Assembly (NCBI GenBank): GCA_964613915.1
Contig: CAZTIW010000014.1
Span: forward strand, 30,928-94,927
Length of the DNA stretch: 64,000 bases
Reading direction: 5' to 3'
DNA from: an uncultured Thermoanaerobaculia bacterium
Lineage (GTDB): Bacteria > Acidobacteriota > JBCCFW01
Positions 1 to 64,000 of the stretch are shown here, piece after piece (position 1 is the stretch's first letter; every line of letters starts with the position of its first letter). A program made the position numbers and the translations under genes. The notes under the pieces are model-generated. The model was given only the letters and a program-made list of their open reading frames with translations. It was not told the origin of the DNA and did no database searches.

Positions 1-247
1 CAGGGTCCTGGCGCTGATCGAGGTGACGCCTCGCGTTCTTCGCATGGACTCCTTCGAGATCGTGGGCGACCTGGACGGCGACATCATGGCCCGTCACGTG
101 ATCGGCCCGATGGGGAAGGCCGTCGTCGGGATCGAGATCAAGAGGGATGGTCTCGTGCATGCCGCCTGCGTCGTGGTCGAGCGGATGCCCGTCGACGCGG
201 CGCCCGTGCCTGCCGCGGACGCCTGCTTCCGCATCGTCGCGCCCTAG
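1..247 (+). CDS. 3-prime end of a gene that begins upstream of the window; hypothetical protein
   Basis: Open frame runs from base 1 to a stop at 245-247; protein-like composition; no recognisable motif. Confidence 0.3.
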   Translation, partial: RVLALIEVTPRVLRMDSFEIVGDLDGDIMARHVIGPMGKAVVGIEIKRDGLVHAACVVVERMPVDAAPVPAADACFRIVAP

Positions 248-379
248 TCCGGAGAGCGTCCGCGGCGCCGGTTCGTCGGCTGGCCTTTCTGGCGGCCATG
301 ACCGCGCCCGGGCGAGGCGGAACCGCGGCGGGCGCCGCGAGGGCTCTGGCATGATGCGCGCTCCACGCCAGGAGTCCCC

Positions 380-2965
380 ATGCGTCACCTCGCCGCTCCG
401 CGCCTCCGCGTCGCCGCCCCCGCGCTGTTCGCGCTGCTCGCGCTCGCTCTCGACGTCGCGATCGCGACGGCGTCCGGCCAGGCTCCCAAGAACTTCGGTC
501 GCGACCGCTCGGTGGACATCGTTCACGCGCGCATCCAGCTCGCGCTGGACATCCCGTCGGAGACCATTCGTGGCGCGACCGAGCTGACGGTGCGCGGCAT
601 CGCCGGCTCGACCGCCGAGGCGGTCTTCGACGCCGTGCGCTTCGATGTCACGAGCGTCACCGCGGGTGACGCGCCGGCCGCGCATGACAACGACGGGCAG
701 ACGCTGCGCGTGACGCTCGCGCCGCCGCTCGCCGAGGGGGAGGATCGCGTCATCCGCATCTCCTACTCGGCCCGCCCGCGCAACGGGCTGTACTTCGTTC
801 ACGGACCGGGCGCGCGGCGCGACCTCGACCAGTGCTGGTCGCAGGGCGAGACCATGGAGAACCGTCACTGGTTCCCGGTTCACGACGATCCGTCCGAGCG
901 CATGACGTCGGAGACGGTCATCACCGTGCCCGAGCCGCTGGCCGTCGTCTCCAACGGCCCGCTGCTCTCGGTGACGCCAGCCGGACCGGGCCTGCGCACG
1001 TTCCACCACCGCATGGACTTCCCGCACGTTCCGTATCTGGTGTCGATCGCCGTGGGCGACTGGGCGACGCGGTCGGAGACCTGGGAGGGCAAGGAACTCA
1101 CGTACCACGTGCCGCGCGATCGCGAGGCCGACATGGACCGGTCGTTCGCGAACACCGCCAGAATCCTGAGCTTCCTGTCGAAGGAGACGGGCGTCCCCTA
1201 CCCGTACCCCGTGTACCGGCAGACCTGCGTCTCCGACTACACGTTCGGCGGCATGGAGAACATCGCCGCGACCACGCTGACGGACAGGACGCTGCACGAC
1301 GAGCGCGCGCATTCGGACTGGACCTCGGACAGTCTCGTTGCTCACGAGGCGGCGCATCAGTGGTTCGGCGACTACGTGACCTGCCGCGACTGGAGCGACA
1401 TCTGGCTGAACGAGGGCTTCGCCACGTACTACGCCGCGCTCTCGATGGGGGAGCTGCTCGGTCCCGACCAGCTCGTCGTCGAGCTCGATGGCATGCGGCA
1501 GAACGCGATCGACGCCGACCGGGGGGACAAGCGCCGGCCCGTCGTCACGAACCGCTGGCATGACGAGATGGAGCTCTTCGACGGCCATGCCTACGCGAAG
1601 GGCGGGATGATCCTGCACGCGCTGCGGCGCGAGCTCGGCGATGACGGGTACCGTCGCAGCGTGACCGCCTGGCTGAAGCGGTTCGCCGGGTCGTCCGCGA
1701 ACACGCACGACTTCATCTCGGTGATCGAGGAGCAGACGGGCCGCGACGTGTCGCGCTTCTTCGACCAGTGGATCTTCGGCAGCGGTCAGCCCGACCTTGC
1801 CGTCTCGTGGACGTGGAAGGACGGTTCGTGCGCCGTCACGATCGTGCAGGGCCAGGCGGCGGACGACCCCGACCGTCTCTTCAACGTCCCGCTCGACCTG
1901 CAAGTGCTCGGCGAAGGGCTCGCGACGGATCGCTCGGTCCGGCTCAGCCGGCGCGAGGAGACGTTCCACGTTCCCTGCGAGACGCGCCCCGAGGCGGTCG
2001 TGGTGGATCCGCAGGGCTGGCTCCTGCGCACGATCAAGATGGACCGGCCCGATCGCGAGGCCGCGTGGGTCCTGCGCCACGCCCCGCACCTGCTGGCGCG
2101 CCTGGAGGCCGCGCGCGAGCTGAAGGAGTCTGCCGGGCTCGCCGGGGCGCACGAGGCGCTGGTGGACGCGGCGCGGTCGGCGCCGGCATGGGCGTTGCGT
2201 CGCGCGGCCTGCGAGTCGCTCGAGCGCTCGGGCCCGGGCGGCGCGGCCGTGCTCATCGGCGTGCTCGAGAGCGACGCGGACACGCGCGTGCGCACGGCGG
2301 CGGCGGCGGCGCTGGCCTCGCATCGAACGCCCGCGGCGCAAGCGGCGCTGACGCGCGCCCTGGCCGGCGCGCCGTCCTACGCGGTTCGCGGGGCGGCGGC
2401 GCGCTCGCTCGGACGCTTCGACGATCCCGCTCTCGATCGCGTTCTCGAGGCAGCGGCCTCGCAGCGCTCGCATCGCGAAGAGGTCCTCGGTGGCTGTCTC
2501 GACGCCCTCGCCCAGCGGCACTCGCCGAGGCTCCTCGCGCTCGCGCAGCGCCTCGCCTCGGCCCGCCAGCCGTACGAAGTGCGGGCACGAGCGATCGGCG
2601 CGCTCGGCCGCCTCGCGAAGAACGCGGTGGACGCCGGCGAGCGGCGCCGCGTGGTCGCGGATCTGATCGAGTGGCTGGACGAGCCTCATTATCGCGTGCG
2701 GCTCGCGGCCTCGGAGGCGCTCGTGACGGCGGCGGACGAGGCGGGACTGCCGGCGCTCCGCCGCATCGCGGCCTCGCATCCCCACGAGCTCACGCGCGCG
2801 CGCGTGGCCCAGCACGCCAAGCAGCTCGAGGCGGCCGTCGTCGCGAGCGCGAGCGTCGCCGAGGTCCGCCGGTCGCTCGAGGAAGAGCGACGGAAGCGCG
2901 AGGCGCTCGAGGAGCGCGTGCGCAAGCTCGAGGCGCGCCTCCCGCCGGCGGACGAGTCGAAGTGA
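380..2965 (+). CDS. M1-family zinc aminopeptidase (aminopeptidase N-like) with N-terminal signal peptide and C-terminal HEAT-like repeats plus coiled coil
   Basis: ATG at 380 preceded by AGGAG; GGMEN exopeptidase motif; HEAAH-X18-E zinc site; Ala/Leu-rich repeat C-terminus ending in a charged coiled coil. Confidence 0.9.
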   Translation: MRHLAAPRLRVAAPALFALLALALDVAIATASGQAPKNFGRDRSVDIVHARIQLALDIPSETIRGATELTVRGIAGSTAEAVFDAVRFDVTSVTAGDAPAAHDNDGQTLRVTLAPPLAEGEDRVIRISYSARPRNGLYFVHGPGARRDLDQCWSQGETMENRHWFPVHDDPSERMTSETVITVPEPLAVVSNGPLLSVTPAGPGLRTFHHRMDFPHVPYLVSIAVGDWATRSETWEGKELTYHVPRDREADMDRSFANTARILSFLSKETGVPYPYPVYRQTCVSDYTFGGMENIAATTLTDRTLHDERAHSDWTSDSLVAHEAAHQWFGDYVTCRDWSDIWLNEGFATYYAALSMGELLGPDQLVVELDGMRQNAIDADRGDKRRPVVTNRWHDEMELFDGHAYAKGGMILHALRRELGDDGYRRSVTAWLKRFAGSSANTHDFISVIEEQTGRDVSRFFDQWIFGSGQPDLAVSWTWKDGSCAVTIVQGQAADDPDRLFNVPLDLQVLGEGLATDRSVRLSRREETFHVPCETRPEAVVVDPQGWLLRTIKMDRPDREAAWVLRHAPHLLARLEAARELKESAGLAGAHEALVDAARSAPAWALRRAACESLERSGPGGAAVLIGVLESDADTRVRTAAAAALASHRTPAAQAALTRALAGAPSYAVRGAAARSLGRFDDPALDRVLEAAASQRSHREEVLGGCLDALAQRHSPRLLALAQRLASARQPYEVRARAIGALGRLAKNAVDAGERRRVVADLIEWLDEPHYRVRLAASEALVTAADEAGLPALRRIAASHPHELTRARVAQHAKQLEAAVVASASVAEVRRSLEEERRKREALEERVRKLEARLPPADESK

Positions 2966-3522
2966 GTCGTCGCGAGCGCTGGCGCATCATCGAGACGCGC
3001 TGGGTCGAGCGAGTCGCCTCGCGGGAACGGCACGCCCCGCTCCGCCTGTTGATGCTCATCGCGACCCGCCTCGCGGACGGCTGGGGACTCGCGATCCTGA
3101 TTCCCGCGGCCTTGCTGATCGGCGGCCGGAGCGAGGGCGTGGCGGCGGTCGGACTCGGGACGATCTCCGCCATCGCGATTGCGCTCATCGTGCATGGGAC
3201 GAAGGCGATCGTGCGCCGTCGCCGGCCCATCGGCGTCCGTGTCGGGCGGCCCATCGGCGCCCCGGATCTGCACGCGTTTCCTTCCGGGCACACGGCGCAT
3301 GCGTTCGGCATGGTCATCGTCACCGCCTGGCTCTCGCCGACGTTCGCGGCGATCACGCTCGGCGTGGCCTGCCTCGTGGGCATGTCGCGCGTGTTCTTCT
3401 GCCTGCACTACCCGACCGACGTTCTCGCCGGCGCGGCGTTCGGCCTCGCCATCGCCTGGCTGAGCCTCCTGGTCACGCGCGCGTCGGGCCTGCTCGACTG
3501 GATGGCGCGCCTGGCGGGGTGA
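2962..3522 (+). CDS. PAP2-family (type 2 phosphatidic acid phosphatase-like) membrane phosphatase
   Basis: GTG start overlapping the aminopeptidase stop (GTGA); PAP2 motifs KAIVRRRRP, PSGH, SRVFFCLHYPTD; several TM helices. Confidence 0.75.
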   Translation: MSRRERWRIIETRWVERVASRERHAPLRLLMLIATRLADGWGLAILIPAALLIGGRSEGVAAVGLGTISAIAIALIVHGTKAIVRRRRPIGVRVGRPIGAPDLHAFPSGHTAHAFGMVIVTAWLSPTFAAITLGVACLVGMSRVFFCLHYPTDVLAGAAFGLAIAWLSLLVTRASGLLDWMARLAG

Positions 3523-3572
3523 GGCGGGAGGCGGCGCGCCACGCGCTGCCTCACCGCTCGCGGAGCACGGCC

Positions 3573-4175
3573 TCAGCCCTTCCTCGCCCTGACCGCCTCC
3601 CGCAGCCCCGGAACGTCGCGCGACCAGGCCTCCGCGTCGCCGTAGGCGACGAACTCCGCGTAGCGCGAGTGAGGGCCGAGCACGCGACGGGCGTGCTTGA
3701 TGGGGCACCAGTACTGCTCCGTGCGGGCGGCGACCTCGCGGGCGAAGGCGAGCACGCCGTTGGCGTAGCTGCAGTAGTCGCAGTTCAGCTTCTCGATCCA
3801 GTTGAGATAGTCGAGCCGGTGCCGGTCGATCGCCACGTAGCGCGATCGGTCCACGCGGGCGATGCCGTAGATGCGAAAGCACGTCGCCTGGAACATGATC
3901 GTCGTGAGATCGAGCAGCACGAGCGGGACGAGCATGAAGTAGATGATCGGAGCCGACAGGACGGTGCGCAGGCTGCTGTTGAGCAGGAACCGCGCGACGC
4001 TCTGACGCGCCTTGAGATGAAGCGCGCTGGTCTCCGCCTCGAAGCGCACGCGACCGCGCTCGATCCGGTACCGGAACACGTCGGCCGCCTGCTGCAGATC
4101 CTGCTTGAGTTCCTCCTCGAGCTCGGATTCCAGCGCCCGGATCCTCGCGACGAGATCAGCGACCTTGGTGCTCAC
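3573..4175 (-). CDS. Hypothetical protein: N-terminal coiled coil, hydrophobic segment, Cys/His-rich domain
   Basis: 200-aa ORF with balanced composition; motifs CDYCSY and YWCPIKH; the opposite-strand ORF is Arg/Ala junk. Confidence 0.5.
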   Translation of the reverse strand: MSTKVADLVARIRALESELEEELKQDLQQAADVFRYRIERGRVRFEAETSALHLKARQSVARFLLNSSLRTVLSAPIIYFMLVPLVLLDLTTIMFQATCFRIYGIARVDRSRYVAIDRHRLDYLNWIEKLNCDYCSYANGVLAFAREVAARTEQYWCPIKHARRVLGPHSRYAEFVAYGDAEAWSRDVPGLREAVRARKG

Positions 4176-4396
4176 GGGACAAGCCAGACGCCGCCATCGC
4201 CTCCGGGAGGGGGAACCGTGGCGGAAGCGACTCCCGCCGAGACCGTGTCACGACCGCGAGCGCCGCGCCAGTCACCGACAGGGGCGCGACGCGACGCGCC
4301 GGGAGGCGGCGCGACTGCATGCGTCGGAAACAGCGGCAGCCGCGCTTGACAGGCTTCGGGACGTGGCGCAGGCTCTCTGCATTGGTCCGGTCCGAT

Positions 4397-4419
4397 AGTG
4401 GAACTGGACTAGTCCACTT
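4397..4419. promoter_or_regulatory. Palindromic operator candidate immediately upstream of the MocR-type regulator start
   Basis: AGTGGAACTGGACTAGTCCACTT contains a perfect 12-bp palindrome TGGACTAGTCCA ending about 9 bp before the ATG at 4425. Confidence 0.35.
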
Positions 4420-4424
4420 GAGCC

Positions 4425-5969
4425 ATGCCAGCACCCGCATCCCTCAGCATCCAGCTCGACCGCGACTCCGCGATCCCGCTCGTGGAGCAGCTCGCGACCA
4501 GCATTCGCCACGGCATCGAGTCGGGCGTGCTCGTGCCGGGCACGCGGCTGCCGTCCACGCGGACGCTCGCCGCGCGCCTCGGCCTGCACCGGCAGACGAT
4601 CGTGGACGCGTACCGGCGGATCGAGAGCGACGGCATGCTCGAGCAGCGCCGCGGCTCGGGCGCCTTCATCACGGCGCCATCGCCCGGCGGCGCCTGCGTT
4701 CCGGGCGATGCCGCGCGCGCGGGCGAGCGGGTCTCGCAAGCGCTGCTGTCCTACGAGCGGCGCGCGGGCCGGCCGCCCCTTCCGGCGTCGAGCCGGGACG
4801 CGCTGGACCTGGCCGGCCTCGTCCCTCACGAGCGTGACTACCCGTCGGAGGCCTTTCAGGAGAGCATGCGGAGCGCCCTGGCGCGCCGCGGCGGCAAGGT
4901 CCTCGGCTATGGTCCCGCCGCGGGCGATCCCGAACTGCGCGAGGTTCTCGCGAAGCGCCTGAGAGCGCGCGGCATGAAGGTGGACGCCGCGGGCTTGCTG
5001 ATCGTGGGCGGCGCGCAGCAAGGGCTCGACCTGCTGTTTCGCGCGATGCTCGATCCCGGCGATGCGGTGCTGACCGAGGCGCCGACGTACCACATGTGCC
5101 TGGATCTCCTGGCGTTTCACCGCTGCCGCGTCGCGCCCGTGCCCGTGCTGCCGCGAGAGGAATCCGGCCTGTCCTCGCTCGACGCGGCGGCGCTCGCGGA
5201 GGCGCTCGACCGCCATCGGCCCGTGCTCGCCTACGTCATGCCGACGTTCCAGAACCCGACCGGCCTCACGCTCGATCTCGCCGCCCGTCGCACGCTGGCG
5301 CGCACCCTCGCGGACGCGAAGGTCGTGCTCGTGGAGGACGACTACGAGGCGGACATGAGGCATGGCGGCGAGGCCCTGCCCGCCGTCTCGTCGCTGTCCG
5401 AGAGCGGCGACTCGGCGTACATCGGCACGCTCAGCAAGGCGCTGTTCCCGGGCCTGCGCGTCGGCTGGATCGCGGGGAGCCCGGACGTGCTGGCGCGCGT
5501 CGCGAAGGTCAAGCGCGTCTCGGATCTCTCGGGGCCCGTCGTGCTGCAGGCCGTGGCCGCGGACCTGCTCGAGAGCGGCGCCTACGACCGTCACGTGACG
5601 AACACCGTCGCGGAGGCAGCCGATCGCATGCGCGCGCTGCGCGCGGCTCTCGAGGCGCAGATGCCGGAGGGCTGCCGCATCACGCGGCCGCTGGGCGGGC
5701 ACGTGGCCTGGCTCGAGGCGCCCGCGCTCTCCGGGCGGGCCATCGCCGAGAAGGCGGCGGCGCGCGGCGTGCTCGTGACGCCGGGCGAGGACTTCTTCGC
5801 CGGGCCGGCGGCCAGCCCCGCCGTGCGCGTGTCCATCGCGCGCATCGCCCCCGGGGACGTGGAGCGGGCGGCCGAGCGGCTGGCGCGAGGCGTGGCGGAT
5901 GCGGTGCAGGAGGCGCGGGGGCGCGCGGCGCGGCGCGGTCGCGACGTGGATTCCCCCGTGGCGGTGTGA
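4425..5969 (+). CDS. MocR/GabR-type transcriptional regulator (GntR HTH + class-I aminotransferase-like domain), PdxR-like by context
   Basis: N-terminal GntR winged HTH (TRLPSTRTLAARLGLHRQTIVDAYRRIESDG); aminotransferase-like domain with LSKALFPGLRVGWIAG; directly upstream of pdxS/pdxT. Confidence 0.85.
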   Translation: MPAPASLSIQLDRDSAIPLVEQLATSIRHGIESGVLVPGTRLPSTRTLAARLGLHRQTIVDAYRRIESDGMLEQRRGSGAFITAPSPGGACVPGDAARAGERVSQALLSYERRAGRPPLPASSRDALDLAGLVPHERDYPSEAFQESMRSALARRGGKVLGYGPAAGDPELREVLAKRLRARGMKVDAAGLLIVGGAQQGLDLLFRAMLDPGDAVLTEAPTYHMCLDLLAFHRCRVAPVPVLPREESGLSSLDAAALAEALDRHRPVLAYVMPTFQNPTGLTLDLAARRTLARTLADAKVVLVEDDYEADMRHGGEALPAVSSLSESGDSAYIGTLSKALFPGLRVGWIAGSPDVLARVAKVKRVSDLSGPVVLQAVAADLLESGAYDRHVTNTVAEAADRMRALRAALEAQMPEGCRITRPLGGHVAWLEAPALSGRAIAEKAAARGVLVTPGEDFFAGPAASPAVRVSIARIAPGDVERAAERLARGVADAVQEARGRAARRGRDVDSPVAV

Positions 5970-6026
5970 GGCGAAGCGCCGGAGTCCCGGCGCGTCGGGA
6001 TCGGAACATGAGATGAGGTACACGAC

Positions 6027-6917
6027 ATGAGTTCTGCTGCGAACGAACTGCCGAGGCTCAAGACGGGACTGGCCGAGATGCTCAAGGGTGGCGTCATCAT
6101 GGACGTCACGGACGCCACGCAGGCGCGCATCGCCGAGGACGCGGGCGCGTGCGCCGTCATGGCGCTCGAGCGCGTGCCGTCCGACATCCGCAAGGAAGGC
6201 GGCGTCGCGCGCATGTCGCCCGTCGAGAAGGTCGAGGAGATCATGAAGACGGTCTCCATCCCCGTCATGGCCAAGTGCCGCATCGGCCACTTCGTCGAGG
6301 CGCTCATGCTCCAGGAGATGGGCGTGGACTTCATTGACGAGTCCGAGGTCCTGACGCCCGCGGACGAGCAGCATCACGTGGACAAGCACGCGTTCAAGAC
6401 GCCGTTCGTGTGCGGCGCGCGGAACCTGGGCGAGGCGCTGCGCCGCATTTCCGAGGGCGCCGCGATGATGCGCACGAAGGGCGAGGCAGGCACGGGCAAC
6501 ATCGTCGAGGCCGTGCGTCACATGCGCGCGGTCACGGGCGAGATCCGGCGGCTCGGCGCCCTGCGCGACGACGAGCTCATGGACGCCGCGAAGGAGCTGC
6601 GCGCGCCGTACGAGCTCGTGCGCCGCGTGGCCCGCGAGGGGTGCCTGCCCGTGCCGAACTTCGCGGCGGGCGGCGTCGCGACCCCTGCGGACGCGGCCCT
6701 CATGATGCACCTGGGCGCCGAGTCGGTCTTCGTGGGATCGGGCATCTTCAAGTCGTCGGATCCCTCGCAGCGCGCCAAGGCCATCGTCCAGGCCGTCACG
6801 CACTGGAAGGACGCCAGCGTCCTGGTGGATGTCAGCCGCGGCCTCAAGGAGGCGATGCTCGGCATCGAGATCAGCACGATCCCGCCGGGCGAGCGGCTGG
6901 CCGAGCGCGGATGGTGA
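6027..6917 (+). CDS. pdxS: Pyridoxal 5-prime-phosphate synthase, synthase subunit PdxS
   Basis: Near full-length match to the highly conserved PdxS/SNZ sequence ([41 protein letters not shown]). Confidence 0.95.
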
Positions 6918-7561
6918 GCGAGGCGCCACTCCGGGTCGGCGTCCTCGCGCTCCAGGGAGACTTCGCGGCGCATGCCGGCGCGCTCGAGCGCGCGGCGACC
7001 GCCGCCGGGCTCGCGTGCGATGTCCGCGAGGTGCGGCGTCTGCCGGATCTCGCCGGGATCGAGGCGCTGGTCCTGCCGGGCGGCGAGAGCACGACGCTGC
7101 TGAAGCTCCTGTCCATCGAGGATCTGGGTCTGGCGATCCGGCGCTTCGTGACGGAGCAGGGGGGCGCGGTCTTCGGCACGTGCGCCGGGGCCATCCTCGT
7201 GAGCCGCCACGTCCGCAGTCCCGACCAGGCGTCGCTCGAACTGCTGGACGCGACGATCGAGCGGAACGCGTATGGCCGGCAGGTGGATTCCTTCATCACG
7301 ACGATCGAGCCGCAGCCGGGCAGCGGACTCGGCTCGCGGCCGATCGAGGCCGTCTTCATCCGTGCGCCGCGGTTTCTGGCGACCGGACCCGGCGTGGACG
7401 TGCTCGCGCGCCACGGCGGCGAGCCCGTGCTGGTGAGAGAAGGGCGCGTCCTGGCGGCGACGTTCCACCCGGAGATGACCCCCGATGACCGCATCCACGC
7501 GACGTTCCTGCGCGGGGTTCGGGCGGCGGCCGTCACTCCTGTCGCGAGCCCTCGTCGCTGA
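6911..7561 (+). CDS. pdxT: Pyridoxal 5-prime-phosphate synthase, glutaminase subunit PdxT
   Basis: ATG overlapping the pdxS stop (ATGGTGA); class-I glutamine amidotransferase with LPGGESTT and GTCAG nucleophile motif. Confidence 0.9.
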
Positions 7562-8588
7562 CCCTCGCGAACTCCAGGAGAAGCGCCGAGATCGCCGTGC
7601 CCACGTCCTCCGGGCCCGAGACCGGACCGGGCAGGAACGCGAAGGATCCGTGACGCCACGTCAGCAGCGTGCTGAGAGCCTGCATCGAGTCGGGCGCCCC
7701 CTCGAGCTCGGCGCGCATGACGCGACCCCCGCTGACGAAGATCTTCCCGACGACGGACTCGCGCGCGAGCACCAGCGAACCGGGCTTCTTCTCGTACTCC
7801 AGTAGCGAGAGCACCGTCGGCACGCCGATGTCGTCGAGGACGCCGCGCAGCGACACGTGGCGGCCCGCGCGGCCCTCGCGCGGCCCGACGCGGCGCAGGC
7901 GGATCATGAGCTCCTCGTCCGTGAACGGCTTCGGAATGAAGTCGCGCACGCCGCGGCGGAAGGCCTGCGCGCGCAGCGTCGCGTCGGCGTCCTCGCCCAT
8001 CAGCACGACCGCCACGTCGGAGAGCGATGGCTCGCTGGAGAGGAGCTTCAGGACGAGCAGGGGATTCGAGCCCTGGGCTTGCGTGTCCGCCAGGAGAATG
8101 TCGGGCACGCGATCGCGGCAGGCCTTGACGGCGGCGGCGAGGCTCTCCTCGGCGCGGGCGTCGAAGCCGGCCGTGTTGAGATTGTTGACGAGCCGCTCGC
8201 GCAGGGGCTCGCTGCGATCCAGGATCACGATGGCCAGCGGTTCGTCCTCGATGGGGCCGGACATGCCCTGCTCGAGCGAAGCGACGAAGTCCAGCCACCC
8301 CGCCGGCGGCGCGCCGTCCATCTCGAGGCCGATGCCGGGCGAGCGGCCGACCATGCGGGCCGTCGGCTCGTCGAGGACATGGGCGACGTGCGCCGAGAAC
8401 GACACCTGGGATCGGTTCGGGAGCGTGACGGTGACGGCGGCCTTCGTGCCCGCGCCGACGGCCTCGGCAGTCGGCACGTACAGGCCGTGGCGCGTGACAT
8501 CGGTCGTGGTCGCCGAGAGCACGCCGCTTGCATGACGCACCTCGACGGGGCAGGTGGCGGCCAGCCTCTTGTCGCGGTCGTTCTTCAT
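7533..8588 (-). CDS. Response regulator with N-terminal PilZ-like domain, receiver domain and C-terminal DUF4388-like domain
   Basis: ATG at 8588 overlaps the upstream GNAT stop; PilZ-like RDKRL...DVTRHG...GIGLEMD; receiver domain ending KPF; C-terminal segment resembling DUF4388. The Arg-rich 5-prime part of the long ORF was excluded. Confidence 0.7.
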   Translation of the reverse strand: MKNDRDKRLAATCPVEVRHASGVLSATTTDVTRHGLYVPTAEAVGAGTKAAVTVTLPNRSQVSFSAHVAHVLDEPTARMVGRSPGIGLEMDGAPPAGWLDFVASLEQGMSGPIEDEPLAIVILDRSEPLRERLVNNLNTAGFDARAEESLAAAVKACRDRVPDILLADTQAQGSNPLLVLKLLSSEPSLSDVAVVLMGEDADATLRAQAFRRGVRDFIPKPFTDEELMIRLRRVGPREGRAGRHVSLRGVLDDIGVPTVLSLLEYEKKPGSLVLARESVVGKIFVSGGRVMRAELEGAPDSMQALSTLLTWRHGSFAFLPGPVSGPEDVGTAISALLLEFARVSDEGSRQE

Positions 8589-9106
8589 CGTCGGTCCGGG
8601 CTCCGCGAGGTCTCCGGGGGCGCGGCGGGCGGCCGGGCCGGCCGGAGGTCGAGCCCGAAGAATACAGGGCCGGGCAGCGGATTGGGCGTGTAGGGAGGGA
8701 TCTGGCGGAAGCCGAGGGACTCGTAGAGGGCGATCGCGCCCGACATGTGCGCCAGCGTGTCGAGGACCATCTCGTCGTGGCCCGCGACTCGCGCGGCATC
8801 CAGCACGGCGACCGCCAGCGCGCGTCCGAGGCCGCGGCGCCGGAACGCGGGCCGCACGTACATGCGCTTCATCTCGCAGCGTCCGGCCGTGGTATCGAGG
8901 GGGCGAAGCGCGACGCATCCCGCGAGGCCGTCGGGCTCGCGCGCCAGCAGGATGACGCCGAGCGGGGGCGCGTAGCGGCCCGGCAGCGAGGCCAGTTCGG
9001 CGTCGAACCCCTGAAAGCAGAGGTCGAAGCCGAGGTCGGTTGCGTATTCGAGAAAGAGTTCGCGCGTCGAGGCGAGATCGGCGGCACTCCTGGCCGGCGC
9101 GATCAT
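8585..9106 (-). CDS. GNAT-family N-acetyltransferase
   Basis: 173 aa; acetyl-CoA binding core RPAFRRRGLGRAL; overlaps neighbours by 4 bp on both sides. Confidence 0.8.
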   Translation of the reverse strand: MIAPARSAADLASTRELFLEYATDLGFDLCFQGFDAELASLPGRYAPPLGVILLAREPDGLAGCVALRPLDTTAGRCEMKRMYVRPAFRRRGLGRALAVAVLDAARVAGHDEMVLDTLAHMSGAIALYESLGFRQIPPYTPNPLPGPVFFGLDLRPARPPAAPPETSRSPDRR

Positions 9107-9801
9107 CGCGTGCCCCAGCCACGACTCGACGGCGGCAGCGGCTGCTTCCCGTTGCTGCCGACGCGGGCGATCGGATCGGCGCCGGACGGATCAGCCGTCG
9201 CGGGCCCTGCCCCGCCGGCGCCGCTGCGGGCCATCGTGTTCAGGAGCCAGCCTCCGAAGGCCAGGGCGCCCAGCCACGTGGCGAAGGCCAGCACGCGCAG
9301 GAATCCCGCCAGCGCGTCGTCGGCGGCGAGCAGGCCCAGCGAGTCGAGGAGGTAGTTCCAGTCGTGAATGGGCTCATCGGTCATGCCGATGAGCGCGAGC
9401 GCCTGGTCGTCGGCGTCATCCACGTACGTCGCGAGGTTCCACATCGAGAACGACAGCCACGCGAGCGCGACCGAGGCGCCGAACCAGTCGCGCTGCGGCT
9501 CGCCGTCCTTGCGGTAGAGCAACAGCACGGCGCCTGCGGCGATGGGCGCGAGGATTTGCGACAGGCTCCCCCCCGCGATCGACATCCACTGACCGAGGGG
9601 CGCGAAGAGCACGTGGCCGAGTTCGTGGATGCCGAACGTCACGCCCCCGAACAGGAGGCTCGCGTGCTCGGGATCCCGCAGGTGGCGCACGCCGACGACG
9701 GCGAGGTACAGCAGGAGCGGGGCGCGCACGATCCACCAGCGGCCGCGAGCCCAGGCGCGGGCGTCATCCGCGATCGCGGCCGCGATCTCGCGCGCGGTCA
9801 C
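9103..9801 (-). CDS. Polytopic membrane protein with HELGH (HExxH) motif, putative membrane-embedded metalloprotease
   Basis: GTG at 9801 overlapping the cstA stop; hydrophobic throughout; HELGH inside a predicted TM region; start is inferred. Confidence 0.5.
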   Translation of the reverse strand: MTAREIAAAIADDARAWARGRWWIVRAPLLLYLAVVGVRHLRDPEHASLLFGGVTFGIHELGHVLFAPLGQWMSIAGGSLSQILAPIAAGAVLLLYRKDGEPQRDWFGASVALAWLSFSMWNLATYVDDADDQALALIGMTDEPIHDWNYLLDSLGLLAADDALAGFLRVLAFATWLGALAFGGWLLNTMARSGAGGAGPATADPSGADPIARVGSNGKQPLPPSSRGWGTR

Positions 9802-11498
9802 GCGAGCGCCGGCGCGGGCCCGGGCGTCGCGTCGCCGGGAGGCGCGCCGCCGCCGAACGCGGCACGCGCGGACTCGAACGCGAGGAGCGCGGCGAGCGCG
9901 AGGAGGGCGATGGCCGTCACGCGCACGAGCATGTCGGACGCGACGCGCGCCTGGATGACGAGCGACCAGATGGTCACGGCGAGCACGAAGAGCATGGGCA
10001 GCGCCACGAACCAGGACGGGCGGCGCCGGCGGCGCAGCCACGTCGCGATCGCCATGAGCGTGAGCGCCGCGAGCAACTGGTTGGCCGTGCCGAACAGCGA
10101 CCAGAAGCGCATGTACGGCGGGGGAGAGCCCGGCACGGCCGGCAGGATCACCAGCACGGCGAGCGGGGGCAGGAGCGTCAGCACGGTGGCGCCGAGAGCC
10201 GCCGCGCGACCCGTCCACCCGACGAGTTCCTGCACGATGTACCGGCCCAGGCGCGTCGCGACGTCAATCGTGTCGAACACGAAGGTCGAGAACGCCATCG
10301 CGCCGAACGTGGCGGCGAACAGCAGGTGCTGCTCGCCGACGAGCGCGGCGATGTACTGGCCCAGGCCGTCACCGTAGATGCGGCCCGGCGATCGCCCCGC
10401 GATGTCTCCGGGCGCCAGGATCATGATGGTCGAGAGCGCGATGATCGCGACGAAGCTCTCGAGCAGCATGCCGCCATAGCCGACGGATCGGCAGTCGCTC
10501 TCGCGCGACACCTGCTTGCTGGTCGTGCCCGAGCAGACCAGGCCGTGGAAGCCCGAGCACGCCCCGCACGCGATCGTCACGAAGAGGAAGGGAAACAGCG
10601 CGCCCATCGGGTTCGGCGCGCCCGAGGCTGTCGTCGCGGTGAACCCCGTGAAGGCCGGTTGCGCGATGCCGAGGCCCGAGAACAGGATGCCGACGACACC
10701 CGCGCCGAGCGCGAGGTAGAGCACGAAGCCGCCAAGATACCCGCGCGGCTGCAGCAGCAGCCACATCGGCAGCAGGGCCGCGACGGCGCAGTAGACCAGG
10801 ATGATGAGATCCCAGTGCCGCGCGCTCATGAGCAAGAGCGTCGAGCCGCGCGTGCCGAGCCACACCGCGGCGAGCGTCGCGGGAACGAAGATCACCGTCA
10901 TGAGCCAGAGCGGCGGAGACAGGAGCTTCTGGATGACGCCCATCACGAGCGCGAGCGACAGGTACAGCGCGCTCGCGAGGGCCACGGCCCCGCCGGCGTT
11001 GAAGCTGACGCCCGGCGCGATGTCGGACGTGACGCCGACGAAGGTCTTGGCGGTGATGTCGGTGAACGCGACGAGCACGTAGACCAGCGCGAGCCAGATG
11101 AAGAGGAGCATCGCCAGCCGCGCGCGCGAGCCCGAGTTGGCCTTCACGACCTCCGCGATGGACTGGCCGCCATGGCGGACCGAGGCGATGAGCGACGAGA
11201 AGTCGTGGACCGCGCCGATCAGGATGCCACCCAGGACGATCCAGAGGATGCAGGGCACCCAGCCGAACATCTGGCACGCGAGGATCGGCCCGGCGATGGG
11301 GCCGGCGGCGGCGATCGCGGAGAAGTGCTGGCCCAGCAGGTAGAAGCGGCGGGTCGGCACGAAGTCCTTGCCGTCCTGCTTCGTGACCGCGGGCGTCGGC
11401 CGGCTGTCATCCAGCCGCCAGGAGCGGGCGATGAAGCGTCCCCAGGTCAGGTACCCGGCGACGAGCGCGGCCAGCGACAGGAGCGTGATGCCGATCAT
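9798..11498 (-). CDS. cstA: Carbon starvation protein A family transporter (CstA)
   Basis: 566 aa, polytopic; N-terminal region closely resembles CstA (HFSAIAAAGPIAGPILACQMFGWVP, LGGILIGAVHDF). Confidence 0.85.
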   Translation of the reverse strand: MIGITLLSLAALVAGYLTWGRFIARSWRLDDSRPTPAVTKQDGKDFVPTRRFYLLGQHFSAIAAAGPIAGPILACQMFGWVPCILWIVLGGILIGAVHDFSSLIASVRHGGQSIAEVVKANSGSRARLAMLLFIWLALVYVLVAFTDITAKTFVGVTSDIAPGVSFNAGGAVALASALYLSLALVMGVIQKLLSPPLWLMTVIFVPATLAAVWLGTRGSTLLLMSARHWDLIILVYCAVAALLPMWLLLQPRGYLGGFVLYLALGAGVVGILFSGLGIAQPAFTGFTATTASGAPNPMGALFPFLFVTIACGACSGFHGLVCSGTTSKQVSRESDCRSVGYGGMLLESFVAIIALSTIMILAPGDIAGRSPGRIYGDGLGQYIAALVGEQHLLFAATFGAMAFSTFVFDTIDVATRLGRYIVQELVGWTGRAAALGATVLTLLPPLAVLVILPAVPGSPPPYMRFWSLFGTANQLLAALTLMAIATWLRRRRRPSWFVALPMLFVLAVTIWSLVIQARVASDMLVRVTAIALLALAALLAFESARAAFGGGAPPGDATPGPAPALA

Positions 11499-11639
11499 CC
11501 CGCCGATGATCGCATCCCTCGCGGCGTGGCGAAATCACGACTTTCGAGGCCATGCGGGCCCGGCGGGGAGCGGCCCGGCGGGGCTTGCAGCCGTCCGTCC
11601 GACCGTGGGGAAACCGCCGCACCCTGGCATGATCGGGGG

Positions 11640-11981
11640 ATGAGCGGGACCCAGTCCATCCGTGCGTGCCGGGAGAGCGACGTTGCCGAGCGGGCCCTCG
11701 TGTACGTCGAGGAGGGCGGGAAGAACTTCCTCGTCACGCGTTTCGGCGGGGAACTGCGCGCGTACCGGAACCTCTGCAAGCACCAGTACCTCGTGATGGA
11801 GGGCTGTGACGTGGACGAGGACTCGTTCATGTGCCCGTACCACACGGTGCGCTACTTTCTCGCGACCGGCGAGGTCAAGGACGACTCCGGGTTCATGGGC
11901 ATCGAGGCGCTCACGCGGTATCCCGTCCGCGTCGTGGACGGCTGGGTGCACCTCGAGGTCCCGACGAACGAGCGCTGGTGA
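11640..11981 (+). CDS. Small Rieske [2Fe-2S] domain protein
   Basis: CKH-X16-CPYH Rieske ligand pattern; 113 aa. Confidence 0.75.
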   Translation: MSGTQSIRACRESDVAERALVYVEEGGKNFLVTRFGGELRAYRNLCKHQYLVMEGCDVDEDSFMCPYHTVRYFLATGEVKDDSGFMGIEALTRYPVRVVDGWVHLEVPTNERW

Positions 11982-13030
11982 CGGACGACGCGCCCGGTCC
12001 CGTCGAGCACCACCCGCGCGCGCTCTCGCGCGAGCGGCGCTCGCCGACGGCGGACGCGTTCGACCCGGCGGTGCTCAAGGCCGAATGGACGCTCCCGGCG
12101 GCCACGCCCCTGCCGGCGCTGCTCGCCGAGCTGCGCGAGCGCGTGGGCGACGACGCGGCGTTCGAGCGCCTGATGCGCCATGGCGGCATCCATCTGGACC
12201 GCCGGCGTCTCTCGGACTTCGCCGAGCCCCCGGCGACGCTGCCGGCGGGCACGGCCGTCATCGCGTACTGGTTCACGCGCGAGCCCGAGCCGCTGGTCTT
12301 GCCCGACGAGCTGGTGCTGTTGGACGAGGGGGGGCTCGTGGCGGTCAGCAAGCCTCCCTGGTGGACGACCCAGGGCACGCGCGCGAGCCGGTTCGCGTCG
12401 CTCGAGCGCGCCCTGCGCGAGCGTCTCGCATGTCCCGCGCTCACGCCGATTCACCGGCTCGATCGCGAGACGACGGGCGTGCTGCTCTTCGCGCGCGACT
12501 CGCGCGCGGCCTCCGAGGCCGGCAAGCAGTTCATCGCGAGGAGCATTCGCAAGGAGTACCTGTGCGTGACGCCCGACTTGCCCGGCGGACCGAGCGCCTG
12601 GGAGGTCAAGGGCCGCATGGCGCGCATCGAACATCCGAGCCACTCGCTCTTCGCGCTCGATCCCGGCGTGTCGGGGCAGGGCGACGCCGGCGGGCCCGGC
12701 GTCTGGAGCGCCACGCGGTTCGAGATCGCCTGGCGTGATGGTGCGCGCGGCCTCGCGGTCGTTCGCGCCCAGCCGCTGACGGGACGCACGCATCAGCTCC
12801 GCGTTCATCTGGCCGCCAGCGATCGGCCGATCATCGGCGACTCGCTCTACGGCGAGGGGCACGTGCCGGACGCGCCGTTCGTCACGGAGCGCATGCTCCT
12901 GCACGCCCGCGCGCTGACGCTGCGCGCGGGCGGCGTCGAGAGGACCATCGAGGCTCCGGTCCCCGGCGATTTTCCGCCACCTCCGAGCGATGCGGTCGCG
13001 GTTCCCTCGGCGGCGGCCCTTCCGGCATGA
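11978..13030 (+). CDS. RluA-family pseudouridine synthase
   Basis: Catalytic motif HRLDRETTGVLLFA; GTG start overlapping the Rieske stop (start position uncertain). Confidence 0.8.
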   Translation: MTDDAPGPVEHHPRALSRERRSPTADAFDPAVLKAEWTLPAATPLPALLAELRERVGDDAAFERLMRHGGIHLDRRRLSDFAEPPATLPAGTAVIAYWFTREPEPLVLPDELVLLDEGGLVAVSKPPWWTTQGTRASRFASLERALRERLACPALTPIHRLDRETTGVLLFARDSRAASEAGKQFIARSIRKEYLCVTPDLPGGPSAWEVKGRMARIEHPSHSLFALDPGVSGQGDAGGPGVWSATRFEIAWRDGARGLAVVRAQPLTGRTHQLRVHLAASDRPIIGDSLYGEGHVPDAPFVTERMLLHARALTLRAGGVERTIEAPVPGDFPPPPSDAVAVPSAAALPA

Positions 13031-13470
13031 TGCGGCGCATGCTCGAACCCGCCCACCGCCAGATGCTCATGACCGCCCGGATCATCACGATGGCCTTCTG
13101 CATGGCATGCGTGCTTTACGCCGTCGTGGCCATGTTCACGCTGGGGCAGCGCGAGCCGCGTGCCGGCTCGAGCGGCGTGCTCGTTCCCGCGCTGCTCGCC
13201 GTCGCCGGCATGGGGATCCTCGCGGCGCAGGCCGTCTACCCCGTCATGGTTTCGCGCGGCGCCGCCGCCGGTCCGTCTGGCTGGTTCGTGACGATGGTGA
13301 TCGCCCAGGCCGTGCGCGAGGGCGCGGCCGTCATCGGCCTGGTGCTGACGGTGCTCACGGGCCAGATGGCGTACGTCATCGGCTGCGGGATCCTCGCCAT
13401 CGGCGCGATGCTCGCGGCCTTCCCGCGCGAGACGCATCTCGAGGAGCACCTCAAGTCCACGCGCACGTGA
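13027..13470 (+). CDS. Small hydrophobic membrane protein, hypothetical
   Basis: ATGA overlap with the RluA stop; about 4 predicted TM helices. Confidence 0.45.
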   Translation: MMRRMLEPAHRQMLMTARIITMAFCMACVLYAVVAMFTLGQREPRAGSSGVLVPALLAVAGMGILAAQAVYPVMVSRGAAAGPSGWFVTMVIAQAVREGAAVIGLVLTVLTGQMAYVIGCGILAIGAMLAAFPRETHLEEHLKSTRT

Positions 13471-13498
13471 GTCGCGGGCGCCCGCGCCGTCGCGCCGC

Positions 13499-14131
13499 AT
13501 GAGCGACGCGCCCGCTTCCGACCGGACGCGCTCCGTCGCGCGCGCGCTCCGTCTCGAGGTCCTCACGGTCGGATGGAACGTCATCGAGGCGGTCGTGGCC
13601 ATCACGGCCGCGCGCGCCTCGGGCTCGGTGGCGCTGCTGGGCTTCGGCCTCGATAGCTGCGTGGAGACGGCGTCGGCCGTCATCTTGATCTGGCGGCTGC
13701 GGGCTGACGCGCGCCTGGGCTGCGGCGCGGCGCGCGATCGCGCGGATCGCCTGGCCAGCCGCCTCGTCGCCGCGAGCCTCGTCCTGCTCGCGCTGTGGGT
13801 GGCCGGCGACGCGACGGCGTCGTTGATCGCCGCCCGGGGGCCGGAGGCCAGCCCCGTCGGCATCGGGCTGACGGCCGTCTCGCTCGTGGTCATGACCTGG
13901 CTCGCGCGCGCCAAGCGGGCCGAGGCGCGCGTGCTCGGGAGCGGCGCGCTCGAGGCCGACGCGTTCCAGACGACGGCCTGCGCCTGGCTGTCCGCCGTCA
14001 CGCTGGGCGGGCTCGTCGTGCACGCGGCCACCGGGTGGTGGTGGGTGGATCCCGTCGCGGCCCTGGGCATCGCGGGCCTGATCGCCGTGGAGGCCCGAGA
14101 TCACTGGCGGGGCAAGGCGTGCTGCGCGTGA
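13499..14131 (+). CDS. Cation-efflux-like membrane protein (CDF-type transmembrane domain only), C-terminal CC motif
   Basis: Resembles the CDF TM domain (VALLGFGLDSCVETASAVILIW); no cytoplasmic C-terminal domain; ends GKACCA. Confidence 0.5.
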   Translation: MSDAPASDRTRSVARALRLEVLTVGWNVIEAVVAITAARASGSVALLGFGLDSCVETASAVILIWRLRADARLGCGAARDRADRLASRLVAASLVLLALWVAGDATASLIAARGPEASPVGIGLTAVSLVVMTWLARAKRAEARVLGSGALEADAFQTTACAWLSAVTLGGLVVHAATGWWWVDPVAALGIAGLIAVEARDHWRGKACCA

Positions 14132-14212
14132 GCACGGCGCTCGTGACGGCCCCCGCTTGCGATCGCCCGCCCGCTTGGTAGGCTGCCCGGCACCCTTCCA
14201 GGAGAGCCCCGC

Positions 14213-15697
14213 GTGTCCTCACTCAAGCTCGCATCCAACGTGTCCCAGGCGGCGTCGCGCAAGGACCTCGTTCTCATCGCGGGTTCCGCTGCCGCGCTTC
14301 GCAAGCACGCGCCATGGACGAAGCTCTGGAAGGGCCGCTGGACCGGGGCGCTGGCCGACATGGCGCGGGCCACGTCGCCGGGCGACTTCGGCAAGAACGC
14401 CGTGACGTGGCCCGGCGTCGAGGGGGCGCCCGAGCGCGTCGTGCTCGCGGTGCTGCCCGATTCCGTCTCGCGTCACGTGTCCCCGAGCCGCGCCCACGCC
14501 GTCCAGGACTGCTGCTCGAAGAGCGATCTGGGGGGGGCCGGTCGCGCGGGCGTCGTGCTCGTGCTCGAGGATCCCGCCCACTGGATTCCGGCGGCGGTGG
14601 CGGTGGCGCGAGCCCTGCCGACTTACTCGCGCAAGACGGGCAAGCGGCGGCTGGCCGAAGTCGTCGTCGCGGCCGTGGACGTCAAGGGCAAGTCCATTCC
14701 GCCTCCGCCTCACGCGCTCGAGATTGCCGAAGCCGCGCGCTGGGCCGCAGCGATGGTGGACCGGCCGACCTGCGAGATCGACACCGCCAGCTTCGTGGAG
14801 GAGGCCAAGTCCCTGCTCAAGGGACTCAAGCACGTCTCCATCTCCGTGATCGTGGGCGATGACCTCATCAAGCACGGGCTGGGCGGCATCCACGCCGTGG
14901 GTCGCGCGGCGGCCGTCGCGCCGCGCCTGCTCGTGCTCGATCACGCGCCGAAGATCCCGCGGCGCACGGTGGCTCTCGTCGGCAAGGGCGTGGTCTACGA
15001 CACCGGCGGGCTCGCGCTCAAGCCGCGGGACGGCATGACGGGGATGAAGGGCGACATGGGCGGCGGAGCCGCGGTCGTCGGAGCGTTTCGCGCGCTCGTG
15101 GCGTCGGGCGGCCAGGACCGCGTCATCGCGCTCGTGCCGCTGGCCGAGAACGCGATCGGTCCGAACAGCTATCGCAACGACGACATCATCGGCATGCACT
15201 CGGGCAAGACGGTCGAGGTCAACAACACCGACGCCGAGGGCCGCATCTTGCTGGCCGACGCGGCCTCCTACGCGGTCACGAACTTCAAGCCCGATGTTCT
15301 CGTGGACGCGGCAACCCTGACGGGCGCGCAGGTCGTCGCGACGGGGCGCCGCCATGCCGCCATCGTCTCGAATCGCGAGGGGCTCGAGCGCCGGGCGGTG
15401 CTGGCCGGGCGCACGTCGGGCGACCTCGTGCATCCGCTGCCCTTCGCTCCCGAGTTCTACCAGCGCGAGTTCCGGAGCGACGTCGCCGACATGAAGAACT
15501 CGGTCAAGGACCGCGCGAATGCCCAGAGCAGTTGCGCCGCCCAGTTCGTGTGGGGGCACATCGCGAGTTCGGGCGTGCCCTGGCTCCACGTGGACCTCGC
15601 CGGACCCGCGCACGTGGACGGCAAGGGCACGGGGTTCGGCGTCGCGCTCCTGACCGAGATCGTGACCTCGGTCGAGGACGCCGACCTGCGCGACTGA
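14213..15697 (+). CDS. pepA: M17 leucyl aminopeptidase
   Basis: NTDAEGRILLADA signature, catalytic-domain LTGAQ; GTG start preceded by AGGAGA. Confidence 0.85.
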   Translation: MSSLKLASNVSQAASRKDLVLIAGSAAALRKHAPWTKLWKGRWTGALADMARATSPGDFGKNAVTWPGVEGAPERVVLAVLPDSVSRHVSPSRAHAVQDCCSKSDLGGAGRAGVVLVLEDPAHWIPAAVAVARALPTYSRKTGKRRLAEVVVAAVDVKGKSIPPPPHALEIAEAARWAAAMVDRPTCEIDTASFVEEAKSLLKGLKHVSISVIVGDDLIKHGLGGIHAVGRAAAVAPRLLVLDHAPKIPRRTVALVGKGVVYDTGGLALKPRDGMTGMKGDMGGGAAVVGAFRALVASGGQDRVIALVPLAENAIGPNSYRNDDIIGMHSGKTVEVNNTDAEGRILLADAASYAVTNFKPDVLVDAATLTGAQVVATGRRHAAIVSNREGLERRAVLAGRTSGDLVHPLPFAPEFYQREFRSDVADMKNSVKDRANAQSSCAAQFVWGHIASSGVPWLHVDLAGPAHVDGKGTGFGVALLTEIVTSVEDADLRD

Positions 15698-16010
15698 GCG
15701 CGCCGCGCCCCGGCCCCACGCGGCCGGGGCGAACCGAAGCGGCGCCCGCGTGTGCCTGGCTTGACGGCGCCGCACGAGGTGATCGACCGGAATTGATGCC
15801 TTCCGGCGCTTGCTGGACGCGGCGGGGTGGCCGCCTTACCTTGCCTCCTACAGCGACAGTCTCGAGCGTGCGGGGAGTGGACGGGGGCGGGCCGGGGTCG
15901 GCCGGCCCACGGCCGGGCCCGTGCTGGCGCGCGCGAGGAGGGCCGGACGCGGCCTGCGGTGAGTTCTCGGATCCCCGGCGTGACGCGCCGCCGCCGACAG
16001 CGAGGCCTTC

Positions 16011-18077
16011 ATGACACTTCTTCGCTCGATGACGCTCGTCCTGCTCGCCGTCGCGCCGGCGCTCGGCGCCGCCGCGGCGCGCCTCGAGATCGCTCCCGCC
16101 GGCCGGCGCGCCACGCCTGCCGGCGCGTGGGCGCTCCCGTCCGCGGGCGAGGCGACCGCGCCGGGGCACGAACTCGCCGCGCGCGTCACGCTCGGCCCTG
16201 GCGCGGTGCTCGAGGTCATGCTCGCGGACGGCTCGACGGCGCGCTTCGTGCCCCTGTCGATCGCCGCGCGCGGAGTTCCGTCCGCGGTTCCGGCCGCGCT
16301 CCCCGCCGCGAAGGCGCGCCTGCACGTCGGCGAGGCCGGTGGCATCCATCTTCGCGACGAGATCCTGTTCGTCGCGGAGACGTTCGCGGGCGTGGACGAG
16401 GTCTTCACGCTCGGCAGCGGCGAGGTCAAGCACGACCTGCTCGTGCACGGGGCGGCGCTGCGCGCGCTCGGCGGCGGCGACATCGTCGCGAGCTGGGCGC
16501 TCGAGCTGGCGCCGGGCGTGGTCGCGGTGGAGGGCGTGGCGGGGGAGTTCGAGTTCCGTGACGGGGCGTCCGGGTTCCTGGGGAAACTCCCCGCGCCGCT
16601 CGTGGCCGACGCGGACGACACGCACTGGTCCGCGGGCGTGGCGCGCCTCGAGATCACGGGAGCGCCCGGCCAGCAAGTCCTGGCGCTGGTCGTGCCGCAG
16701 GCGTGGGCGTTCGACCCCGCGCGCGCGCTGCCGCTGCGGCTCGATCCGACGGTGTCGATCCAGCCAGCGAGCAGCGCCGAGACGGGCTGGGTGGACGAGA
16801 CGGGCACGCGGCTCACGGGCGCCATCAACTCGGGTTCCCTGAGCCTCGTGGGCTTCGGCTCCGACGTTCGTGGTTACTCCGAGTTCGACACGTCGGGCAT
16901 CCCCGACGCCGCCACGATCACCGACGTGCGCCTGCAGGTCTGGCTCTCGAACCACGACAACCCCGGCGACATCGCGGTGCCGCTGCGCACCGAGGTCAAG
17001 CACGTCGCCGCGCGCGCGAGCGCCACGCCGGCCGCGCTCCACGCGGCCATCGGTCCGCTGTTCGGCGGGCGGCTCTACCTCTTCGAGAACGTCCCGAACA
17101 CGGGGCCGGACTTCTGCCCGGCGTCCTACGTGTTCCGGGACTACGATCTCGGTCCGCTCGCGGACGCCGATCTCGCGGCGCAGCTCCCGCAGGACTTCTT
17201 CACGGTGGGCTTCACGAGCCAGATCGTCACGGATCCGCTCTTCGACCACATTGACTACATCGGCTTCCCCGAGGTCGTGAACAACCCGTTCGGGTGTCCG
17301 ACGACCGACTTCCCCGGCACGCGGATCACGCTGGTCGTGTCGTACGTGACGAACACCCCGCCCGTCTGCGATGCCGGCGGCCCGTACGCGCCCGAGTGTC
17401 CGCGGGGTCCGGTCACGATCGATGGCAGCGGGTCGTCGGATGCGGATGGCGACGTGCTGACGTTCGCCTGGTCCACGGATTGTCCTGGGTCCCTCGCGGA
17501 CGCCACGGCCGCGATCACGACGCTGGATCTCGACGGTGGTTGCGCCGTGGACTGCACCGTCACGCTCGCGGTCAGCGACGGCGTGTCCACGGTCTCGTGC
17601 AGCCGGCCCGTGTCGGCGCGCGACGTCACGCCCCCGGTCATCGTGAGCTCGAACCTGGCGGCCCTCTGCCTCTGGCCCCCGCGCCACGACATGTTCTGCC
17701 TGGGGCTTCCGTCCGATCACGTCGTCGCGCGCGATGCCTGCCAGCCGGACGTCATCATGCGCTGGACGGGCTGCGTCTCGGACCAGCCCGACGAGGCGCG
17801 CGAGCCTGGCCGCCCCGAGAACGGTGACGGCCACTTCGCGCGCGACTGCCAGCTCAACCCGGACGGCACGCTCTGCGTTCGCGTGGAGCGCGCGGGCTCC
17901 GACCCGGTCGCCGGCCGCAACACGTTCGACGGCCGTCGCTACGGCGTGAGCATCGAGGTGGACGACGGCTGCGGCAACATCGTGACCACGAGCGGCACGC
18001 TGCACGTCCCCCATGATCGGCGCGGCGGTTCCGGTGGCCAGGACGATCCCTGCCAGCGCGGGAACAAGCAGAAGTAG
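16011..18077 (+). CDS. Large secreted hypothetical protein
   Basis: Signal peptide MTLLRSMTLVLLAVAPALGAAAA; Asp/Gly/Thr-rich beta-like composition; Cys-containing C-terminal region. Confidence 0.55.
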   Translation: MTLLRSMTLVLLAVAPALGAAAARLEIAPAGRRATPAGAWALPSAGEATAPGHELAARVTLGPGAVLEVMLADGSTARFVPLSIAARGVPSAVPAALPAAKARLHVGEAGGIHLRDEILFVAETFAGVDEVFTLGSGEVKHDLLVHGAALRALGGGDIVASWALELAPGVVAVEGVAGEFEFRDGASGFLGKLPAPLVADADDTHWSAGVARLEITGAPGQQVLALVVPQAWAFDPARALPLRLDPTVSIQPASSAETGWVDETGTRLTGAINSGSLSLVGFGSDVRGYSEFDTSGIPDAATITDVRLQVWLSNHDNPGDIAVPLRTEVKHVAARASATPAALHAAIGPLFGGRLYLFENVPNTGPDFCPASYVFRDYDLGPLADADLAAQLPQDFFTVGFTSQIVTDPLFDHIDYIGFPEVVNNPFGCPTTDFPGTRITLVVSYVTNTPPVCDAGGPYAPECPRGPVTIDGSGSSDADGDVLTFAWSTDCPGSLADATAAITTLDLDGGCAVDCTVTLAVSDGVSTVSCSRPVSARDVTPPVIVSSNLAALCLWPPRHDMFCLGLPSDHVVARDACQPDVIMRWTGCVSDQPDEAREPGRPENGDGHFARDCQLNPDGTLCVRVERAGSDPVAGRNTFDGRRYGVSIEVDDGCGNIVTTSGTLHVPHDRRGGSGGQDDPCQRGNKQK

Positions 18078-18108
18078 CGCCGCGGCTTCGCCGGCTCGCG
18101 GCCGCGCT

Positions 18109-20100
18109 TCACTCCGGGAGCGAGAGCGTCTCGCAGGCGTTCGCGACGCGCAGGTCGAAGAACTGCAGCCAGGCGGAGGTGTCCACTTCGGTGAACGTCG
18201 TGGTCGCCTGGCCCTCCGGGTTGATCGGGCGGAAGTAGTCCGTCGGATCGAGCCATGCCTTGTTCAGGTGGAAGTGCTCGTCCGCGCCGAGGGCGCGAAC
18301 GCCGCTCCAGTTCAGCGTCACGGCATCGCCGACATGGCTGGCGAAGAGGACGGCGCCCACGCCCGCGGGCGGGCCGGTCTCGGTGATGTCCGTGACCGCA
18401 GTCGCGCACAGGATGGTCGCGGCGCCGCCGCCGACGGGCCCGCGCGGGCGGCATGTCGTGGCCGCGTTCATGTCCTCCGCTTCCACGACGTAGAAGTACG
18501 TCCGGCCGGGCTCGGCCTTGTCGTCGTGGAAGCCCAGCCCGGTCAGTCCTCTCGCGATGGGCGCGCCGAGCACGGCGTCCGCACAGGACACCTCGCTGCG
18601 GTACACGTTGTAGAAGCCGGTGCCGCTCGCGTCGTGGAAGGTGGCCGGGTTCCAGGAGATCCAGATGCCGCCGTTGCACCTGTCGGGATCGGCCGCCACC
18701 GGAGGCTGGAAGTCCGGCGGGGCGTCCACGGTCACCGTGAGGCTCAGGTCCACCCGGCACGCCGGGTCGGTCGAGCAGGTCACCGCGAGATCGTAGGTCG
18801 TGTCCTGCGCGGGCGAGACCGTAGCGACCGGCCCGGGCCACGTCGTCGTGCCATCGGTCCACGAGGCGTCCACGGCGCCCGTGCAGTCGGTCAGCGCGAC
18901 CCCGCTGCCGTCGAGCGTGGTGGAGTCGCCCACGCAGATGGCGCGATCGGCCGGGGGAGCCGTGATGGAGGACGCGCAGCCGGGCGTGAAGCTGCCGCAG
19001 TCCACGTTGTCCACCGACGAGAAGATCACGACGGTGTGACGGGCGGTCCCGCCTGGCGGGATGATGTCCGCATCCACCGGGAGGTAGCCCGCGAACCAGA
19101 GCACCGCGGAGTCCGAGTCCGGGCAGCAAGCGCCCTCGATGGGAGCGTAGTTCCACGGCGACGCGCGGAGCGGACTCCAGCGGCCGTAGATGAGCCGATC
19201 GGGCCGGCCGGTGTCGGGGATGCCCGCGATGGTCGTCGTGCTCGTGAGGTTGCTGAAGATGGGCGTGCCGGCGTTGTTCTGGATGCGGTAGAAGTCGAGG
19301 ATCTCGGCCGGGAGCATCTCGTGCTCGAGGTCCCAGGTTCTCTGCACGGTGGGGGGGTTGCACGTGACGTTCGCGTAAAGCGGGCCGTCATCCGTCGCGT
19401 TCTGGTAGTCGATCTGCCAGCGCACCCCGACCGAGACATCCTGCGACGAGGACGCCATGTTCGTCGTGGACAGCGTCAGGCGCACGCCGGCGTTGGACTC
19501 GACCGTGCCGAACGCGACGATCTCCTGGCGGAGCGTGCACGTGATGCCCGGCGCGGGCGAGACGGTCCACTCCTGTTCGAGGCCGATGCTGTTCGGCTCC
19601 ATGGCCGTGTCGGGCGGATCGAAGACGCAGGCCTGCCCGCCTGTCGGGCTGTTGTACGTGATCGCCTGATCGTGGAAGCGCCATGAGATGTCCGACGTGC
19701 CCGGGGAAGCGCCGGCGCCGCCGAAGATGACGTTCTGCGGTGCGCCCGTGAGCGCGGTGACCGAGTGGCTCGCGCCGGTTCGCGCGGTGAACGCGCCGTT
19801 CGCGCAGGACAGGTACACGTCGTAGAAGGGATGCGTCTGCCCCAGCGTGCCGGTCGCGCACGGCGCGGCGCAGCCCAGAGCGTTCGGGTGATCCGGCAGC
19901 ACGAGACCCGGCACGTCCCGCTCGTCGAACGAGGAGGGGGCCTCGACGGCGTGGAGCTTGCCGGGCGGGAGCGGCAACGAAGATGGCGCCGCGACGACGG
20001 CGCGCTCGCGGGCATCCTGGGCGAGGGCGCCGGACGCGACGGCGAGGCAGGCGAATCCCATCAGGAGGCGCCTCCTGATCGGACGTGATGGCGTATTCAT
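18109..20100 (-). CDS. Large secreted hypothetical protein with fibronectin-III-like segment
   Basis: Start set at MNTPSRPIRRRLLMGFACLAVASGALA (signal peptide); Arg-rich upstream extension excluded; FN3-like GTGFYNVYRSEV...TYFYVVEAED. Confidence 0.55.
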   Translation of the reverse strand: MNTPSRPIRRRLLMGFACLAVASGALAQDARERAVVAAPSSLPLPPGKLHAVEAPSSFDERDVPGLVLPDHPNALGCAAPCATGTLGQTHPFYDVYLSCANGAFTARTGASHSVTALTGAPQNVIFGGAGASPGTSDISWRFHDQAITYNSPTGGQACVFDPPDTAMEPNSIGLEQEWTVSPAPGITCTLRQEIVAFGTVESNAGVRLTLSTTNMASSSQDVSVGVRWQIDYQNATDDGPLYANVTCNPPTVQRTWDLEHEMLPAEILDFYRIQNNAGTPIFSNLTSTTTIAGIPDTGRPDRLIYGRWSPLRASPWNYAPIEGACCPDSDSAVLWFAGYLPVDADIIPPGGTARHTVVIFSSVDNVDCGSFTPGCASSITAPPADRAICVGDSTTLDGSGVALTDCTGAVDASWTDGTTTWPGPVATVSPAQDTTYDLAVTCSTDPACRVDLSLTVTVDAPPDFQPPVAADPDRCNGGIWISWNPATFHDASGTGFYNVYRSEVSCADAVLGAPIARGLTGLGFHDDKAEPGRTYFYVVEAEDMNAATTCRPRGPVGGGAATILCATAVTDITETGPPAGVGAVLFASHVGDAVTLNWSGVRALGADEHFHLNKAWLDPTDYFRPINPEGQATTTFTEVDTSAWLQFFDLRVANACETLSLPE

Positions 20101-20302
20101 GGCACCCCTTCCCCGAGGGCCGACCCTGCATCTCGTGGAGCGAGCGCAGGCTGACTCGGCCGAATGTACTCCCATGACCGCGGGGCGGCCAACGCGGCGC
20201 GACGACCGAAGCGTCGCATGCGCGTGGCTCCGCCCGCGACTTGCGCTGGCGGCGCGCATCCGGTAGCTTCGTGACAACGATTTCGACGCACGGAGGCACG
20301 CG

Positions 20303-21067
20303 ATGCGCGCTTGGATTCCTGTTGCCCTCACCGCCCTGAGCCTCACCCTTGCCGCGCCGGCTGACGCCGAGACGGCGGCTCAGCCCGCGACGCCAGCGGC
20401 TCCCTCATCGTCCGCGAGCCCGGCGCCCCCCGTCGCGGTGACGATCGTCGCGCCGGCGCAGGCCCCGCAAGCTGAGGGCAGCGCCATGGCGGAGGCCATG
20501 GCGCGACGGATCAACGAGGCCATCGCGTCGGCGCCCATCGCCATCGGGCCGCTCGCCGAAGCCGCGGTGCGCGAGGGTGTCGGACGCATGGTCGCGCGCG
20601 AAATGTTGGACGGACGCCTCTCGCAGGTGCCCGTCGTGGCGGATGAAGCGGCGACCTCGACCGAGTTCCTGGCCTGGCGCGACTACCTGCGCGAGAAGTT
20701 CGATCGCCGCATGCCGCGCAACGAGGAGATCGGCGGGCGCGCCGCCCTCGGCGTCCGGCTCGGAAGCCCCGGTCAGCTCGACGAAGAGGTCGTTCCGGCC
20801 GCCGTCCTGCAGTCGCTCTCGACGTGGAATCAGGAGGGCGCGCTCGTGACCTCGATCGTGCCCGGTTCGCCGGCGGAACAGGCGGGCATGCTCGCTGGCG
20901 ACGTCGTCGTGCAGTTCGCCGGCATCTGGGTGGATTCGTCCGCGCTCCTCGTGCGCCTCGCGTCCCGCGCTCAGGTCGATCGCGAGGTCGAGGTCTGGGT
21001 GCTGCGCGGCGGCGAGATCGAGCGCCTGTTCGTGACGCCCGCCGATCGCTCCGTCCTCGGCAACTGA
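20303..21067 (+). CDS. Secreted PDZ-domain protein
   Basis: Signal peptide MRAWIPVALTALSLTLAAPADA; C-terminal PDZ-like block (GALVTSIVPGSPAEQAGMLAGDVVVQFAG). Confidence 0.6.
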   Translation: MRAWIPVALTALSLTLAAPADAETAAQPATPAAPSSSASPAPPVAVTIVAPAQAPQAEGSAMAEAMARRINEAIASAPIAIGPLAEAAVREGVGRMVAREMLDGRLSQVPVVADEAATSTEFLAWRDYLREKFDRRMPRNEEIGGRAALGVRLGSPGQLDEEVVPAAVLQSLSTWNQEGALVTSIVPGSPAEQAGMLAGDVVVQFAGIWVDSSALLVRLASRAQVDREVEVWVLRGGEIERLFVTPADRSVLGN

Positions 21068-22122
21068 AGCGCTGCCGTCGCCGGCGCGGGGCTCCGCGTC
21101 CGGGCGGCTCCTGGCGTCAGCACCGTGAACACGTACTCCGTGTTGCGCACGTGGCTCACCGTTCCCACCTTGCGTCCGCTCGGGTCGTGGATGCCGATCT
21201 GCGCGCCCACGTAGCGGCGGAAGCCGTGCTCCTGCACGCTCACCTCGCCCCGCTCGGTCAGCATCGCCATGATCTCGTCGCGCGTGAGAAACCCCTCGTC
21301 GCTGAATGAGACGACGAGCGCGCGCACGCGCAGGCTCGCGATGACCTCGCGCAGCGCCGCCGCGCACGCCCGCTTCGAGTTGAAGTCGCTGCGCCGCTCG
21401 CGGCAGTCCACGCGCTTGCAGGCCGTCCCGTACGCCTCGGGTTCGTCGCCGCGCACCAGCGTTTCCCAGACGTGGTAGTTGCCCAGGTACGAGTGCTGGT
21501 TGTACGGCGGATCGAGGTACGCCACGTCGGCTTCGAGCGCGCGCGCCGCCTCGCGCGCGTCGAGGCCGTGCGCCGCGCCCTTGCCGGCCCTGGCGCGCGG
21601 CAGCACGTCGGGCACGCGCAGCTCGAGCGGGCGCCCGGCGCGCGTCGCCCACTTCTTGAGGTACGCCATCTGCACGCCCGTCGTGGAGTCCACGCGGTCG
21701 GCGGCCTCCATGAGCGAGACCAGCATGACGGCCTCGAGCTCGGGCGGCAGCGCCTTGCGCGCGAGGGCGCGCCGGATCGCGTCCATGCGCTCGCCGTTCT
21801 TCGGGTGGAAGAACCGCGAGCGGACGCAGAACATCTCGGTCAGGTACCCCGGCGCGCCCGGAAGCGCGTTCATCTCGGTCACGAGCGCCGCGGCGTCGCG
21901 CGCGACGTCCTCGCGATCCGCCTGCACGTAGCAGCGGGCAAGCGTCTCGGCGTAGGCGTTGTGATCGTTGGCGAGCACGCGCAGGCCGCGCGCCTTCAGT
22001 GCATGACCGACGCGCGACGTGCCCGAGAAGAGATCGATGACGCTGCTGACCTCCGGCACCGACTCGATCGCCTGCACCAGGCTGGGCAGCAGGCGGCGCT
22101 TGGAGCCGAGGTACTTGATCAT
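20971..22122 (-). CDS. DNA adenine methyltransferase, Dam/D12-class-like, apparently orphan
   Basis: N-terminal MIKYLGSKRRLLP and catalytic DPPY; no restriction-enzyme-like neighbour in the window; 3-prime end overlaps the convergent PDZ gene by about 97 bp. Confidence 0.7.
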   Translation of the reverse strand: MIKYLGSKRRLLPSLVQAIESVPEVSSVIDLFSGTSRVGHALKARGLRVLANDHNAYAETLARCYVQADREDVARDAAALVTEMNALPGAPGYLTEMFCVRSRFFHPKNGERMDAIRRALARKALPPELEAVMLVSLMEAADRVDSTTGVQMAYLKKWATRAGRPLELRVPDVLPRARAGKGAAHGLDAREAARALEADVAYLDPPYNQHSYLGNYHVWETLVRGDEPEAYGTACKRVDCRERRSDFNSKRACAAALREVIASLRVRALVVSFSDEGFLTRDEIMAMLTERGEVSVQEHGFRRYVGAQIGIHDPSGRKVGTVSHVRNTEYVFTVLTPGAARTRSPAPATAALQLPRTERSAGVTNRRSISPPRSTQTSTSRST

Positions 22123-22159
22123 CCCGGCGGGCGGCGCCGGACGGACGCGCGCGCGACGC

Positions 22160-23002
22160 TCACCCGTAGCTCTCGACCTTGAGATCGAAGCTCCCGTCCT
22201 CGCGACGGTTGCGACGCGACACGAAGCCGCGCGGCTCCAGGACGGTCTGGGCGGCCTTCACGGTGCCCTCGTAGCCACACGCGTGGCAGAAGTACGCGGA
22301 GGCCACGATGTCGTCATCGAGGAGCGTCTCGATCCGGCTGCGGCCACCGCCCTCCGGCGGCGTGAGCAACTGCTCGGCGCGGCCCGTCAGTCCCGTCCAG
22401 CCCGCGTTCTGCGGATCCGCGGGGCGGCTGATGGTGGGGAAGTAGCGCAGCGAGAACGCGTTCGGTCCGGCGTCGCGCGTCGAGGCCTCGATCTCGCGAA
22501 GGAGCGCGTCGTAGCCGAGCTCATGAACGTGGCTCGCGCCGTGAACCACGATCATGCGGCGCGGCACCGCGCGGTGGCGCAACTCGAGCGCGTAGGCGAT
22601 GAATGGCGCGACGCCCGTGCCGCCGCCGATGCACAGGAGCGCGCGCAGGTCCGGGGAGCCGTCGGGGCGCTTCTCCTCGATCGTGAAGGGCCCCGTGATG
22701 CCCCGGTGCGGGATGACGCCGCCGACGGGCGTCGTCCAGAGGTGCGACGTGAACGCGCCGGGCACCGGTGACATGGGACGGCGAATGTAGAGCTCGAGCC
22801 AGCGCTTCTCGGACGGCGGCGAGGCGATCGAGTACGCGCGCCAGACCATCTTCTCGTTCTCGCCGACGGGCGCGCCGAGCGTGACGAAGTGCCCGGGCTG
22901 GTAGTCGGGGATGCCACTCTCGAGCTCGAAGCGGAAGAGCGCGAGCGTGTCGTTCAGATCCTGACGCCAGATGAGCGTCGCGCTCTCGATGGCCTTGCCC
23001 AT
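22160..23002 (-). CDS. Ferredoxin-NADP reductase-type flavoprotein oxidoreductase
   Basis: FAD-binding RAYSIAS motif; NAD(P)-binding GGTGVAPF. Confidence 0.75.
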   Translation of the reverse strand: MGKAIESATLIWRQDLNDTLALFRFELESGIPDYQPGHFVTLGAPVGENEKMVWRAYSIASPPSEKRWLELYIRRPMSPVPGAFTSHLWTTPVGGVIPHRGITGPFTIEEKRPDGSPDLRALLCIGGGTGVAPFIAYALELRHRAVPRRMIVVHGASHVHELGYDALLREIEASTRDAGPNAFSLRYFPTISRPADPQNAGWTGLTGRAEQLLTPPEGGGRSRIETLLDDDIVASAYFCHACGYEGTVKAAQTVLEPRGFVSRRNRREDGSFDLKVESYG

Positions 23003-23113
23003 GGGGATGCGGTCTCCGGGCGCATGGCGCGGAGATCTCCCGCGGATGCCCGGCGCATCATCCGTGATGCGGAGCGGTCAGGGCAAGCGCCGCGCGGGAG
23101 AGCGGGGGTTCCC

Positions 23114-24952
23114 TCAGTGATCGCCGAGCGCCTCGCGCACGGCCTTGCGCACGCGGCGCGGCGCGCTCTTCGCCTCGCCACGGGCGCGCGCGGGCGCGAC
23201 GATCCGCCGCTCGACATCCGCGCGGGACGCCGGTTCGAGGGCGGCCAGGGCGACCGCGAGGCGCGCGAGGTCGGAGTCGTCGCCTGCGCGGGCGTAGAGC
23301 TTCGGCTCGTCCATGGCGCGATCCAGCTCGGCCATGAGGCGGGCGCCGAGCGCGCCGAGGGCGGCGTGGCGGGCGGGCGACGCCGCCGGCAGGCGGCAGG
23401 CGAGCGCGATCGCCGCGTCGTAGGCGGTCTCCGCCGTCCATGCCTTGCGCATCCACGTCTCGGTGCCGCTGCGCAGCTCCACGTCGCCGGTCGCGCGCGA
23501 CGCGAGGCTCGCCGGATCGACCGGCACGATCAGCTCGGGCTCGGCGATCGCGGACGGCCGGACCACGCCGAGTTCGACCCGCGCGTCGCCCGCGATCACG
23601 GCGAGTGCGCGATCCGCCGGCTGCGTCGCCTGGCTGATGGCGCGGGGCCGCACGCTGGCGACGAGGGCGCCGTCGCGCACGGCGAAGTCCGCGGCCACGG
23701 TGTCGATCACGACCGGGCGGCTCACCGGCGCGATCACCGGGCGCACGTCCCCGTTGAGGCCCCGCACCGTGACCTCGACGGTCGCGCCGAAGGGCGCGCC
23801 CGGCTGCACGGGACCGAGTTCGATGCGCTCCGTGCGGCGCGCGCGCGACGCGACGGGGCGGCCGATGCTGCCGCGCCCGGCGACGGCGCGCACGCCCTCC
23901 CACGTGGCGGCGTCCACCGCCGCGTCCTCCTCGCCGGCGTTCGCGACGACGATCTCGAGCGTGATCGATTCGCCGGGCTCGACGACGCCGTCCCCGGTCG
24001 CGTCGAGGAGCACGGCGTGCTCGACGCGGACGACGGGGTTGCGCAGGTGCACGGCCTCGGACTCCGCCCAGCCCTCGGCGAAGCCGCGCGAGAAGCCCTG
24101 CTCGAAGCCCTGCCGGAAGCCGTGCGCGAACCCGGCGGCGAAGTCCTCGCACGCGCGGCGCCGCGCGCCCTCGATCCGGCCGGCCGCGAGGCCATCGGTC
24201 TCCCATGTTCGCACGAGGCTCGCCGAGACCGTGTCGCGCTGATGCAGGAAGGCCTGGTGCCACTCTTCCCGGAAACCGTCCTTGTAGCCGCGGATCCAGG
24301 CGTTCATCGCGTCGCCTTCATGCCCGTCGAGGCTCGCGCGGTTGCGAAGCGTGGTCTTGTCCGGATAGTCCGGCGCGGGCACGTCCCAGCCCAGGGGCGA
24401 CTCCCGGCGCTCCGCGTCCGCAGGTCGCACGCTGACGCGCCGGCCGGCGGGGAGCCGCAGGGCGATCTCGTCCGGCTCGTTGCAGGCGGCGTGGGTCGGT
24501 GGGGGCGGTGGCGCCGGGGCGGATGGCGGCTCGGGCGCGACGTAGACGGGGCGGCCGAGAAGCCGCGCGAACCCGGCGTCGCACGCCGCCTTCCCGCGAT
24601 CGCGTCCGGCGTCGTGTCCGCTCGCGCGGCCCGGCCGCTCGCCCGCGACGATGCCGTCATCCCAGGCGCCTTGCTGCTGCCAGCTGCGCTCGCGGTCGAG
24701 GCCGCGCCTGAAGCCGACGAGCCACGCGTCGAGCGTGGCCTGGGCGCGGCCGATGTCCGCGCCCGCGCTGATGCCTGCGCGTCGCCCGTCCACGCGGCCT
24801 TCGATCTGACCCTGGGCCTCGGGGCCGGGCTCGGTGGTGCCGATGCCGTCGGCTTGCGCCCGCGTGTCCATCGCGGGAGCGGCCGCGACGAGACTCAGGA
24901 CGGCCGTGAGCCACCATCGTCCGCGATGAGAGCCTGGCGTGCGCGCTGTCAT
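23114..24952 (-). CDS. Secreted hypothetical protein
   Basis: Start set at MTARTPGSHRGRWWLTAVLSLVAAAPA (signal peptide); internal GF-rich repeats (GFAHGFRQGFEQGFSRGFAEGW). Confidence 0.5.
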   Translation of the reverse strand: MTARTPGSHRGRWWLTAVLSLVAAAPAMDTRAQADGIGTTEPGPEAQGQIEGRVDGRRAGISAGADIGRAQATLDAWLVGFRRGLDRERSWQQQGAWDDGIVAGERPGRASGHDAGRDRGKAACDAGFARLLGRPVYVAPEPPSAPAPPPPPTHAACNEPDEIALRLPAGRRVSVRPADAERRESPLGWDVPAPDYPDKTTLRNRASLDGHEGDAMNAWIRGYKDGFREEWHQAFLHQRDTVSASLVRTWETDGLAAGRIEGARRRACEDFAAGFAHGFRQGFEQGFSRGFAEGWAESEAVHLRNPVVRVEHAVLLDATGDGVVEPGESITLEIVVANAGEEDAAVDAATWEGVRAVAGRGSIGRPVASRARRTERIELGPVQPGAPFGATVEVTVRGLNGDVRPVIAPVSRPVVIDTVAADFAVRDGALVASVRPRAISQATQPADRALAVIAGDARVELGVVRPSAIAEPELIVPVDPASLASRATGDVELRSGTETWMRKAWTAETAYDAAIALACRLPAASPARHAALGALGARLMAELDRAMDEPKLYARAGDDSDLARLAVALAALEPASRADVERRIVAPARARGEAKSAPRRVRKAVREALGDH

Positions 24953-25555
24953 GAGAGCCCTCCGCCTGCATGGCGTCCAGCACACCGGACGCGCGCCGCC
25001 AGCCGAGCATTCAGGCCGGGTGGCCGCTCGGGTTCGCGATCAGGCGGCGGCCGCGGGTCCGGCGCCGAGGTGCTGGCGGAGCGTGCGCAGCAGGGAATGC
25101 GCGCGGTAGTAGAGCACGCGGACGGGCTCGTGCGCACCGTTGCGGCGTTGGACGATGGCGCTCAGGGCCGCCTTGATCGCGAGAACCGCGGCGGCGTTCG
25201 TGCCGAGCGGCCTGGGCATCGAGAGGTTACGGCGTGCTGACATGGGGGCTACCTCGTCGCGTGGCGCCTTGCAGCGCATCATCTGCTGCCCCACGACGAG
25301 CAAGCGGCATGCCATGTTAGCGCCGCCCGGGTGGTTCCGGCGCTCCCGAGGGCGGAGAGCCCGATTCTGGCCGCTCACGGCCGGGGGCGGATGCGATACG
25401 CCCCCTCACTGGGAAGCGGGCTTCCCACCGGTGCGCAGCCAAGTGGGCAGCATCTGCCCTGCCAATCAGGCGCGTGCATGACAGGCGGGGCACGGGGCGT
25501 CGCGGCGCGTCAGGCGGGTGCCGCGGCGAGGCAGCCGGTCCGGCGCCGCCGCTAG

Positions 25556-26875
25556 CTACTTCCCGAACCGCCAGGAGGCCGTGGCCGTCAGCGCGAGGGC
25601 GAAGGAGTCGTAGCTGGACTCGAACTCGTTGCCCGTGCCCTTCGTGTCCAGGGGCTCGAAGCGCACCGCCTGCAGGCCCACGTCGATCATGAGCCGGCGC
25701 GTCTGCCGCGTCACGCCCGCCGACAGCAACACGCGGTCCGAGTCGGGGAGGAGCGGATCGGCCGTGCGCTTCGGGACGGGCGACGCGTCGAAGCCGAGGC
25801 CCGCCGCGAGCCACCACCGATCGTTCATCTTGCGGCGCGCGCCCGCGCGCAGGGCCCAGGCGTCGTGCCAGGTCGGCGTGAGGAACTCGTTGATGACGAG
25901 CTCGTAGCCGCCCGCTTCGATGGTCTCGAGATCCACGATGACCTCGTCCATCACGGACCAGTTCGTCCAGGTGGCGGCGACCTCGAAGCTCCACCGCGCG
26001 CCGACGTGGCCCACGCCGGCCCAGGCGGTCGCGGGCAGGGTGAGCGCCGTGCTGGCCGGCCCGTCCTGGAAGAGCGTCTCGATGGCCTGGTCGAGCGAGA
26101 AGGCGCCGAGCGGCACGATGGTGTAGTCCACGTCCCCCGCGAACGTCAGCTCGGTCTGGCCGTGAAACGCGAGGCCGAACCGCCAGCCGGACGCGCCCTG
26201 CCATCGCGCGCCGAGGCGGTAGCCCCACGCCGAGCCATCGCCCCTCAGGTCGGCCTCGGCCGAGTGACCGCGGCGGAAGATCGACAGGTCCACGTCCCGC
26301 ACGAGGTTCACCTTGCCCGTCGTCCACGTCGGGCCGAAGCCCAGCGACCAGCCGCGCGGCAGGCGGACGGCCGCGAGCGCGGCCGCCTGCACGGTCTGCA
26401 GGTCGGCGACGCGCGAGATGAACCGGCCCTCGTAGTCCGCGGGCCACTCGGTGGCGAGCCCGAACGGCGCGTTGATGGACAGGCCGAAGGCCCACCGGCC
26501 GGGGCTGCCGTCGGCGCGCGTCGCGAGACCGCGCGACACGTACAGGTGCGGCACGTCGAACGCGTCGCGCGCGCTCTCGACCTCGAGGCCCGTGGCGAGC
26601 GGCGTCGAGGCAACATCGAGCGACAGGTGCGTGACGCCCGCGCTGAGCGACCAACCGCTCAGCGTGGTCATGCCGGCGGGGTTGTAGAAGAGCGTTTCGG
26701 GGCTGTCGAGGGTCGCGACGGCCGCGAGGCCCTGCGCGAGCGCGCGCGCGCCGTGGTCGTTGATGGCGTAGCCAGAGGCGCGCACGGTGGCGGGCGCGCC
26801 GACGCACACCAGCGCGAGCGCGAGCGCCAGCGCCGCGGCCCGCGTCGTGAGGCTGGCGACTCGTCGCGTGCTCAC
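25556..26875 (-). CDS. FadL/OMPP1/TodX-family outer-membrane hydrophobic-compound transporter
   Basis: Signal peptide then YNPAGM motif typical of FadL; alternating beta-strand pattern; C-terminal aromatic residue; GTG start overlapping the upstream lipase stop. Confidence 0.7.
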   Translation of the reverse strand: MSTRRVASLTTRAAALALALALVCVGAPATVRASGYAINDHGARALAQGLAAVATLDSPETLFYNPAGMTTLSGWSLSAGVTHLSLDVASTPLATGLEVESARDAFDVPHLYVSRGLATRADGSPGRWAFGLSINAPFGLATEWPADYEGRFISRVADLQTVQAAALAAVRLPRGWSLGFGPTWTTGKVNLVRDVDLSIFRRGHSAEADLRGDGSAWGYRLGARWQGASGWRFGLAFHGQTELTFAGDVDYTIVPLGAFSLDQAIETLFQDGPASTALTLPATAWAGVGHVGARWSFEVAATWTNWSVMDEVIVDLETIEAGGYELVINEFLTPTWHDAWALRAGARRKMNDRWWLAAGLGFDASPVPKRTADPLLPDSDRVLLSAGVTRQTRRLMIDVGLQAVRFEPLDTKGTGNEFESSYDSFALALTATASWRFGK

Positions 26876-28938
26876 GGGCAGGCCGCGGGCAGGGTGGTCT
26901 CGGGCACGCCGAACGAGTCCGCTCCGACGGGCCCGGCGCCGTCGGCGTTGACCGCCGAGACGAGGAAGAACCACGACGAGGAGTCATCGGGCGGCATGGT
27001 CTCGATCCACTCGAGCGCGGGCGCGGCGATGCAGCCTCCAGCGACCCCGGGCTCGCACCGGGCGCCGTCCCAGTCGCCGATGAAGCCGCGCCACACGCGA
27101 TAGGTCTCGGCGAGCGGCTCCTCCGACCAGCTGACCGCGATCCCGGCGGCCTTGCGAACCAGGAGCGGGCCAGCGCTTCCGGGGCCGGACACCTCGTCGG
27201 GGGGCGTGCCGCTCGACGACGACTGGCCGTAGACCCAGAGCCACGCGCCGTCCCACTCGACCTGCGCGGCGTCGGGCGTGCCGACGGCGGTGACGGCGAG
27301 ACGGACCTTGGCGGCCGCGATGTCCGCCGCGGTGGGCGTGGGCCACGCATGGCGTCCGGTGATGCGGCCGTCATCCGTCGCGTTGAGCGTCATCATCGCG
27401 GTGACGGAACGATAGGCCGGGACGCCGGGGAGCGCGTTGACGACCGAGGGCGTCCCGATGTTGCCGGCCGTGCCCGAGCCGCCCACGATGGGCGTGACGG
27501 TGTCCCATCCCGTGAAGGTCCACTGGGGAGGCGCGAAGTCCACGAAGGAGGCGTCGAACCGGTGCGTGTCGTCGGCGAAGGCCGCGCTGGTCTTGTAGCG
27601 CACGCCGACGATGACGCGGGCGGGCGTGATGCCGGCGGGGAGCGTGAAGCCAGACAGCTCGAGCACGCCGCCGGGCCCCACGCTCGCGGGGGCGCCGTCG
27701 AGGAGGACCGCGGCGCCGGGCGTCGTGATGGCGCTCGCGCCCGCCACGACGCGCGCGGTCGTCGGGCTCAGGACGGCGACGAGCGGGAGGACGCCGATGT
27801 CGAGGCCGGACACGCCGGACGCGGCCACGTTGACGCGTCCGAGGGACTCCATCACGGCGTGCTGGATGATGTCGGCGCCCAGGTCGGTGGGGTGAATGTT
27901 GTCGAATGCGCAGATGCGGCCCGTGGCTCCGCAGCACGAGCCGCGGAGGACATCCTGGTGCGCGAACTCGGGCTCGACCTCCCCGACCAGCGCGGGACGG
28001 ACCTGGCCCCAGGCGAGGTGCCTGAGCATCTGGTTCCACATGGGCGGCGCCGCGGCGTGAAAGTCGGTCGTCGCGCACGCGGGAGCGAGGTTGTCGTACA
28101 CCGAGTTGATTTCGATGTCAGCGCCTGGAAGCTGCGTCGTCAGCACGGAGAGGATCTCCTGCGTCGTGCGACGCGTGTGGATCAGCTCCTGGAGCGAGCG
28201 CTGGAGGTCGGCCGCGACGAACGGGTAGCGCTGGCCCGCGGCGTTGGGCTCCGTGTTGAGGAAGTCATTGCCGCCGATCGAGAGGGTCACGAGGTCGGGA
28301 TCGGCGGCGACGACGCGCGGGATGTACTGGTTGTTGACCGAGGCTCCGTCCATGGGCGTCAGGAGATCCTCGGAGTGCCAGCCGCCGACGGCGCGGTTGC
28401 TGCGCGTGACCGTGCCGGGGCCGAGGCAGTCGAGCTCGGCGGCCACCTCGGGCGAGTAGTCGGTGTCGAGGAAGATGCAGACCGACACGCCGGCCGCGAT
28501 GGAGTCGCCGAGCTGGATGTAGAGGTAGCTGGGATCCTGCATGCGCGCGCGCAGGTTGCGCGCGAGCCCCATGCGCAAGCGCCCGACCGGATCGCTGCCC
28601 GCCGCGGGGCACGTGATCGAGTCGGCCTCGACGCGACGGAGGGCGCCCGACGTCAGGCCGGTGGCCGGATCGGGTTCGACGGGGAGGCCGAGGTCGAGCG
28701 CGCGGCAGCCGGTCGTGGTGGTGAGGGCGAACGCGCCGTCCAGGGCCGTCACGCCGCTGACCTCGCCGGTGGGCCCGAAGAGCCTGGCCGGGATGCCGGC
28801 GACGGCGCTCTCGGTGGCCCCCCGGATGCCGTTGGCGTCGAGGTCCACGAAGACCTGCCCGGAGACGACCTGGGAACGGGCGCACGGGGAGGCAGCCAGG
28901 GCGACGAGGCCAACGGCGAGCACGGCGAGTGGGCGCAT
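26872..28938 (-). CDS. Secreted SGNH/GDSL hydrolase (lipase/esterase-like) with about 300-aa C-terminal extension
   Basis: Signal peptide MRPLAVLAVGLVALAASPCA; GDSL blocks LGDSIAAG, SIGGNDF, DNIHPTDLG. Confidence 0.75.
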   Translation of the reverse strand: MRPLAVLAVGLVALAASPCARSQVVSGQVFVDLDANGIRGATESAVAGIPARLFGPTGEVSGVTALDGAFALTTTTGCRALDLGLPVEPDPATGLTSGALRRVEADSITCPAAGSDPVGRLRMGLARNLRARMQDPSYLYIQLGDSIAAGVSVCIFLDTDYSPEVAAELDCLGPGTVTRSNRAVGGWHSEDLLTPMDGASVNNQYIPRVVAADPDLVTLSIGGNDFLNTEPNAAGQRYPFVAADLQRSLQELIHTRRTTQEILSVLTTQLPGADIEINSVYDNLAPACATTDFHAAAPPMWNQMLRHLAWGQVRPALVGEVEPEFAHQDVLRGSCCGATGRICAFDNIHPTDLGADIIQHAVMESLGRVNVAASGVSGLDIGVLPLVAVLSPTTARVVAGASAITTPGAAVLLDGAPASVGPGGVLELSGFTLPAGITPARVIVGVRYKTSAAFADDTHRFDASFVDFAPPQWTFTGWDTVTPIVGGSGTAGNIGTPSVVNALPGVPAYRSVTAMMTLNATDDGRITGRHAWPTPTAADIAAAKVRLAVTAVGTPDAAQVEWDGAWLWVYGQSSSSGTPPDEVSGPGSAGPLLVRKAAGIAVSWSEEPLAETYRVWRGFIGDWDGARCEPGVAGGCIAAPALEWIETMPPDDSSSWFFLVSAVNADGAGPVGADSFGVPETTLPAACP

Positions 28939-29041
28939 GGCCCATCATCCTGCCGATCGCCTCCCGTGCGCCACGGTCAACCCTCCCCCTGGCCGGCCGG
29001 TGCGCGTGACGCCCCCCGCCGGCTCATCTAGGCTTGGAGGC

Positions 29042-29473
29042 ATGCCGACGTTGCACGTGTCCGAGGAACTCGTGGCCGAGATGCGGGCGCTCGCGGAGCG
29101 GGCGTATCCGGCGGAGGCCTGCGGCCTGCTGCTGGGACAGAGCCTGCCGCGCGAGGGGAAGGGGCCGAAGATCGTCGCCAGCCGCCTGCACGGCGCGCGC
29201 AACGTGGCCAGGCCCGACGGCCAGCGCTTCCAGATTGACCCGGACGCGTTCCTGTCGGCGCACGAGGCCGCCGACGCCGCCGGCCTCGCGGTCCTCGGCG
29301 CGTGGCACTCGCATCCGGACAGGCCAGCCGAACCGTCGCCCGATGACATCGCGTCCGCCCAGCCCGGCTGGTGGACCGTGATCGTGGCGGTCGAGGACGG
29401 CCGCTCCGGCGGATGGGCCGCATTCCTTGCCGAGGGCGCCGAGCTCAAGGAGCAACGCACATGCATCTGCTGA
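29042..29473 (+). CDS. JAMM/MPN-family metallopeptidase (Mec+/CysO-peptidase-like)
   Basis: Complete JAMM motif E...HSHPDRPAEPSPDD (H-x-H-x7-S-x2-D); 143 aa. Confidence 0.8.
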   Translation: MPTLHVSEELVAEMRALAERAYPAEACGLLLGQSLPREGKGPKIVASRLHGARNVARPDGQRFQIDPDAFLSAHEAADAAGLAVLGAWHSHPDRPAEPSPDDIASAQPGWWTVIVAVEDGRSGGWAAFLAEGAELKEQRTCIC

Positions 29474-29504
29474 GGCGACACGCGATGGCATCCAGGACGG
29501 CGTC

Positions 29505-30686
29505 ATGGCCACGGTGAACGACCTGCTCGAGCGAGCGCGCTCCCGCGTCCCCGAGATCACCCCCGCGCAGGCGCACGCCGAGGCGCAGGCGGCGGCACCG
29601 GCCGGACGCCCGCCACTCGTTCTCGACGTTCGCGAGCCCGACGAGCGCGCGCAGGCCCGGATCGCTGGCTCCGCGCACGTGCCGCGCGGCCTGCTCGAGA
29701 TGCGGATGGACGCCCTCGAGCCCGACCGGTCGCGCCGCATCCTCGTCACTTGCGCCGGTGGCAACCGATCGCTGCTCGCCGCCGAGTCGCTGCTCGATCT
29801 CGGCTACGCCGATGTCGCGTCCATCGCGGGGGGCATGCGCGGCTGGAAGGAGGCCGGCCTTCCCGTGGACGCGTCGGCCGGCATGAGCGACGCCGATCAG
29901 CGTCGCTACGCGCGCCATCTCGTCATCCCCGAGGTGGGGGAGGAGGGCCAGGCCAAGCTCCTGGCCTCGAAGGTCGCGCTCATCGGCGCCGGCGGCCTCG
30001 GCTCGCCCGCGGCGTTCTACCTGGCCGCTGCCGGCGTCGGCACGCTCACGATCATCGATGACGACGTCGTGGACGAGACGAACCTGCAGCGGCAGATCCT
30101 GCACGACACGCGCCGCCTCGGCCGCCCGAAGGCCGACAGCGCGCGCGAGACGTTGCTCGCGCTCAACCCCGGCATCACGGTGAACGCGGTGCGCGAGCGG
30201 CTGGTCGCGGCGAGCGCGGAACGGCTCCTCGCTGGGCACGACGTCGTTCTCGACGGCTGCGACAACTTCTCGACGCGCTATCTCGTGAACGACGCGACGC
30301 TGAGGCTCGGCATCCCGAACGTCCACGGCAGCGTCTTCCGGTTCGAGGGGCAGGCGACGGTCTTCTGGTCGGCGCGCGGCGGCCCCTGCTACCGCTGCCT
30401 CTACCCGCAGCCCCCGCCTCCGGGCCTGTCCCCGTCATGCGCCGAGGCCGGCGTGCTCGGCGTGCTGCCGGGCGTCGTGGGGCTGCTCGAGGCCGTGGAG
30501 ACGATCAAGATCCTGCTCGATCGCGGGAGCCTCCTGATCGGCCGGCTTCTCGTCTATGACGCGCTCGAGGCCACCTTCACCGAGTTGCAGCTGCGACGCG
30601 ACCCCGCCTGCGCGTGGTGTTCGGGCCCGACGCCGCCCGAGCTGACTGATCTCGAGGTGACGTGCGCCGCGCCTCCCGCGTCGTGA
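29505..30686 (+). CDS. E1-like adenylyltransferase (ThiF/MoeB family) with N-terminal rhodanese domain
   Basis: Rhodanese active-site loop CAGGNRS; ThiF Gly-rich loop LIGAGGLGS; paired CxxC zinc motifs (CYRC, CAWC). Confidence 0.85.
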   Translation: MATVNDLLERARSRVPEITPAQAHAEAQAAAPAGRPPLVLDVREPDERAQARIAGSAHVPRGLLEMRMDALEPDRSRRILVTCAGGNRSLLAAESLLDLGYADVASIAGGMRGWKEAGLPVDASAGMSDADQRRYARHLVIPEVGEEGQAKLLASKVALIGAGGLGSPAAFYLAAAGVGTLTIIDDDVVDETNLQRQILHDTRRLGRPKADSARETLLALNPGITVNAVRERLVAASAERLLAGHDVVLDGCDNFSTRYLVNDATLRLGIPNVHGSVFRFEGQATVFWSARGGPCYRCLYPQPPPPGLSPSCAEAGVLGVLPGVVGLLEAVETIKILLDRGSLLIGRLLVYDALEATFTELQLRRDPACAWCSGPTPPELTDLEVTCAAPPAS

Positions 30687-30840
30687 GCCCGCTCAAGCGC
30701 GATCCCGGGCGCGCCGATGGATCTCCCGGACCTGTCCCGGGCGCGCTCGCGCGTTCTCCCTTGCGCTTGCGGCCGCCCGCCACGGATCATCACGGGGCCC
30801 GGCCGAATCGTCGGCGGCCCAACCCCGAGACCCTGCTGCG

Positions 30841-31209
30841 ATGAATCCCCAGACATCCTCCGCGAAAGCACTGCCGCTCGCGATCGTCGCGACGCTCTCC
30901 GCCGCGTGCATCGCGGTCGCCCTGTTCGCCACGCGCGTGGGCTTCTTCCGCGAGAGCGACCCGGACGGGACGTGGCACGTGAGGCTCTGGGACGCGTCGG
31001 CCGTGGCCGTGCCGCTGACGTTCCTGCTGTTCGCGCTGGGGGTTCAGTGGGCCATGCGCCAGCGCGCCGCGCTGGCCGTGCTGGCGATGCTTCCGCTGGT
31101 CGCGTGGATCGCCTGCGTGCGCTTCTTCGAGAACGTTCTCGCCAACGACGTCTGGGTCGCGCTCATCACGCTGCAGCTTCAGGGCCTGAACCCGTTCGGG
31201 GTCTCGTGA
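30841..31209 (+). CDS. Small membrane protein, hypothetical
   Basis: 122 aa, 3-4 predicted TM helices; stop overlaps the next start (ATGA). Confidence 0.45.
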   Translation: MNPQTSSAKALPLAIVATLSAACIAVALFATRVGFFRESDPDGTWHVRLWDASAVAVPLTFLLFALGVQWAMRQRAALAVLAMLPLVAWIACVRFFENVLANDVWVALITLQLQGLNPFGVS

Positions 31210-32435
31210 TGCGGGGCCGGTCCCTGCGGCGCCTCGCGGTGATCGCGGCGGCGGTCGCGTGCGTCGGCTGCAAGCCGCGCCCGGCGACCGATCCGCAGCC
31301 GACCGGCGCCACCGCGGCGTCCTCGGGCGCCGACGCGCCGGTGTCAGGATGGACGCAGGCCGGCGGCGGACCGGCGCGCACCGGCATGACGACCGAACCG
31401 GGACCGCGCGCGATGCCGGGCATCCGCTGGACGAATCCGCTCGAGCGCGACGTCGTGACCGAGCCCGTGCTCGGACGGGTCGGCGGAAAGCCCGTCGTGC
31501 TCATGGGTTCCGGCAACGAGGTCCTGGCCTTCGATCTGGAGACCGGCAAGACCGCGTGGTCGCATCGCACCGAGTCCATCATCAACGCATGCCCGGCACA
31601 GGTCGGGGACTCCGTGTGGACCGTGTTCATGGACGGCTTCGTGCTGCGCCTGTCCGCGGCCGACGGCCAGCTCGCGCAGGAACTGGAGTTCGACTTCACG
31701 CTCGAGGCGTCACCCCTGCTGCTACCCGGTCTCATGGTCTTCGAGGAGACGTCGTATTCGGCCAATGTCCAGGAGAACCGCCTGCACGCGATTGACCCGG
31801 CGACGGGGACCGGCAAGTGGGCGACGGACTTCGCGTCGGCCACGGGCCGCTCCGCTTCCAGCGACGGCCAGCGGATCTTCGTCGGCGCCAGCGACGCCAT
31901 CCTCGCCTTCGACGCCGCGACCGGAAAGCCCGCGTGGACGCACGCGTTCCCCGTCGTGACGCGGGTGTACACGCCCATGGTCAGCGGCGGACGCGTGCTG
32001 GTGGCCAGGGGCAGCTACGGCCCGGGGACGATCGAGGCCCTCGACGCGGCGACGGGCAAGCCCGCGTGGACCCGGCAGCTCGCCGGCCGCATCGCGACGC
32101 AGCCCGTGGCGACCGATACCGAGATCTTGCTGCCCATGATGGACGGCAAGATCGAGCGCGTGCTGATCGCCGACGGCACGACCGCGGGGCTGCTCGATCC
32201 GGGCGGCCGCTGCGATGCGCGACCGGTGCTCTCGCCCGAGCGCCTCTACGTTCCCGTCGAGCACGCGATCGTCGCCTTCGACCGCGCGACGTGGCAGCGC
32301 GCATGGACCGTGGAGCTCGAGAGCCAGGCGCCGCCCGGCACCGGCATCCTGCACCTGGCCGTGATGGGCACGCGTCTCGTCGCCGTGCGGCTCGACGGCT
32401 TCATGCACGTCCTCGAGGCGCCGGACGGCACGTGA
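31209..32435 (+). CDS. PQQ-like beta-propeller repeat lipoprotein (BamB-like fold)
   Basis: Lipoprotein-like signal MRGRSLRRLAVIAAAVACVGC; repeated ATGKxAW blades (TGKTAWS, TGKWAT, TGKPAWT twice). Confidence 0.65.
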   Translation: MRGRSLRRLAVIAAAVACVGCKPRPATDPQPTGATAASSGADAPVSGWTQAGGGPARTGMTTEPGPRAMPGIRWTNPLERDVVTEPVLGRVGGKPVVLMGSGNEVLAFDLETGKTAWSHRTESIINACPAQVGDSVWTVFMDGFVLRLSAADGQLAQELEFDFTLEASPLLLPGLMVFEETSYSANVQENRLHAIDPATGTGKWATDFASATGRSASSDGQRIFVGASDAILAFDAATGKPAWTHAFPVVTRVYTPMVSGGRVLVARGSYGPGTIEALDAATGKPAWTRQLAGRIATQPVATDTEILLPMMDGKIERVLIADGTTAGLLDPGGRCDARPVLSPERLYVPVEHAIVAFDRATWQRAWTVELESQAPPGTGILHLAVMGTRLVAVRLDGFMHVLEAPDGT

Positions 32436-34498
32436 GAGGCTCGCGGGCGATTCGTCGCGCGCCCCGCCGCGCGCCCGGCGTTCTCGCGGCGCTGCTCGCG
32501 GTGGCGGCGGTCGCCGGGCTCTGTTCCTGCGGCCCTCGCGCCGAGCCGCGCGCGCCGGACGTCATCCTCATCACGTTCGAGCGCCTGCGCTGGGAGGACC
32601 TGTCGCCGTGGGGCGGCGCCGTGCAGGCTCCCGGGTTCGGGCGCCTGGCCGAGCGCTCGGCGCGCTTCACCCGCGCCGTTACGTGCGCGCCCGGTGGCGC
32701 GCCCGCGGCGCTGACCGTGCTGACCGGCGCCATGCCCCTCGTGCATGGCGTCCGCGGCCGCGACGACGGCAGGCTCAGCGCGCAGGCCCGGAGCCTCGCG
32801 AGTCGCATGCGCGCGCGCAATTACGCGACCGGGGCCTTCCTTCAGAGCGACGACGTGACGGCCTTCATGCGCGCGGATCGCGACTTCCAGGCGTGGGACG
32901 GGCCCGTGGCCGGCTTTCCCACGGGTCACCCCGGCGCGAGCGCGCGACGGGGCGTGGACGAGACGGTCGCGGCGGGGCTCGCGTGGCTCATGGACCAGCC
33001 CGCCGATCGCGCCGGCTTTCTCTGGCTCAGCCTCGCGGAGCCCGCGACCCCCGAGCTGACGGCGGTCGAGCGTGCGTCGCGGCTGGGCGACGTCGATCGC
33101 GTCGTCGCCGCGGTGCTCGATCGCGCGCGCGCGCGTGGCGCGTCGCGCGGCGTGGCCCCCGTGCTCGTCGCGTGCAACCTGTCATCGCACGGGCCCGACC
33201 CGAGTCGCGCCGCGGACGAGGCCTTCCGCCTGGAAGCCGCCGCGCTGCGCGTGCGCGTGCTGGTCGAAGCCGAGGGCATGCCCGCCGGCGATGTCGCGGG
33301 CCTCGCGGGCCTCGATGAAGTCGCGGACCTCGTCGAGAGCCTGGTGGGCGGCCTGCCCTCGCGCTTGCGCGACTTGGCGTCGGGCAGCGGCCGCCCGCGC
33401 GAGGCGGTTCTCGCCGGGTCGATCCAGCCGGCGATCTGCTGTGGCGCCGAGCCGATTCGCGTGGCGATGGGGCCCGAGGGCGAGCCCGTGGCCGATCATC
33501 CGCTCGTCGCGCAATCCATCGCGTCCGACGCGGGCTGGCCCGGGGGCCATGGCGGGCCGACCGCCGCGGACGTCACGTCCGGCTACCTGGCGGCCGATGC
33601 CGCCTACAGCCTCGCGCGACAGGGGCGCGTCGAGGACGCGATCGCGGCGTTTCGCGCGATGGATGCGTCAGCGGCCGCGTTCCCCGTGTCGCGCGTGGGC
33701 CTCGGGCTCGCGCTCATGGCCGCGGGCGATCCGGCCGCCGCGGGCGAGACGTTCGCGGCGATGGCGGGGCAGACGCGTCCCGGCACGTTCGCGTGGGGGC
33801 AGGCGCGTCTGGGCCTCGCGCGCGCGGCGCGGCGCGCGGGCGAGCTCGCGAAGGCGGTCGCCGTGATCGACGAGATCGTGGCGGCGAGCCCGGACGACCT
33901 GCGTGCCCTGAGCTGGCGCGCCGAGATGTCCGAGGCCGCGGGCGACCGGCAGGGCGCCGTGGCGAGCGTCCTCGCCCTCGTCGAGCACGATCCCGAGAAC
34001 CCGCAGGCGCAAGCCGAACTCGGGAGGCTCCTGCTCATGATCGGGCGGCCGCGCGAGGCTGCCCGCGCCCTGGACGCCGCTTCCCGGCGGCGCCCCACGG
34101 ATCCCGTGCTGCTGCTGGCATCGGCGGACGCGTTCGCGGCATCGGGGGACTGGTGGTCCGCGCTCGACAAGATCGATCGCCGCATCCGGCTCTACGGGAG
34201 CGGGCCCGACACGGACTTCGCGACGGCGCGCTGCTGGCGCGACACGCATCGGTGGACGCTCGCCGCCGAGTACTTCGCTCGTTACGTCGAGGCGCGTCCC
34301 GACGAGGCGCGCGGGCGGCTCGGCCTCGCGGAGGCGCTGCTCTACGCGGGCGACGAGCGCGGCCTCGCGGAGTGGCGCCGCGCCCGCGATCTCGCGCCCG
34401 CGGATCCCACGCCGTGCGGCGTGCTGCGTCGCTGGGTCGCGCAGGGTGGCGGCCTCGCGCCGGCGGATCTCGCCGCGGAGTGTCCGGGCAGCGGATGA
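32432..34498 (+). CDS. Lipoprotein with alkaline-phosphatase-superfamily-like N-terminal domain and C-terminal TPR repeats
   Basis: GTG start overlapping upstream stop; signal with Cys (AGLCSCG); PDVILITFERLRWEDL resembles the AP-superfamily metal-site motif with substitutions; TPR-like helical repeats at C-terminus. Confidence 0.5.
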   Translation: MRGSRAIRRAPRRAPGVLAALLAVAAVAGLCSCGPRAEPRAPDVILITFERLRWEDLSPWGGAVQAPGFGRLAERSARFTRAVTCAPGGAPAALTVLTGAMPLVHGVRGRDDGRLSAQARSLASRMRARNYATGAFLQSDDVTAFMRADRDFQAWDGPVAGFPTGHPGASARRGVDETVAAGLAWLMDQPADRAGFLWLSLAEPATPELTAVERASRLGDVDRVVAAVLDRARARGASRGVAPVLVACNLSSHGPDPSRAADEAFRLEAAALRVRVLVEAEGMPAGDVAGLAGLDEVADLVESLVGGLPSRLRDLASGSGRPREAVLAGSIQPAICCGAEPIRVAMGPEGEPVADHPLVAQSIASDAGWPGGHGGPTAADVTSGYLAADAAYSLARQGRVEDAIAAFRAMDASAAAFPVSRVGLGLALMAAGDPAAAGETFAAMAGQTRPGTFAWGQARLGLARAARRAGELAKAVAVIDEIVAASPDDLRALSWRAEMSEAAGDRQGAVASVLALVEHDPENPQAQAELGRLLLMIGRPREAARALDAASRRRPTDPVLLLASADAFAASGDWWSALDKIDRRIRLYGSGPDTDFATARCWRDTHRWTLAAEYFARYVEARPDEARGRLGLAEALLYAGDERGLAEWRRARDLAPADPTPCGVLRRWVAQGGGLAPADLAAECPGSG

Positions 34499-35967
34499 TC
34501 CGGCTCGCGGCCCTCACGCTCGCCATGGCGCTCGGCATCGCGCTGATGCCCGCGGCGTGCCGGCGGCAGGTCGTGCAGTCCGCCGGCGGCGCGGAGACCG
34601 GCGCGGGCACGCGCGCGCCCGCAGACCTGCGCTTGCCCGTCATGGAGCTCGCGGCGCCGCTGGATCCCGACGCCAAGATCGACGGCCAGTTTCGACGCGA
34701 GCTCCTGCCGCAGGTGCGTCGCGACACGCCGCTGCGCCTGGTGGTGGACCTGACGGCGCAGCCCGATCTCGTCGCGCTCGGCCGTCGCCTCGACGCGCGC
34801 GATCGGACGCGGCGCGAGCGCGTGCTGGCCGCGGGCGCCGCGCTCGCGCAACGCGTGCCCGCGGCCACCGCGCTGGCCGACGAGCTGCGCGCGATGCCCG
34901 CCGTGACCGACGTGGTCGAGGCGACGTGCATGGCGCGCGTGAGCTTCACGGGGCCCGCGCGTCTCGCGACCGAGCTGGCGGCGCGTCCCGGCGTGCTGGC
35001 GGTGTGGGGGAGAGCCACGACAGGGCCGCCGCCGCCCGCAACCACGCGGCCCGGGGGAGCCGTGCCGCCCCTCGCGCGCCCGGCGGCCTCGTGGGCGATC
35101 GAGGCGATGCGCGTCGCGCCCGCGTGGGAGCGCGGGCTCCGGGGCGCGGGCGCGCACGCGTGCATCATGGACTCGCTGCCGGCGGCCGAGCATCCGGCGC
35201 TCGCGGGCCGCTTCGCTCGCACGGACGTCGCGCCGCCAGGAGCGGCGCTGCCGGACGACGGCGCGGGCCACGGTCTGGCCGTGCTCGGCGCGGCGGTGGC
35301 CGCGGATGGCCTGGGCGTGGCGCCCGAGGCCACGTGGTCGGGCGTGAACGCGATCGGCCAGTCAGGGCTCGATCCCGAGGCCATCGCGGCCGCGGTGGAT
35401 TGGATCCTGCTGCACGCGCGGCCCGACGTCGTGCTGGTGCCCTGGGACGTGCCGGACCAGATCCCCGCGCACGCGCTCGCGCTTCCGTTCGGCGCGCTGC
35501 GCACGGCGGGCATGGGCGTCGTGTTTCCCGCTGGCAACACGGGGCCCTCGCGCGGCGCGAACCGGCCGCCCGCGAACCTGCTGGCCCTCGCGCCGGATGG
35601 CGCCGCGGCGTTCTCCATCGGGGGCGTGGACCGCGCGATGGGGGCGTACGACCTGTCGAATCGCGGGCCCAACGCGCGCGACGGTTCGCAGTTCCCCCTG
35701 GCCGCTGCGCCCGGCGCGGATGTCGTCCTGCCCGATCCGGCCGGTGGCGTGCGGATCGCGCACGGCACGTCGCAGGCCTGCGGGTTCGCCGCGGGCGCCA
35801 TGGCGATCGTGCTCGCCGCGCATCCGCGCATGACGGGTCCGCAGGCCGAGGCGCTCTTGCAGGCGACCGCGCGCGATCTCGGCGAGCCCGGCCCCGACAC
35901 GACATTCGGTCACGGCATTCTCGATGTCGCCGCGGCGGTCGAGGCCGCGGCGACCCCGTCACGCTGA
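34495..35967 (+). CDS. Subtilisin-like (S8) serine peptidase lipoprotein
   Basis: ATGA overlap with upstream gene; signal MIRLAALTLAMALGIALMPAAC; S8-like His (GAGHGLAV) and Ser (HGTSQACGFAAGAMAI) regions. Confidence 0.65.
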   Translation: MIRLAALTLAMALGIALMPAACRRQVVQSAGGAETGAGTRAPADLRLPVMELAAPLDPDAKIDGQFRRELLPQVRRDTPLRLVVDLTAQPDLVALGRRLDARDRTRRERVLAAGAALAQRVPAATALADELRAMPAVTDVVEATCMARVSFTGPARLATELAARPGVLAVWGRATTGPPPPATTRPGGAVPPLARPAASWAIEAMRVAPAWERGLRGAGAHACIMDSLPAAEHPALAGRFARTDVAPPGAALPDDGAGHGLAVLGAAVAADGLGVAPEATWSGVNAIGQSGLDPEAIAAAVDWILLHARPDVVLVPWDVPDQIPAHALALPFGALRTAGMGVVFPAGNTGPSRGANRPPANLLALAPDGAAAFSIGGVDRAMGAYDLSNRGPNARDGSQFPLAAAPGADVVLPDPAGGVRIAHGTSQACGFAAGAMAIVLAAHPRMTGPQAEALLQATARDLGEPGPDTTFGHGILDVAAAVEAAATPSR

Positions 35968-35969
35968 CG

Positions 35970-36902
35970 TCACGGAAGCTCCGGGAGCGGTCGCGCGATC
36001 GCGCCCGCCAGCCGCATGGCCGCGTACACCGCCACGATCGCGAATAGCGTCGCGGCCATCACGCGCAGGCGCCAACGCGTCTTCGCGAGCGCTTCATGCT
36101 CGAGCAGCCCCGCCGCGCGCTCGAACGCGACATCGAGCCTGCCCGTGATCTCGGCGTCAGCCACGAGCGCCATCTCCACGGGCCGCAAGACCTGCGCGCG
36201 TCGCAGCGCGTCCGCGAGCCCCGCCCCGCGCTCGAGGTTGTCCGCGGCGCGGCGCAGGGCTCCGGTGAGCCCTTGGTGCGCGGCGGCATCGGCGGCATCG
36301 CGCAGCGTCGCGGGCATCGGGATCCCGGCGCCAGATAGCAGCGCGATCGTGCGGCACGCCCGCGCCGCCGCGTGAAGGCGCATCACCTCCGCGAGACCCG
36401 GCGGCGCGAAGCCGCTCGCGGCGGATCGGCGCAGGATCGCGACGACGATCGGGGGAACGAGGGCGATGGGCAGCGCCGCGCGAAGATACGGCCCGACGCC
36501 AGACGTCACGAGCACGGCGAGGGGCAGGATGAAGGCGATGACGAGCCATGCGACGATCGGCTCGATGGCGAGATGCCACATCTCCGCGAGAACGCGCGCT
36601 CGCGCCTCGCACGCTTCCGCGAGCCGGTCGAGCACGAGGTCGAGGCGTCCCGTGGTCTCGCCGGCCCGGACAACGGCGACGTGCGCGGGAGGGAGTCCCG
36701 CGCCGCGGAGCGCCTCCGACGGCAGGGCGCTGGTGGCGAACGCGCCGGCCAGCGCGGCCGCCGCGCGACGGGCCCCGGAGCCCGCGGCATCCGCTCGCAG
36801 GGCGGCGGCCATCTGGATGGGCGGGATGCCCGCCGAGTGCAAGCGCGCCGTCACGCGATAGAGCGCCGCGAGATCGCGCGAGGGGCCCGGCAACTCCAGC
36901 AT
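35970..36902 (-). CDS. GspF/PilC/TadC-like inner-membrane protein (two T2SS-F-type domains)
   Basis: Two copies of the family motif (GETTGRLDLVLDRL and AEITGRLDVAFERAAGL) flanking TM helices; Arg/Ser-rich 5-prime part of the long ORF excluded. Confidence 0.55.
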   Translation of the reverse strand: MLELPGPSRDLAALYRVTARLHSAGIPPIQMAAALRADAAGSGARRAAAALAGAFATSALPSEALRGAGLPPAHVAVVRAGETTGRLDLVLDRLAEACEARARVLAEMWHLAIEPIVAWLVIAFILPLAVLVTSGVGPYLRAALPIALVPPIVVAILRRSAASGFAPPGLAEVMRLHAAARACRTIALLSGAGIPMPATLRDAADAAAHQGLTGALRRAADNLERGAGLADALRRAQVLRPVEMALVADAEITGRLDVAFERAAGLLEHEALAKTRWRLRVMAATLFAIVAVYAAMRLAGAIARPLPELP

Positions 36903-36972
36903 CTCAAGCGCCCGCCACGCGGCGCTGCCGCGTGCACGAGAAGTGCCGTGATCCGAGACCGTTGCGGACCAT

Positions 36973-38748
36973 CTAGCTCGACGGCGGCGCGGGATCCGGC
37001 GCGTCGGGTGCGGCCTCGGTGGCGTCCGCGACGACGAGCGTCGGCGGAGCCGCCGAGGCGGGGTCGGCCAGCGCGGCGGCGGCCGGGCGCGGGCGCGTGA
37101 CGAAGGCCGCGATCGCGAGCAGGAGCGCCGCGAGGAGGCACGCGATCGCGAGAGCATCGCCGATGCGCGCGTACACGGTGGGCGCGCGGGCGTCGAGGAT
37201 GACCTGCGGGTAGAACACGCCCGCCTCGTTGATGGGCGAGCCCGTGTAGCGTCCGCGAAGGATCTCGCGCGGCCGTCCGTTGGGATCGATGAGCGCGGAG
37301 ATGCCGTCGTTCGTCGCGCGGACGACGCTCGTGCGCCCCTCGATCGCGCGGAAGCCCGAGACCGCGATCGTCATCTCGTGGATCGAGTCGCCCAGCCGTC
37401 CCTCGCTCGTCTGGTTGACGAGGAAGTCCACGCCGAGCCGGTGCCAGCGGTTCACGATGCGCGCCGTCGCGATCTCGAAGCAGATCGGCGCGCCGAACGT
37501 CCAGGTCTTGCCCTGGCGATCCGTGAACGTGAACGGCCGCATCTCGTCCACGGGGCCCGCCACGCCCTCGGGCACGACGCCGACGAATCGCTTGATGAAG
37601 CCCTCCCACGCCCGGCGCGTTCCGTCGCCGAACCGGCCTGCCAGCGCGCGTCCGGGGACGACCTCGGTCCACGGCAGCAGGCGCACCTTGTCGTAGAACT
37701 GCACGCTGCCGTCCGGCAGGACGAGCACGGACGTGTGGACGTCGCCGCCGAGATCGGGCGCGTGGCGCCATCCATCCGCGAGAATCGGTTGCTGGAGGCC
37801 CGCCGCGATGCGCGCGAGGTCGCCGATGAAGTGGGCGTCGGTGTCCCCGCCCCGCGTGCCGAACGGGATCGAGATGGAGTTCTCGGGCCAGAGGATCGCG
37901 TCGGAGTCCTGACGGGCCGTGGAGAGCGTCTGCAAGACCTGCAGGTCGAACAGGTTTCGCGCTTCCTTTTCCACGGGGGAACGAGCCGTGTTCGACTGCA
38001 GGACGTGCAGGCGTGGCCCAGCGCTGAAGTGGGCCTCCGTATCGCGGTGCGTGCCGTAGGCGAACACGCCGGCGAGGAGCAGCGCCACGCCAGCGCCCTG
38101 AAGCATGAGCGATCGCCGCGCGCGCGCGAGGCCCCCGGGCGTCGTCGCGGCGATGGCGGTCTCGGCCAGAAAGCCGTGCAGCGCCGCCAGCCAGAACGTG
38201 ACGGCGGCGACCCCGGCGAGGTCGGCCACCTGCACCATGCGCGTGAGCACGATTTGCGAGTATCCGAGCACGCACAGCGCGAGTTCGCCCGGCGACAGGC
38301 GCAGGCGCAGCCACTCGGTGCCCGTGAAGGTGATGGCCCACAGGAGCGCCAGCGGAAAGGCCGGCCAGCGGCTCCGCACCGAGCGGACCAGAAACCACGC
38401 GGGCAGCACGAGCGGCCAGTAGAACCAAGGCGCGAGCAGCCACGTCGCCGTGCCCTGGCCCCGCAGCCACTCGATGCCGATGAGCGCCATCAGCCACAGG
38501 CCAGCGCAGAAGGCGAGCAGGTTCCATCGCCCGGCGAGGCGCGGGTGGACGGCCACGATCAACCACGGAACGGTGGACCACCAGGCGTGCAGCGCCATCG
38601 CCGTGTCCCGCACGTGAACGCCGTACACGATGCCGCCACCGAGCGAAAGGATGACGACGAGCGCGAGCCGCACGGGATTCCGGAGGGGAGCCGGGCCGGC
38701 GGATTCGGGGGGTCTGGTCGGCTCGGGAGGGGAGGGCTCGGCGTCCAT
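36973..38748 (-). CDS. lnt: Apolipoprotein N-acyltransferase
   Basis: N-terminal polytopic membrane domain followed by carbon-nitrogen hydrolase domain; C-terminal TM helix. Confidence 0.8.
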   Translation of the reverse strand: MDAEPSPPEPTRPPESAGPAPLRNPVRLALVVILSLGGGIVYGVHVRDTAMALHAWWSTVPWLIVAVHPRLAGRWNLLAFCAGLWLMALIGIEWLRGQGTATWLLAPWFYWPLVLPAWFLVRSVRSRWPAFPLALLWAITFTGTEWLRLRLSPGELALCVLGYSQIVLTRMVQVADLAGVAAVTFWLAALHGFLAETAIAATTPGGLARARRSLMLQGAGVALLLAGVFAYGTHRDTEAHFSAGPRLHVLQSNTARSPVEKEARNLFDLQVLQTLSTARQDSDAILWPENSISIPFGTRGGDTDAHFIGDLARIAAGLQQPILADGWRHAPDLGGDVHTSVLVLPDGSVQFYDKVRLLPWTEVVPGRALAGRFGDGTRRAWEGFIKRFVGVVPEGVAGPVDEMRPFTFTDRQGKTWTFGAPICFEIATARIVNRWHRLGVDFLVNQTSEGRLGDSIHEMTIAVSGFRAIEGRTSVVRATNDGISALIDPNGRPREILRGRYTGSPINEAGVFYPQVILDARAPTVYARIGDALAIACLLAALLLAIAAFVTRPRPAAAALADPASAAPPTLVVADATEAAPDAPDPAPPSS

Positions 38749-38870
38749 GCGTCTCGTGATCGGCGGCCGTGCCGCGGGGCTTGAGCACGGCGCGCTTCAC
38801 GAATGAGGCGTCGCGTGGCTATGCTGCGTGCCGAGACGGTCCGCATTCACGGCCGTCCGGGAGTTCCAGC

Positions 38871-39278
38871 GTGGACGATAGCAGCCCTGGCGAGACCCCT
38901 GGCAAGCTTCCCATCGCGCCGGCCTACCTCGTGGTGCTGGCTGTCGGGGCGCTCGCGGGCGTCTGGCTCATGGCGAGCGCGGCCGGAGCCTGGCACGCCG
39001 CGAGCGCGGCCGAGTCGTTCCCGCCCGAAACGCGCCGCCGCCTCGCGTTCGCCGTCGTGTTCAACGCGGGCCTCGCGGGCGCGATCGCGCTGGCCGCGGC
39101 CGGCGAGGTCGTCGCGACCGCCGTGCGCCTCGTGCGCCGCCGTCCGCCGGTGCACGTGGCCGGCCGCCTCGGCTTCGCCCTGCTGCCCATGCTCGTGCTG
39201 GCGGCCGGGCATCACTTCGTCAACCCCTGGCTCGGCGACCTGCTCCGCGCCGTCCGGGGCGTGGCCGCCGGCGGGTAG
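38871..39278 (+). CDS. Small membrane protein, hypothetical
   Basis: Hydrophobic ORF divergent from lnt; start (GTG about 38871) uncertain. Confidence 0.35.
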   Translation: MDDSSPGETPGKLPIAPAYLVVLAVGALAGVWLMASAAGAWHAASAAESFPPETRRRLAFAVVFNAGLAGAIALAAAGEVVATAVRLVRRRPPVHVAGRLGFALLPMLVLAAGHHFVNPWLGDLLRAVRGVAAGG

Positions 39279-39660
39279 TTTCCGCCGCGGCGGCCGGGCA
39301 GGCCGCACGGGCCGCTTCGCGTCTCGCGGGCGCCCCGGCCCCTCCGCATGCCCTGCAAGTCTTGTGGATGGGCGGATTTGCGTGCCAGAATGCCGCACCG
39401 GTCGGGGTCGGCGTGTCCTGGGGCACCTGGGCCAGCTGAGCCACGGGGCCGCTCGCAGGCACGAAGGCGTCACGGGGGCGGGCCGAAGCGCGGCCCGGCA
39501 GGCCCGAGTTCGGGCTCCAGCCCGCGCCGTCTCCGCTGCGGGCGGACCGCCGCCATGACCGGGGCGCGGGGCCGGAAGGTCCGGCGCGTTCCCCTGCAGG
39601 TCGGCGCCGGCAGCTCGCGGGCCGTCGCCCCGCCCGCCCCATCCCTCACGGGAGCCCTCG

Positions 39661-42600
39661 ATGACCCTGCAACGCCATCTGTTCGGGATTCTCCTCGCCG
39701 TCTCGGTTGCCCTCGTGCCGTCATCGGCCCTCGCCGCTGACTCCGATGGCGACGGCGTGGACGACGCCTTCGACAACTGCGTCGCGACGCCGAACCCGGG
39801 CCAGGCCGACGCCGACGGCGACGGTCGCGGTGACGCCTGCGACAACTGCCCGCTCGCGGCGAACCCCCTGCAGGTGGACGCGGACTTCGACGGATTCGGC
39901 AACGTCTGCGATGTCTGCCCGACCGTGGCCGATCCGGGCCAGGCGGACGGGGACGGCGACGGCGTGGGCGACGCGTGCGACAACTGCCCGGCGGACTTCA
40001 ACCCCGGCCAGTCGGACATGGATGGCGACCTGCTCGGCGATCCGTGCGATCCCGATGCCGACGGCGACTTCCTTCCGGACGGCTTCGACAACTGCCCGCT
40101 GGTCCCGAATCCGCTGCAGGAGAACGCCGACTTCGACCCCTTCGGCGACGCCTGCGACAACTGCCCGACGATCCCCTCGGCCTCGCAAGCGGACAATGAC
40201 GGCGACGGCGTGGGCGACGTCTGCGACAACTGCCCGGCAACCCTCAACGCCTCGCAGGCAGACGCCGACGGCGACAACGTGGGCGATGCCTGCGACAACT
40301 GCCCGTCCGCGAACAACGCCCTGCAGTCCGACAGCGACGGCGACGGCATCGGCGACGCGTGCGACATCTGCCCGGCCGTGTTCGACCCCGCGCAGCCCAA
40401 CTCCGACGGCGATGCCTTCGGCGACGGCTGCGACAACTGCCCCACCGTGACGAACGCGCTGCAGTCCGACCAGGACGCGGACGGCGTGGGCGACGCGTGC
40501 GACGACTGCCCGTTCGCGGCCGATCCCGGCCAGACGGACGCGGACGGCGACCTGGTGGGTGACGCCTGCGACAACTGCCCCTCGATCGTCAACAACACGC
40601 AGGCTGACCAGGACGGGGACGGCGTGGGCGATCCGTGCGACAACTGTCCGTCCACCGCCAACGCGGGCCAGGCCGACGCGGACGGCGACGGGCGCGGCGA
40701 TGCGTGCGACAACTGTCCCGGCAACGCCAACCCGGGCCAGGCTGACGATGACGGGGACGGCCTCGGCAACCCTTGCGACAACTGCCGCTTCATGCCGAAC
40801 CCGCTCCAGGAGAACGCCGACGGCGACTCGCGCGGCGACGCGTGCGACAACTGCGTCAACGTCCCGAACGGCGGTCAGGCCAACACCGATGGCGACGCCT
40901 TCGGCAACGCGTGCGACAACTGCCCGACGGTGGCCTCGCTCGATCAGGCGGATGGCGACGGCGACGGCATCGGCGATGTCTGCGACAACTGCCCGACCGT
41001 GAGCAACGCCTCGCAGGCCGACGCCGACACGGATGGCGTCGGCGACGCCTGCGACCAGTGTCCGGCCATCCCCGACACGGATCGCGACGGCGCGTGCGAC
41101 TTCCGGGACAACTGCCCGCTCACGTTCAACCCGGATCAGGCGGATTCGGACATTGACGGCGAGGGCGACGCGTGCGACGGCTGTCCGTGCGATCCCGCGA
41201 ACGTGAACTCGGACGGCGACGCCATCTGTGACTGCGTGGACAACTGCCCGGGCACGACCAACCCCGATCAGCTCGACACGGATCTCGACCGTCGCGGCAA
41301 CGCCTGCGACAACTGCCCGCTCGTCGCGAACCCGTCGCAGCTGGACACGGACGGCGACGGCCGTGGAGACGCCTGCGACAACTGCCCGACGCGCGTGAAC
41401 CTGTCGCAGCTCGACGCCGACGGCGATGGCTTCGGCAACTCGTGCGACAACTGCGTGTTCATCCCGAACCCCACGCAGCTCGACTCGGACGGCGACGGCT
41501 GGGGCGACGTCTGCGACAACTGCCCCGTGGCGAACCCCACGCAGGCGGACGCCGACGGCGACGGCATCGGCGATGCCTGCGACAACTGCCGGAGCGCGGC
41601 CAACGCGACGCAGATCGATGGCGACGGCGACGGCGTGGGTGACGCCTGCGACAACTGCCCGGCGGTCGCCAACGCGACGCAGGCCAACACCGATGGCGAC
41701 GGCGCCGGCAACGCCTGCGACAACTGCCCGACGGTCGCGTCCGCCACGCAGCTGGACTCGGATGGCGACCTGGTGGGCGACGCCTGCGACAACTGCCCGG
41801 GCATCGCGAACGCGACGCAGGCCAATCGCGACGGCGACGCGCTCGGCGACGCCTGCGACAACTGTCCGACGGTGGCGGGCGCCAGCACGGCCGACAGCGA
41901 CGGCGACGGTGTCGGCGACGCGTGCGACAACTGCCCGTCCTTCCCGAACACGCTCCAGAACGACGTGGACCGCGACGGGACGGGCGACTCGTGCGACAAC
42001 TGTCCCAGCGTCGCGAACCCCCTGCAGCAGGATGGCGACGGCGACGGCGTCGGCGACATCTGCGACACCTGTCCCGCGACCGGCGACAACGATCGGGATC
42101 TGGATGGCCGTTGCGGCGACGTGGACAACTGCCCGTTCGTCGGCAACCCCGGCCAGGAGGACGCCGACGGCGACGGCCTCGGCGATGTCTGCGACGCTTG
42201 CCCGCGTGACGCCGCGAACGACGCGGACGGCGACGGCATCTGCGCGAACTCGGACAACTGCCCGACGGTCTTCAACCCGAACCAGGCCGACGCCGACAGC
42301 GACCGGATCGGCGACGCCTGCGATCCGTTCCCGGGCGACACGCTGAACGACGCCGATGGCGACGGCATCCCGGGCACGATCGACAACTGTCCGAACGTCA
42401 GCAACGCGCTGCAGCTCGACGGCGACGGGGACGGGCGCGGGGATGCCTGCGACAACTGTCTCGCGTTCCAGAACGCCGGCCAGGAAGACCTGAACGTCAA
42501 TGGCCGGGGCGATGCCTGCGAGGTCCGCTACGGCGACGTCGCTCCCGCGGGCATGCCTGACGGGGTGCTCAACGTCGGCGATGTCGTGCGCGCGCTCCGC

Positions 42601-42792
42601 TTCGCGGTCGGCCTCGAGGTGCCGACGCGGTCCGAGCGCGACCGGTGCAACGTCGCGCCGGCGCTGCTGGCGGGCGCCAACCCCCAGATCGCCACCCCGA
42701 CGCAGGCGGCCCCGCGGCAGATCGATGTCTCCGATGTCGTGCTGATGCTGCGGGGCTCGGTCGGCCTGCTCGTCTTCACCGATCCGGTCTGA
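39661..42792 (+). CDS. Secreted thrombospondin-type-3 (TSP3) calcium-binding repeat protein, 1043 aa, with dockerin-like C-terminal segment
   Basis: Signal peptide [25 protein letters not shown]; about 40 tandem copies of D[14 protein letters not shown]; C-terminal paired segments [19 protein letters not shown] and [16 protein letters not shown]. Confidence 0.85.
39730..42480 (+). repeat. Intragenic tandem array of about 75-bp TSP3 repeat units
   Basis: Recurrent GACGGCGACGGCGTGGGCGACGCCTGCGACAACTGCCCG-like units throughout the CDS. Confidence 0.8.
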
Positions 42793-43494
42793 TCAAGTTT
42801 CGGACGCTGCCTCGGCGCTCGGGCAGAGGGGCGCGAGTTCGCACTGGCCGCAGCGGGGCTTGCGAGACGTGCACGTCTCGCGGCCATGCAGCACCAGCGA
42901 GTGGCTGGTGACGGTCCACTTGTCGCGCGGCAGCACGTCCATGAGATCACGCTCGATGCGGACGGGATCCTCGTGCCGCGTCCATCCGAGGCGGCGCGCC
43001 AGGCGCGAGCAGTGCGTGTCCACGATGATCGCGGGCTGGGAGAACAGCGTGCCGCGCAGGACGTTCGCGGTCTTGCGGCCGACGCCAGGCAGCGCCGTCA
43101 GGGCGTCGAGATCCGTCGGCACCTCGCCGCCATGCCGCTCGCAGAGGGCCATCGCCATGCCGATGAGGTTCTTCGCCTTGCTGCGAAAGAACCCCGTCGA
43201 GTGGACGATGCTCTCGACGTCCGCCGGGTCCGCCTGCGCGAGACGAGCGGCTGTCGGATAGCGCGCGAAGAGCGCTGGCGTGACCATGTTGACGCGGGCA
43301 TCCGTGCACTGCGCCGACAGGATCGTCGCCGCCAGGAGCTGGAACGGCGTGTCGTGGTGAAGCGCCGTCGTCGCCGAAGCATGCAGGCGCTCGAGGATGG
43401 CGATGATCGCCGCGACGCGGGCCGGGTGCGTCGCGCCGCGCGATCGCGCGAGCGTCGGCACGAAGCGCACGCGGCGCCGGGGGCGAGCCTTCAC
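42793..43494 (-). CDS. nth: Endonuclease III (DNA glycosylase/AP lyase)
   Basis: HhH-GPD motif LPGVGRKTANV, catalytic region DTHCSRLARR, [4Fe-4S] loop C-X6-C-X2-C-X5-C; GTG start overlapping the PolX stop. Confidence 0.9.
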   Translation of the reverse strand: MKARPRRRVRFVPTLARSRGATHPARVAAIIAILERLHASATTALHHDTPFQLLAATILSAQCTDARVNMVTPALFARYPTAARLAQADPADVESIVHSTGFFRSKAKNLIGMAMALCERHGGEVPTDLDALTALPGVGRKTANVLRGTLFSQPAIIVDTHCSRLARRLGWTRHEDPVRIERDLMDVLPRDKWTVTSHSLVLHGRETCTSRKPRCGQCELAPLCPSAEAASET

Positions 43495-45239
43495 GCGCGG
43501 TCCCGCGTGAGGGCGCTGGCATCGCGCGTGTTCAGGACGTGCTCCGGCCCGAGTCTCGCCTTGCGAGCGATGTCCACGCCGTGGCGCAGGAAGTCGAGCT
43601 CGCTCACGCGGTGGGCGTCGGGGTTGATGCAGGCGAGGACGCCGGCGTCGGGGAGCCGGCGCGCCTGCCGCCAGTCCATGTCCAGCCTGTTGGGCCAGGC
43701 GTTGATCTCGATGGCCACGTCGTTCTCGCGGCAGGCGCGCAGCACGGCGTCCAGATCGAATCCGAACCCCTCGCGCTTCAGGAGGAGCCGTCCCGTGAGA
43801 TGGCCGATCACGCGCGTGCGGGGATCGGAGGCGGCGCGCACGAGCCGGCGCGTCATCTCGGCTTCCGTCATGCGGAACTGCGAATGGACCGACGCGATGA
43901 CGAAGTCGAAGGCGTCGAGGACCTCGTCCGGGTAGTCCAGCGAGCCGTCGGCCAGGATGTCGGACTCGACGCCGCGGAGGATCCGGATGGTGAACCGCGA
44001 TCGCAGCGCGTCGAGTTCCTCGGCCTGCGCGGCGACGCGCTCGATGCTCATGCCGTTCGCGTAGGCCGCCGTGCGCGAGTGATCCGAGATGCCGACGTAC
44101 TCGTGGCCGCGTTCCTGGGCGCCGGCGATCATGTCGGCCAGCGTGTCGCGGCCGTCGCTCCACGTCGAGTGGACGTGCAGGATCCCGCGCAGGTCGGCGA
44201 GCTCGACCAGGCGCGCCGTCTTCGCGGGCGCGTCGTCCACGTCCGAGGGCTCCTCGCGGATCTCGGGCGGCAGGTACGGCAGGCCCAGCTCGCCGAGAAT
44301 GGCCGCCTCGTCATCGCTTCGGATCAGGCGCTCCGCCGCGCCCGACCCGTCGTCGCCGAAGAGGCCGAACTCGTTGAGCTTCATGCCGCGGCTGCGCGCG
44401 CGCGCCCGCAGGGCCTGGTTGAATTCCTTGCTGCCCGTGAAGTGCAGCAGGGCCGCGCCGCGCTGCGCCGGCGACACGACGATGAGATCCGCCTGCACGC
44501 CCGCGTCGAGCCGCACGCTGCAGCGGTCCTCCCCGGACGACACGACGGAGGTCACGCCGGGCAGCCGCGTGAACGCCGCGACCACGGCGCCGGGGTTGTC
44601 CGACGTCGCGAGCAGGTCCACGTCGCCGATCGTCTCGCGGCGGCGGCGCAGCGAGCCCGCCACGTCGGCCGTCTCCACGCCGGGAAGGCCGCGCAGGGCC
44701 GCGATCAGGTCGGCGGCGATGGACTCGGCTTGCGGGATCAGGCGGCGCGAACGGTTGCGCCTCGCGAACTCGATCCCCTCGAGGATCGTGGCTTCGGATC
44801 TGGCGCCGAAGCCGGTCAGCTCGCGCACGCGGCCCTGCCGGCACGCGTCTTCGAGCTCATCGAGGCTCGCCACGCCCAGGTCCCTGCAGAGCGCCATCGC
44901 CTTGCGCGGACCCAGGCCGGGGATCGTCTCGATCTCGGAGAGACCCGGCGGGAGCCGCGCGCGCAGCTCGTCGAGGTATCGCAGGCCGCCGGTGCGCCAG
45001 AGCTCGGTGGCCTTCTCGACCAGCGCCTTGCCGAAGCCCTTCTGGGCCGCGAGCTCGCCCGAGGCGATCATCTCGCCGAGATCGCCCTCCATCGTTTCGA
45101 GGGCGCGCGCGCCGTTGACGTAGGCGCGCGCCTTGAACGGGTTCTCGCCGAGGGCCTCGAGCATCTCGGCGATCGTCCGGAACGCGTCGGCGACATCCTG
45201 TCGATCCAGCGGGGGAGGCGCGCCGGTGGAGGCCTCCAT
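43491..45239 (-). CDS. DNA polymerase X family protein with C-terminal PHP phosphoesterase domain
   Basis: Pol-beta-like N-terminus with HhH (IPGLGPRKA); PHP domain start HVHSTWSDG; start set at MEASTGAPP, Arg/Ser-rich leader excluded. Confidence 0.85.
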   Translation of the reverse strand: MEASTGAPPPLDRQDVADAFRTIAEMLEALGENPFKARAYVNGARALETMEGDLGEMIASGELAAQKGFGKALVEKATELWRTGGLRYLDELRARLPPGLSEIETIPGLGPRKAMALCRDLGVASLDELEDACRQGRVRELTGFGARSEATILEGIEFARRNRSRRLIPQAESIAADLIAALRGLPGVETADVAGSLRRRRETIGDVDLLATSDNPGAVVAAFTRLPGVTSVVSSGEDRCSVRLDAGVQADLIVVSPAQRGAALLHFTGSKEFNQALRARARSRGMKLNEFGLFGDDGSGAAERLIRSDDEAAILGELGLPYLPPEIREEPSDVDDAPAKTARLVELADLRGILHVHSTWSDGRDTLADMIAGAQERGHEYVGISDHSRTAAYANGMSIERVAAQAEELDALRSRFTIRILRGVESDILADGSLDYPDEVLDAFDFVIASVHSQFRMTEAEMTRRLVRAASDPRTRVIGHLTGRLLLKREGFGFDLDAVLRACRENDVAIEINAWPNRLDMDWRQARRLPDAGVLACINPDAHRVSELDFLRHGVDIARKARLGPEHVLNTRDASALTRDRA

Positions 45240-45243
45240 GGGC

Positions 45244-46443
45244 TCAGGGCGACGGGGCGGCCGCGCGGAGCGGCCGCGTGGCGACGGTCTCGGCGACCTC
45301 GAGCCGGAGCAGGTCGGGATCGCTCGCGTCGAAGCGCAGCCAGGCGAGGCCCTCCGGCACCGGCGTGAAGTAGCGCTCGGGGAACGTCCACGCGCCACCC
45401 TCGCGCACGGCGAGCAGCCCCCACGTCGAGTCGAGACCGGAGGGGCGGGACTCGTCCACCACGACGAGGGCCTCGGTGACGCCGCCCCGGTCGCGCGCGT
45501 CCGTGACCCGGATCCACGTGCCGGCTTCCGGCGGCGCCGGGCGCCCCAGCGAGGTGACGGCGCCCGTGCGCGGATCGGCGGCGATCAGGTCGGTCATCGC
45601 CGCCGTGCCGATCGTGCGCGGGGCGATGAGGAGCCGATCGGCCCCGCCGAAGATCTGCCGCGTGGAGAGAGTCCAGCGGAGATCCGGGCGATCGCCGGCG
45701 AGTTCGACGCGCGCCCACGCCTTGCCATCGGCGGTCGCGACCAGGGCATCCTCGAGCAATCCGCTCTCGAGGGGCGTCACGCGCACTTCGGGCTTGCGCG
45801 GCGCCTCGAGAGGCTCGGGCACGCGGTTGAAGCGGCTGCCGCGGCCGACCCGGGCATGGTCCATCGTGGCCCGGGGCATGATCGCGAGCATGCCCGCCTC
45901 GCTGCCGATCCCGCGCGCCTTCTCGCGGGCGGCGAGGTTCCTCCAGAGGTTCTCGTCGAACGGCTCGACATCCACGTGCATGGCCGCGGCGGTGCCGCGC
46001 GCATCGCCCCACGCGCGAACGCGCCACTCGGCGCCGGGCTCGGCGGCCTCCACGCGGCGCAGGAGCGACGCATCGGCTGCGAGAGGAATGTGGACCTCGC
46101 CCGTGGCCGTCTTCAGTCGCGGCAGGGGGAGGTCCTGGGGCCGGTAGAGCGACATCCAGACCGCCGTGCGCGCGTCGAGGTGCGGCTGCAGCACGCGTCC
46201 GGCCGGGATGGGCGAGCGCTCGTCCGTGTCAGCCCAGCCGAGAGCGCGTCGTTCCTCTCGGGAGTCGCGCGGGGCCGGGTCCGGCGTGGCCGTGCCGCCG
46301 GGAGGAACGAAGACCGGGGTCGCGGGGCGGGCCGGCGCTTCGGCGGCTCGCGCCGGAAGCGGAGCCGTCGCGGCGGCGATCAGCAGGGCGCAGGGAAGAA
46401 GACGAAGCAGCATGAGCCAAAGCCTAGCGCGGCACGGCCGCAA
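45244..46443 (-). CDS. Secreted hypothetical protein
   Basis: Signal peptide LLRLLPCALLIAAATAPLPARA; start is either the non-ATG codon at 46443 or the ATG at 46413. Confidence 0.5.
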   Translation of the reverse strand: MRPCRARLWLMLLRLLPCALLIAAATAPLPARAAEAPARPATPVFVPPGGTATPDPAPRDSREERRALGWADTDERSPIPAGRVLQPHLDARTAVWMSLYRPQDLPLPRLKTATGEVHIPLAADASLLRRVEAAEPGAEWRVRAWGDARGTAAAMHVDVEPFDENLWRNLAAREKARGIGSEAGMLAIMPRATMDHARVGRGSRFNRVPEPLEAPRKPEVRVTPLESGLLEDALVATADGKAWARVELAGDRPDLRWTLSTRQIFGGADRLLIAPRTIGTAAMTDLIAADPRTGAVTSLGRPAPPEAGTWIRVTDARDRGGVTEALVVVDESRPSGLDSTWGLLAVREGGAWTFPERYFTPVPEGLAWLRFDASDPDLLRLEVAETVATRPLRAAAPSP

Positions 46444-46485
46444 ACAGATATGGATGCGCCGTCGGCGCCGCCGCGCATCAACGCA

Positions 46486-46507
46486 GGGGGGACCAGCCGG
46501 TCCCCCC
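46486..46507 (-). terminator. GC-rich hairpin downstream of lipA, possible intrinsic terminator
   Basis: Perfect 9-bp stem GGGGGGACC / GGTCCCCCC with 4-nt loop; no clear U-tract. Confidence 0.3.
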
Positions 46508-46655
46508 TCGGCTGTCGGGGCGGCCCTCCAGCCTCACCCCCTCCCGCCACGCGCTGCGCGCGTGCATGAGGAGTTCGTCCTCCCAAATCATCGCAAGCTG
46601 GCGGGAAGTGGGGGACGAAGAGCCTATCACGCGCCGTCGAGAGGGAGCCGGCGCC

Positions 46656-47609
46656 TCAGCCCGCGGCCTGCTGGAGGGCGCGGACCTGCGAGCCGGCGTG
46701 GTAGCTCGAACGCACGAGCGGGCCGGCTTCGACGTGGCGGAGGCCGAGGGCGCGGCCCTGCTCCGCGAGCGCGGCGAATCCTTCCGGTGGCACGAAGCGC
46801 TCGACGGCCAGGTGGCGGCGGCTCGGGCGCAGGTACTGGCCGAGCGTCAGGATGTCGGTCCCGGCGGCCGCGAGGTCGCGCATGACGGCGACGACTTCGT
46901 CATCCGTCTCGCCGAGGCCGAGCATGAGGCCCGTCTTCGTGATGGCGCCGCTGGCCTTCGCGTGCGCGAGCAGCGCGACGGACCAGTCGTACCGCGCCTG
47001 CGGACGCACGGTGCGGTAGAGGCGCGGAACGGTCTCGGTGTTGTGCGCGAAGACATCGGGCTTGGCCGCGAGGACGATGTCGGCTTGCGCGGTGCTGCCG
47101 CGGAAGTCGGGCACGAGGACCTCGAGCGTCATGTCCGGGCAAGCCTGCTTGACCCGCCGGATGGTCTCCGCCCAGATCGACGCGCCGCCGTCGGCGAGCT
47201 CGTCGCGGTCCACGCTCGTGATGACGGCATGAGCGAGGTCGAGCCGGGAGAGAGCCTCGGCCACGCGGCGCGGCTCATCGAGGTCGGGCGGGGCGGGCCG
47301 GCCGGTCGCGACGTCGCAGAAGCCGCACGATCGCGTGCACGTGTCGCCGAGGATCATCAGCGTGAGCTCGCGCGCGTTCCAGCACTCGCCGATGTTGGGG
47401 CACGAGGCTTCCTCGCACACCGTGTGCAGGTCGAGTTCCTTCACGAGCGACTTGAGGCCGTTGTAGCCCTCGCCGCCCGGCATGCGGACCTTCAGCCACG
47501 GCGGCAGGCGCGGGCGCGGGCCTGACGGGGACGCGGCCGCGTCCTCGACCGGGCGCGCCGGGCCCGAGGGGCGCCGGTGGGGAAGGTCAATCTGCACGAG
47601 GTCGGACAT
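46656..47609 (-). CDS. lipA: Lipoyl synthase
   Basis: N-terminal cluster CEEASCPNIGEC and radical-SAM CTRSCGFC; ATG at 47609. Confidence 0.92.
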   Translation of the reverse strand: MSDLVQIDLPHRRPSGPARPVEDAAASPSGPRPRLPPWLKVRMPGGEGYNGLKSLVKELDLHTVCEEASCPNIGECWNARELTLMILGDTCTRSCGFCDVATGRPAPPDLDEPRRVAEALSRLDLAHAVITSVDRDELADGGASIWAETIRRVKQACPDMTLEVLVPDFRGSTAQADIVLAAKPDVFAHNTETVPRLYRTVRPQARYDWSVALLAHAKASGAITKTGLMLGLGETDDEVVAVMRDLAAAGTDILTLGQYLRPSRRHLAVERFVPPEGFAALAEQGRALGLRHVEAGPLVRSSYHAGSQVRALQQAAG

Positions 47610-47650
47610 CGGCGTGGAGTGTATCGGAGGCGGGGCGTTCAGGCGCCGGG

Positions 47651-47690
47651 GCGGCCCGGATCCGCCCGGATCCGCCCGGATCCGCCCGGG
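47651..47690. repeat. Intergenic 10-bp direct repeat, about 4 copies
   Basis: GCGGCCCGGA TCCGCCCGGA TCCGCCCGGA TCCGCCCGGG immediately 3-prime of the E2 stop and 5-prime of lipA. Confidence 0.6.
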
Positions 47691-48971
47691 TCAGTCCAGG
47701 CTCTGGTCGGGCGTGATGGCCTCGATCGCGCGAGCGAGCCGCTGCAGGAAGCGGGCGGCCGTGGCGCCGTCCATCACCCGGTGATCCCAGGCGATGACGA
47801 CGAAGCACATGGGGCGGATGGCGACGGCATCGTTGCCGTGCGCGTCGGTGACGACGACCACGCGCTTCTTGATCGCGCCGAAGTCAATGATGGCGGCCTG
47901 GGGCTGGTGGATGATCGGCGTGCCGAAGCTGTTGCCGAACACGCCCGGGTTCGTGACGGTGCACGTGCCGCCCTGCATGTCCTCGGCCGCGAGCTGCCGC
48001 GTGCGGGCCCGCTGCGCCACGCGCTGGGCGGCCTCGGCGACCTGCCGGATCGTCATCGCCTGCACGTCGCGCAGGACGGGCACGACCAGGCCGGAGGGCT
48101 CGAGCGCGACGGCCATGCCCAGATGGACGCGGTGGTGCTGCACGATGCCGCGCTCGTCGAGGATCGCGTTGACCTGCGGGTACTCCGCCAGCGCGGTCGC
48201 GCAGGCCTTGAGGAAGAACGCGTTGAAGGAGAGCCCGAAGCCATGGCGCTTCTCGAACGCGGGGCCGAGCGCGCGGCGCGCGGCGACGACGCCGGAGACG
48301 TCCACCTCGGCGACCGTGTTGACGTGCGGCGCGCTGCGCTTGCTCGCGAGCATGTGCTCGGCGATCTTCGCGCGCATGCCGACCATCGGGATGATCGTGA
48401 TGTCGTCGTCCGTGGCGCCGGGAGGCGCCGGGCTCGCCGGGTCCGCCGGGCTCGCCGGGCTCGCCGGGCCCGCGGCGCTTGCCGGGCCCGCCGCGAGCGC
48501 GGCGGTGAGGTCACGCAGCGTGACGCGCCCGCCGCGGCCGCTGCCGGCGATGGCCCGCACGCTCGCCGCGTCGAGCCCGCGCTCGCGCGCGAGCTTTCGC
48601 ACCGCCGGCGACAGGAAGGTCCCGCCGTCCGCGGCGGGAGCCTTCTCCGGGCGGCGCATGACGCCGATCTCGGAAACATGGGGAGGGGACGGCGGAGGGG
48701 GAGTGAGGGTCGGCGCGGTGGCCTCGCCGACGGGCGTCAGGCGCGCCAGGAGCGTCCCGACTTCGACCGTGGCCCCCGCGGGCACCAGGATCTCCGCGAG
48801 CGTGCCCGCGATCGGGGAGGGGACCTCGGCCTCCGCCTTGTCCGTCGAGATCACCGCGACGGCCTCGTCGCGCGCCACCGACTGGCCGGGCTTCTTCAGC
48901 CACTGCACGACCGTGCCCTCGGCGACGGACTGGCCGAGAGCGGGCATGACGATGTCGTTGTCGTGGCTCAT
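47691..48971 (-). CDS. 2-oxoacid dehydrogenase E2 component (dihydrolipoamide acyltransferase)
   Basis: N-terminal lipoyl domain with lipoyl-lysine context (ISTDKAEAEV); Ala/Pro linker; catalytic DHRVMDG. Confidence 0.9.
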   Translation of the reverse strand: MSHDNDIVMPALGQSVAEGTVVQWLKKPGQSVARDEAVAVISTDKAEAEVPSPIAGTLAEILVPAGATVEVGTLLARLTPVGEATAPTLTPPPPSPPHVSEIGVMRRPEKAPAADGGTFLSPAVRKLARERGLDAASVRAIAGSGRGGRVTLRDLTAALAAGPASAAGPASPASPADPASPAPPGATDDDITIIPMVGMRAKIAEHMLASKRSAPHVNTVAEVDVSGVVAARRALGPAFEKRHGFGLSFNAFFLKACATALAEYPQVNAILDERGIVQHHRVHLGMAVALEPSGLVVPVLRDVQAMTIRQVAEAAQRVAQRARTRQLAAEDMQGGTCTVTNPGVFGNSFGTPIIHQPQAAIIDFGAIKKRVVVVTDAHGNDAVAIRPMCFVVIAWDHRVMDGATAARFLQRLARAIEAITPDQSLD

Positions 48972-48978
48972 GCGCGCC

Positions 48979-51192
48979 TCACCATGCCAGCAGCTGGCGC
49001 AGCGCGGGCTCGATCTTCTCGCGCGTGGGCAGGAAGGCCTTCTCGAGCGGCTGCGCGAACGGCACGGGCGTGTCGAGGCCGCCCAGCCGCATGACGGGCG
49101 CGTCCAGCGCCTCGAACGCGTGCTCGCCGATGAACGCGGCGATCTCGCCGCCGAAGCCGCCCGTCAGCGTGTCCTCGTGCAGCACGAGCGCGCGATGCCG
49201 CTCGCGCACGCTCGCGAGCACCGCGTCGCCGTCGAACGGCATCAGCGTGCGCAGGTCGAGCACGCCGACCTCGCCGCCGCCCGCCGCCGCCAGCACGTCG
49301 GCGGCCGCGATGGCCTCGTGCACCATCCACCCGTACGTGATGATGACCGCGTCGCCGCCCGGCCGGCGCAGAGCCGCGCGCCCGAGCTCCGTCACGACGT
49401 CGCCGGCGGGCAGCACGGCCTTCTGCCGGCGGTAGAGGTACTTGTGCTCGAGGTACAGCACGGGGTTGTCGTCACGGATCGCGGCGACCAGCAGCGCGAG
49501 CGCGTCCTCGGCCGTCGCTGGCGCGACGACCTTCAGGCCCGGCTGGTGGATGAACCAGGCCTCGGGGTTGCGCGAGTGGAACGGCGCGCCGCCGATGTTG
49601 CCGCCCGCGGGCAGCCGCACGACGAACGGCAGCGGCGTGCCGGTGCGATAGTGCCAGGTGGCGGCATTGTTGACGATCTGGTTGAAGCCGCACGTCACGA
49701 AGTCCGCGAACTGCATCTCCGCGACGGGCCGCAGCCCCATGAGCGCCGCGCCGATGCAGGCGCCGATGATGCCCGACTCGGCGATCGGCGTGTCCACGAT
49801 GCGATCGGCCCCGAACTCGTCCAGGAACCCGTGCGTGATCTTGAACGCGCCGCCCATGACCGCGATGTCCTCGCCGATCAGGAACACGCGCTCGTCGCGC
49901 CGCATCTCGTCGCGCAGGCCTCGCGAGATGGCCTGCAGGTACGTGGACTCGCCCGCCTGCGCCGCCGCCGTCGCCGTGAACCCGTCGCCCATCGGCGCGT
50001 TGAAGCGGGCCGCATCGCCGGCCGCCTTGCCGGCCGTCTTGCCGTCCGCCGCGCGCGCGCGATCGCGTGCGGGCCGCTTCGCGGCGGCGGATCCCGCCGG
50101 TCCGCCCGGCGCCTTTCGGTGCGCACGAACGGGCTGGCCGGCGAGCCCCGGCACGCCCGGCACGTCGCGCCCGCGCGAGGGATGCCCCTCTTCCGACCAG
50201 CGCCCCCACGAGGCCGTGTCGGCGGCCGGGGGTTCGAGCGCCGTCGCGCGCGCGAGCGCCGCGTCGAGCGCGGCCTCGGCGCGCGTCGCGATCGCCGCGT
50301 CGCGCGTCTCGTCGAGAATCCCGCGCGCCAGGAGGGTGGCTCGCATGCGCGCCAGCGGCTCGCGGCGGCGGCCGTCCTCGAGGACGCTCTTCGGGACGTA
50401 CTCGTGCGCGTCGGCCTCCGAGTGTCCGCGCAGGCGCAGGGCACGCCCCTCGATGAGCGACGGCCCGTTGCCCGCGCGCGCGTGCGCGACCGCGCGCCGC
50501 ACCGCGAGGTACATCGCGATCACGTCCGTGCCGTCCACCGTCTCAGCGGGGATGCCATAGCCCGGGCCGCGCGCGGCGAGCTCGCCGCAGGCGAACTCGC
50601 CCTCGTTCGGCGTCGAGTACGCGTAGAGGTTGTTCTCGACGACCAGGATGACGGGGAGCTTCAGCACGGCGGCCATGTTGAGCCCCTCGTGGAAGTCTCC
50701 CAGGGCGGTCGCGCCGTCACCCGTGAAGCTCAGGCAGACGCCGGTCTCGCCGCGCGAGCGCATCGCGAGGGCCGTCCCGTTCGCGACGCAGAGCTGCGTG
50801 CCCAGGTGCGAGATCATGGCGAAGATGCGCCGGTCGAGCACGTCGTGGTGGAGCCCCGAGTCGCGCCCGGCCGTGGGCCCCGCCACGCGCGCGAGGAGCT
50901 GCGCGAGGATCGTGTCCAGCGCGTCGCCGTGGACCAGGCGCGCGCCGAGGCCGCGGTGCATCGGGAAGAGCGCGTCGCCGTCGGCGAGCGCGTAGGCCGA
51001 GCCGCACGAGATGCCCTCGTTGCCTTCCTGCGAGTAGACGCCGCCGTAGACGCGTCCCTGCCGGTAGAGCGCCTGCATCCGGCGATCCACGAGGCGCGTC
51101 AGGACCATGGTCTCGTACAGGTCGACGAGCTGCGCGTCGCTCAGGCCGTGGTCATGCCGCGGCAGGAGCGGCGTCGCGTCGTCAGCGCTCAC
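48979..51192 (-). CDS. 2-oxoacid dehydrogenase E1 component, fused alpha-beta subunits in one 737-aa polypeptide
   Basis: N-terminal TPP-binding alpha-like half, low-complexity linker, then transketolase-like beta half (RVFLIGEDIAVMGGAFKITHG). Confidence 0.85.
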   Translation of the reverse strand: MSADDATPLLPRHDHGLSDAQLVDLYETMVLTRLVDRRMQALYRQGRVYGGVYSQEGNEGISCGSAYALADGDALFPMHRGLGARLVHGDALDTILAQLLARVAGPTAGRDSGLHHDVLDRRIFAMISHLGTQLCVANGTALAMRSRGETGVCLSFTGDGATALGDFHEGLNMAAVLKLPVILVVENNLYAYSTPNEGEFACGELAARGPGYGIPAETVDGTDVIAMYLAVRRAVAHARAGNGPSLIEGRALRLRGHSEADAHEYVPKSVLEDGRRREPLARMRATLLARGILDETRDAAIATRAEAALDAALARATALEPPAADTASWGRWSEEGHPSRGRDVPGVPGLAGQPVRAHRKAPGGPAGSAAAKRPARDRARAADGKTAGKAAGDAARFNAPMGDGFTATAAAQAGESTYLQAISRGLRDEMRRDERVFLIGEDIAVMGGAFKITHGFLDEFGADRIVDTPIAESGIIGACIGAALMGLRPVAEMQFADFVTCGFNQIVNNAATWHYRTGTPLPFVVRLPAGGNIGGAPFHSRNPEAWFIHQPGLKVVAPATAEDALALLVAAIRDDNPVLYLEHKYLYRRQKAVLPAGDVVTELGRAALRRPGGDAVIITYGWMVHEAIAAADVLAAAGGGEVGVLDLRTLMPFDGDAVLASVRERHRALVLHEDTLTGGFGGEIAAFIGEHAFEALDAPVMRLGGLDTPVPFAQPLEKAFLPTREKIEPALRQLLAW

Positions 51193-51919
51193 GGGGAAGC
51201 TCCGAGTCGTCCGACAGGCGGGAGTCCAGCGCGGTGGCGAACGCCTCGGCGTGAACGCGCGCCGCGCGTTCCGTCGAGGGGGACGTGCCCGTGACGCGCG
51301 CGACCGAGGTCGTGGCCGCGTCCTCGAGCCCGCACGGCACGATCGCGGCGAAGCGGTCGAGATCTGGCGCGATGTTGAACGCGGTCCCGTGAAGGCTCAC
51401 CCAGCGTTCCACGCGGATGCCGATGGATCCGATCTTGCCGTCCGCGCACCAGCAGCCGGTCCGGCCAGGGATCGTGAAGGCCTCGATGCCGAAGCCGGCG
51501 GCCACGGCGATCAGCGCGCGCTCGAGCTCCCGCAGGTAACGGTGGATGTCGCGGCCGCGTTCGCGCAGGTCCACGATCGGGTAGCACGTGATCTGCCCCG
51601 GGCCGTGCCAGGTCAGCTCTCCGCCGCGCGAGACCGCGCGCACGGCATGCCCCGCGGCTTCGAGTTCGGCGGGGGGGACGAGGTAGTGCGCCGGATCCGT
51701 CGCGCGGCCCGCCGTGTAGACGCTCTCGTGCTCGAGGATCAGCAGGGTGTCCGCCACGCGTCCCGCCACGCGATCGGCATGCACGGCCGCCTGCACCGCC
51801 ATCGCGTCGTCGTGCGTCACGCGGCCGAGCCAGAGCGCGCGAAGCGCGGAGCGCCCGGCGACGGTCGCGCGATCCGGAGTTGAGGCGACCGGAGTGATCA
51901 CTGGGCCCGGACCATTCAT
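51182..51919 (-). CDS. lipB: Lipoyl(octanoyl) transferase
   Basis: LipB motifs LILEHESVYTAG, RGGELTWHGPGQ, KIGSIGIR; start placed at internal ATG (51919); overlaps E1 start by 11 bp. Confidence 0.8.
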   Translation of the reverse strand: MNGPGPVITPVASTPDRATVAGRSALRALWLGRVTHDDAMAVQAAVHADRVAGRVADTLLILEHESVYTAGRATDPAHYLVPPAELEAAGHAVRAVSRGGELTWHGPGQITCYPIVDLRERGRDIHRYLRELERALIAVAAGFGIEAFTIPGRTGCWCADGKIGSIGIRVERWVSLHGTAFNIAPDLDRFAAIVPCGLEDAATTSVARVTGTSPSTERAARVHAEAFATALDSRLSDDSELPRER

Positions 51920-52181
51920 GAAGGTGGCGCAGTCATGGGGCGGAACGCTCGCACGGCGTTGCTGGAACCAGCCTGCCTTGGCAGGGGTCATCGGCAGACG
52001 GGATCCGACGAGGTGATCGTGGCCGAGGGCAAGGCGGACGACGGAGGGAACCGGAGGCGTAGCCGTGCCCTACGTCGAGGATTCCCGACGGAGTCCAACG
52101 CAGCCATCGGCCGCGAGCGCCCGTCGGATGCGTCAGCTTCATGAATGGTCCGGGCAGGGGATTCCGCCCCGGGCGAGTAGC

Positions 52182-52424
52182 TCAGCCCGCGAAGTACTGG
52201 GCGTTGATCTCGAGAAAGCTCTTCCACTTCTCCGGGACTTCTTCCTGCGGGAAGATCGCCTGCACCGGGCACGCTGGCTCGCAGGCGCCGCAGTCAATGC
52301 ACTCCTCGGGATTGATGAAGAGCTGCCGGTCATCGTCCTTGCCGTGGATGCAGTCCACGGGGCAGACCTCGACGCAGGACTTGTCCTTGACGTCGATGCA
52401 GGGCTCGGCGATGACGTAGGTCAT
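52182..52424 (-). CDS. fdxA: 7Fe ferredoxin (one [3Fe-4S] and one [4Fe-4S] cluster), FdxA-type
   Basis: 80 aa; C-x7-C-x3-CP (CIDVKDKSCVEVCPVDC) and C-x2-C-x2-C-x3-CP (CIDCGACEPACP). Confidence 0.9.
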   Translation of the reverse strand: MTYVIAEPCIDVKDKSCVEVCPVDCIHGKDDDRQLFINPEECIDCGACEPACPVQAIFPQEEVPEKWKSFLEINAQYFAG

Positions 52425-52805
52425 GAGGCTCCTCGTGGCCGCCGGAGCGGCCAGGCTTCCACGCGCGGATGGGACGGGACCGGGAATGGCCCCGGCGCGC
52501 TCCGGACCGGCTCTCGGACGGATTCGAGCGTGGGAGGCGAAGATTAGGTGACGGGCCGAGACCCGTCAAGAAGGCGCCCGGGGCGAGGCGGGGCGGGGTG
52601 GCGTCAGCAGAACCTGGCCCGTCGCAGGAGCGCGACTCGCGGCAAGCGCAGGTGGCGTCCGATCCGCTCGTGCTACCGGCGATCGCCGCGGTCGTGGCTG
52701 GGGCGGCGCCAGGAAGCCTCGCCGAGGTGGAGATTCCAGACAGCTCACCGCGAGGGGCGGGCAAGAACCACCGAGCCGCAACCCGCCAACTCCAGCGGCC
52801 CACCG

Positions 52806-54008
52806 CTACCACACCGCGTAAAACCGCAGGTCCGTTCCGCTCCCCACATCGGGATCACCCAGCGTCGTCGCCGCCGCCGCACCGTCGAGCACGCTCCACG
52901 GGCCGTTCGCGACGTCCGAGCGCTCGACGAGCCACGGCGCGCGCGCCCCTGTCCACGAGAGCACGACATCGCTTCCCGAGCGTCGCGCGCGCAGGTCCAC
53001 CGGCGTGAGAAACCACGGCCGTGCCGTCGGATCCGTCCGGTAGAATGCCGACAGGAGCGAGGACACCCTCATGCGGCCCGCGGGAGAGGGATGCGTGCCG
53101 TCGGGCCCGAGATCCGCGCACTCCCACACGAGCCCATCCGATCGCGGTGTCATGCCATCCGCCCACAGGTAGGGCCCCCACAGGAGCCATGGCGACTCGA
53201 CCGGTCCGAGCGCGGCATCGGGATTGAGCGCGGGATCGCCGTCGAGCTGATCCTCGATCAGCCAGCGAAACGAGAAGCCCTCCTCGAACGCGTACGGCTC
53301 GGGATTGAGCGTGGTCGTGGCGTAGCCCGCGTAGATGCGGCTGCTCACGTGCGCGAGCCGCAGGTTCGGGAAGTGATCGCGCAGAAGCGCGACGATCTCG
53401 CGCAGCCGGTCGAGCATCTCGAGCGCATGAGCGGGAAACGCGCCGAAGCTGGCAGGCTGCCGCCGCGCGAGCTTGATCCACGCAACCTGCACTTGCCGAG
53501 GCGTCAGCCCCGCCACCGCGAGCCGTCGATCGCACTCGGCCCACACGTCCGAGGCGGGATCCGCCCAGTTGCCCGCCTCGCGCCCGCCTTGCGCGAGATC
53601 CACGATGCGCAGCCGCGGATGAAGCTCGGGATCGCCAGCCTGCTGCGTGATGAACGTGGAAAACTCCTGCGTCGTGTTCGACATCCCGATGGACGCGAGA
53701 ACGATGACGCCCGAAGGCGACGGCTGTCCGCTCGCGTCGAGCGGCACGATGCCGCGACGCGCAAGGAGCAGAGTGGCCTCGACGTGCGATGCCGGCGCGA
53801 AGTTCACGCCGCCGGGGTACAACCCCCCGGGCTCGCCGAGATGCCCCGCGCCGGGATCGCTGAGGGGGATGAAGCCGACGGAGGTCTGCGCGCAGTCCTG
53901 GGCGCGGGCGGGGGTTGCTAGGCCGAGCGAGGCGACGGTGATGGCGAGCGTGGCGGGGGTCAGCCGCGCGAGGATGCCGGGACGAACGGCTGGGCGGGAC
54001 GAGAGCAT
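52806..54008 (-). CDS. Secreted hypothetical protein
   Basis: Start set at MLSSRPAVRPGILARLTPATLAITVASLGLATPARA (signal peptide); protein-like composition. Confidence 0.5.
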   Translation of the reverse strand: MLSSRPAVRPGILARLTPATLAITVASLGLATPARAQDCAQTSVGFIPLSDPGAGHLGEPGGLYPGGVNFAPASHVEATLLLARRGIVPLDASGQPSPSGVIVLASIGMSNTTQEFSTFITQQAGDPELHPRLRIVDLAQGGREAGNWADPASDVWAECDRRLAVAGLTPRQVQVAWIKLARRQPASFGAFPAHALEMLDRLREIVALLRDHFPNLRLAHVSSRIYAGYATTTLNPEPYAFEEGFSFRWLIEDQLDGDPALNPDAALGPVESPWLLWGPYLWADGMTPRSDGLVWECADLGPDGTHPSPAGRMRVSSLLSAFYRTDPTARPWFLTPVDLRARRSGSDVVLSWTGARAPWLVERSDVANGPWSVLDGAAAATTLGDPDVGSGTDLRFYAVW

Positions 54009-54059
54009 GACGGCGGACTCCACGCGGAACGTAGCGCCGGGGGGCGGCGGGAGGCAAGG

Positions 54060-54125
54060 GCAGGGCGCTTGACGGGCATGCAAGGGAGGCGTAGCGTCGG
54101 TTCTTGCTTGTTACACGACGTAACT
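54060..54125 (+). promoter_or_regulatory. Candidate promoter/operator upstream of the rhs gene
   Basis: TTGACG-N17-TAGCGT sigma70-like spacing, then a locally AT-richer stretch with GTTAC-N5-GTAAC inverted repeat and duplicated TTGCT. Confidence 0.25.
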
Positions 54126-54182
54126 TGCTATGCGGTCGCGCGCCAGGCTGTGGGAGGCACGCGAGGGACTGGAGGTGAGGTG

Positions 54183-57100
54183 ATGCCCGTGGCGATGCGT
54201 TGGCGCGGCATGCTCGTTCTGCCGATCGTTGGCATGGTTCTTGCCCCCCCCTCCGCGCTCGCAGGATGGCCCGAGGGACACGTGCAGGTTCAGGTGGAGA
54301 AACCCTGTCCCGTGGGTCCCAGTCGCTCAGGTGTTGGCCTCGGTGACGGGTCGCTGACGCTCGACTTTCCGTTCGTCCTCGTCCCGCAGGCGCCTGGACC
54401 GGTTGTCTTCTCCTTGCAGTACGCCAGCGGAGCGGACAACCCCGGGACGTACGGCACGCGGCTGAACCTGCGCGTCCGGACGGAGAAGCGAACGGACGCG
54501 TGCCCGGGGTTCTCGCCGGCGTCGGACTTCGTTCCGCGAGCGGTGGATGCCGCGGAGGTCAACTTCAACACATCGCCGGGCGATCAGCGCGCCGTGGGCT
54601 TCGGCGTCCGAAAGTCAAACAACGGCGGCTCCTCGGAGGCCTGCAACGTCTCTCGATCGAGTGAGATGCCATTCCCTTCCAGCAACTTGGTTCGAGGGGG
54701 AGGACTGCCGTCGGACTGGTGCCCGGGCGGCCCCGTCGGTGGCCACGGCTGCGTGTCCGACATGGAAGCCGTGGTCACGCTGCCGCTGCGACTCTCGGAT
54801 CCCGGCGATCCAGGAGCGCAGATGGCCTATCAGCGGAAGGCGCCTGGCCAGCCTGACTGTCCACCGCCGGTGCCGAATGAGTTTCCGGCGGATCGCGGGG
54901 TCTACAGCATCAATGCGGGGGCGACGCTTCGATTCGACTCGCCCGCGTACTCAAGGAACGACTACAGCCACGACGACAGGCAGTCCGACGACCCGTGCGA
55001 GCAGTTCCTCTACCTCGAGAAGCGGCCTGACGAGACCATCGCGCGCCTCGGCGTGAACTGGACTCACTCGTTCGCATGGAGCCTGACGGAATATAGCGTT
55101 GGCACGAGGCAGTTCGTTGCAGTGAGGTCGCCGCGCGGGAGCGTGAGCCTGTACGAGCGGCCGGCGGGACTGGCTCTCAACCAGGAACTCCCGCTTCGTC
55201 CCTCGGCAGGCTGTTCGTGCCAATCGGCGCGGCTCTTCTGGACTAGGCGCTCGTTCGCTCCTCCCGGGATCGGCGTGAGCTTCTTCGCCTACGAGCTCGT
55301 GGCCGAAGACGCTTCACGCATGGTCTTCACGGAGTTCAGCGTCTTCGAGGGGGGACAGCTTCGCGCCCCGGCAGGTCGCCTCGTTCGTCTCGAGGACAAC
55401 GATGGCCAGAGTCCCATCGCCCTCACGTACGACACGAACGGCGACCTGGCCCGCGTCTACGATGCAGCGGGCTTCCACGTGGAGCTGCAGTACGCGGAGA
55501 CCCCAAGCGGGCGACGGCTCGAGCGGCTCGTCCTGCCGGGCGGGCGGCAGGTCTCGCTGGGCTGGCTGGCGGGCAAGCTCGCTTCGCTGCGCGACCCCGT
55601 TCATGTCGCTCAGAACCTTCCCGGCTACACGTTCGCCTACGGCACGGGCTTGAGTTCCGAGGACATCACGTGCCGCACGTCGCCTGACGGCGAGATTCAT
55701 CGGTACACGTACATCACCGATCCTGCGGATCCCAACGCCGGCCGGCTCAAGACGGCCGAGATCGTGGACAGCTGCGAGGCTACCGAATCGAAGAACACGC
55801 TGACCTACACGTACTCGCGCCCCGACTCCGTGGACGGCGAGCGCTGGGTGAAGATCACGCCTCACTTGGTGACCACGGCACCCATCATCAAGAACGTTCT
55901 GAACGCCGACGGCCATCTCATCCGCACGGAAGAGATCTGTGCCGAGACGAGCGCCGAGGCTGTTGCGCGATCCTGTCCGGTGGTGCCCGAGATCAGTCCG
56001 CACCCGGTCGTTGCGATGGTGAGCTCCACCAGCTACGACGAGTTCGGACAAGCGCGCGCCGTGCGCACGTACCCCGTGGTGCTCCCTCCCTACGACCCGT
56101 CGGATCCGCCGAGCCCAACGAGCCTCGATGCCACGCACTTCTCGGTATCGTGCGTGACGCGCGATGCGTCGCAAGGCAAGCCCATCACGTTGTTCGGGTC
56201 AACATGCATTGATACCTCGACCGTGCCGCCGACGGCGGTGGATGGCTGGACGGATGAAGCCTGCGACTGCGATCTGGCGCAGCTCAATGCCGCCCCCGTT
56301 CCGACGGTCGCGCCCATCGGCACGCAGGTGAGCTGGGAGTTCGATGTCCAGGGTGCGGGTCCGACGCCGATCCTCGTCACGTACGATCGGCCCCGCCGCG
56401 TGATAGCGCCGAGCCAGCGGACAGACCCCGGGCAGGGCGCGCCTGGAGCCAGCGCCAAGGGCGTGCGGATCTTCTACTACGAGACGGTGGGGTATCCCAT
56501 CCGTTCCCACATCTCGGACATCTGCCCGCCCGAAGTGGACTCACCCGAGCCCGGGTTGGGCTGCGAGCACTTCGAGTACAACTTCTACACGATCCACGGC
56601 GGCGACGTGGTTCAGCTTGCGAGCCGGACGGACGGCTCGGGGAACACGTGGACCTACGAGTACGATCCGCTGACGCATCTCCTGTCGCGGATCACCGCTC
56701 CGTCGTCGGACGGACAGCAGTTCGTGACGAACTTCCAGTACGGCACCGACGGACTCTTGAACTACGTCGAGGCGCCGGGCGGTCTCGTGACCGCGTTCCT
56801 GCGCAACGAGCGCGGACAGATCGCGATCGAGTCCCGCCCGGGCGCGGCGCCGCCGGAGCGCATGCAAGTCCGCTACACGTACACGCCCGGGGGCAAGCTG
56901 CGGCGCATCGCGGATGAGAGCCGGGAGTCGCAATCCTCCCCGGGGAAGTACGTCGCGTGGTGGATCAGTTATGGCGGACCGGCGGTGTTCAGCGACTGGG
57001 GTGCCGAGCCCGCACAGTTCGAACGACTCCCCCGTGCGCTGCGGCGCGGCCCGGCCACTCTGGGCGGGCCGTTCGCCACGATTGACGCGGACGAGCTTCA

Positions 57101-59282
57101 ACCTGATGAGCTGGCCGGAACGGTTTACGAGAGCTGGGACTACGACAGCAACCTCCAGCCCGTGGCGACCTACTACGGCCCTCCGTTCACCTTCAGGCGC
57201 GCACTCGTGACGAAGCGCGATGGCTTCGGTGCCGCACTCGACCTGGTCATCATGGGCCAAGGAGATTCGCCCGCCTTTTTAGAGCGAACCTGCATCGAGT
57301 CCGACCCGCGGACCGGCCTGCCACGCTCGGTCTCGTTCAGCCTGGCCCCGCCCGACGAGGATGACCTCAACTGCCCCCTGACGAACGGCGCCATGCGGCA
57401 CTCCTTCACCTACGATCGCGCAGGCCGCGCCTCCTCCACGAGCATGCAGTGGGACTTCGGAGCCGAAGGCGCGGGACTGCACCAGACCTGCCGCCAGCAT
57501 GATCCCTGGGGTCGGCTGACTCAGGTCGTGGACGAGGTGACGCTCGCGCCCACTCCCGGCTGCGATCCGATCTCGGCCTTCCGGACGACCGACGTCGCTC
57601 ACGATGACGCGGATCGTCCCTGGCTCGTGACGCTGTCCAACGCGGGGCTCCCCTACGCCGACTACCAGGTCGAGTACGACAACAACCAGCGCGCCTTCAA
57701 GTGGACCGAGGCACAATCCCGCGAGTACCTGGCGATGTCGTATCGTCCTGACGGTCTGCTGACGAACATCACGCGCGGTCGCCCGCACTCGGGTGGCTCG
57801 TCCTGGCTCGACACGAAGTTCACGCAGGACCTGCGGTACGATGCCCGGGGGTTTGTCATGCGCCTCGAGCAGCATCGCCTGCCGTACCTGTGGCCGTCGG
57901 GGGACACGACGTGGTTCTACACGCATGACGACGCGGGCCGGCTCACGGGGGCAGCGCTCGATCCCGTGGACTGGCCGTCGCTTCCGAACATCGTGGACGA
58001 GTCGTACGCCTACCTGCCCTCCAATCCCTGGAACCTCGCGTCCATCACGGACAACCTGACCAGCACGACGACAGCGTTCCCGACCGATGACGAGGATCGC
58101 ATCCAGACCCCGGATCGCGAGTATCACGCGTTCATCGGAGCGCTGAAGAGGGAGAACGGCGCGGGAGGCCAGACGCGGCGATACCGCTGGGATGTCGCGG
58201 GCCGCCTCATGGCCGTGCTGGAGGGCACCGACGCGACGGGGTACGCCGGGACGGCCTACTCGTACGATCCCTGGAACCGCCTCGTCGCCGAGCGACCGAT
58301 CACCACGGCGACGGCCACGGGCCAGCCCGTCTCGGCCGGCTCGCCGACGATTCACCTGTGGAGCGGATGGCAGCAGGTGGGGGAGGTGGAGTCGTTCGCG
58401 TCGGCGCCGGCGTTCGCGTGGAGCGACGGGCCGATGGGCCTCGCGGGCATCAAGCGCGAGGGCTCGTCACACGAGAGGCTGTTCTCGGACGCGCAGGGGT
58501 CGGTGAAGTACGGCTTCGCAGACGATCCCGTGTACACGCCGTTCGGCAAGGTGGTGAGCGGCACGCTGAGCACGGCCAAGGGCTTCCAGGGCCAGGAATG
58601 GCGCGACGAGGCGCGGCTCTACTACATGCGCCACCGCTGGTACGACCCCGCCAGCGCGCGCTTCCTGTCGCGCGACCCCGTGCGCACGGGCGCGATCCAT
58701 AACTTCGCGTTCGCGATGGATAGCCCGGTGATGATGGGGGATCCGATGGGGTTGGATACCTTCGTTCTCATTGCTCATGCAGGCGGGGGCGGCGACAAGA
58801 AGGGCTCGTTTGGCCATGCTGCGCTTGTGACGTGGGATGAAACCGGGGCCGGAGGGTTCGTCGACCACATGGGCCAGAACTCCATGTGGGATCCCAGTCC
58901 GAGCATTTCCATTCCGCACGCTGATCGCGTCTCTCGGTTCGTCAGCAACTATGTTCGAGGCAACCACCGAGACGTGAGCATCTTCGAACTCGATCTGAGT
59001 GCTGAGGTCGAGGCTGCATTGCGCAATGCTATCTCCGCTCGCGCCGGTGCCCCGGAACCGAAAAGGCTCTTCACCAACAACTGTACAGATGTCGTGACAG
59101 ACGTGCTCCATCAGGCAGGCGTGAGCGAGCGAGTGCGGATATTAGGTCCGTTTCCACTGTTTCTATTCACGATGAGAGTACCGCTCGGTGGAGGGCACGG
59201 AATCAGCTGGCCGGATAGGCTCCACTCCTCTCTTCTGAAGGCTCCGTTCACACGTAGCTACACGCGAATTGAGGCCCAGTGA
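54183..59282 (+). CDS. RHS/YD-repeat polymorphic toxin, about 1700 aa, with signal peptide and variable C-terminal toxin tip (CT1)
   Basis: ATG at 54183 preceded by GGAGG; signal MPVAMRWRGMLVLPIVGMVLAPPSALA; many YD-type repeats; core end LYYMRHRWYDPASARFLSRDPV followed by the DPMGL boundary; divergent 175-aa tip. Confidence 0.9.
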   Translation: MPVAMRWRGMLVLPIVGMVLAPPSALAGWPEGHVQVQVEKPCPVGPSRSGVGLGDGSLTLDFPFVLVPQAPGPVVFSLQYASGADNPGTYGTRLNLRVRTEKRTDACPGFSPASDFVPRAVDAAEVNFNTSPGDQRAVGFGVRKSNNGGSSEACNVSRSSEMPFPSSNLVRGGGLPSDWCPGGPVGGHGCVSDMEAVVTLPLRLSDPGDPGAQMAYQRKAPGQPDCPPPVPNEFPADRGVYSINAGATLRFDSPAYSRNDYSHDDRQSDDPCEQFLYLEKRPDETIARLGVNWTHSFAWSLTEYSVGTRQFVAVRSPRGSVSLYERPAGLALNQELPLRPSAGCSCQSARLFWTRRSFAPPGIGVSFFAYELVAEDASRMVFTEFSVFEGGQLRAPAGRLVRLEDNDGQSPIALTYDTNGDLARVYDAAGFHVELQYAETPSGRRLERLVLPGGRQVSLGWLAGKLASLRDPVHVAQNLPGYTFAYGTGLSSEDITCRTSPDGEIHRYTYITDPADPNAGRLKTAEIVDSCEATESKNTLTYTYSRPDSVDGERWVKITPHLVTTAPIIKNVLNADGHLIRTEEICAETSAEAVARSCPVVPEISPHPVVAMVSSTSYDEFGQARAVRTYPVVLPPYDPSDPPSPTSLDATHFSVSCVTRDASQGKPITLFGSTCIDTSTVPPTAVDGWTDEACDCDLAQLNAAPVPTVAPIGTQVSWEFDVQGAGPTPILVTYDRPRRVIAPSQRTDPGQGAPGASAKGVRIFYYETVGYPIRSHISDICPPEVDSPEPGLGCEHFEYNFYTIHGGDVVQLASRTDGSGNTWTYEYDPLTHLLSRITAPSSDGQQFVTNFQYGTDGLLNYVEAPGGLVTAFLRNERGQIAIESRPGAAPPERMQVRYTYTPGGKLRRIADESRESQSSPGKYVAWWISYGGPAVFSDWGAEPAQFERLPRALRRGPATLGGPFATIDADELQPDELAGTVYESWDYDSNLQPVATYYGPPFTFRRALVTKRDGFGAALDLVIMGQGDSPAFLERTCIESDPRTGLPRSVSFSLAPPDEDDLNCPLTNGAMRHSFTYDRAGRASSTSMQWDFGAEGAGLHQTCRQHDPWGRLTQVVDEVTLAPTPGCDPISAFRTTDVAHDDADRPWLVTLSNAGLPYADYQVEYDNNQRAFKWTEAQSREYLAMSYRPDGLLTNITRGRPHSGGSSWLDTKFTQDLRYDARGFVMRLEQHRLPYLWPSGDTTWFYTHDDAGRLTGAALDPVDWPSLPNIVDESYAYLPSNPWNLASITDNLTSTTTAFPTDDEDRIQTPDREYHAFIGALKRENGAGGQTRRYRWDVAGRLMAVLEGTDATGYAGTAYSYDPWNRLVAERPITTATATGQPVSAGSPTIHLWSGWQQVGEVESFASAPAFAWSDGPMGLAGIKREGSSHERLFSDAQGSVKYGFADDPVYTPFGKVVSGTLSTAKGFQGQEWRDEARLYYMRHRWYDPASARFLSRDPVRTGAIHNFAFAMDSPVMMGDPMGLDTFVLIAHAGGGGDKKGSFGHAALVTWDETGAGGFVDHMGQNSMWDPSPSISIPHADRVSRFVSNYVRGNHRDVSIFELDLSAEVEAALRNAISARAGAPEPKRLFTNNCTDVVTDVLHQAGVSERVRILGPFPLFLFTMRVPLGGGHGISWPDRLHSSLLKAPFTRSYTRIEAQ
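57768..58754 (+). repeat. Copy A (inside full-length rhs) of a 987-bp near-identical direct repeat
   Basis: Identical ORF translations recur with a constant offset of 2142 bp (57793-58059 vs 59935-60201; 58192-58506 vs 60334-60648); ends exactly at the DPMGL codons. Confidence 0.9.
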
Positions 59283-59872
59283 GTTCCCGGAAAGCGAGGA
59301 CCCAGGTGGCGCTGCGGCTGCGCGGCGTCGTCGCTGCTCTCATCGCCCGGCCCTGGAGTGTCATCCTCATCGTTGCCGGATGCCTCGCACTGTGGACGGC
59401 GACTCACGTCCTTTGCCACGCGAGGAGTCTGAACCGTCAACTCGCGGACTTTGGCGATCTCCTGAACACTCGGTACTGCCTTGGAGCAATCGACATTGCT
59501 GCGCTCGATCCTGCGCGCATCTCTGGTGACATGGTGGGCGCCTGCCGTCTCATTGACGTGTACGGTCATCAAGTCTCGCTACACGTGTGGTCAGACGGCA
59601 CTAAAGTGCTTTGGTTGCTCGTGTCGCCCGGACGGGATGGCATGCTGGACTGGCCGCTCGAGGTCTATCAGCAAGAGGCCACGGAGATGCAAGGGGATAT
59701 CGGTCGTGACATTCTCGGCGACTTTGATGCTGACATCGTCATCTCCGAGCGCAAGCTCATTCAGTTCCCTAACAAGGTGGATGCCACGATCGCTGATGTC
59801 CTCGGAATCCCCATCGCAAGCCCAGCGCGCTCTCGAAGGACGCTCCGCCCGAGTCAGCGTGAACCGCATTAA
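59279..59872 (+). CDS. Putative cognate immunity protein for CT1
   Basis: GTG start overlapping the rhs stop (GTGA); N-terminal TM helix; local GC is lower than the flanks. Confidence 0.5.
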   Translation: MSSRKARTQVALRLRGVVAALIARPWSVILIVAGCLALWTATHVLCHARSLNRQLADFGDLLNTRYCLGAIDIAALDPARISGDMVGACRLIDVYGHQVSLHVWSDGTKVLWLLVSPGRDGMLDWPLEVYQQEATEMQGDIGRDILGDFDADIVISERKLIQFPNKVDATIADVLGIPIASPARSRRTLRPSQREPH

Positions 59873-59909
59873 TAAGTGGCGCCACTCAGGCCCCCGCTAT
59901 CTGAATACC

Positions 59910-60896
59910 ATCACGCGCGGTCGCCCGCACTCGGGTGGCTCGTCCTGGCTCGACACGAAGTTCACGCAGGACCTGCGGTACGATGCCCGGGGGTTTGTCA
60001 TGCGCCTCGAGCAGCATCGCCTGCCGTACCTGTGGCCGTCGGGGGACACGACGTGGTTCTACACGCATGACGACGCGGGCCGGCTCACGGGGGCAGCGCT
60101 CGATCCCGTGGACTGGCCGTCGCTTCCGAACATCGTGGACGAGTCGTACGCCTACCTGCCCTCCAATCCCTGGAACCTCGCGTCCATCACGGACAACCTG
60201 ACCAGCACGACGACAGCGTTCCCGACCGATGACGAGGATCGCATCCAGACCCCGGATCGCGAGTATCACGCGTTCATCGGAGCGCTGAAGAGGGAGAACG
60301 GCGCGGGAGGCCAGACGCGGCGATACCGCTGGGATGTCGCGGGCCGCCTCATGGCCGTGCTGGAGGGCACCGACGCGACGGGGTACGCCGGGACGGCCTA
60401 CTCGTACGATCCCTGGAACCGCCTCGTCGCCGAGCGACCGATCACCACGGCGACGGCCACGGGCCAGCCCGTCTCGGCCGGCTCGCCGACGATTCACCTG
60501 TGGAGCGGATGGCAGCAGGTGGGGGAGGTGGAGTCGTTCGCGTCGGCGCCGGCGTTCGCGTGGAGCGACGGGCCGATGGGCCTCGCGGGCATCAAGCGCG
60601 AGGGCTCGTCACACGAGAGGCTGTTCTCGGACGCGCAGGGGTCGGTGAAGTACGGCTTCGCAGACGATCCCGTGTACACGCCGTTCGGCAAGGTGGTGAG
60701 CGGCACGCTGAGCACGGCCAAGGGCTTCCAGGGCCAGGAATGGCGCGACGAGGCGCGGCTCTACTACATGCGCCACCGCTGGTACGACCCCGCCAGCGCG
60801 CGCTTCCTGTCGCGCGACCCCGTGCGCACTGGCGCGATCCATAACTTCGCGTTCGCGATGGATAGCCCCGTGATGATGGGGGATCCGATGGGGTTG
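59910..60896 (+). repeat. Copy B (orphan rhs fragment) of the same 987-bp direct repeat
   Basis: As copy A; two single-base differences seen, both synonymous in the rhs frame (ACG/ACT Thr near 58688/60830; CCG/CCC Pro near 58737/60879). Confidence 0.9.
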
Positions 60897-61439
60897 CTGC
60901 CGGCATGGATGGAGGCCGAACTCGCGCAGGCGTATGGCAATGGTTCGTTCGCTGAAAAGGAGGCGACGTTGAGGCGCGCTGTCGCGTTGCTTCGACAGTG
61001 CGCTGCGCCAGACTATCGGAAGACCGTGGGGAACGCGCTGGGTGCGGTCAACGTTCGGGCAATGCTAGCTCGGCCACCTCAGTCGGGCGGCAGTGGGCGC
61101 GCAGGATTCACCAATCCGCACACGGGTGACGTGACGATTACTGCGTTGGCCTTCCGTTCACTTCCGCCGCAGGCAGACGGGAGGGTTAGTTCTCGAGTTC
61201 CGGTAAAGAATGGCACTTGGTCTCCAGCCGGCTACACGCCTCCGATTGGTTCCGCCACGAAGTGGGATGGTCTTCTGATAGCGATCGCCCACGAAGGCCA
61301 GCACGTTGCGGATGTGCTGAGCCGGCAGGGACCTCCCGGTCCGCCGCTGCAAACCTTCGATCCGCGTCACGTTGAGATCCACGAGACCGCTCACGCCATC
61401 GTCGAATCGATGTACTACGCGGGCTGCAACTGTGACTAG
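59910..61439 (+). other. Orphan rhs C-terminal cassette: about 330 codons of rhs core fused to an alternative toxin tip (CT2) with HExxH motifs; no own start
   Basis: In-frame continuation of the RHS core from ITRGRPHSGG to DPMGL, then unrelated 180-aa tip containing AHEGQH and IHETAH; the 5-prime part of the long ORF (59481-59909) overlaps the immunity gene out of frame. Confidence 0.7.
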
Positions 61440-61449
61440 GAGTTCCTTC

Positions 61450-62151
61450 ATGAGGGTACTCGTGCTGGGAATGAGCTTCGCCCTGGTCACGGCGCAACAC
61501 GTGGAGTGCGACGCGAGGGCAGGCTCGGCATCGCTTCGAGAGTCTCGTGCGGTGTTCGTGTCGGATCCGAGGTCACCTAGCAACAGGACAAGACTTGCGG
61601 GCATTCAGTGGCCCGAGGATCCGGACGCGGCCTGTGTCGCCAAGCGCTTTGCCGATGCACTTCTCGCGCGAGAGGGAGCGCGCCCGGTGCGGCGCGGCAA
61701 ACGCCAAGCGGCGCGCATCGAGTTGACCGTGCTCTGGCTGCCCGGGGGGCATCACGGGTACGACGAGTACTGGGATCCCGAGCGCGAGGAGACGCGGGTT
61801 GACTTCGCGCAAGTCTTGGTCGCGACGGGCGCTGCGGTAGTGGACCCCAAGCCGCTCCAGACGTCGAGGAGGCAAGTGTGTGGCCTCCGGATCGGCGAGG
61901 AAATTGCCGAGCGCGGGTATCGCGGAGCATGGGCTCCTGCACTGCAAATGGGTTCGTGCGGAGACCTTTCTGTCCAGTGGTCAATCTTCTTGGGAGAAGA
62001 GAATGCGCAAGCCCTTGTCGTCTGGATTCGGGACGAACTCGCATGCCTCCCGGTGGCATGCGGAGGCGGGACGCCAGAATTCTGCGACGGCGAAATCGCT
62101 GATCTCGTTCGCCAACTGCACGAGCACGAGGAGGAAGGCCGCCGGCCATGA
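61450..62151 (+). CDS. Putative cognate immunity protein for CT2
   Basis: ATG at 61450 with AGGAG 8 nt upstream, 11 bp after the CT2 stop; Cys-containing 233-aa protein. Confidence 0.45.
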   Translation: MRVLVLGMSFALVTAQHVECDARAGSASLRESRAVFVSDPRSPSNRTRLAGIQWPEDPDAACVAKRFADALLAREGARPVRRGKRQAARIELTVLWLPGGHHGYDEYWDPEREETRVDFAQVLVATGAAVVDPKPLQTSRRQVCGLRIGEEIAERGYRGAWAPALQMGSCGDLSVQWSIFLGEENAQALVVWIRDELACLPVACGGGTPEFCDGEIADLVRQLHEHEEEGRRP

Positions 62152-62194
62152 GAGGCCATCGCGCTTCCATGTGGGAGTTTCTCGGAGGCGCGCC

Positions 62195-63757
62195 ATGGTC
62201 TCCTTCGTCAGCCTGTTGTTCCTGTTTGGGATGTTCGCTTCATGCGCAGGCGCATGCTCGTGTCGCGTCTCCGCCAAGCGCGCTCAACCCAGTACGAGCG
62301 AGAGCCCCATGCCGCTGGCCGTGGCCTTGAAGCGTGCCGACCTCGTGACCCTCGGCACGCTTGACATGTCGCCCGAGAGTGACTGCGAGTCGGGCGTCGG
62401 ATTCCGAGTCGAGCGCATCCTGAAGGGCGATGGCCGCGACAGGGAGTCCGTGTGTCTGGGCGATGCTGTCTCGCGCGAGCGGCTTCCGATTCCATTCCTC
62501 GTCAGCGAGGGGAGCGTGCTCGCGCTTCTGCGCCGTGAGCGTCAGGCGACAGCGGTGGGACCGGCGACGTACACGCCAGTTCCGAATCTGGCGGGACTCA
62601 TGCCGCTGGACATCGTCGCGTTCTGCCCGGTCGTGTCGATCAGGCCCGATCAGATCGGAATCCCGGCCGGGTTCAACGGCATGTGGCTGCGGTACCCGGA
62701 TTTCTCTCCCGCTTTCGTGTTCATGACGACGCTCGTTGACATGGAGGAGGCCGTCAGGGGTGAGCGGCCCCGGATGCCGCCGAGCGCCGTGGAAGGGGAT
62801 CGGCCGGGCTTGCGGCGTCCTGCGGCTCCGGGCGGCGGGCCATTACAGGCGCGTCCGCCGCGGCGCGGCAACGTCGCGGGAGCGCGACAGCGAGCGAGCC
62901 CCCTCCTGAGTCACGCTCCGAGGCACGCTGGACTGTTCGCCGCCATCCTCCCCGAGGGAGTCGCGGCGCTCGGTGACGGGGCGTTCGCCATCGCGCATCG
63001 AGGGGGCGCGGCGGTGTCGGTGGGCGAGACGTTCGTGGACACGGCGGGCGATCCGGCGCCGCGCGAGGTCGGGCGGTTCGGGGGCTTCGGCGAGGACGAG
63101 TGCCGGTTCGTGCAGCCGGTGGACGTGGCTGGCGAGAGGTCGCGCGTGCGCGTGCTCGATCGCGTCCGCCGCGTGGTCGTCGAGGTGGACTTCAGTCAGG
63201 AGACGCCAACATGCCTTCGCGAGATCGTGCTGGCGGAGGTTCGCGATCCCGAGGCGGTCGAGGTGTCGCCCGACGGCGCGGTGCTCGTGCTGGACGCTGG
63301 CGAGAACGTCATCCGCGTGGTGCGGGATGGCGCGCTCACCGACAGGCGCATCGGAGCGTTCGGGCGGGGACGCGAGGGCATGAGCTGTCCGCATGATCTG
63401 GCGCTCGGCGCGGACGGGACGATCTACGTGGCCGATTCGGGCAACCGACGCATCCAGCGGTACCGGCTGTCGGATGGCGCATGCCTCGGGCCGTGGGGAA
63501 GCCACGGGAACGCGGCCGATCAGTTCATTGACCCCACCGGGGTTGCCATGAACGAGAACGGCGAGCTTCTCGTGGCCGATCGCTACGCGCATCGCATCCA
63601 GGTCTTCGATGTCGGCGCCGGGCGCGAGGAAGTGGCGCGACGCCTGGAGCTGCCCCCGCAGGTTCGGTATCCGACGCGGCTCGCGGTGCTGGCTGGAAAC
63701 CTCTGCGTCGTGACCTGCGCGCAGCCCTCCGAGGTGTGGGTGATGGCATGTCCGTGA
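62195..63757 (+). CDS. NHL-repeat beta-propeller lipoprotein
   Basis: Signal MVSFVSLLFLFGMFASCAGAC; C-terminal NHL-type repeats (DGTIYVADSGNRRIQRY, NGELLVADRYAHRIQVF). Confidence 0.7.
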   Translation: MVSFVSLLFLFGMFASCAGACSCRVSAKRAQPSTSESPMPLAVALKRADLVTLGTLDMSPESDCESGVGFRVERILKGDGRDRESVCLGDAVSRERLPIPFLVSEGSVLALLRRERQATAVGPATYTPVPNLAGLMPLDIVAFCPVVSIRPDQIGIPAGFNGMWLRYPDFSPAFVFMTTLVDMEEAVRGERPRMPPSAVEGDRPGLRRPAAPGGGPLQARPPRRGNVAGARQRASPLLSHAPRHAGLFAAILPEGVAALGDGAFAIAHRGGAAVSVGETFVDTAGDPAPREVGRFGGFGEDECRFVQPVDVAGERSRVRVLDRVRRVVVEVDFSQETPTCLREIVLAEVRDPEAVEVSPDGAVLVLDAGENVIRVVRDGALTDRRIGAFGRGREGMSCPHDLALGADGTIYVADSGNRRIQRYRLSDGACLGPWGSHGNAADQFIDPTGVAMNENGELLVADRYAHRIQVFDVGAGREEVARRLELPPQVRYPTRLAVLAGNLCVVTCAQPSEVWVMACP

Positions 63758-64000
63758 GGGCCGCGCTGACAGCAGGACTCCTGGCCGTGGCGGCGTCGGG
63801 GGCCGTGCCCACCGCAGTCGCGCCCGCCGAGGTCACGCCCGCCTCTCCCGGCGCGCAGGCGCCTGCGGCGGCGTCCGCGGGCCTGCCGGGAGCATCGAGC
63901 ACGCCGCGCCTCGTCACGCGCATCGAGCTGCTGCCGGGCGGCGGCGCGCTCGCGACGCTCGAGCTCGACGCGACCGCCGCCGCGCCGGGACTCACCGTCC
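63748..64000 (+). CDS. 5-prime part of a gene for a secreted hypothetical protein (continues beyond window)
   Basis: ATG overlapping the upstream stop; signal-peptide-like MSVRAALTAGLLAVAASGAVPTAVA; open to window end. Confidence 0.4.
   Translation, partial: MSVRAALTAGLLAVAASGAVPTAVAPAEVTPASPGAQAPAAASAGLPGASSTPRLVTRIELLPGGGALATLELDATAAAPGLTV

Follow-up and report, generated by a model that had tools for sequence, protein, structure and literature searches.

A MocR-type regulator gene with a conserved three-box element heads a putative self-repressed pdxS-pdxT operon in an uncultured Thermoanaerobaculia bacterium

In the window, by which we mean the whole 64-kb stretch of DNA analysed, a pdxR-like mocR gene, pdxS and pdxT probably form a tricistronic PLP-biosynthesis operon under repression by the PLP-sensing regulator that it encodes. 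What we observed directly are the identities of the genes, their conserved linkage, boxes conserved together with their spacing, and conserved PLP-site residues; from these we infer the promoter and its transcription start, the co-transcription of the three genes, which protein occupies the boxes, the direction of regulation and the part played by PLP. The locus represents an uncharacterised yet widespread variant of known PdxR-type control. PdxR control of PLP synthesis has been dissected in few Firmicutes and Actinobacteria, where the regulator activates a separate pdxST unit, whereas the loci collected here, from Acidobacteriota, Planctomycetota and other uncultured lineages, are wired differently, with the regulator first and in the same orientation. 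A literature search found no described pdxR-pdxS-pdxT operon. Acidobacteria appear neither in the main text nor in one supplementary text file of PMC5320631, and that file carries no curated PdxR site sequences. The features of the locus are listed in Table 1.

Table 1. Features of the regulator-pdxS-pdxT locus, in window coordinates
Feature	Position	Strand	Evidence and remarks
Putative -35 of the regulator/operon promoter, TTGACA	4346..4351	+	CTTGAC invariant in the five-locus alignment A2; function predicted
Putative weak -10, CAGGCT	4369..4374	+	17 nt after the -35; predicted from conservation
Box 1, direct half-site TGGTC within ATTGGTCCGGTCCGA	4383..4387	+	About +2 to +7 of the predicted transcription start
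Extended imperfect inverted repeat AGTGGA...TCCACT	4397..4419		Window-specific flanks; read directly
Boxes 2 and 3, TGGAC-TA-GTCCA, predicted main operator	4405..4416		Unique in the window; conserved 5' of orthologues
Regulator	4425..5969	+	MocR-type (GntR wHTH plus aminotransferase-like); PdxR-like by context; no Shine-Dalgarno
Regulator-pdxS spacer, 57 nt	5970..6026	+	GC hairpin 5976-5993; pdxS Shine-Dalgarno GAGG 6015-6018
pdxS, PLP synthase lyase subunit	6027..6917	+	NCBIfam NF003215 505 bits (cut-off 395); Pfam SOR_SNZ 2.5e-105
pdxT, PLP synthase glutaminase subunit	6911..7561	+	Pfam SNO 1e-42; translation

The regulator gene (4425-5969, +) encodes a 514-aa product with a GntR domain (residues 20-82, Pfam PF00392 at 1.1e-14) and an Aminotran_1_2 domain (residues 146-486, Pfam PF00155 at 1.6e-39). 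Its first possible start is 4425, because an in-frame stop (TAG, 4410-4412) lies in the centre of the palindrome described below. Both downstream products belong to the PdxS/PdxT PLP synthase families of the DXP-independent pathway; PdxS also scored 464 bits against TIGR00343 (cut-off 438), and the pdxT start overlaps the pdxS stop in ATGGTGA. The sequence-only reading of this DNA had placed a GntR-aminotransferase regulator 57 bp upstream of pdxS-pdxT, and the gene boundaries (regulator end at 5969, pdxS start at 6027) agree with this.

That reading had also described a perfect 12-bp palindrome about 9 bp before the regulator ATG, and we located it, TGGACTAGTCCA, at 4405-4416, 8 nt from the ATG at 4425; AGTGGAAC lies at 4397-4404 and GTCCACTT at 4412-4419. 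The window, with a G+C content of 72%, holds 69 perfect 12-bp palindromes compared with 44 +/- 6 in shuffles, and palindromy by itself is not significant. The pattern TGGACNNGTCCA (TGGAC-N2-GTCCA) occurs once in 64 kb against 0.04 expected, and was present in 4 of 100 shuffles. Exact copies of TGGACNNGTCCA were found 5' of the regulator in L007, L009, L090, L091 and L093, GGACNNGTCC versions in L092, L094 and L006, and one-mismatch versions in L089 and L095. Across 11 related loci (45-67% protein identity), the 1,870 nt lying 5' of the regulator contained 11 copies of GGACNNGTCC and the remaining 130,923 nt contained 5, an enrichment of about 150-fold. The comparison with orthologues, suggested earlier as a check, thus showed that the palindrome recurs across related loci, and the first objection then foreseen, that it might not be conserved there, falls away. 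The longer inverted repeat said to embed it is indeed present at 4397-4419, but the outer GTGGAA/AGTGGAAC copy is not conserved in L089, L090, L009 and L093, and therefore probably lies outside the core operator. Candidate further regulon members in the window, namely one-mismatch matches (3 found against 1.57 expected, those at 26281 and 45447 included) and the GGACNNGTCC matches at 30728 and 52377, were treated as chance; these four sites lie under long ORFs with no link to PLP genes.

Phylogenetic footprinting of the region 5' of the regulator, likewise suggested as a check, was carried out on the five closest loci (the window, L089, L090, L009 and L093; alignment A2). Four blocks were conserved: TTGACA, a weak -10, a TGG(T/A)C box in direct orientation and, 21-23 bp further on, the palindrome. 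TTGAC(A/G/T) boxes were visible in L007 and L091 too. The -10 of the window agrees with the consensus at 2 of 6 positions, and its counterparts are CAGGCT at the same 17-nt spacing in L089, CATCCT in L090, CAATCA in L009 and GAGTCT in L093. The promoter scanner called no consensus sigma-70 promoter because the -10 is weak, so the operator is positioned relative to the putative promoter by conservation alone. Box 1, conserved as A(C/T)TGG(T/A)C in A2, lies 21-23 bp (two helical turns) 5' of the TGGAC of the palindrome in all five loci, 22 bp in the window, and is an exact TGGAC in L093; its orientation is slightly ambiguous because GGWCC is self-complementary. The earlier reading had missed this direct box and the conserved promoter. 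Together with the palindrome they give an ordinary three-box MocR operator, with direct and inverted boxes 5' of the regulator's own gene as predicted in silico. Two direct boxes plus one inverted box form the commonest MocR motif structure, found in 32% of regulons (PMC5320631). The architecture is not uniform among the loci. The palindrome is found between -13 and -88 relative to the start codon, and it can precede or follow the putative promoter: L091 and L006 carry it 5' of the putative -35, a placement that would be consistent with activation, and in L007 the boxes flank the promoter on both sides.

In the proposed self-repressed operon, transcription would proceed from the conserved TTGACA-17-CAGGCT promoter, starting about 45 nt 5' of the regulator ATG. 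The regulator, whose PLP pocket is intact, would bind as a head-to-tail MocR dimer to the three-box operator between the -10 and the start codon, with box 1 (TGGTC) at the transcription start, box 2 (TGGAC) 22 bp downstream, and the inverted box 3 (GTCCA) completing the palindrome with box 2. With all boxes 3' of the -10, a bound regulator should obstruct either initiation or the early phase of elongation, and this position suggests repression rather than activation. The regulator would thereby repress itself and, via co-transcription, pdxS and pdxT. Homeostasis would require the PLP-bound form to repress better, and low PLP would relieve repression. In published systems PdxR proteins repress their own genes and holo-PdxR favours inverted repeats (PMC10450172, PMC5320631); a holo form that represses more strongly fits this preference. 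Among the loci compared, every pdxS has a Shine-Dalgarno sequence and no regulator does; as the regulator lacks one and pdxS has a strong one, we propose that low regulator and high enzyme levels could be obtained from one transcript.

The alternative that survives best, though we consider it unlikely, is that the boxes at 4383-4416 only auto-repress the regulator, and that pdxST is transcribed mainly from its own promoter in the regulator 3' end or the 57-nt gap, which the apo-regulator would activate from weak or divergent sites while PLP would act as anti-activator. This would match all characterised PdxRs, in which pdxST is activated and pdxR repressed (PMC5320631, PMC10450172, PMC12220430). 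The sites in the S. coelicolor pdxST promoter are short 4-nt repeats that were not picked out in silico (PMC12220430), so unseen boxes could be present here as well, and the GC-rich hairpins in the gap of several loci could reduce read-through. However, the regulator-pdxS gap ranges from 9 to 116 nt among relatives, and at 9, 17 and 24 nt in L009, L093 and L007, respectively, it is too small for a promoter plus operator. Neither the gap nor the final 120 nt of the regulator gene holds a conserved TGGAC-type box in any relative. No terminator-like site or intrinsic terminator turned up in the window's 57-nt gap, where the stability of the hairpin does not exceed that of shuffled sequence. We also considered an RNA element, in either the leader or the gap, and rejected it: the gap had no Rfam match, the leader had no Rfam element except a sub-threshold S15 leader match (3983-4025, E = 0.5), and the folds of leader and gap were no better than shuffles (z = -1.31 and -0.79, respectively).

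A single co-directional transcription unit is also the arrangement to which the gene order of relatives points. The order mocR, pdxS, pdxT in one direction was found in all 9 other clade loci with enough DNA (L006, L007, L008, L009, L089, L091, L092, L093 and L094). It was also found in 15 more distant loci, of which 13 are from metagenomes, one is a 6.45-Mb genome (L096) and one a Planctomycetota MAG (L097); the distant loci include a 40% sister clade (L012, L014, L017), a low-GC clade (L063-L084), L041 and L076. No divergent pdxS was found among related loci. In the NJ tree the pdxS-linked regulators formed coherent clades, apart from 56 unlinked ones, and the boxes remain with the regulator though the upstream neighbour varies (PAP2, a kinase or a 200-aa ORF). 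The co-directional layout, with a 57-nt gap in the window, had been called unusual. It does differ from the divergent pdxR/pdxST arrangement that is typical of characterised PdxRs, if not strictly defining, but it is not rare and is the rule among this protein's relatives. A scan of genome contigs with the single regulator protein returned only MocR paralogues of 27-39% identity, from Pseudomonadota and Peptococcaceae, and no orthologue.

The regulator shows the features of the MocR subfamily: an N-terminal GntR wHTH, a large C-terminal fold-type I aminotransferase-like domain joined to it by a linker, and the PLP-site residues. N277, D305, Y307, S337, K338 and R345 are invariant in 18 clade members, with S337, K338 and R345 held in the segment SKALFPGLR, and K338 aligns to the SK lysine of the aminotransferase 1x0m. 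R468 is invariant too and aligns to the R of the MRLNF segment in 1x0m. In class I aminotransferases the position aligned to R468 binds the substrate carboxylate. The spacing of 7 between K338 and R345 is also found in GabR (K312/R319; PMC12220430). The first 92 aa matched GntR-family structures, as well as residues 6-80 of B. clausii PdxR. The best PDB matches of residues 122-492 are KAT/AadAT-type aminotransferases, with KAT/2-aminoadipate aminotransferases at 5e-55 against about 1e-22 for PdxR or GabR, and the regulator scores much the same with B. clausii PdxR (80 bits) as with GabR (84 bits). It scored 282 bits against the NCBIfam PdxR model (NF052282), below the 320-bit cut-off, and 291 bits against YczR (NF052290), below the 487-bit cut-off, so that it does not qualify as YczR-type; each of the 18 clade members was recognised by both models (best E 4.6e-94 and 2.1e-90). 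Given the sub-threshold PdxR score and the tie with YczR, 'PdxR' is used here as a functional label and not as a family assignment. In Suvorova and Rodionov 2016, PdxR comprises 11 non-clustering orthologous groups defined by regulon content (pdxST, pdxK, others) (PMC5320631), and the conserved association with pdxS and pdxT agrees with such a definition. Of the suggestion that the regulator is PdxR-type, its MocR type, its physical linkage to pdxST and its placement in an NJ clade with pdxST wherever the flank was readable stand, while the assignment to the PdxR family does not.

These similarities are what a different effector would have in its favour. The regulator might respond to an amino compound or keto acid instead of free PLP, as GabR responds to GABA, and couple pdxST to another signal, or it might control unlinked genes as well. 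The sub-threshold PdxR score with the YczR tie, the closeness to KAT/2-aminoadipate aminotransferases and the invariant R468 would suit such a role. We regard it as quite improbable: pdxST accompanies the regulator strictly and in different phyla, regardless of which other genes are nearby, and the simplest logic, documented for every PdxR studied, is feedback by the product of the pathway. Our results support annotating such 'PLP-dependent aminotransferase family proteins' as PLP-biosynthesis regulators.

The boxes themselves resemble those of known PdxRs. The Actinobacterial PdxR motif that the sequence-only reading had likened to the reverse strand proved nearly right: the C. glutamicum PdxR box, as quoted in PMC4494728 from Jochmann 2011, is AAAGTGGW(-/T)CTA in mixed direct and inverted orientation, and the minus strand of the window, cAAGTGGACTA (4421-4411), agrees with it at 10 of 11 positions. 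The C. glutamicum regulator is likewise MocR-type and pdxST-linked; according to the accounts in PMC4494728 and PMC5320631, its gene is divergent from pdxST with a shared intergenic region and its product activates pdxST, whereas the window's regulator is the first gene of a co-directional cluster, has all its boxes 3' of the putative -10 and falls below the PdxR cut-off. In S. coelicolor, where the boxes are GTGGAC/RTGGVY and the R2 site abuts the pdxR ATG (PMC4494728, PMC12220430), the R2a box GTGGAC of PdxR (SCO1417) is identical to the window's minus strand at 4418-4413 (PMC12220430). Unlike here, pdxR is unlinked to pdxST (SCO1523/1522), whose own promoter PdxR activates (PMC12220430). 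The TGGAC core is not PdxR-specific, as the TauR box CTGGACYTAA has it too (PMC4494728).

Agreement with experimentally defined MocR/PdxR boxes also leaves very little room for the blocks not being the regulator's operator at all, but promoter elements (e.g. TTGGTC-17-TGGACT as -35/-10 with a very short leader), the site of an unrelated protein, or a leader RNA hairpin limiting regulator translation. For this speak the 22-23 bp between the starts of box 1 and box 2, as for -35/-10 hexamers, the pairing of box 1 with box 2 possible in leader RNA 4381-4413 (-18.3 kcal/mol), and the regulator's lack of a Shine-Dalgarno sequence; but TGGACT is poor as a -10 while a better conserved TTGACA-17-nAnnCT lies upstream, the palindrome shifts position among loci as noted, the leader fold is no better than shuffles, and the arms are fixed in sequence (TGGAC/GTCCA) without covariation, with degenerate copies (L089, L092) breaking the pairing, which indicates protein recognition and not RNA structure.

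Several points run counter to the proposed self-repression by a PLP-bound regulator. PLP abolishes PdxR-DNA binding in vitro in S. coelicolor (PMC12220430), and a similar effect here would derepress the operon, the opposite of what homeostasis needs. Every PdxR characterised so far activates pdxST, unlike the repression proposed here. B. clausii PdxR (PDB 7PQ9, cryo-EM), a head-to-tail dimer with wHTH domains on flexible linkers, shares the two-direct-plus-one-inverted operator, and its holo form prefers the inverted pair (PMC10450172); its gene, however, is in a divergent layout and its product is an activator. On a 48-bp fragment its inverted boxes are widely separated and the DNA wraps around the aminotransferase-like core (PMC10450172), whereas in the window the inverted pair is packed into a compact 12-bp palindrome whose half-site centres are 7 bp from each other; the two proteins have low similarity. 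The B. clausii mode, in which the wHTHs of a dimer use far-apart boxes on wrapped DNA, would not readily explain how a MocR dimer uses half-sites this close.

We tentatively raise the possibility, which we would not yet call probable, that the PdxR-like regulator of this clade has switched both sign and binding mode, becoming a PLP-dependent co-repressor of a tricistronic operon that clamps a compact 12-bp palindrome of FadR-like type, together with a direct box located two helical turns 5' of it, with every box 3' of the promoter. The clade is centred on Acidobacteriota, and such a switch would probably extend to the other co-directional clades. If true, this would be the first repressor-only PdxR circuit, and a MocR dimer, or two dimers, must place wHTH domains head-to-head on half-sites 7 bp apart. 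The operator sits where only repression is expected, and confirmation would mean that PdxR-type proteins could act with either sign. It would also provide a compact operator (TGGAC-N2-GTCCA plus one direct box) for studying the PLP switch of the MocR dimer and its binding to direct versus inverted repeats; the general picture of vitamin B6 homeostasis is unchanged. A 12-nt palindromic motif has also been predicted for another MocR regulon, that of GabR2 in Pseudomonadaceae (PMC5320631).

The regulator is a 514-aa MocR-type protein with a GntR wHTH (residues 20-82) and a class I/II aminotransferase domain (146-486). Its stop codon is followed by a 57-nt gap and then by pdxS, which scored 505 bits against a 395-bit cut-off. 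Direct reading of the window confirmed every coordinate of the sequence-only reading, with 8 nt between palindrome and ATG. The TAG at the palindrome centre is an in-frame stop, so 4425 is the earliest possible start; the N-terminus aligned to homologues from residue 1 onward.

Features of the regulator-pdxST locus and its surroundings in the window
Feature	Position (strand)	Remark
PAP2 gene	2962-3522 (+)	
200-aa ORF	3573-4175 (-)	gene call also on matching Logan contig
Putative -35, CTTGAC	4345-4350	conserved block
Weak putative -10, CAGGCT	4369-4374	exactly 17 nt after -35; same hexamer in L089
Box 1, TGGTC	4383-4387	within conserved A(C/T)TGG(T/A)C
AGTGGAAC	4397-4404	read from sequence
Perfect palindrome TGGACTAGTCCA (boxes 2 and 3)	4405-4416	read from sequence; conserved block, 21-23 bp after box 1
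GTCCACTT	4412-4419	read from sequence
Regulator	4425-5969 (+)	
GC hairpin	5976-5993	in regulator-pdxS gap
pdxS	6027-6917	
pdxT	6911-7561	start overlaps pdxS end within ATGGTGA
PilZ, response-regulator receiver and DUF4388 (PatA_N-like) gene	7533-8588 (-)	convergent with pdxT; 3' ends share 29 nt (7533-7561)
PolX-type gene (HHH, DNA polymerase beta thumb, PHP)	43491-45398 (-)	near one-mismatch motif match at 45447

The 200-aa ORF lies between the PAP2 gene and the regulator and matched nothing in Pfam or NCBIfam; it looks like a lineage-specific insertion, because PAP2 is immediately 5' of the regulator in relatives.

We then assessed the palindrome. In the window (72% G+C), perfect 12-bp palindromes number 69, more than the 44 +/- 6 found in mononucleotide shuffles, and 12-bp palindromy by itself is not beyond chance as evidence for an operator. 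Six or more A/T were found in just 3 of the 69, and TGGAC-N2-GTCCA occurs once in 64 kb (0.04 expected). The decisive test is conservation, not rarity in the window.

About 19 close homologues of the regulator, one from an Acidobacteriota MAG, share 45-67% identity, followed by a steep fall to about 40%. In 11 loci (the window and 10 loci of close homologues), the DNA upstream of the regulator (1,870 nt in all) holds 11 matches to GGACNNGTCC and the remaining 130,923 nt hold 5, showing that the palindrome is conserved upstream of orthologues. In seven of these loci (window, L090, L009, L093, L007, L094, L092) the matches fall between -13 and -29 relative to the start codon, in L091 and L006 they fall at -82 and -88, and one-mismatch versions precede the regulator in L089 and L095. 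A Peptidase_M1-PAP2 neighbourhood is common to most relatives' loci on the 5' side, and the boxes keep with the regulator also where this neighbour is another gene. Given this enrichment and this persistence, neither loss of the palindrome upstream of orthologues nor membership of a non-PdxR MocR subfamily fits what was found. L091 also carries a second, divergent MocR-type gene (1704-3098, minus strand, 464 aa) upstream of its PAP2-mocR-pdxST cluster.

Alignment of the five closest upstream regions revealed four conserved blocks, and this footprint supports the PdxR-operator interpretation. With box 1 and the palindrome 21-23 bp apart, the predicted operator has two boxes in direct orientation, separated by two helical turns, and a third that is inverted. 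GGWCC is self-complementary, which leaves a slight doubt about how box 1 is oriented; the exact TGGAC of L093 at this place favours the direct reading. The architecture varies: the palindrome lies upstream of the putative -35 in L091 and L006, and boxes flank the putative promoter in L007.

Among MocR motifs, two direct plus one inverted box is the most frequent arrangement, accounting for 32% of regulons (PMC5320631); the window shares it with the B. clausii and C. glutamicum PdxR operators. The PdxR motif given in the sequence-only reading came close to the published one, and the window's boxes fit published boxes: the minus strand, cAAGTGGACTA, matches AAAGTGGW(-/T)CTA of C. glutamicum at 10 of 11 positions (PMC4494728) and contains the S. 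coelicolor GTGGAC box, whose importance was shown by mutagenesis and whose R2 site adjoins the pdxR ATG as the palindrome does here (PMC12220430). The TGGAC core is not restricted to PdxR, occurring also in the TauR box CTGGACYTAA. The 7-bp half-site separation resembles classical GntR/FadR sites and is hard to square with a single head-to-tail MocR dimer of the kind seen on wrapped DNA (PMC10450172); it would call for two dimers or for flexible linkers.

To judge from its sequence family, the regulator is not strictly a PdxR. It scored 282 bits with NCBIfam PdxR, under the 320-bit cut-off and tied with YczR (291 bits), and was no nearer to B. clausii PdxR (7PQ9, 80 bits) than to GabR (84 bits). 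Yet PdxR proteins are grouped by function, according to the content of their regulons, and are polyphyletic (PMC5320631). When 89 related MocR proteins were placed in an NJ tree, those linked to pdxS formed coherent clades including the window's regulator, with the 56 unlinked ones elsewhere, which makes a strong case for PdxR by regulon content. The PdxR label thus holds for pdxST linkage and tree position, but not for the family model.

The PLP pocket is intact: N277, D305, Y307, S337, K338 and R345 are invariant among 18 clade members, with K338 aligned to an aminotransferase SK lysine. Residues 122-492 were nearest to genuine archaeal and Thermus KAT/2-aminoadipate aminotransferases (1x0m, 5e-55; 2egy, 4e-46) and far weaker against the sensor domains of GabR or B. 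clausii PdxR (~1e-22). R468, also invariant, lines up with the arginine in the MRLNF segment of 1x0m. The domain may retain some catalytic activity or respond to an amino/keto-acid co-effector.

Regulator-pdxS gaps range from 9 to 116 nt, and those of 9, 17 and 24 nt (L009, L093, L007) are too short to hold a promoter and operator. None of the loci showed a conserved TGGAC-type box in the gap or within the final 120 nt of the regulator gene, and no terminator-like site or Rfam family was found in the window gap, where the GC hairpin was no more stable than shuffles (z = -0.79). A Shine-Dalgarno sequence precedes pdxS in every locus and the regulator in none. These features together suggest a single transcript from the conserved promoter, with the regulator translated at a low level and the enzymes at a high one. 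GC-rich stem-loops that lack a U tail are found repeatedly in the longer gaps (window, L089, L090, L091, L094, L095, L006) and are absent from the three short ones; they might tune relative regulator/enzyme expression or be compositional.

With transcription predicted to start near 4381, box 1 would occupy roughly +2 to +7 and the palindrome roughly +25 to +36, positions that would suit repression, not activation. Homeostatic feedback would require the PLP-bound regulator to be the stronger binder, which would agree with B. clausii, where holo-PdxR prefers inverted repeats, but conflict with S. coelicolor, where PLP frees PdxR from DNA. The regulatory sign for pdxST is probably opposite to that of the known PdxR system; we infer promoter, co-transcription, identity of the binder and regulatory sign alike.

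The co-directional layout, considered unusual in the sequence-only reading, is so relative to model organisms only and is common in nature. Among close relatives, pdxS lies on the same strand directly 3' of the regulator in every locus reaching the downstream gene, followed by pdxT where the DNA extends that far, and a divergent pdxS was found in none of the related loci. In the searchable library, no paper turned up that describes a co-directional mocR-pdxS-pdxT operon, and Acidobacteria are absent from the main text and one supplementary file of the 2016 comparative study (PMC5320631). The locus represents a widespread, as yet uncharacterised variant of a regulatory system that is already known. 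The same order occurs in a ~40%-identity sister clade (L012, L014, L017), a low-GC clade with AATTGGCTGGAT boxes (L063, L065, L068, L077, L079, L081, L084), L041, L076, a 6.45-Mb genome (L096) and a Planctomycetota MAG (L097).

The sister clade carries a near-perfect 22-bp palindrome, GATCTTGGTC-TA-GTCCAAGATC (L012/L014, ~470-497; L017, ~2940-2970), ending 1-2 nt before a candidate ATG, the same start-codon-abutting design as in the window. Low-GC loci have several AATTGGCTGGAT copies, a box different from the window's, in both orientations upstream of the MocR match. One copy overlaps the regulator start codon (ATGAATTGGCTGGAT, encoding MNWLD), so that the operator box belongs to the coding sequence.

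Follow-up and report, generated by a model that had tools for sequence, protein, structure and literature searches.

Among the known regulators that resemble the one studied here are two PilZ proteins of Myxococcus xanthus (PMC8316039). PixA (MXAN_1087) is a PilZ-REC response regulator with no third domain. Its residues for c-di-GMP and for phosphorylation are all in place, and it binds c-di-GMP; this binding is dispensable for its motility function, no histidine kinase is encoded adjacent to it, and genetic data suggest that it is phospho-regulated. PixB (MXAN_2604) is PilZ-PilZ-GNAT in one polypeptide. Its GNAT activity is the main output in motility regulation, the GNAT domain being required for it and sufficient during growth, and its PilZ domains keep RxxxR, lack the motif Ser and bind c-di-GMP. 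A further domain of interest, PATAN, is known from the PatA-type (PATAN-REC) regulators of cyanobacteria, among them PatA, PixG, PixE and LsiR (Makarova et al. 2006; 10.1101/2021.06.11.447907). It serves them as output and in PixE of Synechocystis binds the type IV pilus motor PilB1; orphan members of the type are no longer phosphorylated and respond to other inputs instead (10.1101/2021.06.11.447907). For the transporter gene at the locus, the closest known systems are the CstA/BtsT transporters of enterobacteria (PMC5847655, PMC7730263).

The window, i.e. the whole 64,000 nt stretch of DNA analysed (72% GC), holds a real, gap-free cluster of four genes in a Myxococcota-type genome:

9798-11498, minus strand: cstA-family transporter gene (566 aa, ATG start)
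9103-9801, minus strand: HExGH membrane protein gene (232 aa, GTG start, overlapping the cstA stop)
8585-9106, minus strand: GNAT N-acetyltransferase gene (173 aa, ATG start, ATGA overlap with the HExGH gene)
7533-8588, minus strand: regulator gene, PilZ-like + atypical receiver + PATAN (351 aa, ATG start, ATGA overlap with the GNAT gene)
11499-11639, no strand: intergenic gap from which cstA and the Rieske gene diverge (141 nt, from gene coordinates)

We read the cluster as a probably co-transcribed, lineage-specific juxtaposition of two independently conserved pairs, cstA with the HExGH gene and the GNAT gene with the regulator, the latter being a partner-regulated adaptor; we give this reading a probability of about 0.55.

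The first-pass annotation had described four minus-strand genes overlapping by 4 bp each, and the sequence bears this out with the GTG start at the first junction as the sole correction. A start codon overlaps the upstream stop by 4 nt at all three junctions (GTGA 9801-9798, ATGA 9106-9103 and ATGA 8588-8585), and all four starts are identical in public gene calls on one 101,984-bp NCBI/Logan contig. The cluster is flanked by the divergent Rieske gene (11640-11981, plus strand) and the convergent pdxT (6914-7561, plus strand). The 141-nt gap is the sole non-coding space in which a promoter for the cluster could lie. A consensus scan of 7300-12000, which is weak evidence in such an organism, found neither a sigma-70-like site nor a minus-strand terminator, and there was no Rfam match in 7000-12500. 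From gene geometry alone the four genes are probably co-transcribed, and the same holds for translational coupling. It should be noted that elsewhere in the 64 kb a rough scan by GC3 picked up eight more [AG]TGA start/stop junctions between ORFs of high GC3. One of the eight, at 7536-7533, is probably spurious, as the ORF it opens is antisense to pdxT; the others include pdxS-pdxT and overlap junctions among ORFs at 30687-35967. The overlaps of the cluster are real yet not unusual, given their frequency in this window.

The gene identities proposed by the first-pass annotation (CstA, HExxH membrane protein, GNAT, PilZ-receiver-DUF4388 regulator) agree with the motif and Pfam matches. The cstA product matches Pfam CstA (PF02554) with 424 bits in two stretches, of which the best spans profile positions 6-358 of 560. 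Against NCBIfam NF011590, 'pyruvate/proton symporter CstA', it scores 223.6 bits, far under the 1188-bit equivalog cut-off; by these profiles it is a member of the CstA family and not an equivalog-level match to the pyruvate/H+ symporter. The family is thus shared with CstA/BtsT, but the window product has 566 aa against the 701 positions of the NCBIfam CstA model, E. coli CstA being ~700 aa long, and the HExGH gene stands in place of ybdD/yjiX, the partner genes of enterobacterial cstA-type genes. Orthologues of 70-75% identity were found at six other loci (L001, L086, L087, L168, L169 and L171).

The HExGH protein is a helical membrane protein with the invariant motif H59-E-L-G-H63 (9627-9613) and matched no Pfam family. 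The wider family, ~2,900 clusters at 50% identity, is likewise without a Pfam model and has no PDB fold match, and in none of 80 metagenome loci (63 with at least 400 nt upstream) did a member lie beside cstA, GNAT or the regulator. We regard the protein as a putative membrane-embedded zinc hydrolase. Like the site-2 proteases (M50), it is a small polytopic membrane protein whose H-E-x-G-H falls within a hydrophobic helix, and conserved Asp/His residues farther along could serve as a third ligand; an M50 profile or fold match together with HExxH and a downstream Asp ligand was not found.

The GNAT protein matches Acetyltransf_1 (PF00583, 57 bits) and has the acetyl-CoA motif [R/Q]xxGx[G/A] as R89-R-R-G-L-G94; by sequence, 3lod and YsnE 1yx0 come closest to it in the PDB. 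Stand-alone homologues number more than 2,000 in many phyla. The GNATs syntenic with the regulator form one 17-leaf clade among 120 homologues, and none of the top 120 is fused to PilZ, REC or PATAN. The enzyme could hence be a housekeeping one, merely co-inherited.

The regulator contains three domains:

8334-8576, minus strand: PilZ-like domain (PF07238 at aa 5-85, the fold reaching ~aa 109; degenerate c-di-GMP motifs)
7896-8231, minus strand: receiver domain (aa 120-231; atypical active site)
7551-7844, minus strand: PATAN (DUF4388 / PatA_N) domain (aa 249-346; presumed output domain)

The Pfam search supports the proposed PilZ-receiver-DUF4388 architecture, marginally so for PilZ, whose 24.3 bits (E=4.2e-5) lie just above the cut-off of 22.5. 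TIGR02266 matches with 31.8 bits (E=1.2e-7), under its own cut-off. PilZ is also matched in 10 of 11 members of the regulator family (best E=1e-10), and structure prediction suggests a beta-barrel plus helix for this region. Response_reg (PF00072) reaches 44 bits, which together with a receiver fold places the middle domain among the receivers. PATAN (PF14332, named 'PatA_N' in the precomputed annotation of the collection) clears its cut-off of 25 with 54.8 bits and is found in all 11 family members.

The suggested resemblance to Myxococcus PilZ regulators stands, with PixA (PilZ-REC) and PixB (two PilZ domains and GNAT) as the counterparts (PMC8316039). Compared by domain description, the regulator shares with PixA an N-terminal PilZ followed by a receiver, a myxobacterial host and the lack of a kinase alongside, but differs in having no RxxxR, in R125 and G199 of the receiver and in the C-terminal PATAN. 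As in PixB, PilZ is combined with GNAT and the motif Ser is absent. However, the window GNAT is not part of one polypeptide; it is a separate, 4-nt-overlapping gene of a broad stand-alone family, and its partner has receiver and PATAN domains where PixB has two PilZ domains. PATAN is joined to a receiver as in the PatA-type regulators, but the order is REC then PATAN instead of PATAN then REC, there is an extra N-terminal PilZ, the phylum is a different one and there is no chemosensory locus: no che genes lie near the regulator, whose neighbours are the GNAT gene and pdxT.

The proposed check of the regulator for the PilZ motifs RxxxR and DxSxxG came out negative. The 29 residues ahead of the second motif read MKNDRDKRLAATCPVEVRHASGVLSATTT and contain no R-x-x-x-R, the homologous position being R8-L-A-A-T12; the second motif is D30-V-T32-R-H-G35, i.e. 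DxTxxG and not [D/N]xSxxG. Among the 13 distant genomic homologues RxxxR occurs at the homologous position in 11 and D/NxSxxG in all; P0009 and P0011 also have both motifs, while P0010 reads DLGLRG. The close orthologues have DV[A/G]xxG at the second motif, and five of the eight carry an RxxxR displaced five residues upstream (R-E-R-D-R or R-D-R-H-R, positions 3-7), where the window regulator has N3 and K7. Because RxxxR is missing and Thr stands at the Ser position, c-di-GMP binding has, judging by these motif states, probably been lost. Loss of the Ser is not decisive by itself, since PixB binds c-di-GMP without it; this case and the displaced RxxxR of the orthologues make binding within the clade possible, and the window regulator may bind c-di-GMP weakly via Lys7/Arg8.

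The receiver residues were assigned by alignment to PhoB (1b00). The acceptor Asp (D168 = PhoB D53) is kept, as it is in all eight close orthologues. The conserved Lys is present as K220 (PhoB K105). At the Mg2+-binding acidic pair the regulator has D124/R125, equivalent to PhoB E9/D10 and CheY D12/D13. In the second place of the pair the family as a whole has R, K, C, P, G or S, and the window clade Arg, Lys or Cys. G199 occupies the position of PhoB T83, which is Ser in six of seven close orthologues and Ala in P0007. Since Arg125 takes the place of the Mg2+-binding Asp and Gly199 that of the Thr/Ser, conventional phosphotransfer by this receiver appears doubtful. In the ~35%-identical Kofleriaceae/Polyangia homologues the situation is reversed: their PilZ motifs are canonical and the acceptor Asp is missing. 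The aligned column holds A, N, R or G in 14 of 16 sequences; in L013 and L014 an Asp aligns one column after it.

This pattern bears on the view of the protein as a phosphorylation-controlled response regulator, in which the receiver would be the working input of this clade, with Asp168 phosphorylated by an orphan or hybrid histidine kinase to switch the PATAN output, and PilZ would be a structural relic. The clade with degenerate PilZ is exactly the clade with Asp in the acceptor column, and most homologues with canonical PilZ (14/16) lack this Asp. Further, a PAS/HATPase/REC hybrid histidine kinase gene lies between GNAT and regulator in L002, a locus without cstA, and since Asp168 is retained, phosphorylation is possible; K220 also fits, as does the phospho-regulation that genetic data suggest for PixA (PMC8316039). 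Against this, no kinase gene adjoins the window cluster, the equivalent of PhoB D10 / CheY D13 is Arg, Lys or Cys clade-wide, and the window has Gly at the Thr/Ser position. CheY variants with Lys or Arg in place of D13 lose the normal phosphorylation chemistry and show activity that is independent of phosphorylation. We find phosphorylation control rather unlikely here.

By the synteny check proposed earlier, the cluster genes recur in relatives but split into a cstA+HExGH and a GNAT+regulator module. The 4-nt overlap of cstA and the HExGH gene is present at five loci (the window, L086, L168, L169/L170 and L171/L172). Of these, L169 and L171 are without GNAT and regulator, yet share the divergent Rieske and RluA genes of the window. 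The GNAT gene lies beside the regulator gene in the window as well as in L001, L086 and L087, and this adjacency was found in all close relatives with enough sequence to judge, cstA being present or not; P0005 and P0134, on contigs both of 2,045 bp, may be a further case of this linkage. The regulators of the GNAT-linked relatives are only 50-61% identical to that of the window. In L001 and L087 the HExGH gene is absent and the order is cstA-GNAT-regulator, in L086 a reverse-strand SMI1 gene is inserted between cstA and regulator, and in L168, which has cstA-HExGH-GNAT, the contig ends ahead of the regulator position. The ~35%-identical regulator homologues have a quite different neighbourhood, with cstA linkage in 0 of 14.

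The GNAT-regulator loci all come from one narrow lineage, hence shared descent may explain the adjacency. Taken further, the four genes would form no functional unit at all, being unrelated genes in compact high-GC packing whose order is shared through recent ancestry only. The frequent 4-nt overlaps in the window agree with this, as do the variable content between cstA and regulator (HExGH present or absent, SMI1 in L086) and the breadth of the GNAT and HExGH families, whose members are mostly in other contexts. However, the GNAT-regulator adjacency has outlasted rearrangements on both sides and 40-50% divergence of the regulator sequence, and the cstA-HExGH overlap is kept in five independent loci; we consider the absence of any unit unlikely.

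The first-pass annotation had suggested a nutrient-sensing signalling module. As one integrated unit, starvation-type CstA uptake, GNAT and a c-di-GMP-binding PilZ regulator would act jointly with c-di-GMP as the signal. The four genes do run gap-free on one strand, L001, L086 and L087 repeat the order cstA...GNAT-regulator and L168 repeats cstA-HExGH-GNAT, a PilZ fold is predicted and distant homologues have canonical c-di-GMP motifs. On the other hand, the window regulator has DxTxxG and no RxxxR, and neither a diguanylate cyclase nor a phosphodiesterase was found near the cluster. The cstA adjacency behind the proposal is also lineage-restricted and separable: L169 and L171 have cstA-HExGH without the signalling pair, and linkage to cstA is missing in L002 and in 14/14 of the ~35%-identical homologues. 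As the pairs are separately inherited and the c-di-GMP site is degenerate, an integrated nutrient sensor is not shown, and we hold it to be very unlikely.

Returning to the juxtaposition of two pairs, cstA and the putative HExGH zinc hydrolase would make up an uptake or envelope module, and GNAT would work with a cytoplasmic PilZ-receiver-PATAN adaptor. By analogy with the cyanobacterial PatA-type regulators, PATAN is the likely output of the adaptor through protein-protein contact. With both input-type domains, PilZ and receiver, degenerate in the window protein, we infer control by a partner instead of by c-di-GMP. The conserved neighbour, GNAT, would be the functional partner, the two proteins then being a 'split' form of the PilZ + GNAT polypeptide of PixB and resembling a motility regulator of the PixB/PixA type. 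Any link of the pair to motility would be conjectural; among the scanned window genes there are none for type IV pilus, polarity or c-di-GMP metabolism.

Further, one may speculate that the pair is a PixB-like switch in which two proteins control the type IV pilus or polarity by acetylation, with family-wide switching of inputs, though we think this improbable. If so, GNAT and the PilZ-REC-PATAN protein would act together in non-Cystobacterineae myxobacteria, and their activity would track acetyl-CoA supply from CstA-mediated uptake of pyruvate or peptides, which would explain the fusion into one operon in this lineage. The PATAN output would then be under c-di-GMP in Kofleriaceae, with canonical PilZ and an acceptor-less receiver, and under phosphorylation or a protein partner in the window clade, with degenerate PilZ and an Asp-bearing receiver. 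The Kofleriaceae members with canonical PilZ resemble the ComFB-PATAN fusions (PMC12448109) in joining a cyclic-dinucleotide receptor domain to PATAN; the receptor is ComFB there and PilZ here, and in the window regulator the receptor motifs are degenerate.

The four genes lie on the minus strand of a window with a GC content of about 72%, in the following order:

11498 to 9798, minus strand: cstA, ATG start, 566 aa
9801 to 9103, minus strand: HExGH membrane protein gene, GTG start, 232 aa
9106 to 8585, minus strand: GNAT gene, ATG start, 173 aa
8588 to 7533, minus strand: PilZ-receiver-PATAN regulator gene, ATG start, 351 aa

The first-pass annotation described four minus-strand genes overlapping by 4 bp, and we confirmed this directly: the successive junctions read GTGA, ATGA and ATGA, each a 4-nt overlap of start and stop codon. 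All four products, with identical ends, are called genes on a single 101,984-bp NCBI/Logan contig. One flank of the cluster carries a divergent Rieske gene (11640-11981) and then a pseudouridine synthase gene, the other the convergent pdxT and pdxS, and the cluster has a single non-coding gap, of 141 nt, upstream of cstA. Scans of 7000-12500 with consensus promoter, terminator and Rfam models gave nothing usable. A crude GC3-based scan picked up eight [AG]TGA junctions elsewhere in the window. One of these opens an ORF that runs antisense to pdxT, and it is likely to be spurious; the remaining ones include pdxS-pdxT and overlaps among the ORFs at 30687-35967. Because further junctions were found among the latter ORFs, we regard the 4-nt overlaps as genuine yet routine in this genome, and not as special to the cluster.

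Some minor features of these regions were also seen. The regulator gene (minus) and pdxT (plus) converge, with a 29-nt overlap of their 3' ends (7533-7561). A 6-codon upstream ORF (11495-11515, minus; ATG CGA TCA TCG GCG GGA TGA) ends in a TGA which overlaps the cstA ATG by 4 nt, and this may well be a coincidence. The genes pdxS (6027-6917) and pdxT (6914-7561), both on the plus strand, share a 4-nt GTGA overlap, and directly upstream of the pair is a GntR plus aminotransferase (MocR-type) regulator gene (4425-5969, plus), as is typical where vitamin B6 synthesis is under PdxR-type control. The plus-strand ORFs at 30687-35967, with GTGA at ~32432-32435 and ATGA at ~34495-34498, encode among others a PQQ/BamB-like beta-propeller protein and a TPR protein.

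The proposed PilZ-receiver-DUF4388 architecture held up in the Pfam search, where the regulator scored 24.3 bits with PilZ, whose cut-off is 22.5, 44 bits with Response_reg and 54.8 bits with DUF4388. The last of these, PF14332, is named PatA_N in the precomputed annotation of the collection, and is thus the PATAN domain. Response_reg and DUF4388 were matched by all 11 family members and PilZ by 10 of them. The GNAT protein (Pfam, 57 bits) has an intact acetyl-CoA motif, RRRGLG. CstA scores 424 bits in Pfam and falls far short of the equivalog threshold that NCBIfam sets for the pyruvate/H+ symporter, hence we treat it as a family member and assign no substrate. The HExGH protein had no match in Pfam or NCBIfam even at E<=1.

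The PilZ domain was further checked for the RxxxR and DxSxxG motifs, and neither was found: the regulator N-terminus reads MKNDRDKRLAATCPVEVRHASGVLSATTT-DVTRHG, which holds no R-x-x-x-R and has DxTxxG as the second motif. In an alignment anchored on the conserved C-x-V-E-[VF] strand, R8-L-A-A-T12 is placed against the RxxxR of distant homologues (RLITR, RVVAR and similar) and D30-V-T-R-H-G35 against their DLSRRG-type motif. Among 13 genomic homologues, 33-39% identical and from Kofleriaceae, Polyangia and Myxococcales MAGs, RxxxR is present in 11 and DxSxxG in all, while the eight proteins that make up the window clade, at least 50% identical, show RxxxT or RxxxA together with DV[A/T/G]xxG. 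Reading RxxxT as a motif lost across the whole clade was considered and dropped, as in five orthologues RERDR or RDRHR stands displaced, at positions 3-7, with a spacing to the second motif which we take to be typical of characterised PilZ proteins. In the window protein these positions hold N3 and K7, and loss of RxxxR is firm only for this protein and its orthologue P0007. The missing RxxxR and the DxTxxG make it likely that c-di-GMP binding was lost in the window protein; for the orthologues loss is uncertain. For comparison, PlpA lacks c-di-GMP binding, and PixB binds it without the motif Ser (PMC8316039).

Aligned with PhoB, the receiver has D168 at the phospho-acceptor D53, K220 at K105, D124/R125 at E9/D10 and G199 at T83. 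The residue equivalent to D10/D13 is never acidic anywhere in the PilZ-REC-PATAN family, and in CheY a Lys or Arg at position 13 gives phosphorylation-independent behaviour; hence conventional phosphotransfer to the window receiver seems doubtful, though it may still occur. The acceptor column is Asp in the window clade only. In the homologues with canonical PilZ it is mostly Ala, otherwise Asn, Arg or Gly, and two of the loci, L013 and L014, align with an Asp one column past it. Comparing the distant homologues L006-L019 with the close orthologues P0001-P0008, the Kofleriaceae/Polyangia proteins combine canonical RxxxR and DxSxxG with, mostly, no acceptor Asp, whereas the window clade combines altered PilZ motifs with Asp at the acceptor position. 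As the acceptor Asp is confined to the clade with altered PilZ and mostly missing where PilZ is canonical, the PilZ and receiver inputs are, in these alignments, reciprocally degenerate between clades. Locus L002 (1134-3017, plus) encodes, between GNAT and regulator and directly upstream of the latter, a 627-aa PAS/HATPase_c/receiver hybrid kinase, which could be the cognate kinase of the clade that keeps the Asp.

L013 (7238-7951, plus) and L014 (7235-7948, plus) also carry a tandem paralogue directly upstream of the PilZ-REC-PATAN homologue. It spans the PilZ and receiver parts only, with 30% identity to window residues 5-235, and is a PixA-like two-domain gene adjoining a three-domain gene.

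Gene order in the window and at the close-relative loci compared, the latter all on metagenomic contigs.
Window: cstA - HExGH - GNAT - regulator, then convergent pdxT, pdxS
L001: cstA - GNAT - regulator, then convergent sseB, pdxT, pdxS; without HExGH gene
L087: cstA - GNAT (ATGA overlap) - regulator, then convergent sseB, pdxT, pdxS
L086: cstA - HExGH (GTGA overlap) - reverse-strand SMI1 gene - GNAT - regulator
L168: cstA - HExGH (ATGA overlap) - GNAT, then contig end
L169/L170 and L171/L172: divergent Rieske and RluA, cstA - HExGH (ATGA overlap), convergent PBP1A gene; without GNAT and regulator
L002: GNAT - hybrid kinase - regulator; without cstA

GNAT and regulator stay adjacent even where the genes to either side are rearranged and the regulator has diverged by 40-50%, which we consider moderate evidence for a functional link between the two. 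The evidence linking cstA to this pair is weaker. Of 120 GNAT homologues, the syntenic ones group in a single clade of 17 leaves; no Rosetta-stone fusion of GNAT to PilZ, REC or PATAN was detected in the top 120 matches. Loci L002 and L171 may belong to one organism, since both come from JGI sample 3300032157 and their copies L003 and L172 are both in SRA run SRR9694912. Around the regulator homologues of ~35% identity, cstA, GNAT and the HExGH gene are all missing within 8 kb. These homologues have a conserved setting of their own: in nine of the loci (L004, L006-L010, L015, L016 and L018) a divergent gene matching the L004 polyprenyl synthetase adjoins ~100-300 nt upstream, and a ~900-aa gene follows 0-150 nt downstream. 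The simplest account of these gene orders would be that two modules, cstA-HExGH and GNAT-regulator, were joined in the window's lineage.

At L004, genes for an HMG-CoA reductase and a UbiE-type methyltransferase come after the polyprenyl synthetase gene. In L001 (88-2330) and L168 (418-2835), cstA is preceded by plus-strand FGE-sulfatase/DinB_2 and Methyltransf_33 genes resembling the ergothioneine genes egtB and egtD, where the window has Rieske and RluA.

The suggestion that the cluster is a nutrient-sensing c-di-GMP module finds support neither in the motifs nor in the synteny, and none of 20 other window ORFs examined was related to motility, the type IV pilus or c-di-GMP, or coded for a kinase. 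The likeliest mechanism, at a probability of about 0.55, would instead join an uptake pair and a GNAT-plus-PATAN-adaptor pair in one co-transcribed unit, in which the adaptor would be regulated by a partner rather than by c-di-GMP.

PilZ, receiver and PATAN domains are each already well known. In M. xanthus, PixA (PilZ-REC) and PixB (PilZx2-GNAT) regulate motility; c-di-GMP binding is dispensable for this function in both, and the GNAT domain of PixB is required for the regulation and sufficient during growth (PMC8316039). None of the 24 M. xanthus PilZ proteins studied was described with a PATAN domain (PMC8316039), and PATAN-domain proteins are among the candidate motility-related proteins of the M. 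xanthus SopA study. In the Synechocystis PatA-type proteins PATAN is the output and binds PilB1, and phosphorylation was lost in orphan members, which are now wired to other inputs (10.1101/2021.06.11.447907). ComFB-PATAN fusions illustrate that a cyclic-dinucleotide receptor can couple to PATAN (PMC12448109). In how it works, the window protein comes closest to a mixture of these systems, and it has the defining features of none: its PilZ is degenerate, its receiver atypical, its GNAT in a separate gene, and its order is REC-PATAN, in contrast to the PATAN-REC of the PatA type. The PilZ-REC-PATAN family is small and so far confined to Myxococcota, and our literature search found no paper on such a protein in the library searched.

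These findings do not overturn current understanding; their value is that of a lead and a caution, as the name PilZ is no proof of c-di-GMP binding, nor adjacency of a functional module. Two leads seem worth keeping, the reciprocal decay of the input domains and the uncharacterised HExGH membrane family. The former makes of the family a compact natural experiment in which an output domain is rewired from second-messenger to other control. The conserved GNAT neighbour echoes PixB, whose acetyltransferase activity regulates motility by a poorly understood mechanism, and would give a genetically separable version.

As to the second lead, a word-indexed search with the HExGH protein returned 216 matches of ~190 aa, all annotated as hypothetical, with named sources in Blastocatellia, Thermoanaerobaculia, Planctomycetota and Gemmatimonas MAGs. 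In an exhaustive profile search, 2,898 representatives of 50%-identity clusters passed E<=1e-3, and 1,997 passed E<=1e-10. The invariant residues are R26, H59-E60-x-G62-H63, Q82, P86, Y126, D129-A130 and H146-D147-W148. The most economical guess would be a zinc hydrolase embedded in the membrane; that it belongs to the M50/site-2 proteases was not supported. The family as a general CstA partner was refuted, as cstA adjoins none of 80 metagenomic loci of the wider family (63 with at least 400 nt upstream), hence the cstA-HExGH pairing is a local feature. The family is sizeable, without a Pfam model or a solved relative; its fold is predicted with confidence, and a metal site is plausible.

Elsewhere in the window, three long high-GC3 ORFs of 641-756 aa (15984-18077, plus; 18109-20379, minus; 23114-25039, minus) matched no Pfam family at E<=1e-4, and a 1,077-aa protein (39559-42792, plus) carries 13 thrombospondin type 3 repeats (Pfam TSP_3, 404 bits).

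Follow-up and report, generated by a model that had tools for sequence, protein, structure and literature searches.

Thrombospondins and the related protein COMP are structural or adhesive proteins, in which a 'calcium wire' of about 7–13 thrombospondin type 3 (TSP3) units is accompanied by EGF and lectin-like C-terminal domains. Cohesin-dockerin pairs, in which a dockerin fastens an extracellular protein to a scaffold with cohesins, are a standard toolkit for ordered extracellular assembly and are used heavily in synthetic biology. The type I cellulosomal dockerins, which include those of C. thermocellum Xyn10B (1OHZ/2CCL), the Clo1313_0689 double dockerin (8X39) and Doc435 (4DH2), are about 60–70 residues long. 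Many dockerin-like modules outside cellulosomes reportedly have no known partner. The dockerin-like ORFs of S. degradans provide a non-cellulosomal comparison case (PMC2386152). TSP3 repeats are also known from bacteria. Myxococcus xanthus MtsC (MXAN_1334) is a secreted, TSP3-dominated MYXO-CTERM protein with a described role in S motility and in the cohesion between cells (PMC11980579; PMC12475490), and the 'Dockerin-type giant proteins' of Omnitrophota combine dockerin/EF-hand repeats with bacterial TSP3 and are predicted to act in extracellular attachment (bioRxiv 10.1101/2023.11.21.568195).

We analyzed a 64-kb window, the whole stretch of DNA under study, which encodes a secreted protein consisting of a long TSP3 array followed by a C-terminal module with a predicted dockerin fold (Table 1). 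The codon-position GC of the open reading frame (0.71/0.50/0.92) marks it as the true frame among many overlapping high-GC ORFs. Its signal peptide is the sole hydrophobic 19-residue window of the protein. Asp accounts for 213 residues (20%), there are 81 Cys and no Lys, the pI is around 4, and no catalytic domain is present. A preliminary description had called the protein giant; the 1043-residue repeat protein is real, but the label is generous for a mature form of approximately 102 kDa.

Table 1 Features of the TSP3 gene and its neighbors in the 64-kb window.
Feature	Residues	Position	Strand	Basis
Apolipoprotein N-acyltransferase (lnt), divergent from the TSP3 gene		36973..38748	-	Pfam LNT_N and CN_hydrolase; homologues
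Small conserved membrane protein, upstream, same orientation as the TSP3 gene		38769..39278	+	Alignment A6, synteny
Shine-Dalgarno-like GGGAG		39650..39654	+	Sequence read; ATG 6 nt downstream
TSP3 gene, complete ORF, ATG start	1043 aa + stop	39661..42792	+	ORF list/translation
Sec-type signal peptide, ALA/AD cleavage site, no lipobox	1-25	39661..39735	+	Sequence
Array of 39 TSP3 units	26-953	39736..42519	+	Pfam TSP_3, motif counts, Tandem Repeats Finder
90-residue dockerin-fold module (predicted), 'GDVAP-type'	954-1043	42520..42789	+	
First loop-helix segment	958-985	42532..42615	+	Column statistics, HMMER alignment to 4dh2_B, model
Second loop-helix segment, begins NVAP	997-1036	42649..42768	+	Halves alignment, column statistics, model

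The repeats were identified by profile and by motif. Pfam TSP_3 (PF02412) matched the protein in 26 stretches (E = 2e-124, 405 bits against a cutoff of 25). Regular expressions located 39 DxC[PVRL] units, most of them spaced by exactly 23 residues (69 nt), together with 41–42 acidic DxDxD loops, and the strict D.D.D..G[DN].CD.C motif is matched by 26 copies. Of the 81 Cys, 80 belong to the array and are spaced in a way that is consistent with 40 C(i)-C(i+20) pairs within units; the odd one is Cys996. Thus, the units have the profile score above gathering, the DxDxDGxxDxxDxC motif and the paired Cys of TSP3 repeats. They share the 23-residue DNCPxxxNxxQxDxDxDGxGDxC unit and its Cys pairing with the thrombospondin/COMP wire, whereas 39 units are found here in one bacterial protein, which lacks EGF and lectin-like C-terminal domains and has the putative dockerin at its end. 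The secreted, Ca2+-binding array suggested by the preliminary description fits the signal peptide and the very strong TSP_3 match.

We compared the protein to the bacterial TSP3 proteins. Its best full-length NCBIfam match was the MtsC equivalog model (NF047638, 742.8 bits against a cutoff of 350), and it resembles MtsC in being secreted and dominated by TSP3 repeats. However, the score is gathered through 20 repeat stretches of a 428-position model, the protein is 1043 residues long, and its C-terminus shows no MYXO-CTERM signal (Cys motif, hydrophobic helix and basic cluster). We therefore do not regard it as an MtsC equivalog, and a dockerin tether is proposed in place of the MYXO-CTERM. 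Filing the protein as MtsC or as Omp28_seleno was rejected, since nothing but the repeats contributes to these NCBIfam scores. The Omnitrophota giants exceed 30,000 residues and are multi-domain and membrane-anchored, whereas the present protein, with 1043 residues, combines only TSP3 repeats with a single terminal module of predicted dockerin fold.

Next, we considered the C-terminal 90 residues, which end in ...LLVFTDPV. HMM searches of the tail itself against Pfam and NCBIfam, at E ≤ 10, returned no match, neither to Dockerin_1 (PF00404) nor to the GC-type dockerin model (dockerin_GC, NF041540), and phmmer found none in the PDB. A literature search on 'GC-type dockerin' yielded no account. 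The family to which the tail belongs gave a clearer signal. The top four PDB matches of the family profile are all dockerins (best 4dh2_B, E = 0.0073); Pfam Dockerin_1 is matched by 10 of 57 relatives (best E = 1.8e-5) and dockerin_GC, weakly, by 12 (best E = 7.9e-4), while generic EF-hand models are also matched by five. AF2 predicted the tail with high confidence (pLDDT 96, pTM 0.87) as a three-helix dockerin fold, for which the top Foldseek match was 2ccl_B (probability 0.99, target-normalised TM 0.79). Judged by remote homology and by this model, the tail is a genuine if divergent dockerin whose cargo consists entirely of TSP3 repeats, and the module, here termed GDVAP-type, is a divergent version of the dockerin without prior annotation. 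The conserved family, the PDB ranking and the relatives that match dockerin models support the dockerin-like tail of the preliminary description, which the tail's own HMM searches did not.

The module contains both paired segments noted in that description, the 19-residue one at residues 967–985 and the 16-residue one at residues 1021–1036, and its two halves are significantly related at the family level (hhalign of first against second half of the family alignment, probability 97.5%, E = 6.4e-12), indicating the tandem duplication of a loop-helix segment that is characteristic of dockerins. In loop 1, D959, D967-G968, N971 and D974 correspond to loop positions 1, 5–6, 9 and 12. After position 2, four residues ('APxG', of which the Pro is invariant) are inserted, the position-3 ligand is missing, and the helix of this segment is predicted at tail residues 19–29. 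Loop 2 keeps N997, D1022 and D1025, has P-R in place of D-G at positions 5–6, and carries an insertion of about 17 residues that is modelled as a β-hairpin. The tail thus does not contain the canonical pair of 12-residue EF-hand-like loops, in which positions 1, 3, 5, 9 and 12 are Asp/Asn. These non-canonical loops make Ca2+ binding uncertain, in loop 2 especially, and the absence of Asp-Gly from loop 2 and of the position-3 ligand from loop 1 leaves Ca2+ dependence unproven. Relative to the type I cellulosomal dockerins, the module is thus longer, at 90 residues, is distinguished by the loop 1 insertion and the loop 2 hairpin, and is missed by Dockerin_1; its host is a high-GC diderm, without cellulase context, and its cargo is non-enzymatic.

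We explored the distribution of the module by an exhaustive search of cluster representatives, of which 335 carry it at E ≤ 1e-3 and 62 at E ≤ 1e-10. Among 145 matches with a near-complete module, it ends no more than six residues from the C-terminus in 93 (64%) and is N-terminal or internal in 52, and 26 have multiple copies. A signal-peptide-like N-terminus is found in 83 of 103 complete module-bearing proteins. The associated cargo comprises S8, M4, M23 and trypsin peptidases, GSDH, FG-GAP, Laminin_G and TSP_3 domains. On these sequence comparisons, the module is a conserved mobile domain. Other searches had a smaller yield. A word-indexed homologue search returned one match with the tail alone and five with the family alignment, all short proteins, a single-tail search of GTDB species genomes found no relative, and an exact look-up of the TSP3 protein gave no match. 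The back-translated WGDVAPxGxPDG pattern gave two chance matches only in genome contigs, and in metagenome contigs it gave one locus (P0003), one half-module and one chance match.

We then searched for potential cohesin partners. In the 64-kb window, neither Pfam, run on the ORFs considered probable genes, nor a pair of local cohesin HMMs, run on all six reading frames, detected a cohesin (the best E values of the HMMs were 0.08 and 0.32). Most module-bearing loci examined, e.g. L004, show no adjoining cohesin. Other relatives are fused to cohesins or encoded beside them. Two proteins (P0064 and P0139) carry a Pfam Cohesin domain above the gathering score and a GDVAP-type module in the same polypeptide, and a 1346-residue module-bearing protein lies directly upstream of P0064 (locus L015). 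Two further relatives (P0058 and P0052, loci L012 and L014) are encoded in a conserved operon that also contains peptidases and a scaffoldin with three cohesins. Canonical dockerins terminate the upstream M43 peptidase of L012 and the M6 peptidase of L014; none was seen on the downstream M43 peptidase of L012. The predicted model of P0058 has confident domains in an arrangement of cohesin and dockerin that is not confident (pTM 0.45), and is silent on binding. The module resembles the non-cellulosomal cohesin/dockerin-like modules in the lack of any sign of a cellulosome and in the calcium-binding repeats on secreted proteins, but differs in its loop architecture and in the clear operon linkage of relatives to cohesins and peptidases. 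The cohesin-dockerin anchoring envisaged in the preliminary description is thus supported indirectly, by relatives whose modules are fused or adjacent to bona fide cohesins; no cohesin was found in the window itself. From these sequences, and by analogy, we infer that the tail of the TSP3 protein docks into a cohesin.

We propose, as a probable though far from certain function, that the protein is a non-enzymatic extracellular 'calcium cable' plugged by its dockerin into a cohesin, with a structural or adhesive role. The lnt gene indicates a diderm host, and the Sec signal peptide would deliver the protein to its periplasm. Some 40 TSP3 units would form a long polyanionic wire, with a disulfide closing each unit and DxDxDGxGD loops binding its Ca2+, as suggested by the homology to the type 3 repeats of thrombospondin/COMP and by the even spacing of the Cys. 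The C-terminal 90 residues, if folded as predicted, would act as a non-covalent plug that joins the cable to a cohesin of some scaffold or cell-surface protein encoded outside the window, in keeping with the role of this fold in cellulosomes and with the relatives in which the module is fused or adjacent to cohesins. By analogy with MtsC of Myxococcus, the cable is likely to be structural or adhesive, and may support Ca2+-dependent cohesion of the matrix or between cells. Counting against this explanation, the searches of the window found no cohesin, the tail matches no curated dockerin model, its loops depart from the canonical pattern, its fold is a predicted one, and many non-cellulosomal modules of this kind reportedly have no known partner.

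The same tail could have a dockerin/EF-hand-like fold yet no cohesin partner, and serve instead as a Ca2+-dependent folding nucleus or cap for the array or bind another ligand, such as a polysaccharide or matrix protein. We regard this as unlikely, though worth serious consideration: the absence of a cohesin from the window and from most module-bearing loci examined, the degenerate loops and the five relatives that match generic EF-hand models are all in its favor. A portable plug nevertheless fits better than a TSP3 cap with the unrelated cargo and the N-terminal, internal or repeated positions of the module, and in several independent loci the module and cohesins share a polypeptide or an operon. 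Alternatively, the tail might direct secretion or sorting from the C-terminus, in a role like that of the T9SS CTD, MYXO-CTERM or PEP-CTERM; an export or anchoring machinery would then recognise it and might cut it off. The frequent C-terminal position on signal-peptide-bearing proteins with diverse cargo would suit such a role, as would the match to MtsC, itself sorted via its C-terminus. This is improbable, however, as the C-terminus has neither a hydrophobic helix nor a Cys/Arg sorting motif, the predicted fold is a helical dockerin rather than the T9SS β-sandwich, and, among the 145 matches, 52 have the module N-terminally or internally and 26 have several copies.

Two further explanations concern the array rather than the tail. 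Its main job may be bulk sequestration of Ca2+ or other metals, or control of mineralisation, rather than adhesion, with the tail merely localising it. The acidic loops, the Asp content, the low pI and the lack of a catalytic domain agree with this, but characterised TSP3-repeat proteins (thrombospondins, COMP, MtsC) are structural or adhesive; we give sequestration little credence as the main role, although it is compatible with the cable explanation and does not exclude it. It is very improbable that the long array is an assembly artefact of mis-joined or wrongly counted repeats. Assemblies do break inside the syntenic large gene: each of the six related contigs ends within it. However, Tandem Repeats Finder and a repeat search showed 62–74% DNA identity between copies, and with a 20-nt seed the repeat search found only one diverged family, in which every copy is 62–73% identical to the reference. 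Collapse or expansion via exact repeats is therefore unlikely, and the count of about 40 tandem repeats in the preliminary description is borne out by these diverged copies. In addition, the reading frame is unbroken from the signal peptide through the terminal domain, and the neighboring lnt product has an identical copy on a 101,984-bp NCBI contig, and is also recorded in run SRR12901013.

The TSP3 gene provides a testable hypothesis for the way in which a bacterium may hold a large thrombospondin-like protein on the outside of its cell. More tentatively, the GDVAP-type module could represent an unrecognised dockerin class, with which an uncultured high-GC diderm lineage builds cohesin-scaffolded assemblies of peptidases and TSP3 cables; we consider this wider reading possible but doubtful. 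In such assemblies, secreted peptidases and Ca2+-loaded cables would be plugged into multi-cohesin scaffoldins, as an equivalent of the cellulosome that organises proteases and matrix, and the protein described here would be a purely structural, thrombospondin-like cable. A divergent class missed by current profile libraries, with inserted loops, a small β-sheet and possibly altered calcium dependence, would extend the cohesin-dockerin toolkit. It would also widen the known range of these systems to diderm, high-GC, uncultured hosts, in which the cargo is not cellulases but peptidases and calcium-repeat cables that are non-enzymatic.

Finally, we inspected the genes beside the TSP3 gene. A type II secretion cluster was considered and rejected, as just one T2SS-F-like gene is present. 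With lnt as the synteny anchor, the small upstream membrane protein is syntenic in six loci, and its alignment contains 24 invariant columns.

The TSP3 gene is complete and encodes a secreted protein with a 39-unit TSP3 array. The window has a GC content of about 72% and many overlapping spurious ORFs; the TSP3 ORF matched the preliminary description exactly (ATG start, 1043 aa), shows a codon-position GC typical of a real gene (0.71/0.50/0.92) and carries GGGAG 6 nt 5' of its ATG. The protein begins with a standard Sec signal peptide, its sole hydrophobic stretch, with cleavage before AD and without a lipobox. The array matches Pfam TSP_3 (E=2e-124, 26 stretches), and the about 40 tandem repeats reported previously were counted as 39 DxC[PVRL] units, nearly all at an exact 23-residue period, with 41–42 acidic loops. 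The array holds 80 of the 81 Cys residues, at a spacing compatible with 40 intra-unit C(i)-C(i+20) pairs. At ~102 kDa and pI ~4, the mature protein contains 213 Asp, 8 Glu and 0 Lys. DNA identity between repeat copies is only 62–74%, thus a gross copy-number artefact in the array is unlikely. By homology with thrombospondin and COMP, each unit would be disulfide-closed and Ca2+-loaded, and the protein is presumably exported past the outer membrane.

We then analyzed the tail (residues 954–1043), a C-terminal module that is conserved, contains an internal duplication and combines a predicted dockerin fold with remote homology to dockerins. The HMM comparison to dockerin models proposed in the preliminary description gave no Pfam or NCBIfam match at E<=10 for these residues alone, and phmmer of the tail alone found no match in the PDB. 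By contrast with the single sequence, a 57-member family profile searched against all PDB sequences returned dockerins as its top four matches (4dh2_B, E=0.0073; 2ccl_B; 1ohz_B; 5m2o_B), with the family GD...DGxVxVxDVVxxLR aligned to the dockerin calcium loop and helix. Individual members matched Pfam Dockerin_1 (10/57, best E=1.8e-5), EF-hand_6 (5/57) and, weakly, the NCBIfam "GC-type dockerin" (12/57). Homology between the two halves of the module is also detected by hhalign (97.5%, E=6e-12). The family profile, curated models and duplication therefore support the earlier reading of the tail as a dockerin, while for the anchoring that was also proposed, we infer that the tail docks to a cohesin encoded elsewhere.

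The calcium loops differ from those of canonical dockerins. D959, D974 and D1025 are invariant in the family, and G958, P962, G968, L979-R980, P1000 and L1030-R1031 are near-invariant (>=90%); column 967 is Asp in 51/57 members, and 48–56 of 57 have Asp or Asn at columns 971, 997 and 1022. Loop 1 retains canonical positions 1, 5-6, 9 and 12, but a 4-residue insertion ("APxG", with a conserved Pro) replaces position 3. Loop 2 carries a ~17-residue insertion, a β-hairpin in the predicted model that packs on the C-terminal strand "LVF", and the subfamily of the window tail has Pro-Arg rather than Asp-Gly at positions 5-6. Ca2+ binding is therefore plausible in loop 1 and doubtful in loop 2. The odd, 81st Cys (Cys996) lies in the linker of the module, is Gly or Ala in most relatives, and is either free or in an intermolecular pair.

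An exhaustive phmmer search of the tail against 1.84 billion cluster representatives found 335 relatives at E<=1e-3, 62 of them at E<=1e-10. Among the best 150 of the 335, 145 carry a near-complete module, which ends <=6 residues from the C-terminus in 93, is N-terminal or internal in 52, and is present in several copies in 26. A signal-peptide-like N-terminus is found in 83/103 complete module-bearing proteins. TSP_3 linkers occur in 28/62 relatives, and other cargo includes GSDH, FG-GAP, CarboxypepD_reg and Laminin_G domains and S8, M4, M23 and trypsin peptidases. This pattern is that of a portable module and not of a tail peculiar to the TSP3 protein. A half-module variant at locus L003 ends after the first loop-helix (...WGDVAPRGLPDGSVDVADVVLALRVAVGLNVFSAPR), a single-repeat "half dockerin".

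Pfam scans of the window ORFs judged likely genes found no cohesin. Searching the six-frame translation with two local cohesin HMMs and all filters disabled was also negative (best E=0.08 and 0.32). Members of the module family do occur alongside cohesins: of 151 proteins, 11 matched a local cohesin HMM. Two of the relatives, P0064 and P0139, exceed the gathering score for Pfam Cohesin and have two or three dockerin-like modules after that domain; P0064, which has two, is encoded directly downstream of a 1346-aa Laminin_G_3 protein with the module at its C-terminus. Two further relatives, P0058 and P0052, belong to a conserved operon that recurs in L012 (an NCBI assembly) and L014 (a contig from forest soil). 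In L012 an M43 peptidase bearing a canonical C-terminal dockerin lies upstream; the L014 contig starts inside a gene whose product also ends in a canonical dockerin. The following genes encode a scaffoldin, which has three cohesin-like domains and itself ends in a dockerin-like segment, and a small protein combining cohesin, TSP3 and the tail-type (GDVAP) module. The last gene encodes an M43 peptidase with no dockerin seen in L012, and the last peptidase in L014 is an M6 enzyme with a C-terminal dockerin; L014 additionally encodes a large protein in which the GDVAP module occurs twice. The arrangement looks like a cohesin-scaffolded protease assembly.

The TSP3 gene itself is surrounded by housekeeping genes, with endonuclease III and PolX downstream, a ThiF-PQQ-TPR-S8 block upstream and lnt adjoining. 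A small conserved membrane protein gene separates lnt from the TSP3 gene, and this order, ending in a large secreted TSP3-containing gene, is kept on contigs with Lnt orthologues of 50–71% identity. In its N-terminal part the large gene variously encodes FG-GAP repeats, cysteine-rich Asp/Cys motifs or an extensive unannotated region. The gene is cut off by the contig end in 6/6 related contigs (L006–L011), indicating that short-read assemblies break inside it. The short fragments P0001 and P0002, which have TSP3 repeats and a 61% identical tail, probably represent the ends of orthologues. The small membrane protein has 24 invariant columns and matches no Pfam family significantly (TctB sub-threshold, 19.9 bits vs 29.1 cutoff). 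Its gene is invariably found between lnt and the large gene, oriented like the latter, and may be functionally linked to it. The gene order ThiF-rhodanese / PQQ_2 β-propeller / sulfatase-TPR / S8 peptidase / (T2SS-F-like) / lnt is also conserved in the related metagenome contigs L008–L011.

Bacterial TSP3-repeat proteins, non-cellulosomal dockerins (reportedly treated by Peer et al. in 2009) and the co-occurrence of both are already on record. The novelty lies in a loop-inserted dockerin variant that escapes curated libraries, in its all-TSP3, non-enzymatic cargo and, for the family as a whole, in peptidase operons of uncultured high-GC bacteria that appear to be cohesin-scaffolded. MtsC, a TSP3-repeat protein of Myxococcus cell-cell cohesion (PMC11980579, PMC12475490), is the best full-length NCBIfam match to the TSP3 protein, but through the repeats only, and the TSP3 protein lacks the MYXO-CTERM anchor of MtsC. 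By analogy with MtsC, the role of the TSP3 protein would be structural or adhesive.

Coordinates of the features in the window and on the comparison contigs.
Feature	Sequence	Positions	Strand	Remark
TSP3 gene	window	39661-42792	+	
Cys996 codon	window	42646-42648		
lnt	window	36973-38748	-	
Small membrane protein	window	38769-39278	+	~120-170 aa in family
Small membrane protein homologue	L007	826-1269		
Small membrane protein homologue	L008	3442-3798		
Small membrane protein homologue	L009	4482-4931		
Small membrane protein homologue	L010	2658-3104		
Small membrane protein homologue	L011	484-897		
ThiF-rhodanese to lnt gene order	window	29427-37157		
Half-module variant	L003	560-760		
Operon	L012	6871-12996		GCA_039029535.1, JBCCFW010000022.1
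Operon	L014	2-7028		ENA ERZ1758406
Laminin_G_3 protein locus	L015	1329-6730		
Protein without Pfam family	window	16011-18074	+	
Protein without Pfam family	window	18112-20346	-	
Protein without Pfam family	window	23117-24985	-	
Protein without Pfam family	window	45247-46443	-	
Protein without Pfam family	window	52809-54083	-	
RHS/NHL region	window	54069-63757	+	

Five sizeable predicted window proteins have no Pfam family and no match to the cohesin HMMs; several have signal-peptide-like N-termini. Elsewhere in the window, two RHS-repeat proteins (1737 and 652 aa) and an NHL-repeat protein are encoded in a region where GC falls to 63–67%, compared with 70–77% elsewhere; this region may represent a toxin cassette gained by horizontal transfer.

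Follow-up and report, generated by a model that had tools for sequence, protein, structure and literature searches.

The rhs locus studied here lies at positions 54183 to 62151 of the window, by which we mean the whole stretch of 64,000 nucleotides that was analysed. It contains a full-length rhs gene that ends in a tip (CT1) and is followed by a small gene, and then a second copy of the end of the rhs core, joined to another tip (CT2) and followed by another small gene. The features are as follows.

54183..59282, + strand: main rhs gene, 1699 aa, with an open reading frame, an ATG and GGAGG 7 nt upstream, and matches to RHS_repeat, TIGR03696 and TIGR01643.
54183..54263, + strand: predicted Sec signal peptide of the main rhs product, MPVAMRWRGMLVLPIVGMVLAPPSALA, with the cut before GW (basic n-region, hydrophobic core, A-L-A cleavage motif).
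57759..58754, + strand: repeat copy 1, the final 332 codons of the core in the main gene (996 nt; 99.5% identity with copy 2).
58533..58754, + strand: Rhs repeat-associated core domain (TIGR03696), RHRWYDPASARFLSRDP...DPMGL, with the predicted autoproteolytic boundary.
58755..59282, + strand: tip CT1 (175 aa and stop codon), a candidate acyl/lipid hydrolase of the permuted NlpC/P60 type (Lnb_N/DUF4105-like).
59279..59872, + strand: imm1, candidate CT1 immunity gene, 197 aa from GTG 59279 or 188 aa from GTG 59306.
59901..60896, + strand: repeat copy 2, orphan core fragment of 332 codons, with no signal peptide and with about 1190 upstream codons absent.
60897..61439, + strand: tip CT2, 180 aa plus stop, two HExxH motifs, candidate metal-dependent hydrolase.
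61438..61442, + strand: ribosome-binding site AGGAG for imm2, as seen in the sequence, with 7 nt between it and ATG 61450.
61450..62151, + strand: imm2, candidate CT2 immunity gene (open reading frame and ribosome-binding site), with a predicted signal peptide.

The main rhs gene is set in an open reading frame that runs from 54069 to 59282, and its 1699-aa product is present in the public collection (P0001 of the NCBI record, contig of 101,984 bp). The protein is laid out as a signal peptide, a divergent N-terminal region, a YD-repeat shell, the Rhs-associated core and CT1. The highest 15-residue hydropathy of the whole protein was found in the signal peptide region, at residue 9; the signal peptide and membrane anchor calls made for Rhs, Imm1 and Imm2 use hydropathy and motifs only. 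An earlier note on this DNA had described a full-length rhs gene that ends in the canonical core terminus and continues into a tip, and had left the RHS/YD nature of the core to profile searches. Both points were borne out. The Rhs protein matched Pfam RHS_repeat PF05593 in 4 stretches (E 4e-16), NCBIfam YD_repeat_2x TIGR01643 (E 2.8e-9) and NCBIfam Rhs_assc_core TIGR03696 (E 6e-18), the last at residues 1451-1524 over the entire profile (1-76/76) and with its end on DPMGL, which closes at 58754, directly before CT1. YD-like motifs were seen throughout residues 540-1360, and PF25023 TEN_YD-shell is part of the precomputed annotation. The end of the core aligns with the C-terminal ends of solved Rhs cores, such as Tse15 (8uy4), and autoproteolysis presumably takes place after the Leu of DPMGL. 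The Rhs core is very divergent: only its last ~60-190 residues match solved Rhs proteins. When the tip-less protein was searched (8000 candidates scored), it matched only itself at E <= 1e-10, a strict threshold that hides weaker Rhs relatives. Likewise, no relative was found in a scan of the genome contig collection with the Rhs protein, a 27-nt core-end pattern gave 0 matches in the metagenome contig collection, and exact-product look-ups returned no record for the full Rhs protein, the 197-aa product of imm1, the product of imm2 or a truncated CT2 fragment.

The two copies of the repeat (57759-58754 and 59901-60896) are offset by 2142 nt and differ at 5 of 996 nt, with 329 of the 332 codons identical. 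From 57767 on, that is over the last 988 nt, they differ only at 58688 and 58727, both synonymous third-position changes, and the interior from 57767 to 58687 (921 bp) is identical. In both copies the right edge of the repeat is the Leu codon of DPMGL. A near-perfect 1-kb repeat that ends on a functional protein boundary is not due to chance. Downstream of copy 2, the frame continues into CT2 to give an orphan fragment of 512 codons (332 of core, then CT2) with no stop and no frameshift. The earlier note had presented this fragment as a second, startless copy of about 330 core codons, fused to an unrelated tip and followed by a small gene. The copy and the fusion stand, CT1 and CT2 do not align, and the small gene is in place, but "startless" is too strong: no stop interrupts the frame as far upstream as 59481, and the NCBI record annotates a 526-aa product from GTG 59859, a start that lies 14 nt inside the 3' end of imm1. 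This GTG is the sole nearby in-frame start, no Shine-Dalgarno sequence was found at it, and before the repeat starts, GC by codon position in the orphan frame follows a non-coding pattern. A sigma-70 promoter scan gave no hit anywhere, including upstream of rhs, and a terminator scan gave only 2 terminator-like hits, both inside the 5' end of rhs and fewer than in shuffled sequences; neither scan is informative in this 70% GC region. A 10-bp palindrome just 3' of the imm1 stop, GTGGCGCCAC, was considered as a signature of the junction and rejected, at least one match being found in 22 of 100 shuffles.

The contig is metagenome-derived, and with an identical 921-bp interior short reads cannot phase the two copies. 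The tandem could in principle be an artefact, with the assembly placing in series the sequences of two strains that differ in their tip at a single locus. A strain bubble, however, would rejoin downstream of the tips, whereas CT1-imm1 exits to mid-core through a unique junction (59873-59908), and both repeat ends carry copy-specific bases. In the Logan assembly of run SRR12901013, contig L001 stops at 57796, which is 30 nt beyond the last copy-specific base, and contig L083 covers 58697-59938, reaching 30 nt to the left of the copy-specific base 58727 and 30 nt to the right of 59908. These ends are the ones expected from k=31 graph branching for an L-R-X-R-Y order, of which only one linear solution contains X, and L083 carries the imm1-to-mid-core left junction of copy 2 at 100% identity. 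Because the Logan assembly breaks at the expected branch points and contains this junction, we regard a misassembly as extremely unlikely. The NCBI record and the Logan contigs are independent assemblies, but the reads behind them may be shared, in which case they would not be independent samples.

The open reading frames of the two tips and the two small genes are intact and show 3-base periodicity. The GC3 of CT1 is 0.64 and that of CT2 is 0.66, against 0.91 in the adjacent core and repeat; for the modules of tip plus small gene it ranges from 0.64 to 0.71, against at least 0.9 in housekeeping genes. Each tip with its small gene is thus compositionally foreign. Neither tip had been recognised as a named family in the earlier note, and searches of Pfam, NCBIfam, PADLOC and PDB agree, the one exception being a match of CT1 to Lnb_N that stays below threshold. 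Word-based searches of 5.8 billion clusters with CT1 and CT2 gave no homologue, neither tip had a tblastn match among plasmids, and PDB sequence searches with both tips and both small proteins gave nothing meaningful. Imm1 and Imm2 had no family match in Pfam, NCBIfam or PADLOC, and Pfam searches with sub-fragments of CT2, Imm1 and Imm2 gave nothing. The AlphaFold check that had been proposed for the tips was run on single sequences and gave a pLDDT of 38 for CT1 and likewise for CT2, which makes the models unusable as fold evidence.

CT1 matched Pfam Lnb_N with E 1.5-2.5e-4 and 21.1-21.8 bits, below the cut-off of 22.2, over residues 59-122, which is the Cys half only; the best of 9 shuffled or reversed CT1 sequences reached E 6.7e-3. 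The predicted catalytic residues are His21, Asp37/His38 (+16/+17) and Cys110 (+89), with an "NC" motif at the Cys. This permuted order, with His before Cys, and its spacing fit the pattern of a polar residue 12-17 after the His and a Cys about 90-108 after it. CT1 aligns best with PLAAT3 (sequence confirmed with PDB 7zom) around the catalytic Cys, at the NC motif; with z = 1.9, this local alignment is not significant alone. In PLAAT3, His23, His35 and Cys113 are reportedly the catalytic residues. The corresponding residues are Glu81-His64-Cys172 in TseH and Asn66-His49-Cys148 in Lnb (PMC11573676), and His43/Cys151 in Tox-Act1 (PMC12994826). Tox-Act1 acts in the periplasm and its immunity protein is membrane-associated (PMC12994826). 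CT1 resembles these Tox-Act1, TseH and DUF4105 (Lnb) proteins (PMC12994826, PMC11573676) by His before Cys, a comparable spacing, the "NC" at the Cys and the weak Lnb_N match, and the pairing with a membrane-associated candidate immunity protein is as reported for Tox-Act1 (PMC12994826). It differs from them in that its match is sub-threshold, in that phmmer gives no homologue and in its fusion to an Rhs shell. CT1 had no match to PDB sequences at E <= 10, and phmmer against 1.84 billion representatives returned only CT1 itself and 4 repetitive proteins; on reading, the latter showed many weak stretches and were judged spurious as relatives. Taken together, CT1 is most likely a permuted NlpC/P60 (LRAT, TseH, Tox-Act1 or DUF4105-like) Cys-His enzyme, which would attack acyl/lipid bonds of the envelope.

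The gene imm1 overlaps the end of rhs by 4 bp, as had been claimed, when GTG 59279 is compared with the rhs stop; the alternative GTG 59306 stands behind GAGGA. The imm1 frame is open from 59273 to 59872 and is the only stop-free forward frame there, and codon-position GC is of the coding type over its whole length. The 188-aa product was found on Logan contig L083. The hydrophobic maximum of Imm1 is at residues 19-33, and its N-terminus is predicted to be a membrane anchor or to carry a lipobox (IVAG followed by C).

CT2 contains the HExxH motif twice, as HEGQH (residue 132) and as HETAH (residue 162). In shuffled sequences, the probability of at least one such motif was 0.7% and that of at least two was 1.5e-5. 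Tox-MPTase families and Tox-HopH1 are reportedly zincin-type metallopeptidase toxin tips, and Tox-HopH1 is mentioned in PMC12994826. Like zincin-type tips, CT2 has an HExxH in a hydrophobic context (AIAHEGQHVADV), but it differs from them by the second HExxH 30 residues downstream and by having no match to these families: no Pfam, NCBIfam or PDB match to zincin families was obtained at permissive thresholds (Pfam E <= 10). The best PADLOC match, PDC-S32, was insignificant (E 0.022). CT2 is therefore not filed here as a member of the zincin metallopeptidases, the HExxH being present with no profile or fold match. Most likely it is a metal-dependent hydrolase, as the double HExxH suggests, which would act in the envelope. 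A stretch of CT2, DPRHVEIHE ("RHVEIH"), also resembles the C-terminal HxxxH end of HNH colicin DNases. A His-Me/HNH nuclease was therefore considered for CT2 and is judged less likely: it had no profile support, and a nuclease would not fit the signal-peptide-bearing Imm2.

As for imm2, the claim that the small gene after CT2 has its own ribosome-binding site was confirmed, with AGGAG 7 nt before ATG 61450 and the gene ending at 62151. Its product is P0006 of the NCBI record, with the hydrophobic maximum at residue 1. Imm1 and Imm2 both have the look of extracytoplasmic proteins. Position and composition of imm1 and imm2 fit cognate immunity genes, and each product would presumably neutralise the tip encoded before it.

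We then consider the genomic context. No PAAR or VgrG domain was matched in the Rhs protein at E <= 1, and no T6SS gene was found among the open reading frames scanned in the 64 kb window and 3 kb downstream of it. By these searches, which found neither PAAR/VgrG linkage nor nearby T6SS genes, the rhs locus does not appear to be of the T6SS-delivered type. The window contains genes for FadL, a BamB-like protein and Lnt, which indicates a diderm host. The neighbours of rhs encode NHL beta-propeller lipoproteins and an FG-GAP/cadherin-like protein. The host belongs to an uncultured high-GC lineage. Its LipA shares 63-66% identity with the best matches, the myxobacterium Nannocystis among them; Rhs is absent from the closest LipA loci (L002-L004). 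The window holds no tRNA genes.

We propose, with a probability of about 0.85, that these genes form a chromosomal Rhs polymorphic-toxin locus in which a main gene is accompanied by an orphan cassette; their functions are inferred from the family. The earlier note had recognised the architecture of interbacterial toxins with displaced reserve tips, and the layout does match the published rhs-main / rhs-CT-orphan / rhsI order (PMC3150448, PMC3967940, PMC4436062); judged by gene order, it is this known architecture in a new locus. Orphan rhs-CT/rhsI modules occur in Rhs loci generally (Poole et al. 2011, PMC3150448; PMC4436062), and in Salmonella Typhimurium LT2 a tip swap by recombination, as the note had suggested for this repeat, was shown experimentally, with a shared stretch of 522 bp at 95% identity (Koskiniemi et al. 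2014, PMC3967940). As with rhs-main (STM0291) and rhs-CT-orphan (STM0292) of LT2, a full-length rhs gene with its tip and immunity gene is followed by a 5'-truncated core with another tip and its own immunity gene (both immunity genes being candidates here), the core stretch common to main and orphan is the candidate recombination substrate, and the orphan appears to have no export signals. The main-plus-orphan layout is also well known from E. coli. In contrast to LT2, the shared stretch is longer and more identical here (996 bp at 99.5%), a Sec signal peptide takes the place of the PAAR/T6SS context, Imm1 and Imm2 look like extracytoplasmic proteins, the core has diverged strongly and the host is from an uncultured high-GC lineage. 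The locus also resembles WapA of Bacillus subtilis and Streptococcus suis (PMC4436062, PMC12704120), a Sec-exported Rhs/YD toxin with a polymorphic tip, a downstream immunity gene and no T6SS. WapA is wall-associated and comes from monoderm Firmicutes, whereas the host here is diderm, so that a further outer-membrane step would be needed.

In the main-plus-orphan reading, the YD shell would enclose the tip, as expected from its family, and the aspartyl-protease motif in RHRWYDP...DPMGL would cut after the Leu and free the tip inside the shell. The exported Rhs protein would deliver this tip to neighbouring bacteria, with export being Sec-dependent and not through a PAAR/VgrG-loaded T6SS, and with the outer-membrane step in addition. 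CT1 would be neutralised by membrane-anchored Imm1, and CT2 by the signal-peptide-bearing Imm2. The orphan cassette has neither the signal peptide nor the ~1190 shell codons, and would therefore not be exportable in its present form. If homologous recombination joined the two copies of the 996-bp repeat, 2142 bp with CT1 and imm1 would be lost and the full-length gene would end in CT2; with a prior tandem duplication, imm1 would be kept, as proposed for Salmonella. Since imm2 may be expressible on its own, it could protect against kin already deploying CT2.

Other readings of the same genes have to be weighed. The downstream fragment might be an inert remnant of a past tip replacement, in which only imm2 matters, as retained immunity against CT2 neighbours, and CT2 is not under selection. 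The fragment has no signal peptide, its only annotated start is GTG 59859 without a Shine-Dalgarno sequence, no promoter is evident (in a scan of low power), and orphan immunity genes are known to persist alone (PMC4436062). We find this reading doubtful, for the 512 codons are free of stops and frameshifts, both internal repeat differences are synonymous, CT2 retains its 3-base periodicity and both HExxH motifs, and the repeat is a better recombination substrate than the working Salmonella stretch (PMC3967940). The same GTG, with its 14-nt overlap of the imm1 end, its open frame and the intact autoprotease motif downstream, would also allow the 526-aa product to be translated alone, coupled to imm1; the cytoplasmic shell fragment would then cleave itself and free CT2 in the producer, as a regulator or an abortive-infection-like suicide module. 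This is very unlikely: besides the lack of a Shine-Dalgarno sequence and the non-coding GC pattern of the frame upstream of the repeat, a 332-residue piece cannot make a closed shell, Imm2 appears exported and so would give no cytoplasmic protection, and such a module is without precedent.

It is also improbable that the main gene encodes a Tc-toxin-like or teneurin-like surface or anti-eukaryotic YD protein instead of an interbacterial weapon, with small genes that are not immunity genes. The Sec signal, the lack of T6SS context and the very divergent core would agree with such a protein, as would the NHL beta-propeller lipoproteins and the FG-GAP/cadherin-like protein next to it, such domains accompanying the YD shell in teneurins. 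TcC-type toxins, however, are not known to have immunity genes, whereas here both alternative tips come with their own compositionally matched small exported protein, and this, with the orphan cassette, is a hallmark of antibacterial polymorphic toxins (PMC4436062).

Read as a main gene plus orphan cassette, the locus does not overturn current understanding; it is an entry for the catalogue that offers a few leads for testing. It would be a clean Rhs example of this layout outside Enterobacteria, in an uncultured high-GC lineage, and its 996-bp, 99.5% identical repeat would be an unusually good substrate for tip switching. The two tips and two candidate immunity proteins, which have no detectable relatives in collections of billions of proteins, could if expressed reveal new envelope-targeting activities, such as an Rhs-borne relative of the Tox-Act1 phospholipases, which were described recently; Rhs shells in Salmonella mostly carry toxins that act in the cytoplasm (PMC12994826). 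The Sec signal peptide and the exported candidate immunity proteins also raise the question of how a diderm Rhs shell may be delivered without a T6SS spike. A bolder and rather unlikely reading is that of a diderm, Sec-exported and T6SS-independent Rhs shell that would deliver envelope-acting toxins, with a new lipid-targeting branch of permuted NlpC/P60 enzymes in CT1 and a new double-HExxH hydrolase fold in CT2, each with its periplasmic or membrane immunity protein. If true, it would imply an undescribed route by which an Rhs toxin passes the outer membrane of the producer and that of the target, perhaps with the help of the adjacent NHL beta-propeller lipoproteins.

The region holds a single very long open reading frame (54069-59282), in which rhs starts at ATG 54183, with a GGAGG 7 nt upstream, and encodes 1699 amino acids. 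This product is exactly P0001, a public-collection protein from the NCBI contig of 101,984 bp. Pfam RHS_repeat matched it over four stretches (E 4e-16), NCBIfam YD_repeat_2x gave an E of 2.8e-9, and TIGR03696 (Rhs repeat-associated core, E 6e-18) aligned end to end over residues 1451-1524, whose last residues are DPMGL. Tse15 and other Rhs proteins of known structure align with this C-terminal stretch through the ends of their cores. Judged by these profile matches, the product of 54183-59282 is a Rhs/YD protein, as the earlier note had proposed. Residues 1-27 (MPVAMRWRGMLVLPIVGMVLAPPSALA) are shaped like a Sec signal peptide and are predicted as such. A search for delivery domains (PAAR, VgrG and others) gave no match in the protein at E <= 1. 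The locus is organized as follows.

Features of the rhs locus (window positions)
54183-59282: rhs, the main gene, ending in the tip CT1
57759-58754: direct repeat in the rhs core, copy 1
58755-59282: CT1, 175 aa
59273-59872: open frame of imm1, candidate immunity gene
59901-60896: direct repeat, copy 2 (orphan core)
60897-61439: CT2, tip of the orphan copy, 180 aa
61450 (ATG) onward: imm2, candidate immunity gene, 233 aa

The direct repeat spans 996 bp at an offset of 2142, with three mismatches within the first 8 bases and afterwards only two, at 58688 and 58727, both third-position and synonymous. It amounts to 332 codons, 329 of them identical, in agreement with the estimate of about 330. 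In both copies, the repeat stops on the right precisely at the DPMGL Leu codon; its left edge is as sharp. Past this boundary, the copies diverge into CT1 and CT2, which are unrelated, as had been claimed. The orphan copy has neither a signal peptide nor about 1190 shell codons. It had been called startless; the NCBI record annotates it as a 526-aa protein (59859-61439) from GTG 59859, but this start, the only one nearby, has no Shine-Dalgarno sequence. Upstream of 59901, its frame shows a non-coding codon-position GC pattern, and coding is unsupported there by GC or periodicity. The imm1 stop and repeat copy 2 are 28 nt apart, and this spacer holds a perfect 10-bp palindrome (GTGGCGCCAC, 59876-59885), unique in the window yet at chance level (at least one match in 22 of 100 shuffles).

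The frame following CT1 is open where the other two forward frames hold stops, and it shows a coding-type codon-position GC pattern with 3-base periodicity across its whole length. Two starts are available, GTG 59279, which overlaps the rhs stop in a GTGA (the 4-bp overlap described previously) with a GAGG 4 nt upstream, and GTG 59306, with a GAGGA 5 nt upstream, from which the Logan gene call runs for 188 aa. The NCBI record gives imm1 only 76 aa, from ATG 59642. This call appears too short because the periodicity spans the longer frame, which, with the codon-position GC, supports 188-197 aa. The Imm1 N-terminus is predicted to be a hydrophobic anchor and is also compatible with a lipobox (IVAG|C26). 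As for imm2, its own ribosome-binding site was confirmed (AGGAG 7 nt before the ATG), and its product, identical to the public protein P0006, carries a predicted signal-peptide-like segment at the N-terminus. Within imm2, an 11-bp inverted repeat with a 1-nt spacer (CGCATGCCTCC / GGTGGCATGCG, 62040-62062) coincides with the start of the Logan contig L082 (62046); it may have caused that assembly break or may mark a variable site.

To determine whether the tandem structure is real, we used an independent assembly (Logan, run SRR12901013), three contigs of which are 99.98-100% identical to the window: L001 (52125-57796), L083 (58697-59938) and L082 (62046 onward). L001 ends 30 nt past 57766, the last copy-1-specific base, while L083 begins 30 nt ahead of the copy-specific base 58727 and ends 30 nt past 59908. 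A k=31 graph is expected to break in this way where a sequence present in two copies begins and ends. The same reads may lie behind both the NCBI and the Logan contigs. The exact proteins were found only in the NCBI contig and one sequencing run. A junction that leads from the stop codon of imm1 into mid-core sequence, and is unique, is also present in L083; a strain-variant bubble would not produce it. Since, in addition, the graph L-R-X-R-Y can be resolved linearly in only one way if X is to be included, a misassembly is very improbable.

What can be checked for a Rhs locus from sequence was found here, and its organization corresponds to that already described as rhs-main / rhs-CT-orphan / rhsI (PMC3150448, PMC3967940, PMC4436062), so that the proposed main gene with a displaced tip cassette holds. 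GC3 is 0.85-0.96 in the housekeeping genes of the window (most ≥0.9), 0.91 in the repeated core segment and 0.82 in the rest of rhs, against 0.64 in CT1, 0.69 in imm1, 0.66 in CT2 and 0.71 in imm2. Therefore, each tip with its small gene looks like a compositionally foreign module on a native-looking core, the signature expected of polymorphic-toxin cassettes.

CT1, CT2, Imm1 and Imm2 gave nothing significant in Pfam, NCBIfam, PADLOC or the PDB sequence set, which bears out the view that neither tip is of a named family. Word-based searches of 5.8 billion clusters returned no match for either tip, and a full phmmer search with CT1 against 1.84 billion representatives returned only itself and spurious repetitive proteins. 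AlphaFold single-sequence models, run as the earlier note suggested, reached a pLDDT of 38 for both. By these searches, the tips cannot be filed in any toxin-domain family.

Below threshold, CT1 matched Pfam Lnb_N (DUF4105) with an E of 2.5e-4 (21.1 bits, under the cut-off of 22.2). The match persisted on a sub-fragment and had a lower E than all nine shuffled or reversed controls, the best of which reached 6.7e-3. [quoted passage not shown] CT1 contains the motifs FGH21AALV, FVD37H38 and LFTNNC110TDVV; as in these permuted triads, His comes first, followed by a polar residue at +16/+17 and Cys at +89. PLAAT3, whose sequence agrees with PDB 7zom, has the catalytic residues His23, His35 and Cys113 (in LTSENCEHFV), and its best local alignment with CT1 falls on the Cys motif, with a z of only 1.9. 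Taking the Lnb_N match, the residue spacing and the predicted membrane anchor of Imm1 together, we give a permuted NlpC/P60 identity for CT1 about even odds. A canonical apolipoprotein N-acyltransferase (LNT_N + CN_hydrolase) is encoded at 36973-38748 (-); the Lnb_N-like CT1 is therefore not the lipoprotein N-acyltransferase that serves the host for housekeeping.

HExxH occurs twice in CT2, at residues 132 and 162, and accounts for four of its six histidines; a pair of these motifs has a probability of 1.5e-5 in shuffled CT2. Their context (AIAHEGQHVADV) is zincin-like in look, and the predicted export of Imm2 fits an envelope target, while zincin profile support was absent from Pfam, NCBIfam, PADLOC and the PDB sequence set. 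The segment DPRHVEIHE also resembles the HxxxH end of HNH DNases. We read CT2 as a candidate metal-dependent hydrolase and lean, at less than even odds, to a peptidase.

While the architecture is observed directly, we infer the toxin mechanism from the Rhs family. The protein would be exported by Sec, its YD shell would enclose the tip, self-cleavage would follow DPMGL, and the tip would enter neighbouring cells via some outer-membrane route, Imm1 and Imm2 protecting the producer's envelope. Recombination over the repeat would delete 2142 bp and join CT2 to the full-length gene. The corresponding event in Salmonella LT2, over 522 bp of 95% identity, was selected both in mice and in culture, and prior duplication was proposed as a way to keep rhsI-main (PMC3967940). 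WapA of Firmicutes has a similar export signal (PMC4436062, PMC12704120), but the host here is diderm, with FadL, a BamB-like protein and the canonical Lnt in the window. The ORFs scanned in the 64-kb window and the following 3 kb (L082) include no T6SS gene, and within the window the locus does not group with the T6SS-linked Rhs sub-type. The layout will not surprise a specialist; the leads are the two homologue-less tips, their likely envelope targets and a T6SS-independent export.

The window is chromosomal and housekeeping, with lipA, lipB, 2-oxoacid dehydrogenase E1 and E2, ferredoxin, PolX, PdxS, CstA and M1/M17 peptidases, and without tRNA genes. LipA is closest (at best 63-66% identity) to proteins of MAGs labelled Proteobacteria or Deltaproteobacteria and of Nannocystis pusilla, which points to an uncultured host lineage that may be close to Myxococcota. 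Directly downstream of imm2 are two NHL-repeat beta-propeller proteins and a FG-GAP/cadherin-like protein (62195-63757; L082 1703-3091 and 3088-5031, about 63748-65136 and 65133-67076, past the window end). The N-terminus of the first of the NHL proteins resembles a lipobox (MFAS|C). In teneurins, the YD shell comes together with NHL propellers, and faint TEN_NHL matches were obtained here. The gene at 52806-54083 (-), divergent from rhs, codes for 400-425 aa; its product starts with a signal-peptide-like segment and matches no family. In this neighbourhood, GC is lowest in the 100-175 bp between the two genes, which probably contain both promoters. The 1043-aa product of 39661-42792 (+) carries 11 thrombospondin type-3 repeats (E 2e-124) and probably binds calcium at the cell surface. 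At 20971-22122 (-) lies the gene of a Dam-like N6-adenine DNA methyltransferase, for which no restriction partner was recognised in the scanned ORFs; a PolX-PHP DNA polymerase is encoded at 43491-45398 (-). Finally, the gene string lipA - E2 - E1 - lipB - ferredoxin includes a fused E1 alpha + beta of 737 aa with an Ala/Gly/Arg/Pro-rich linker (48979-51192 (-)).
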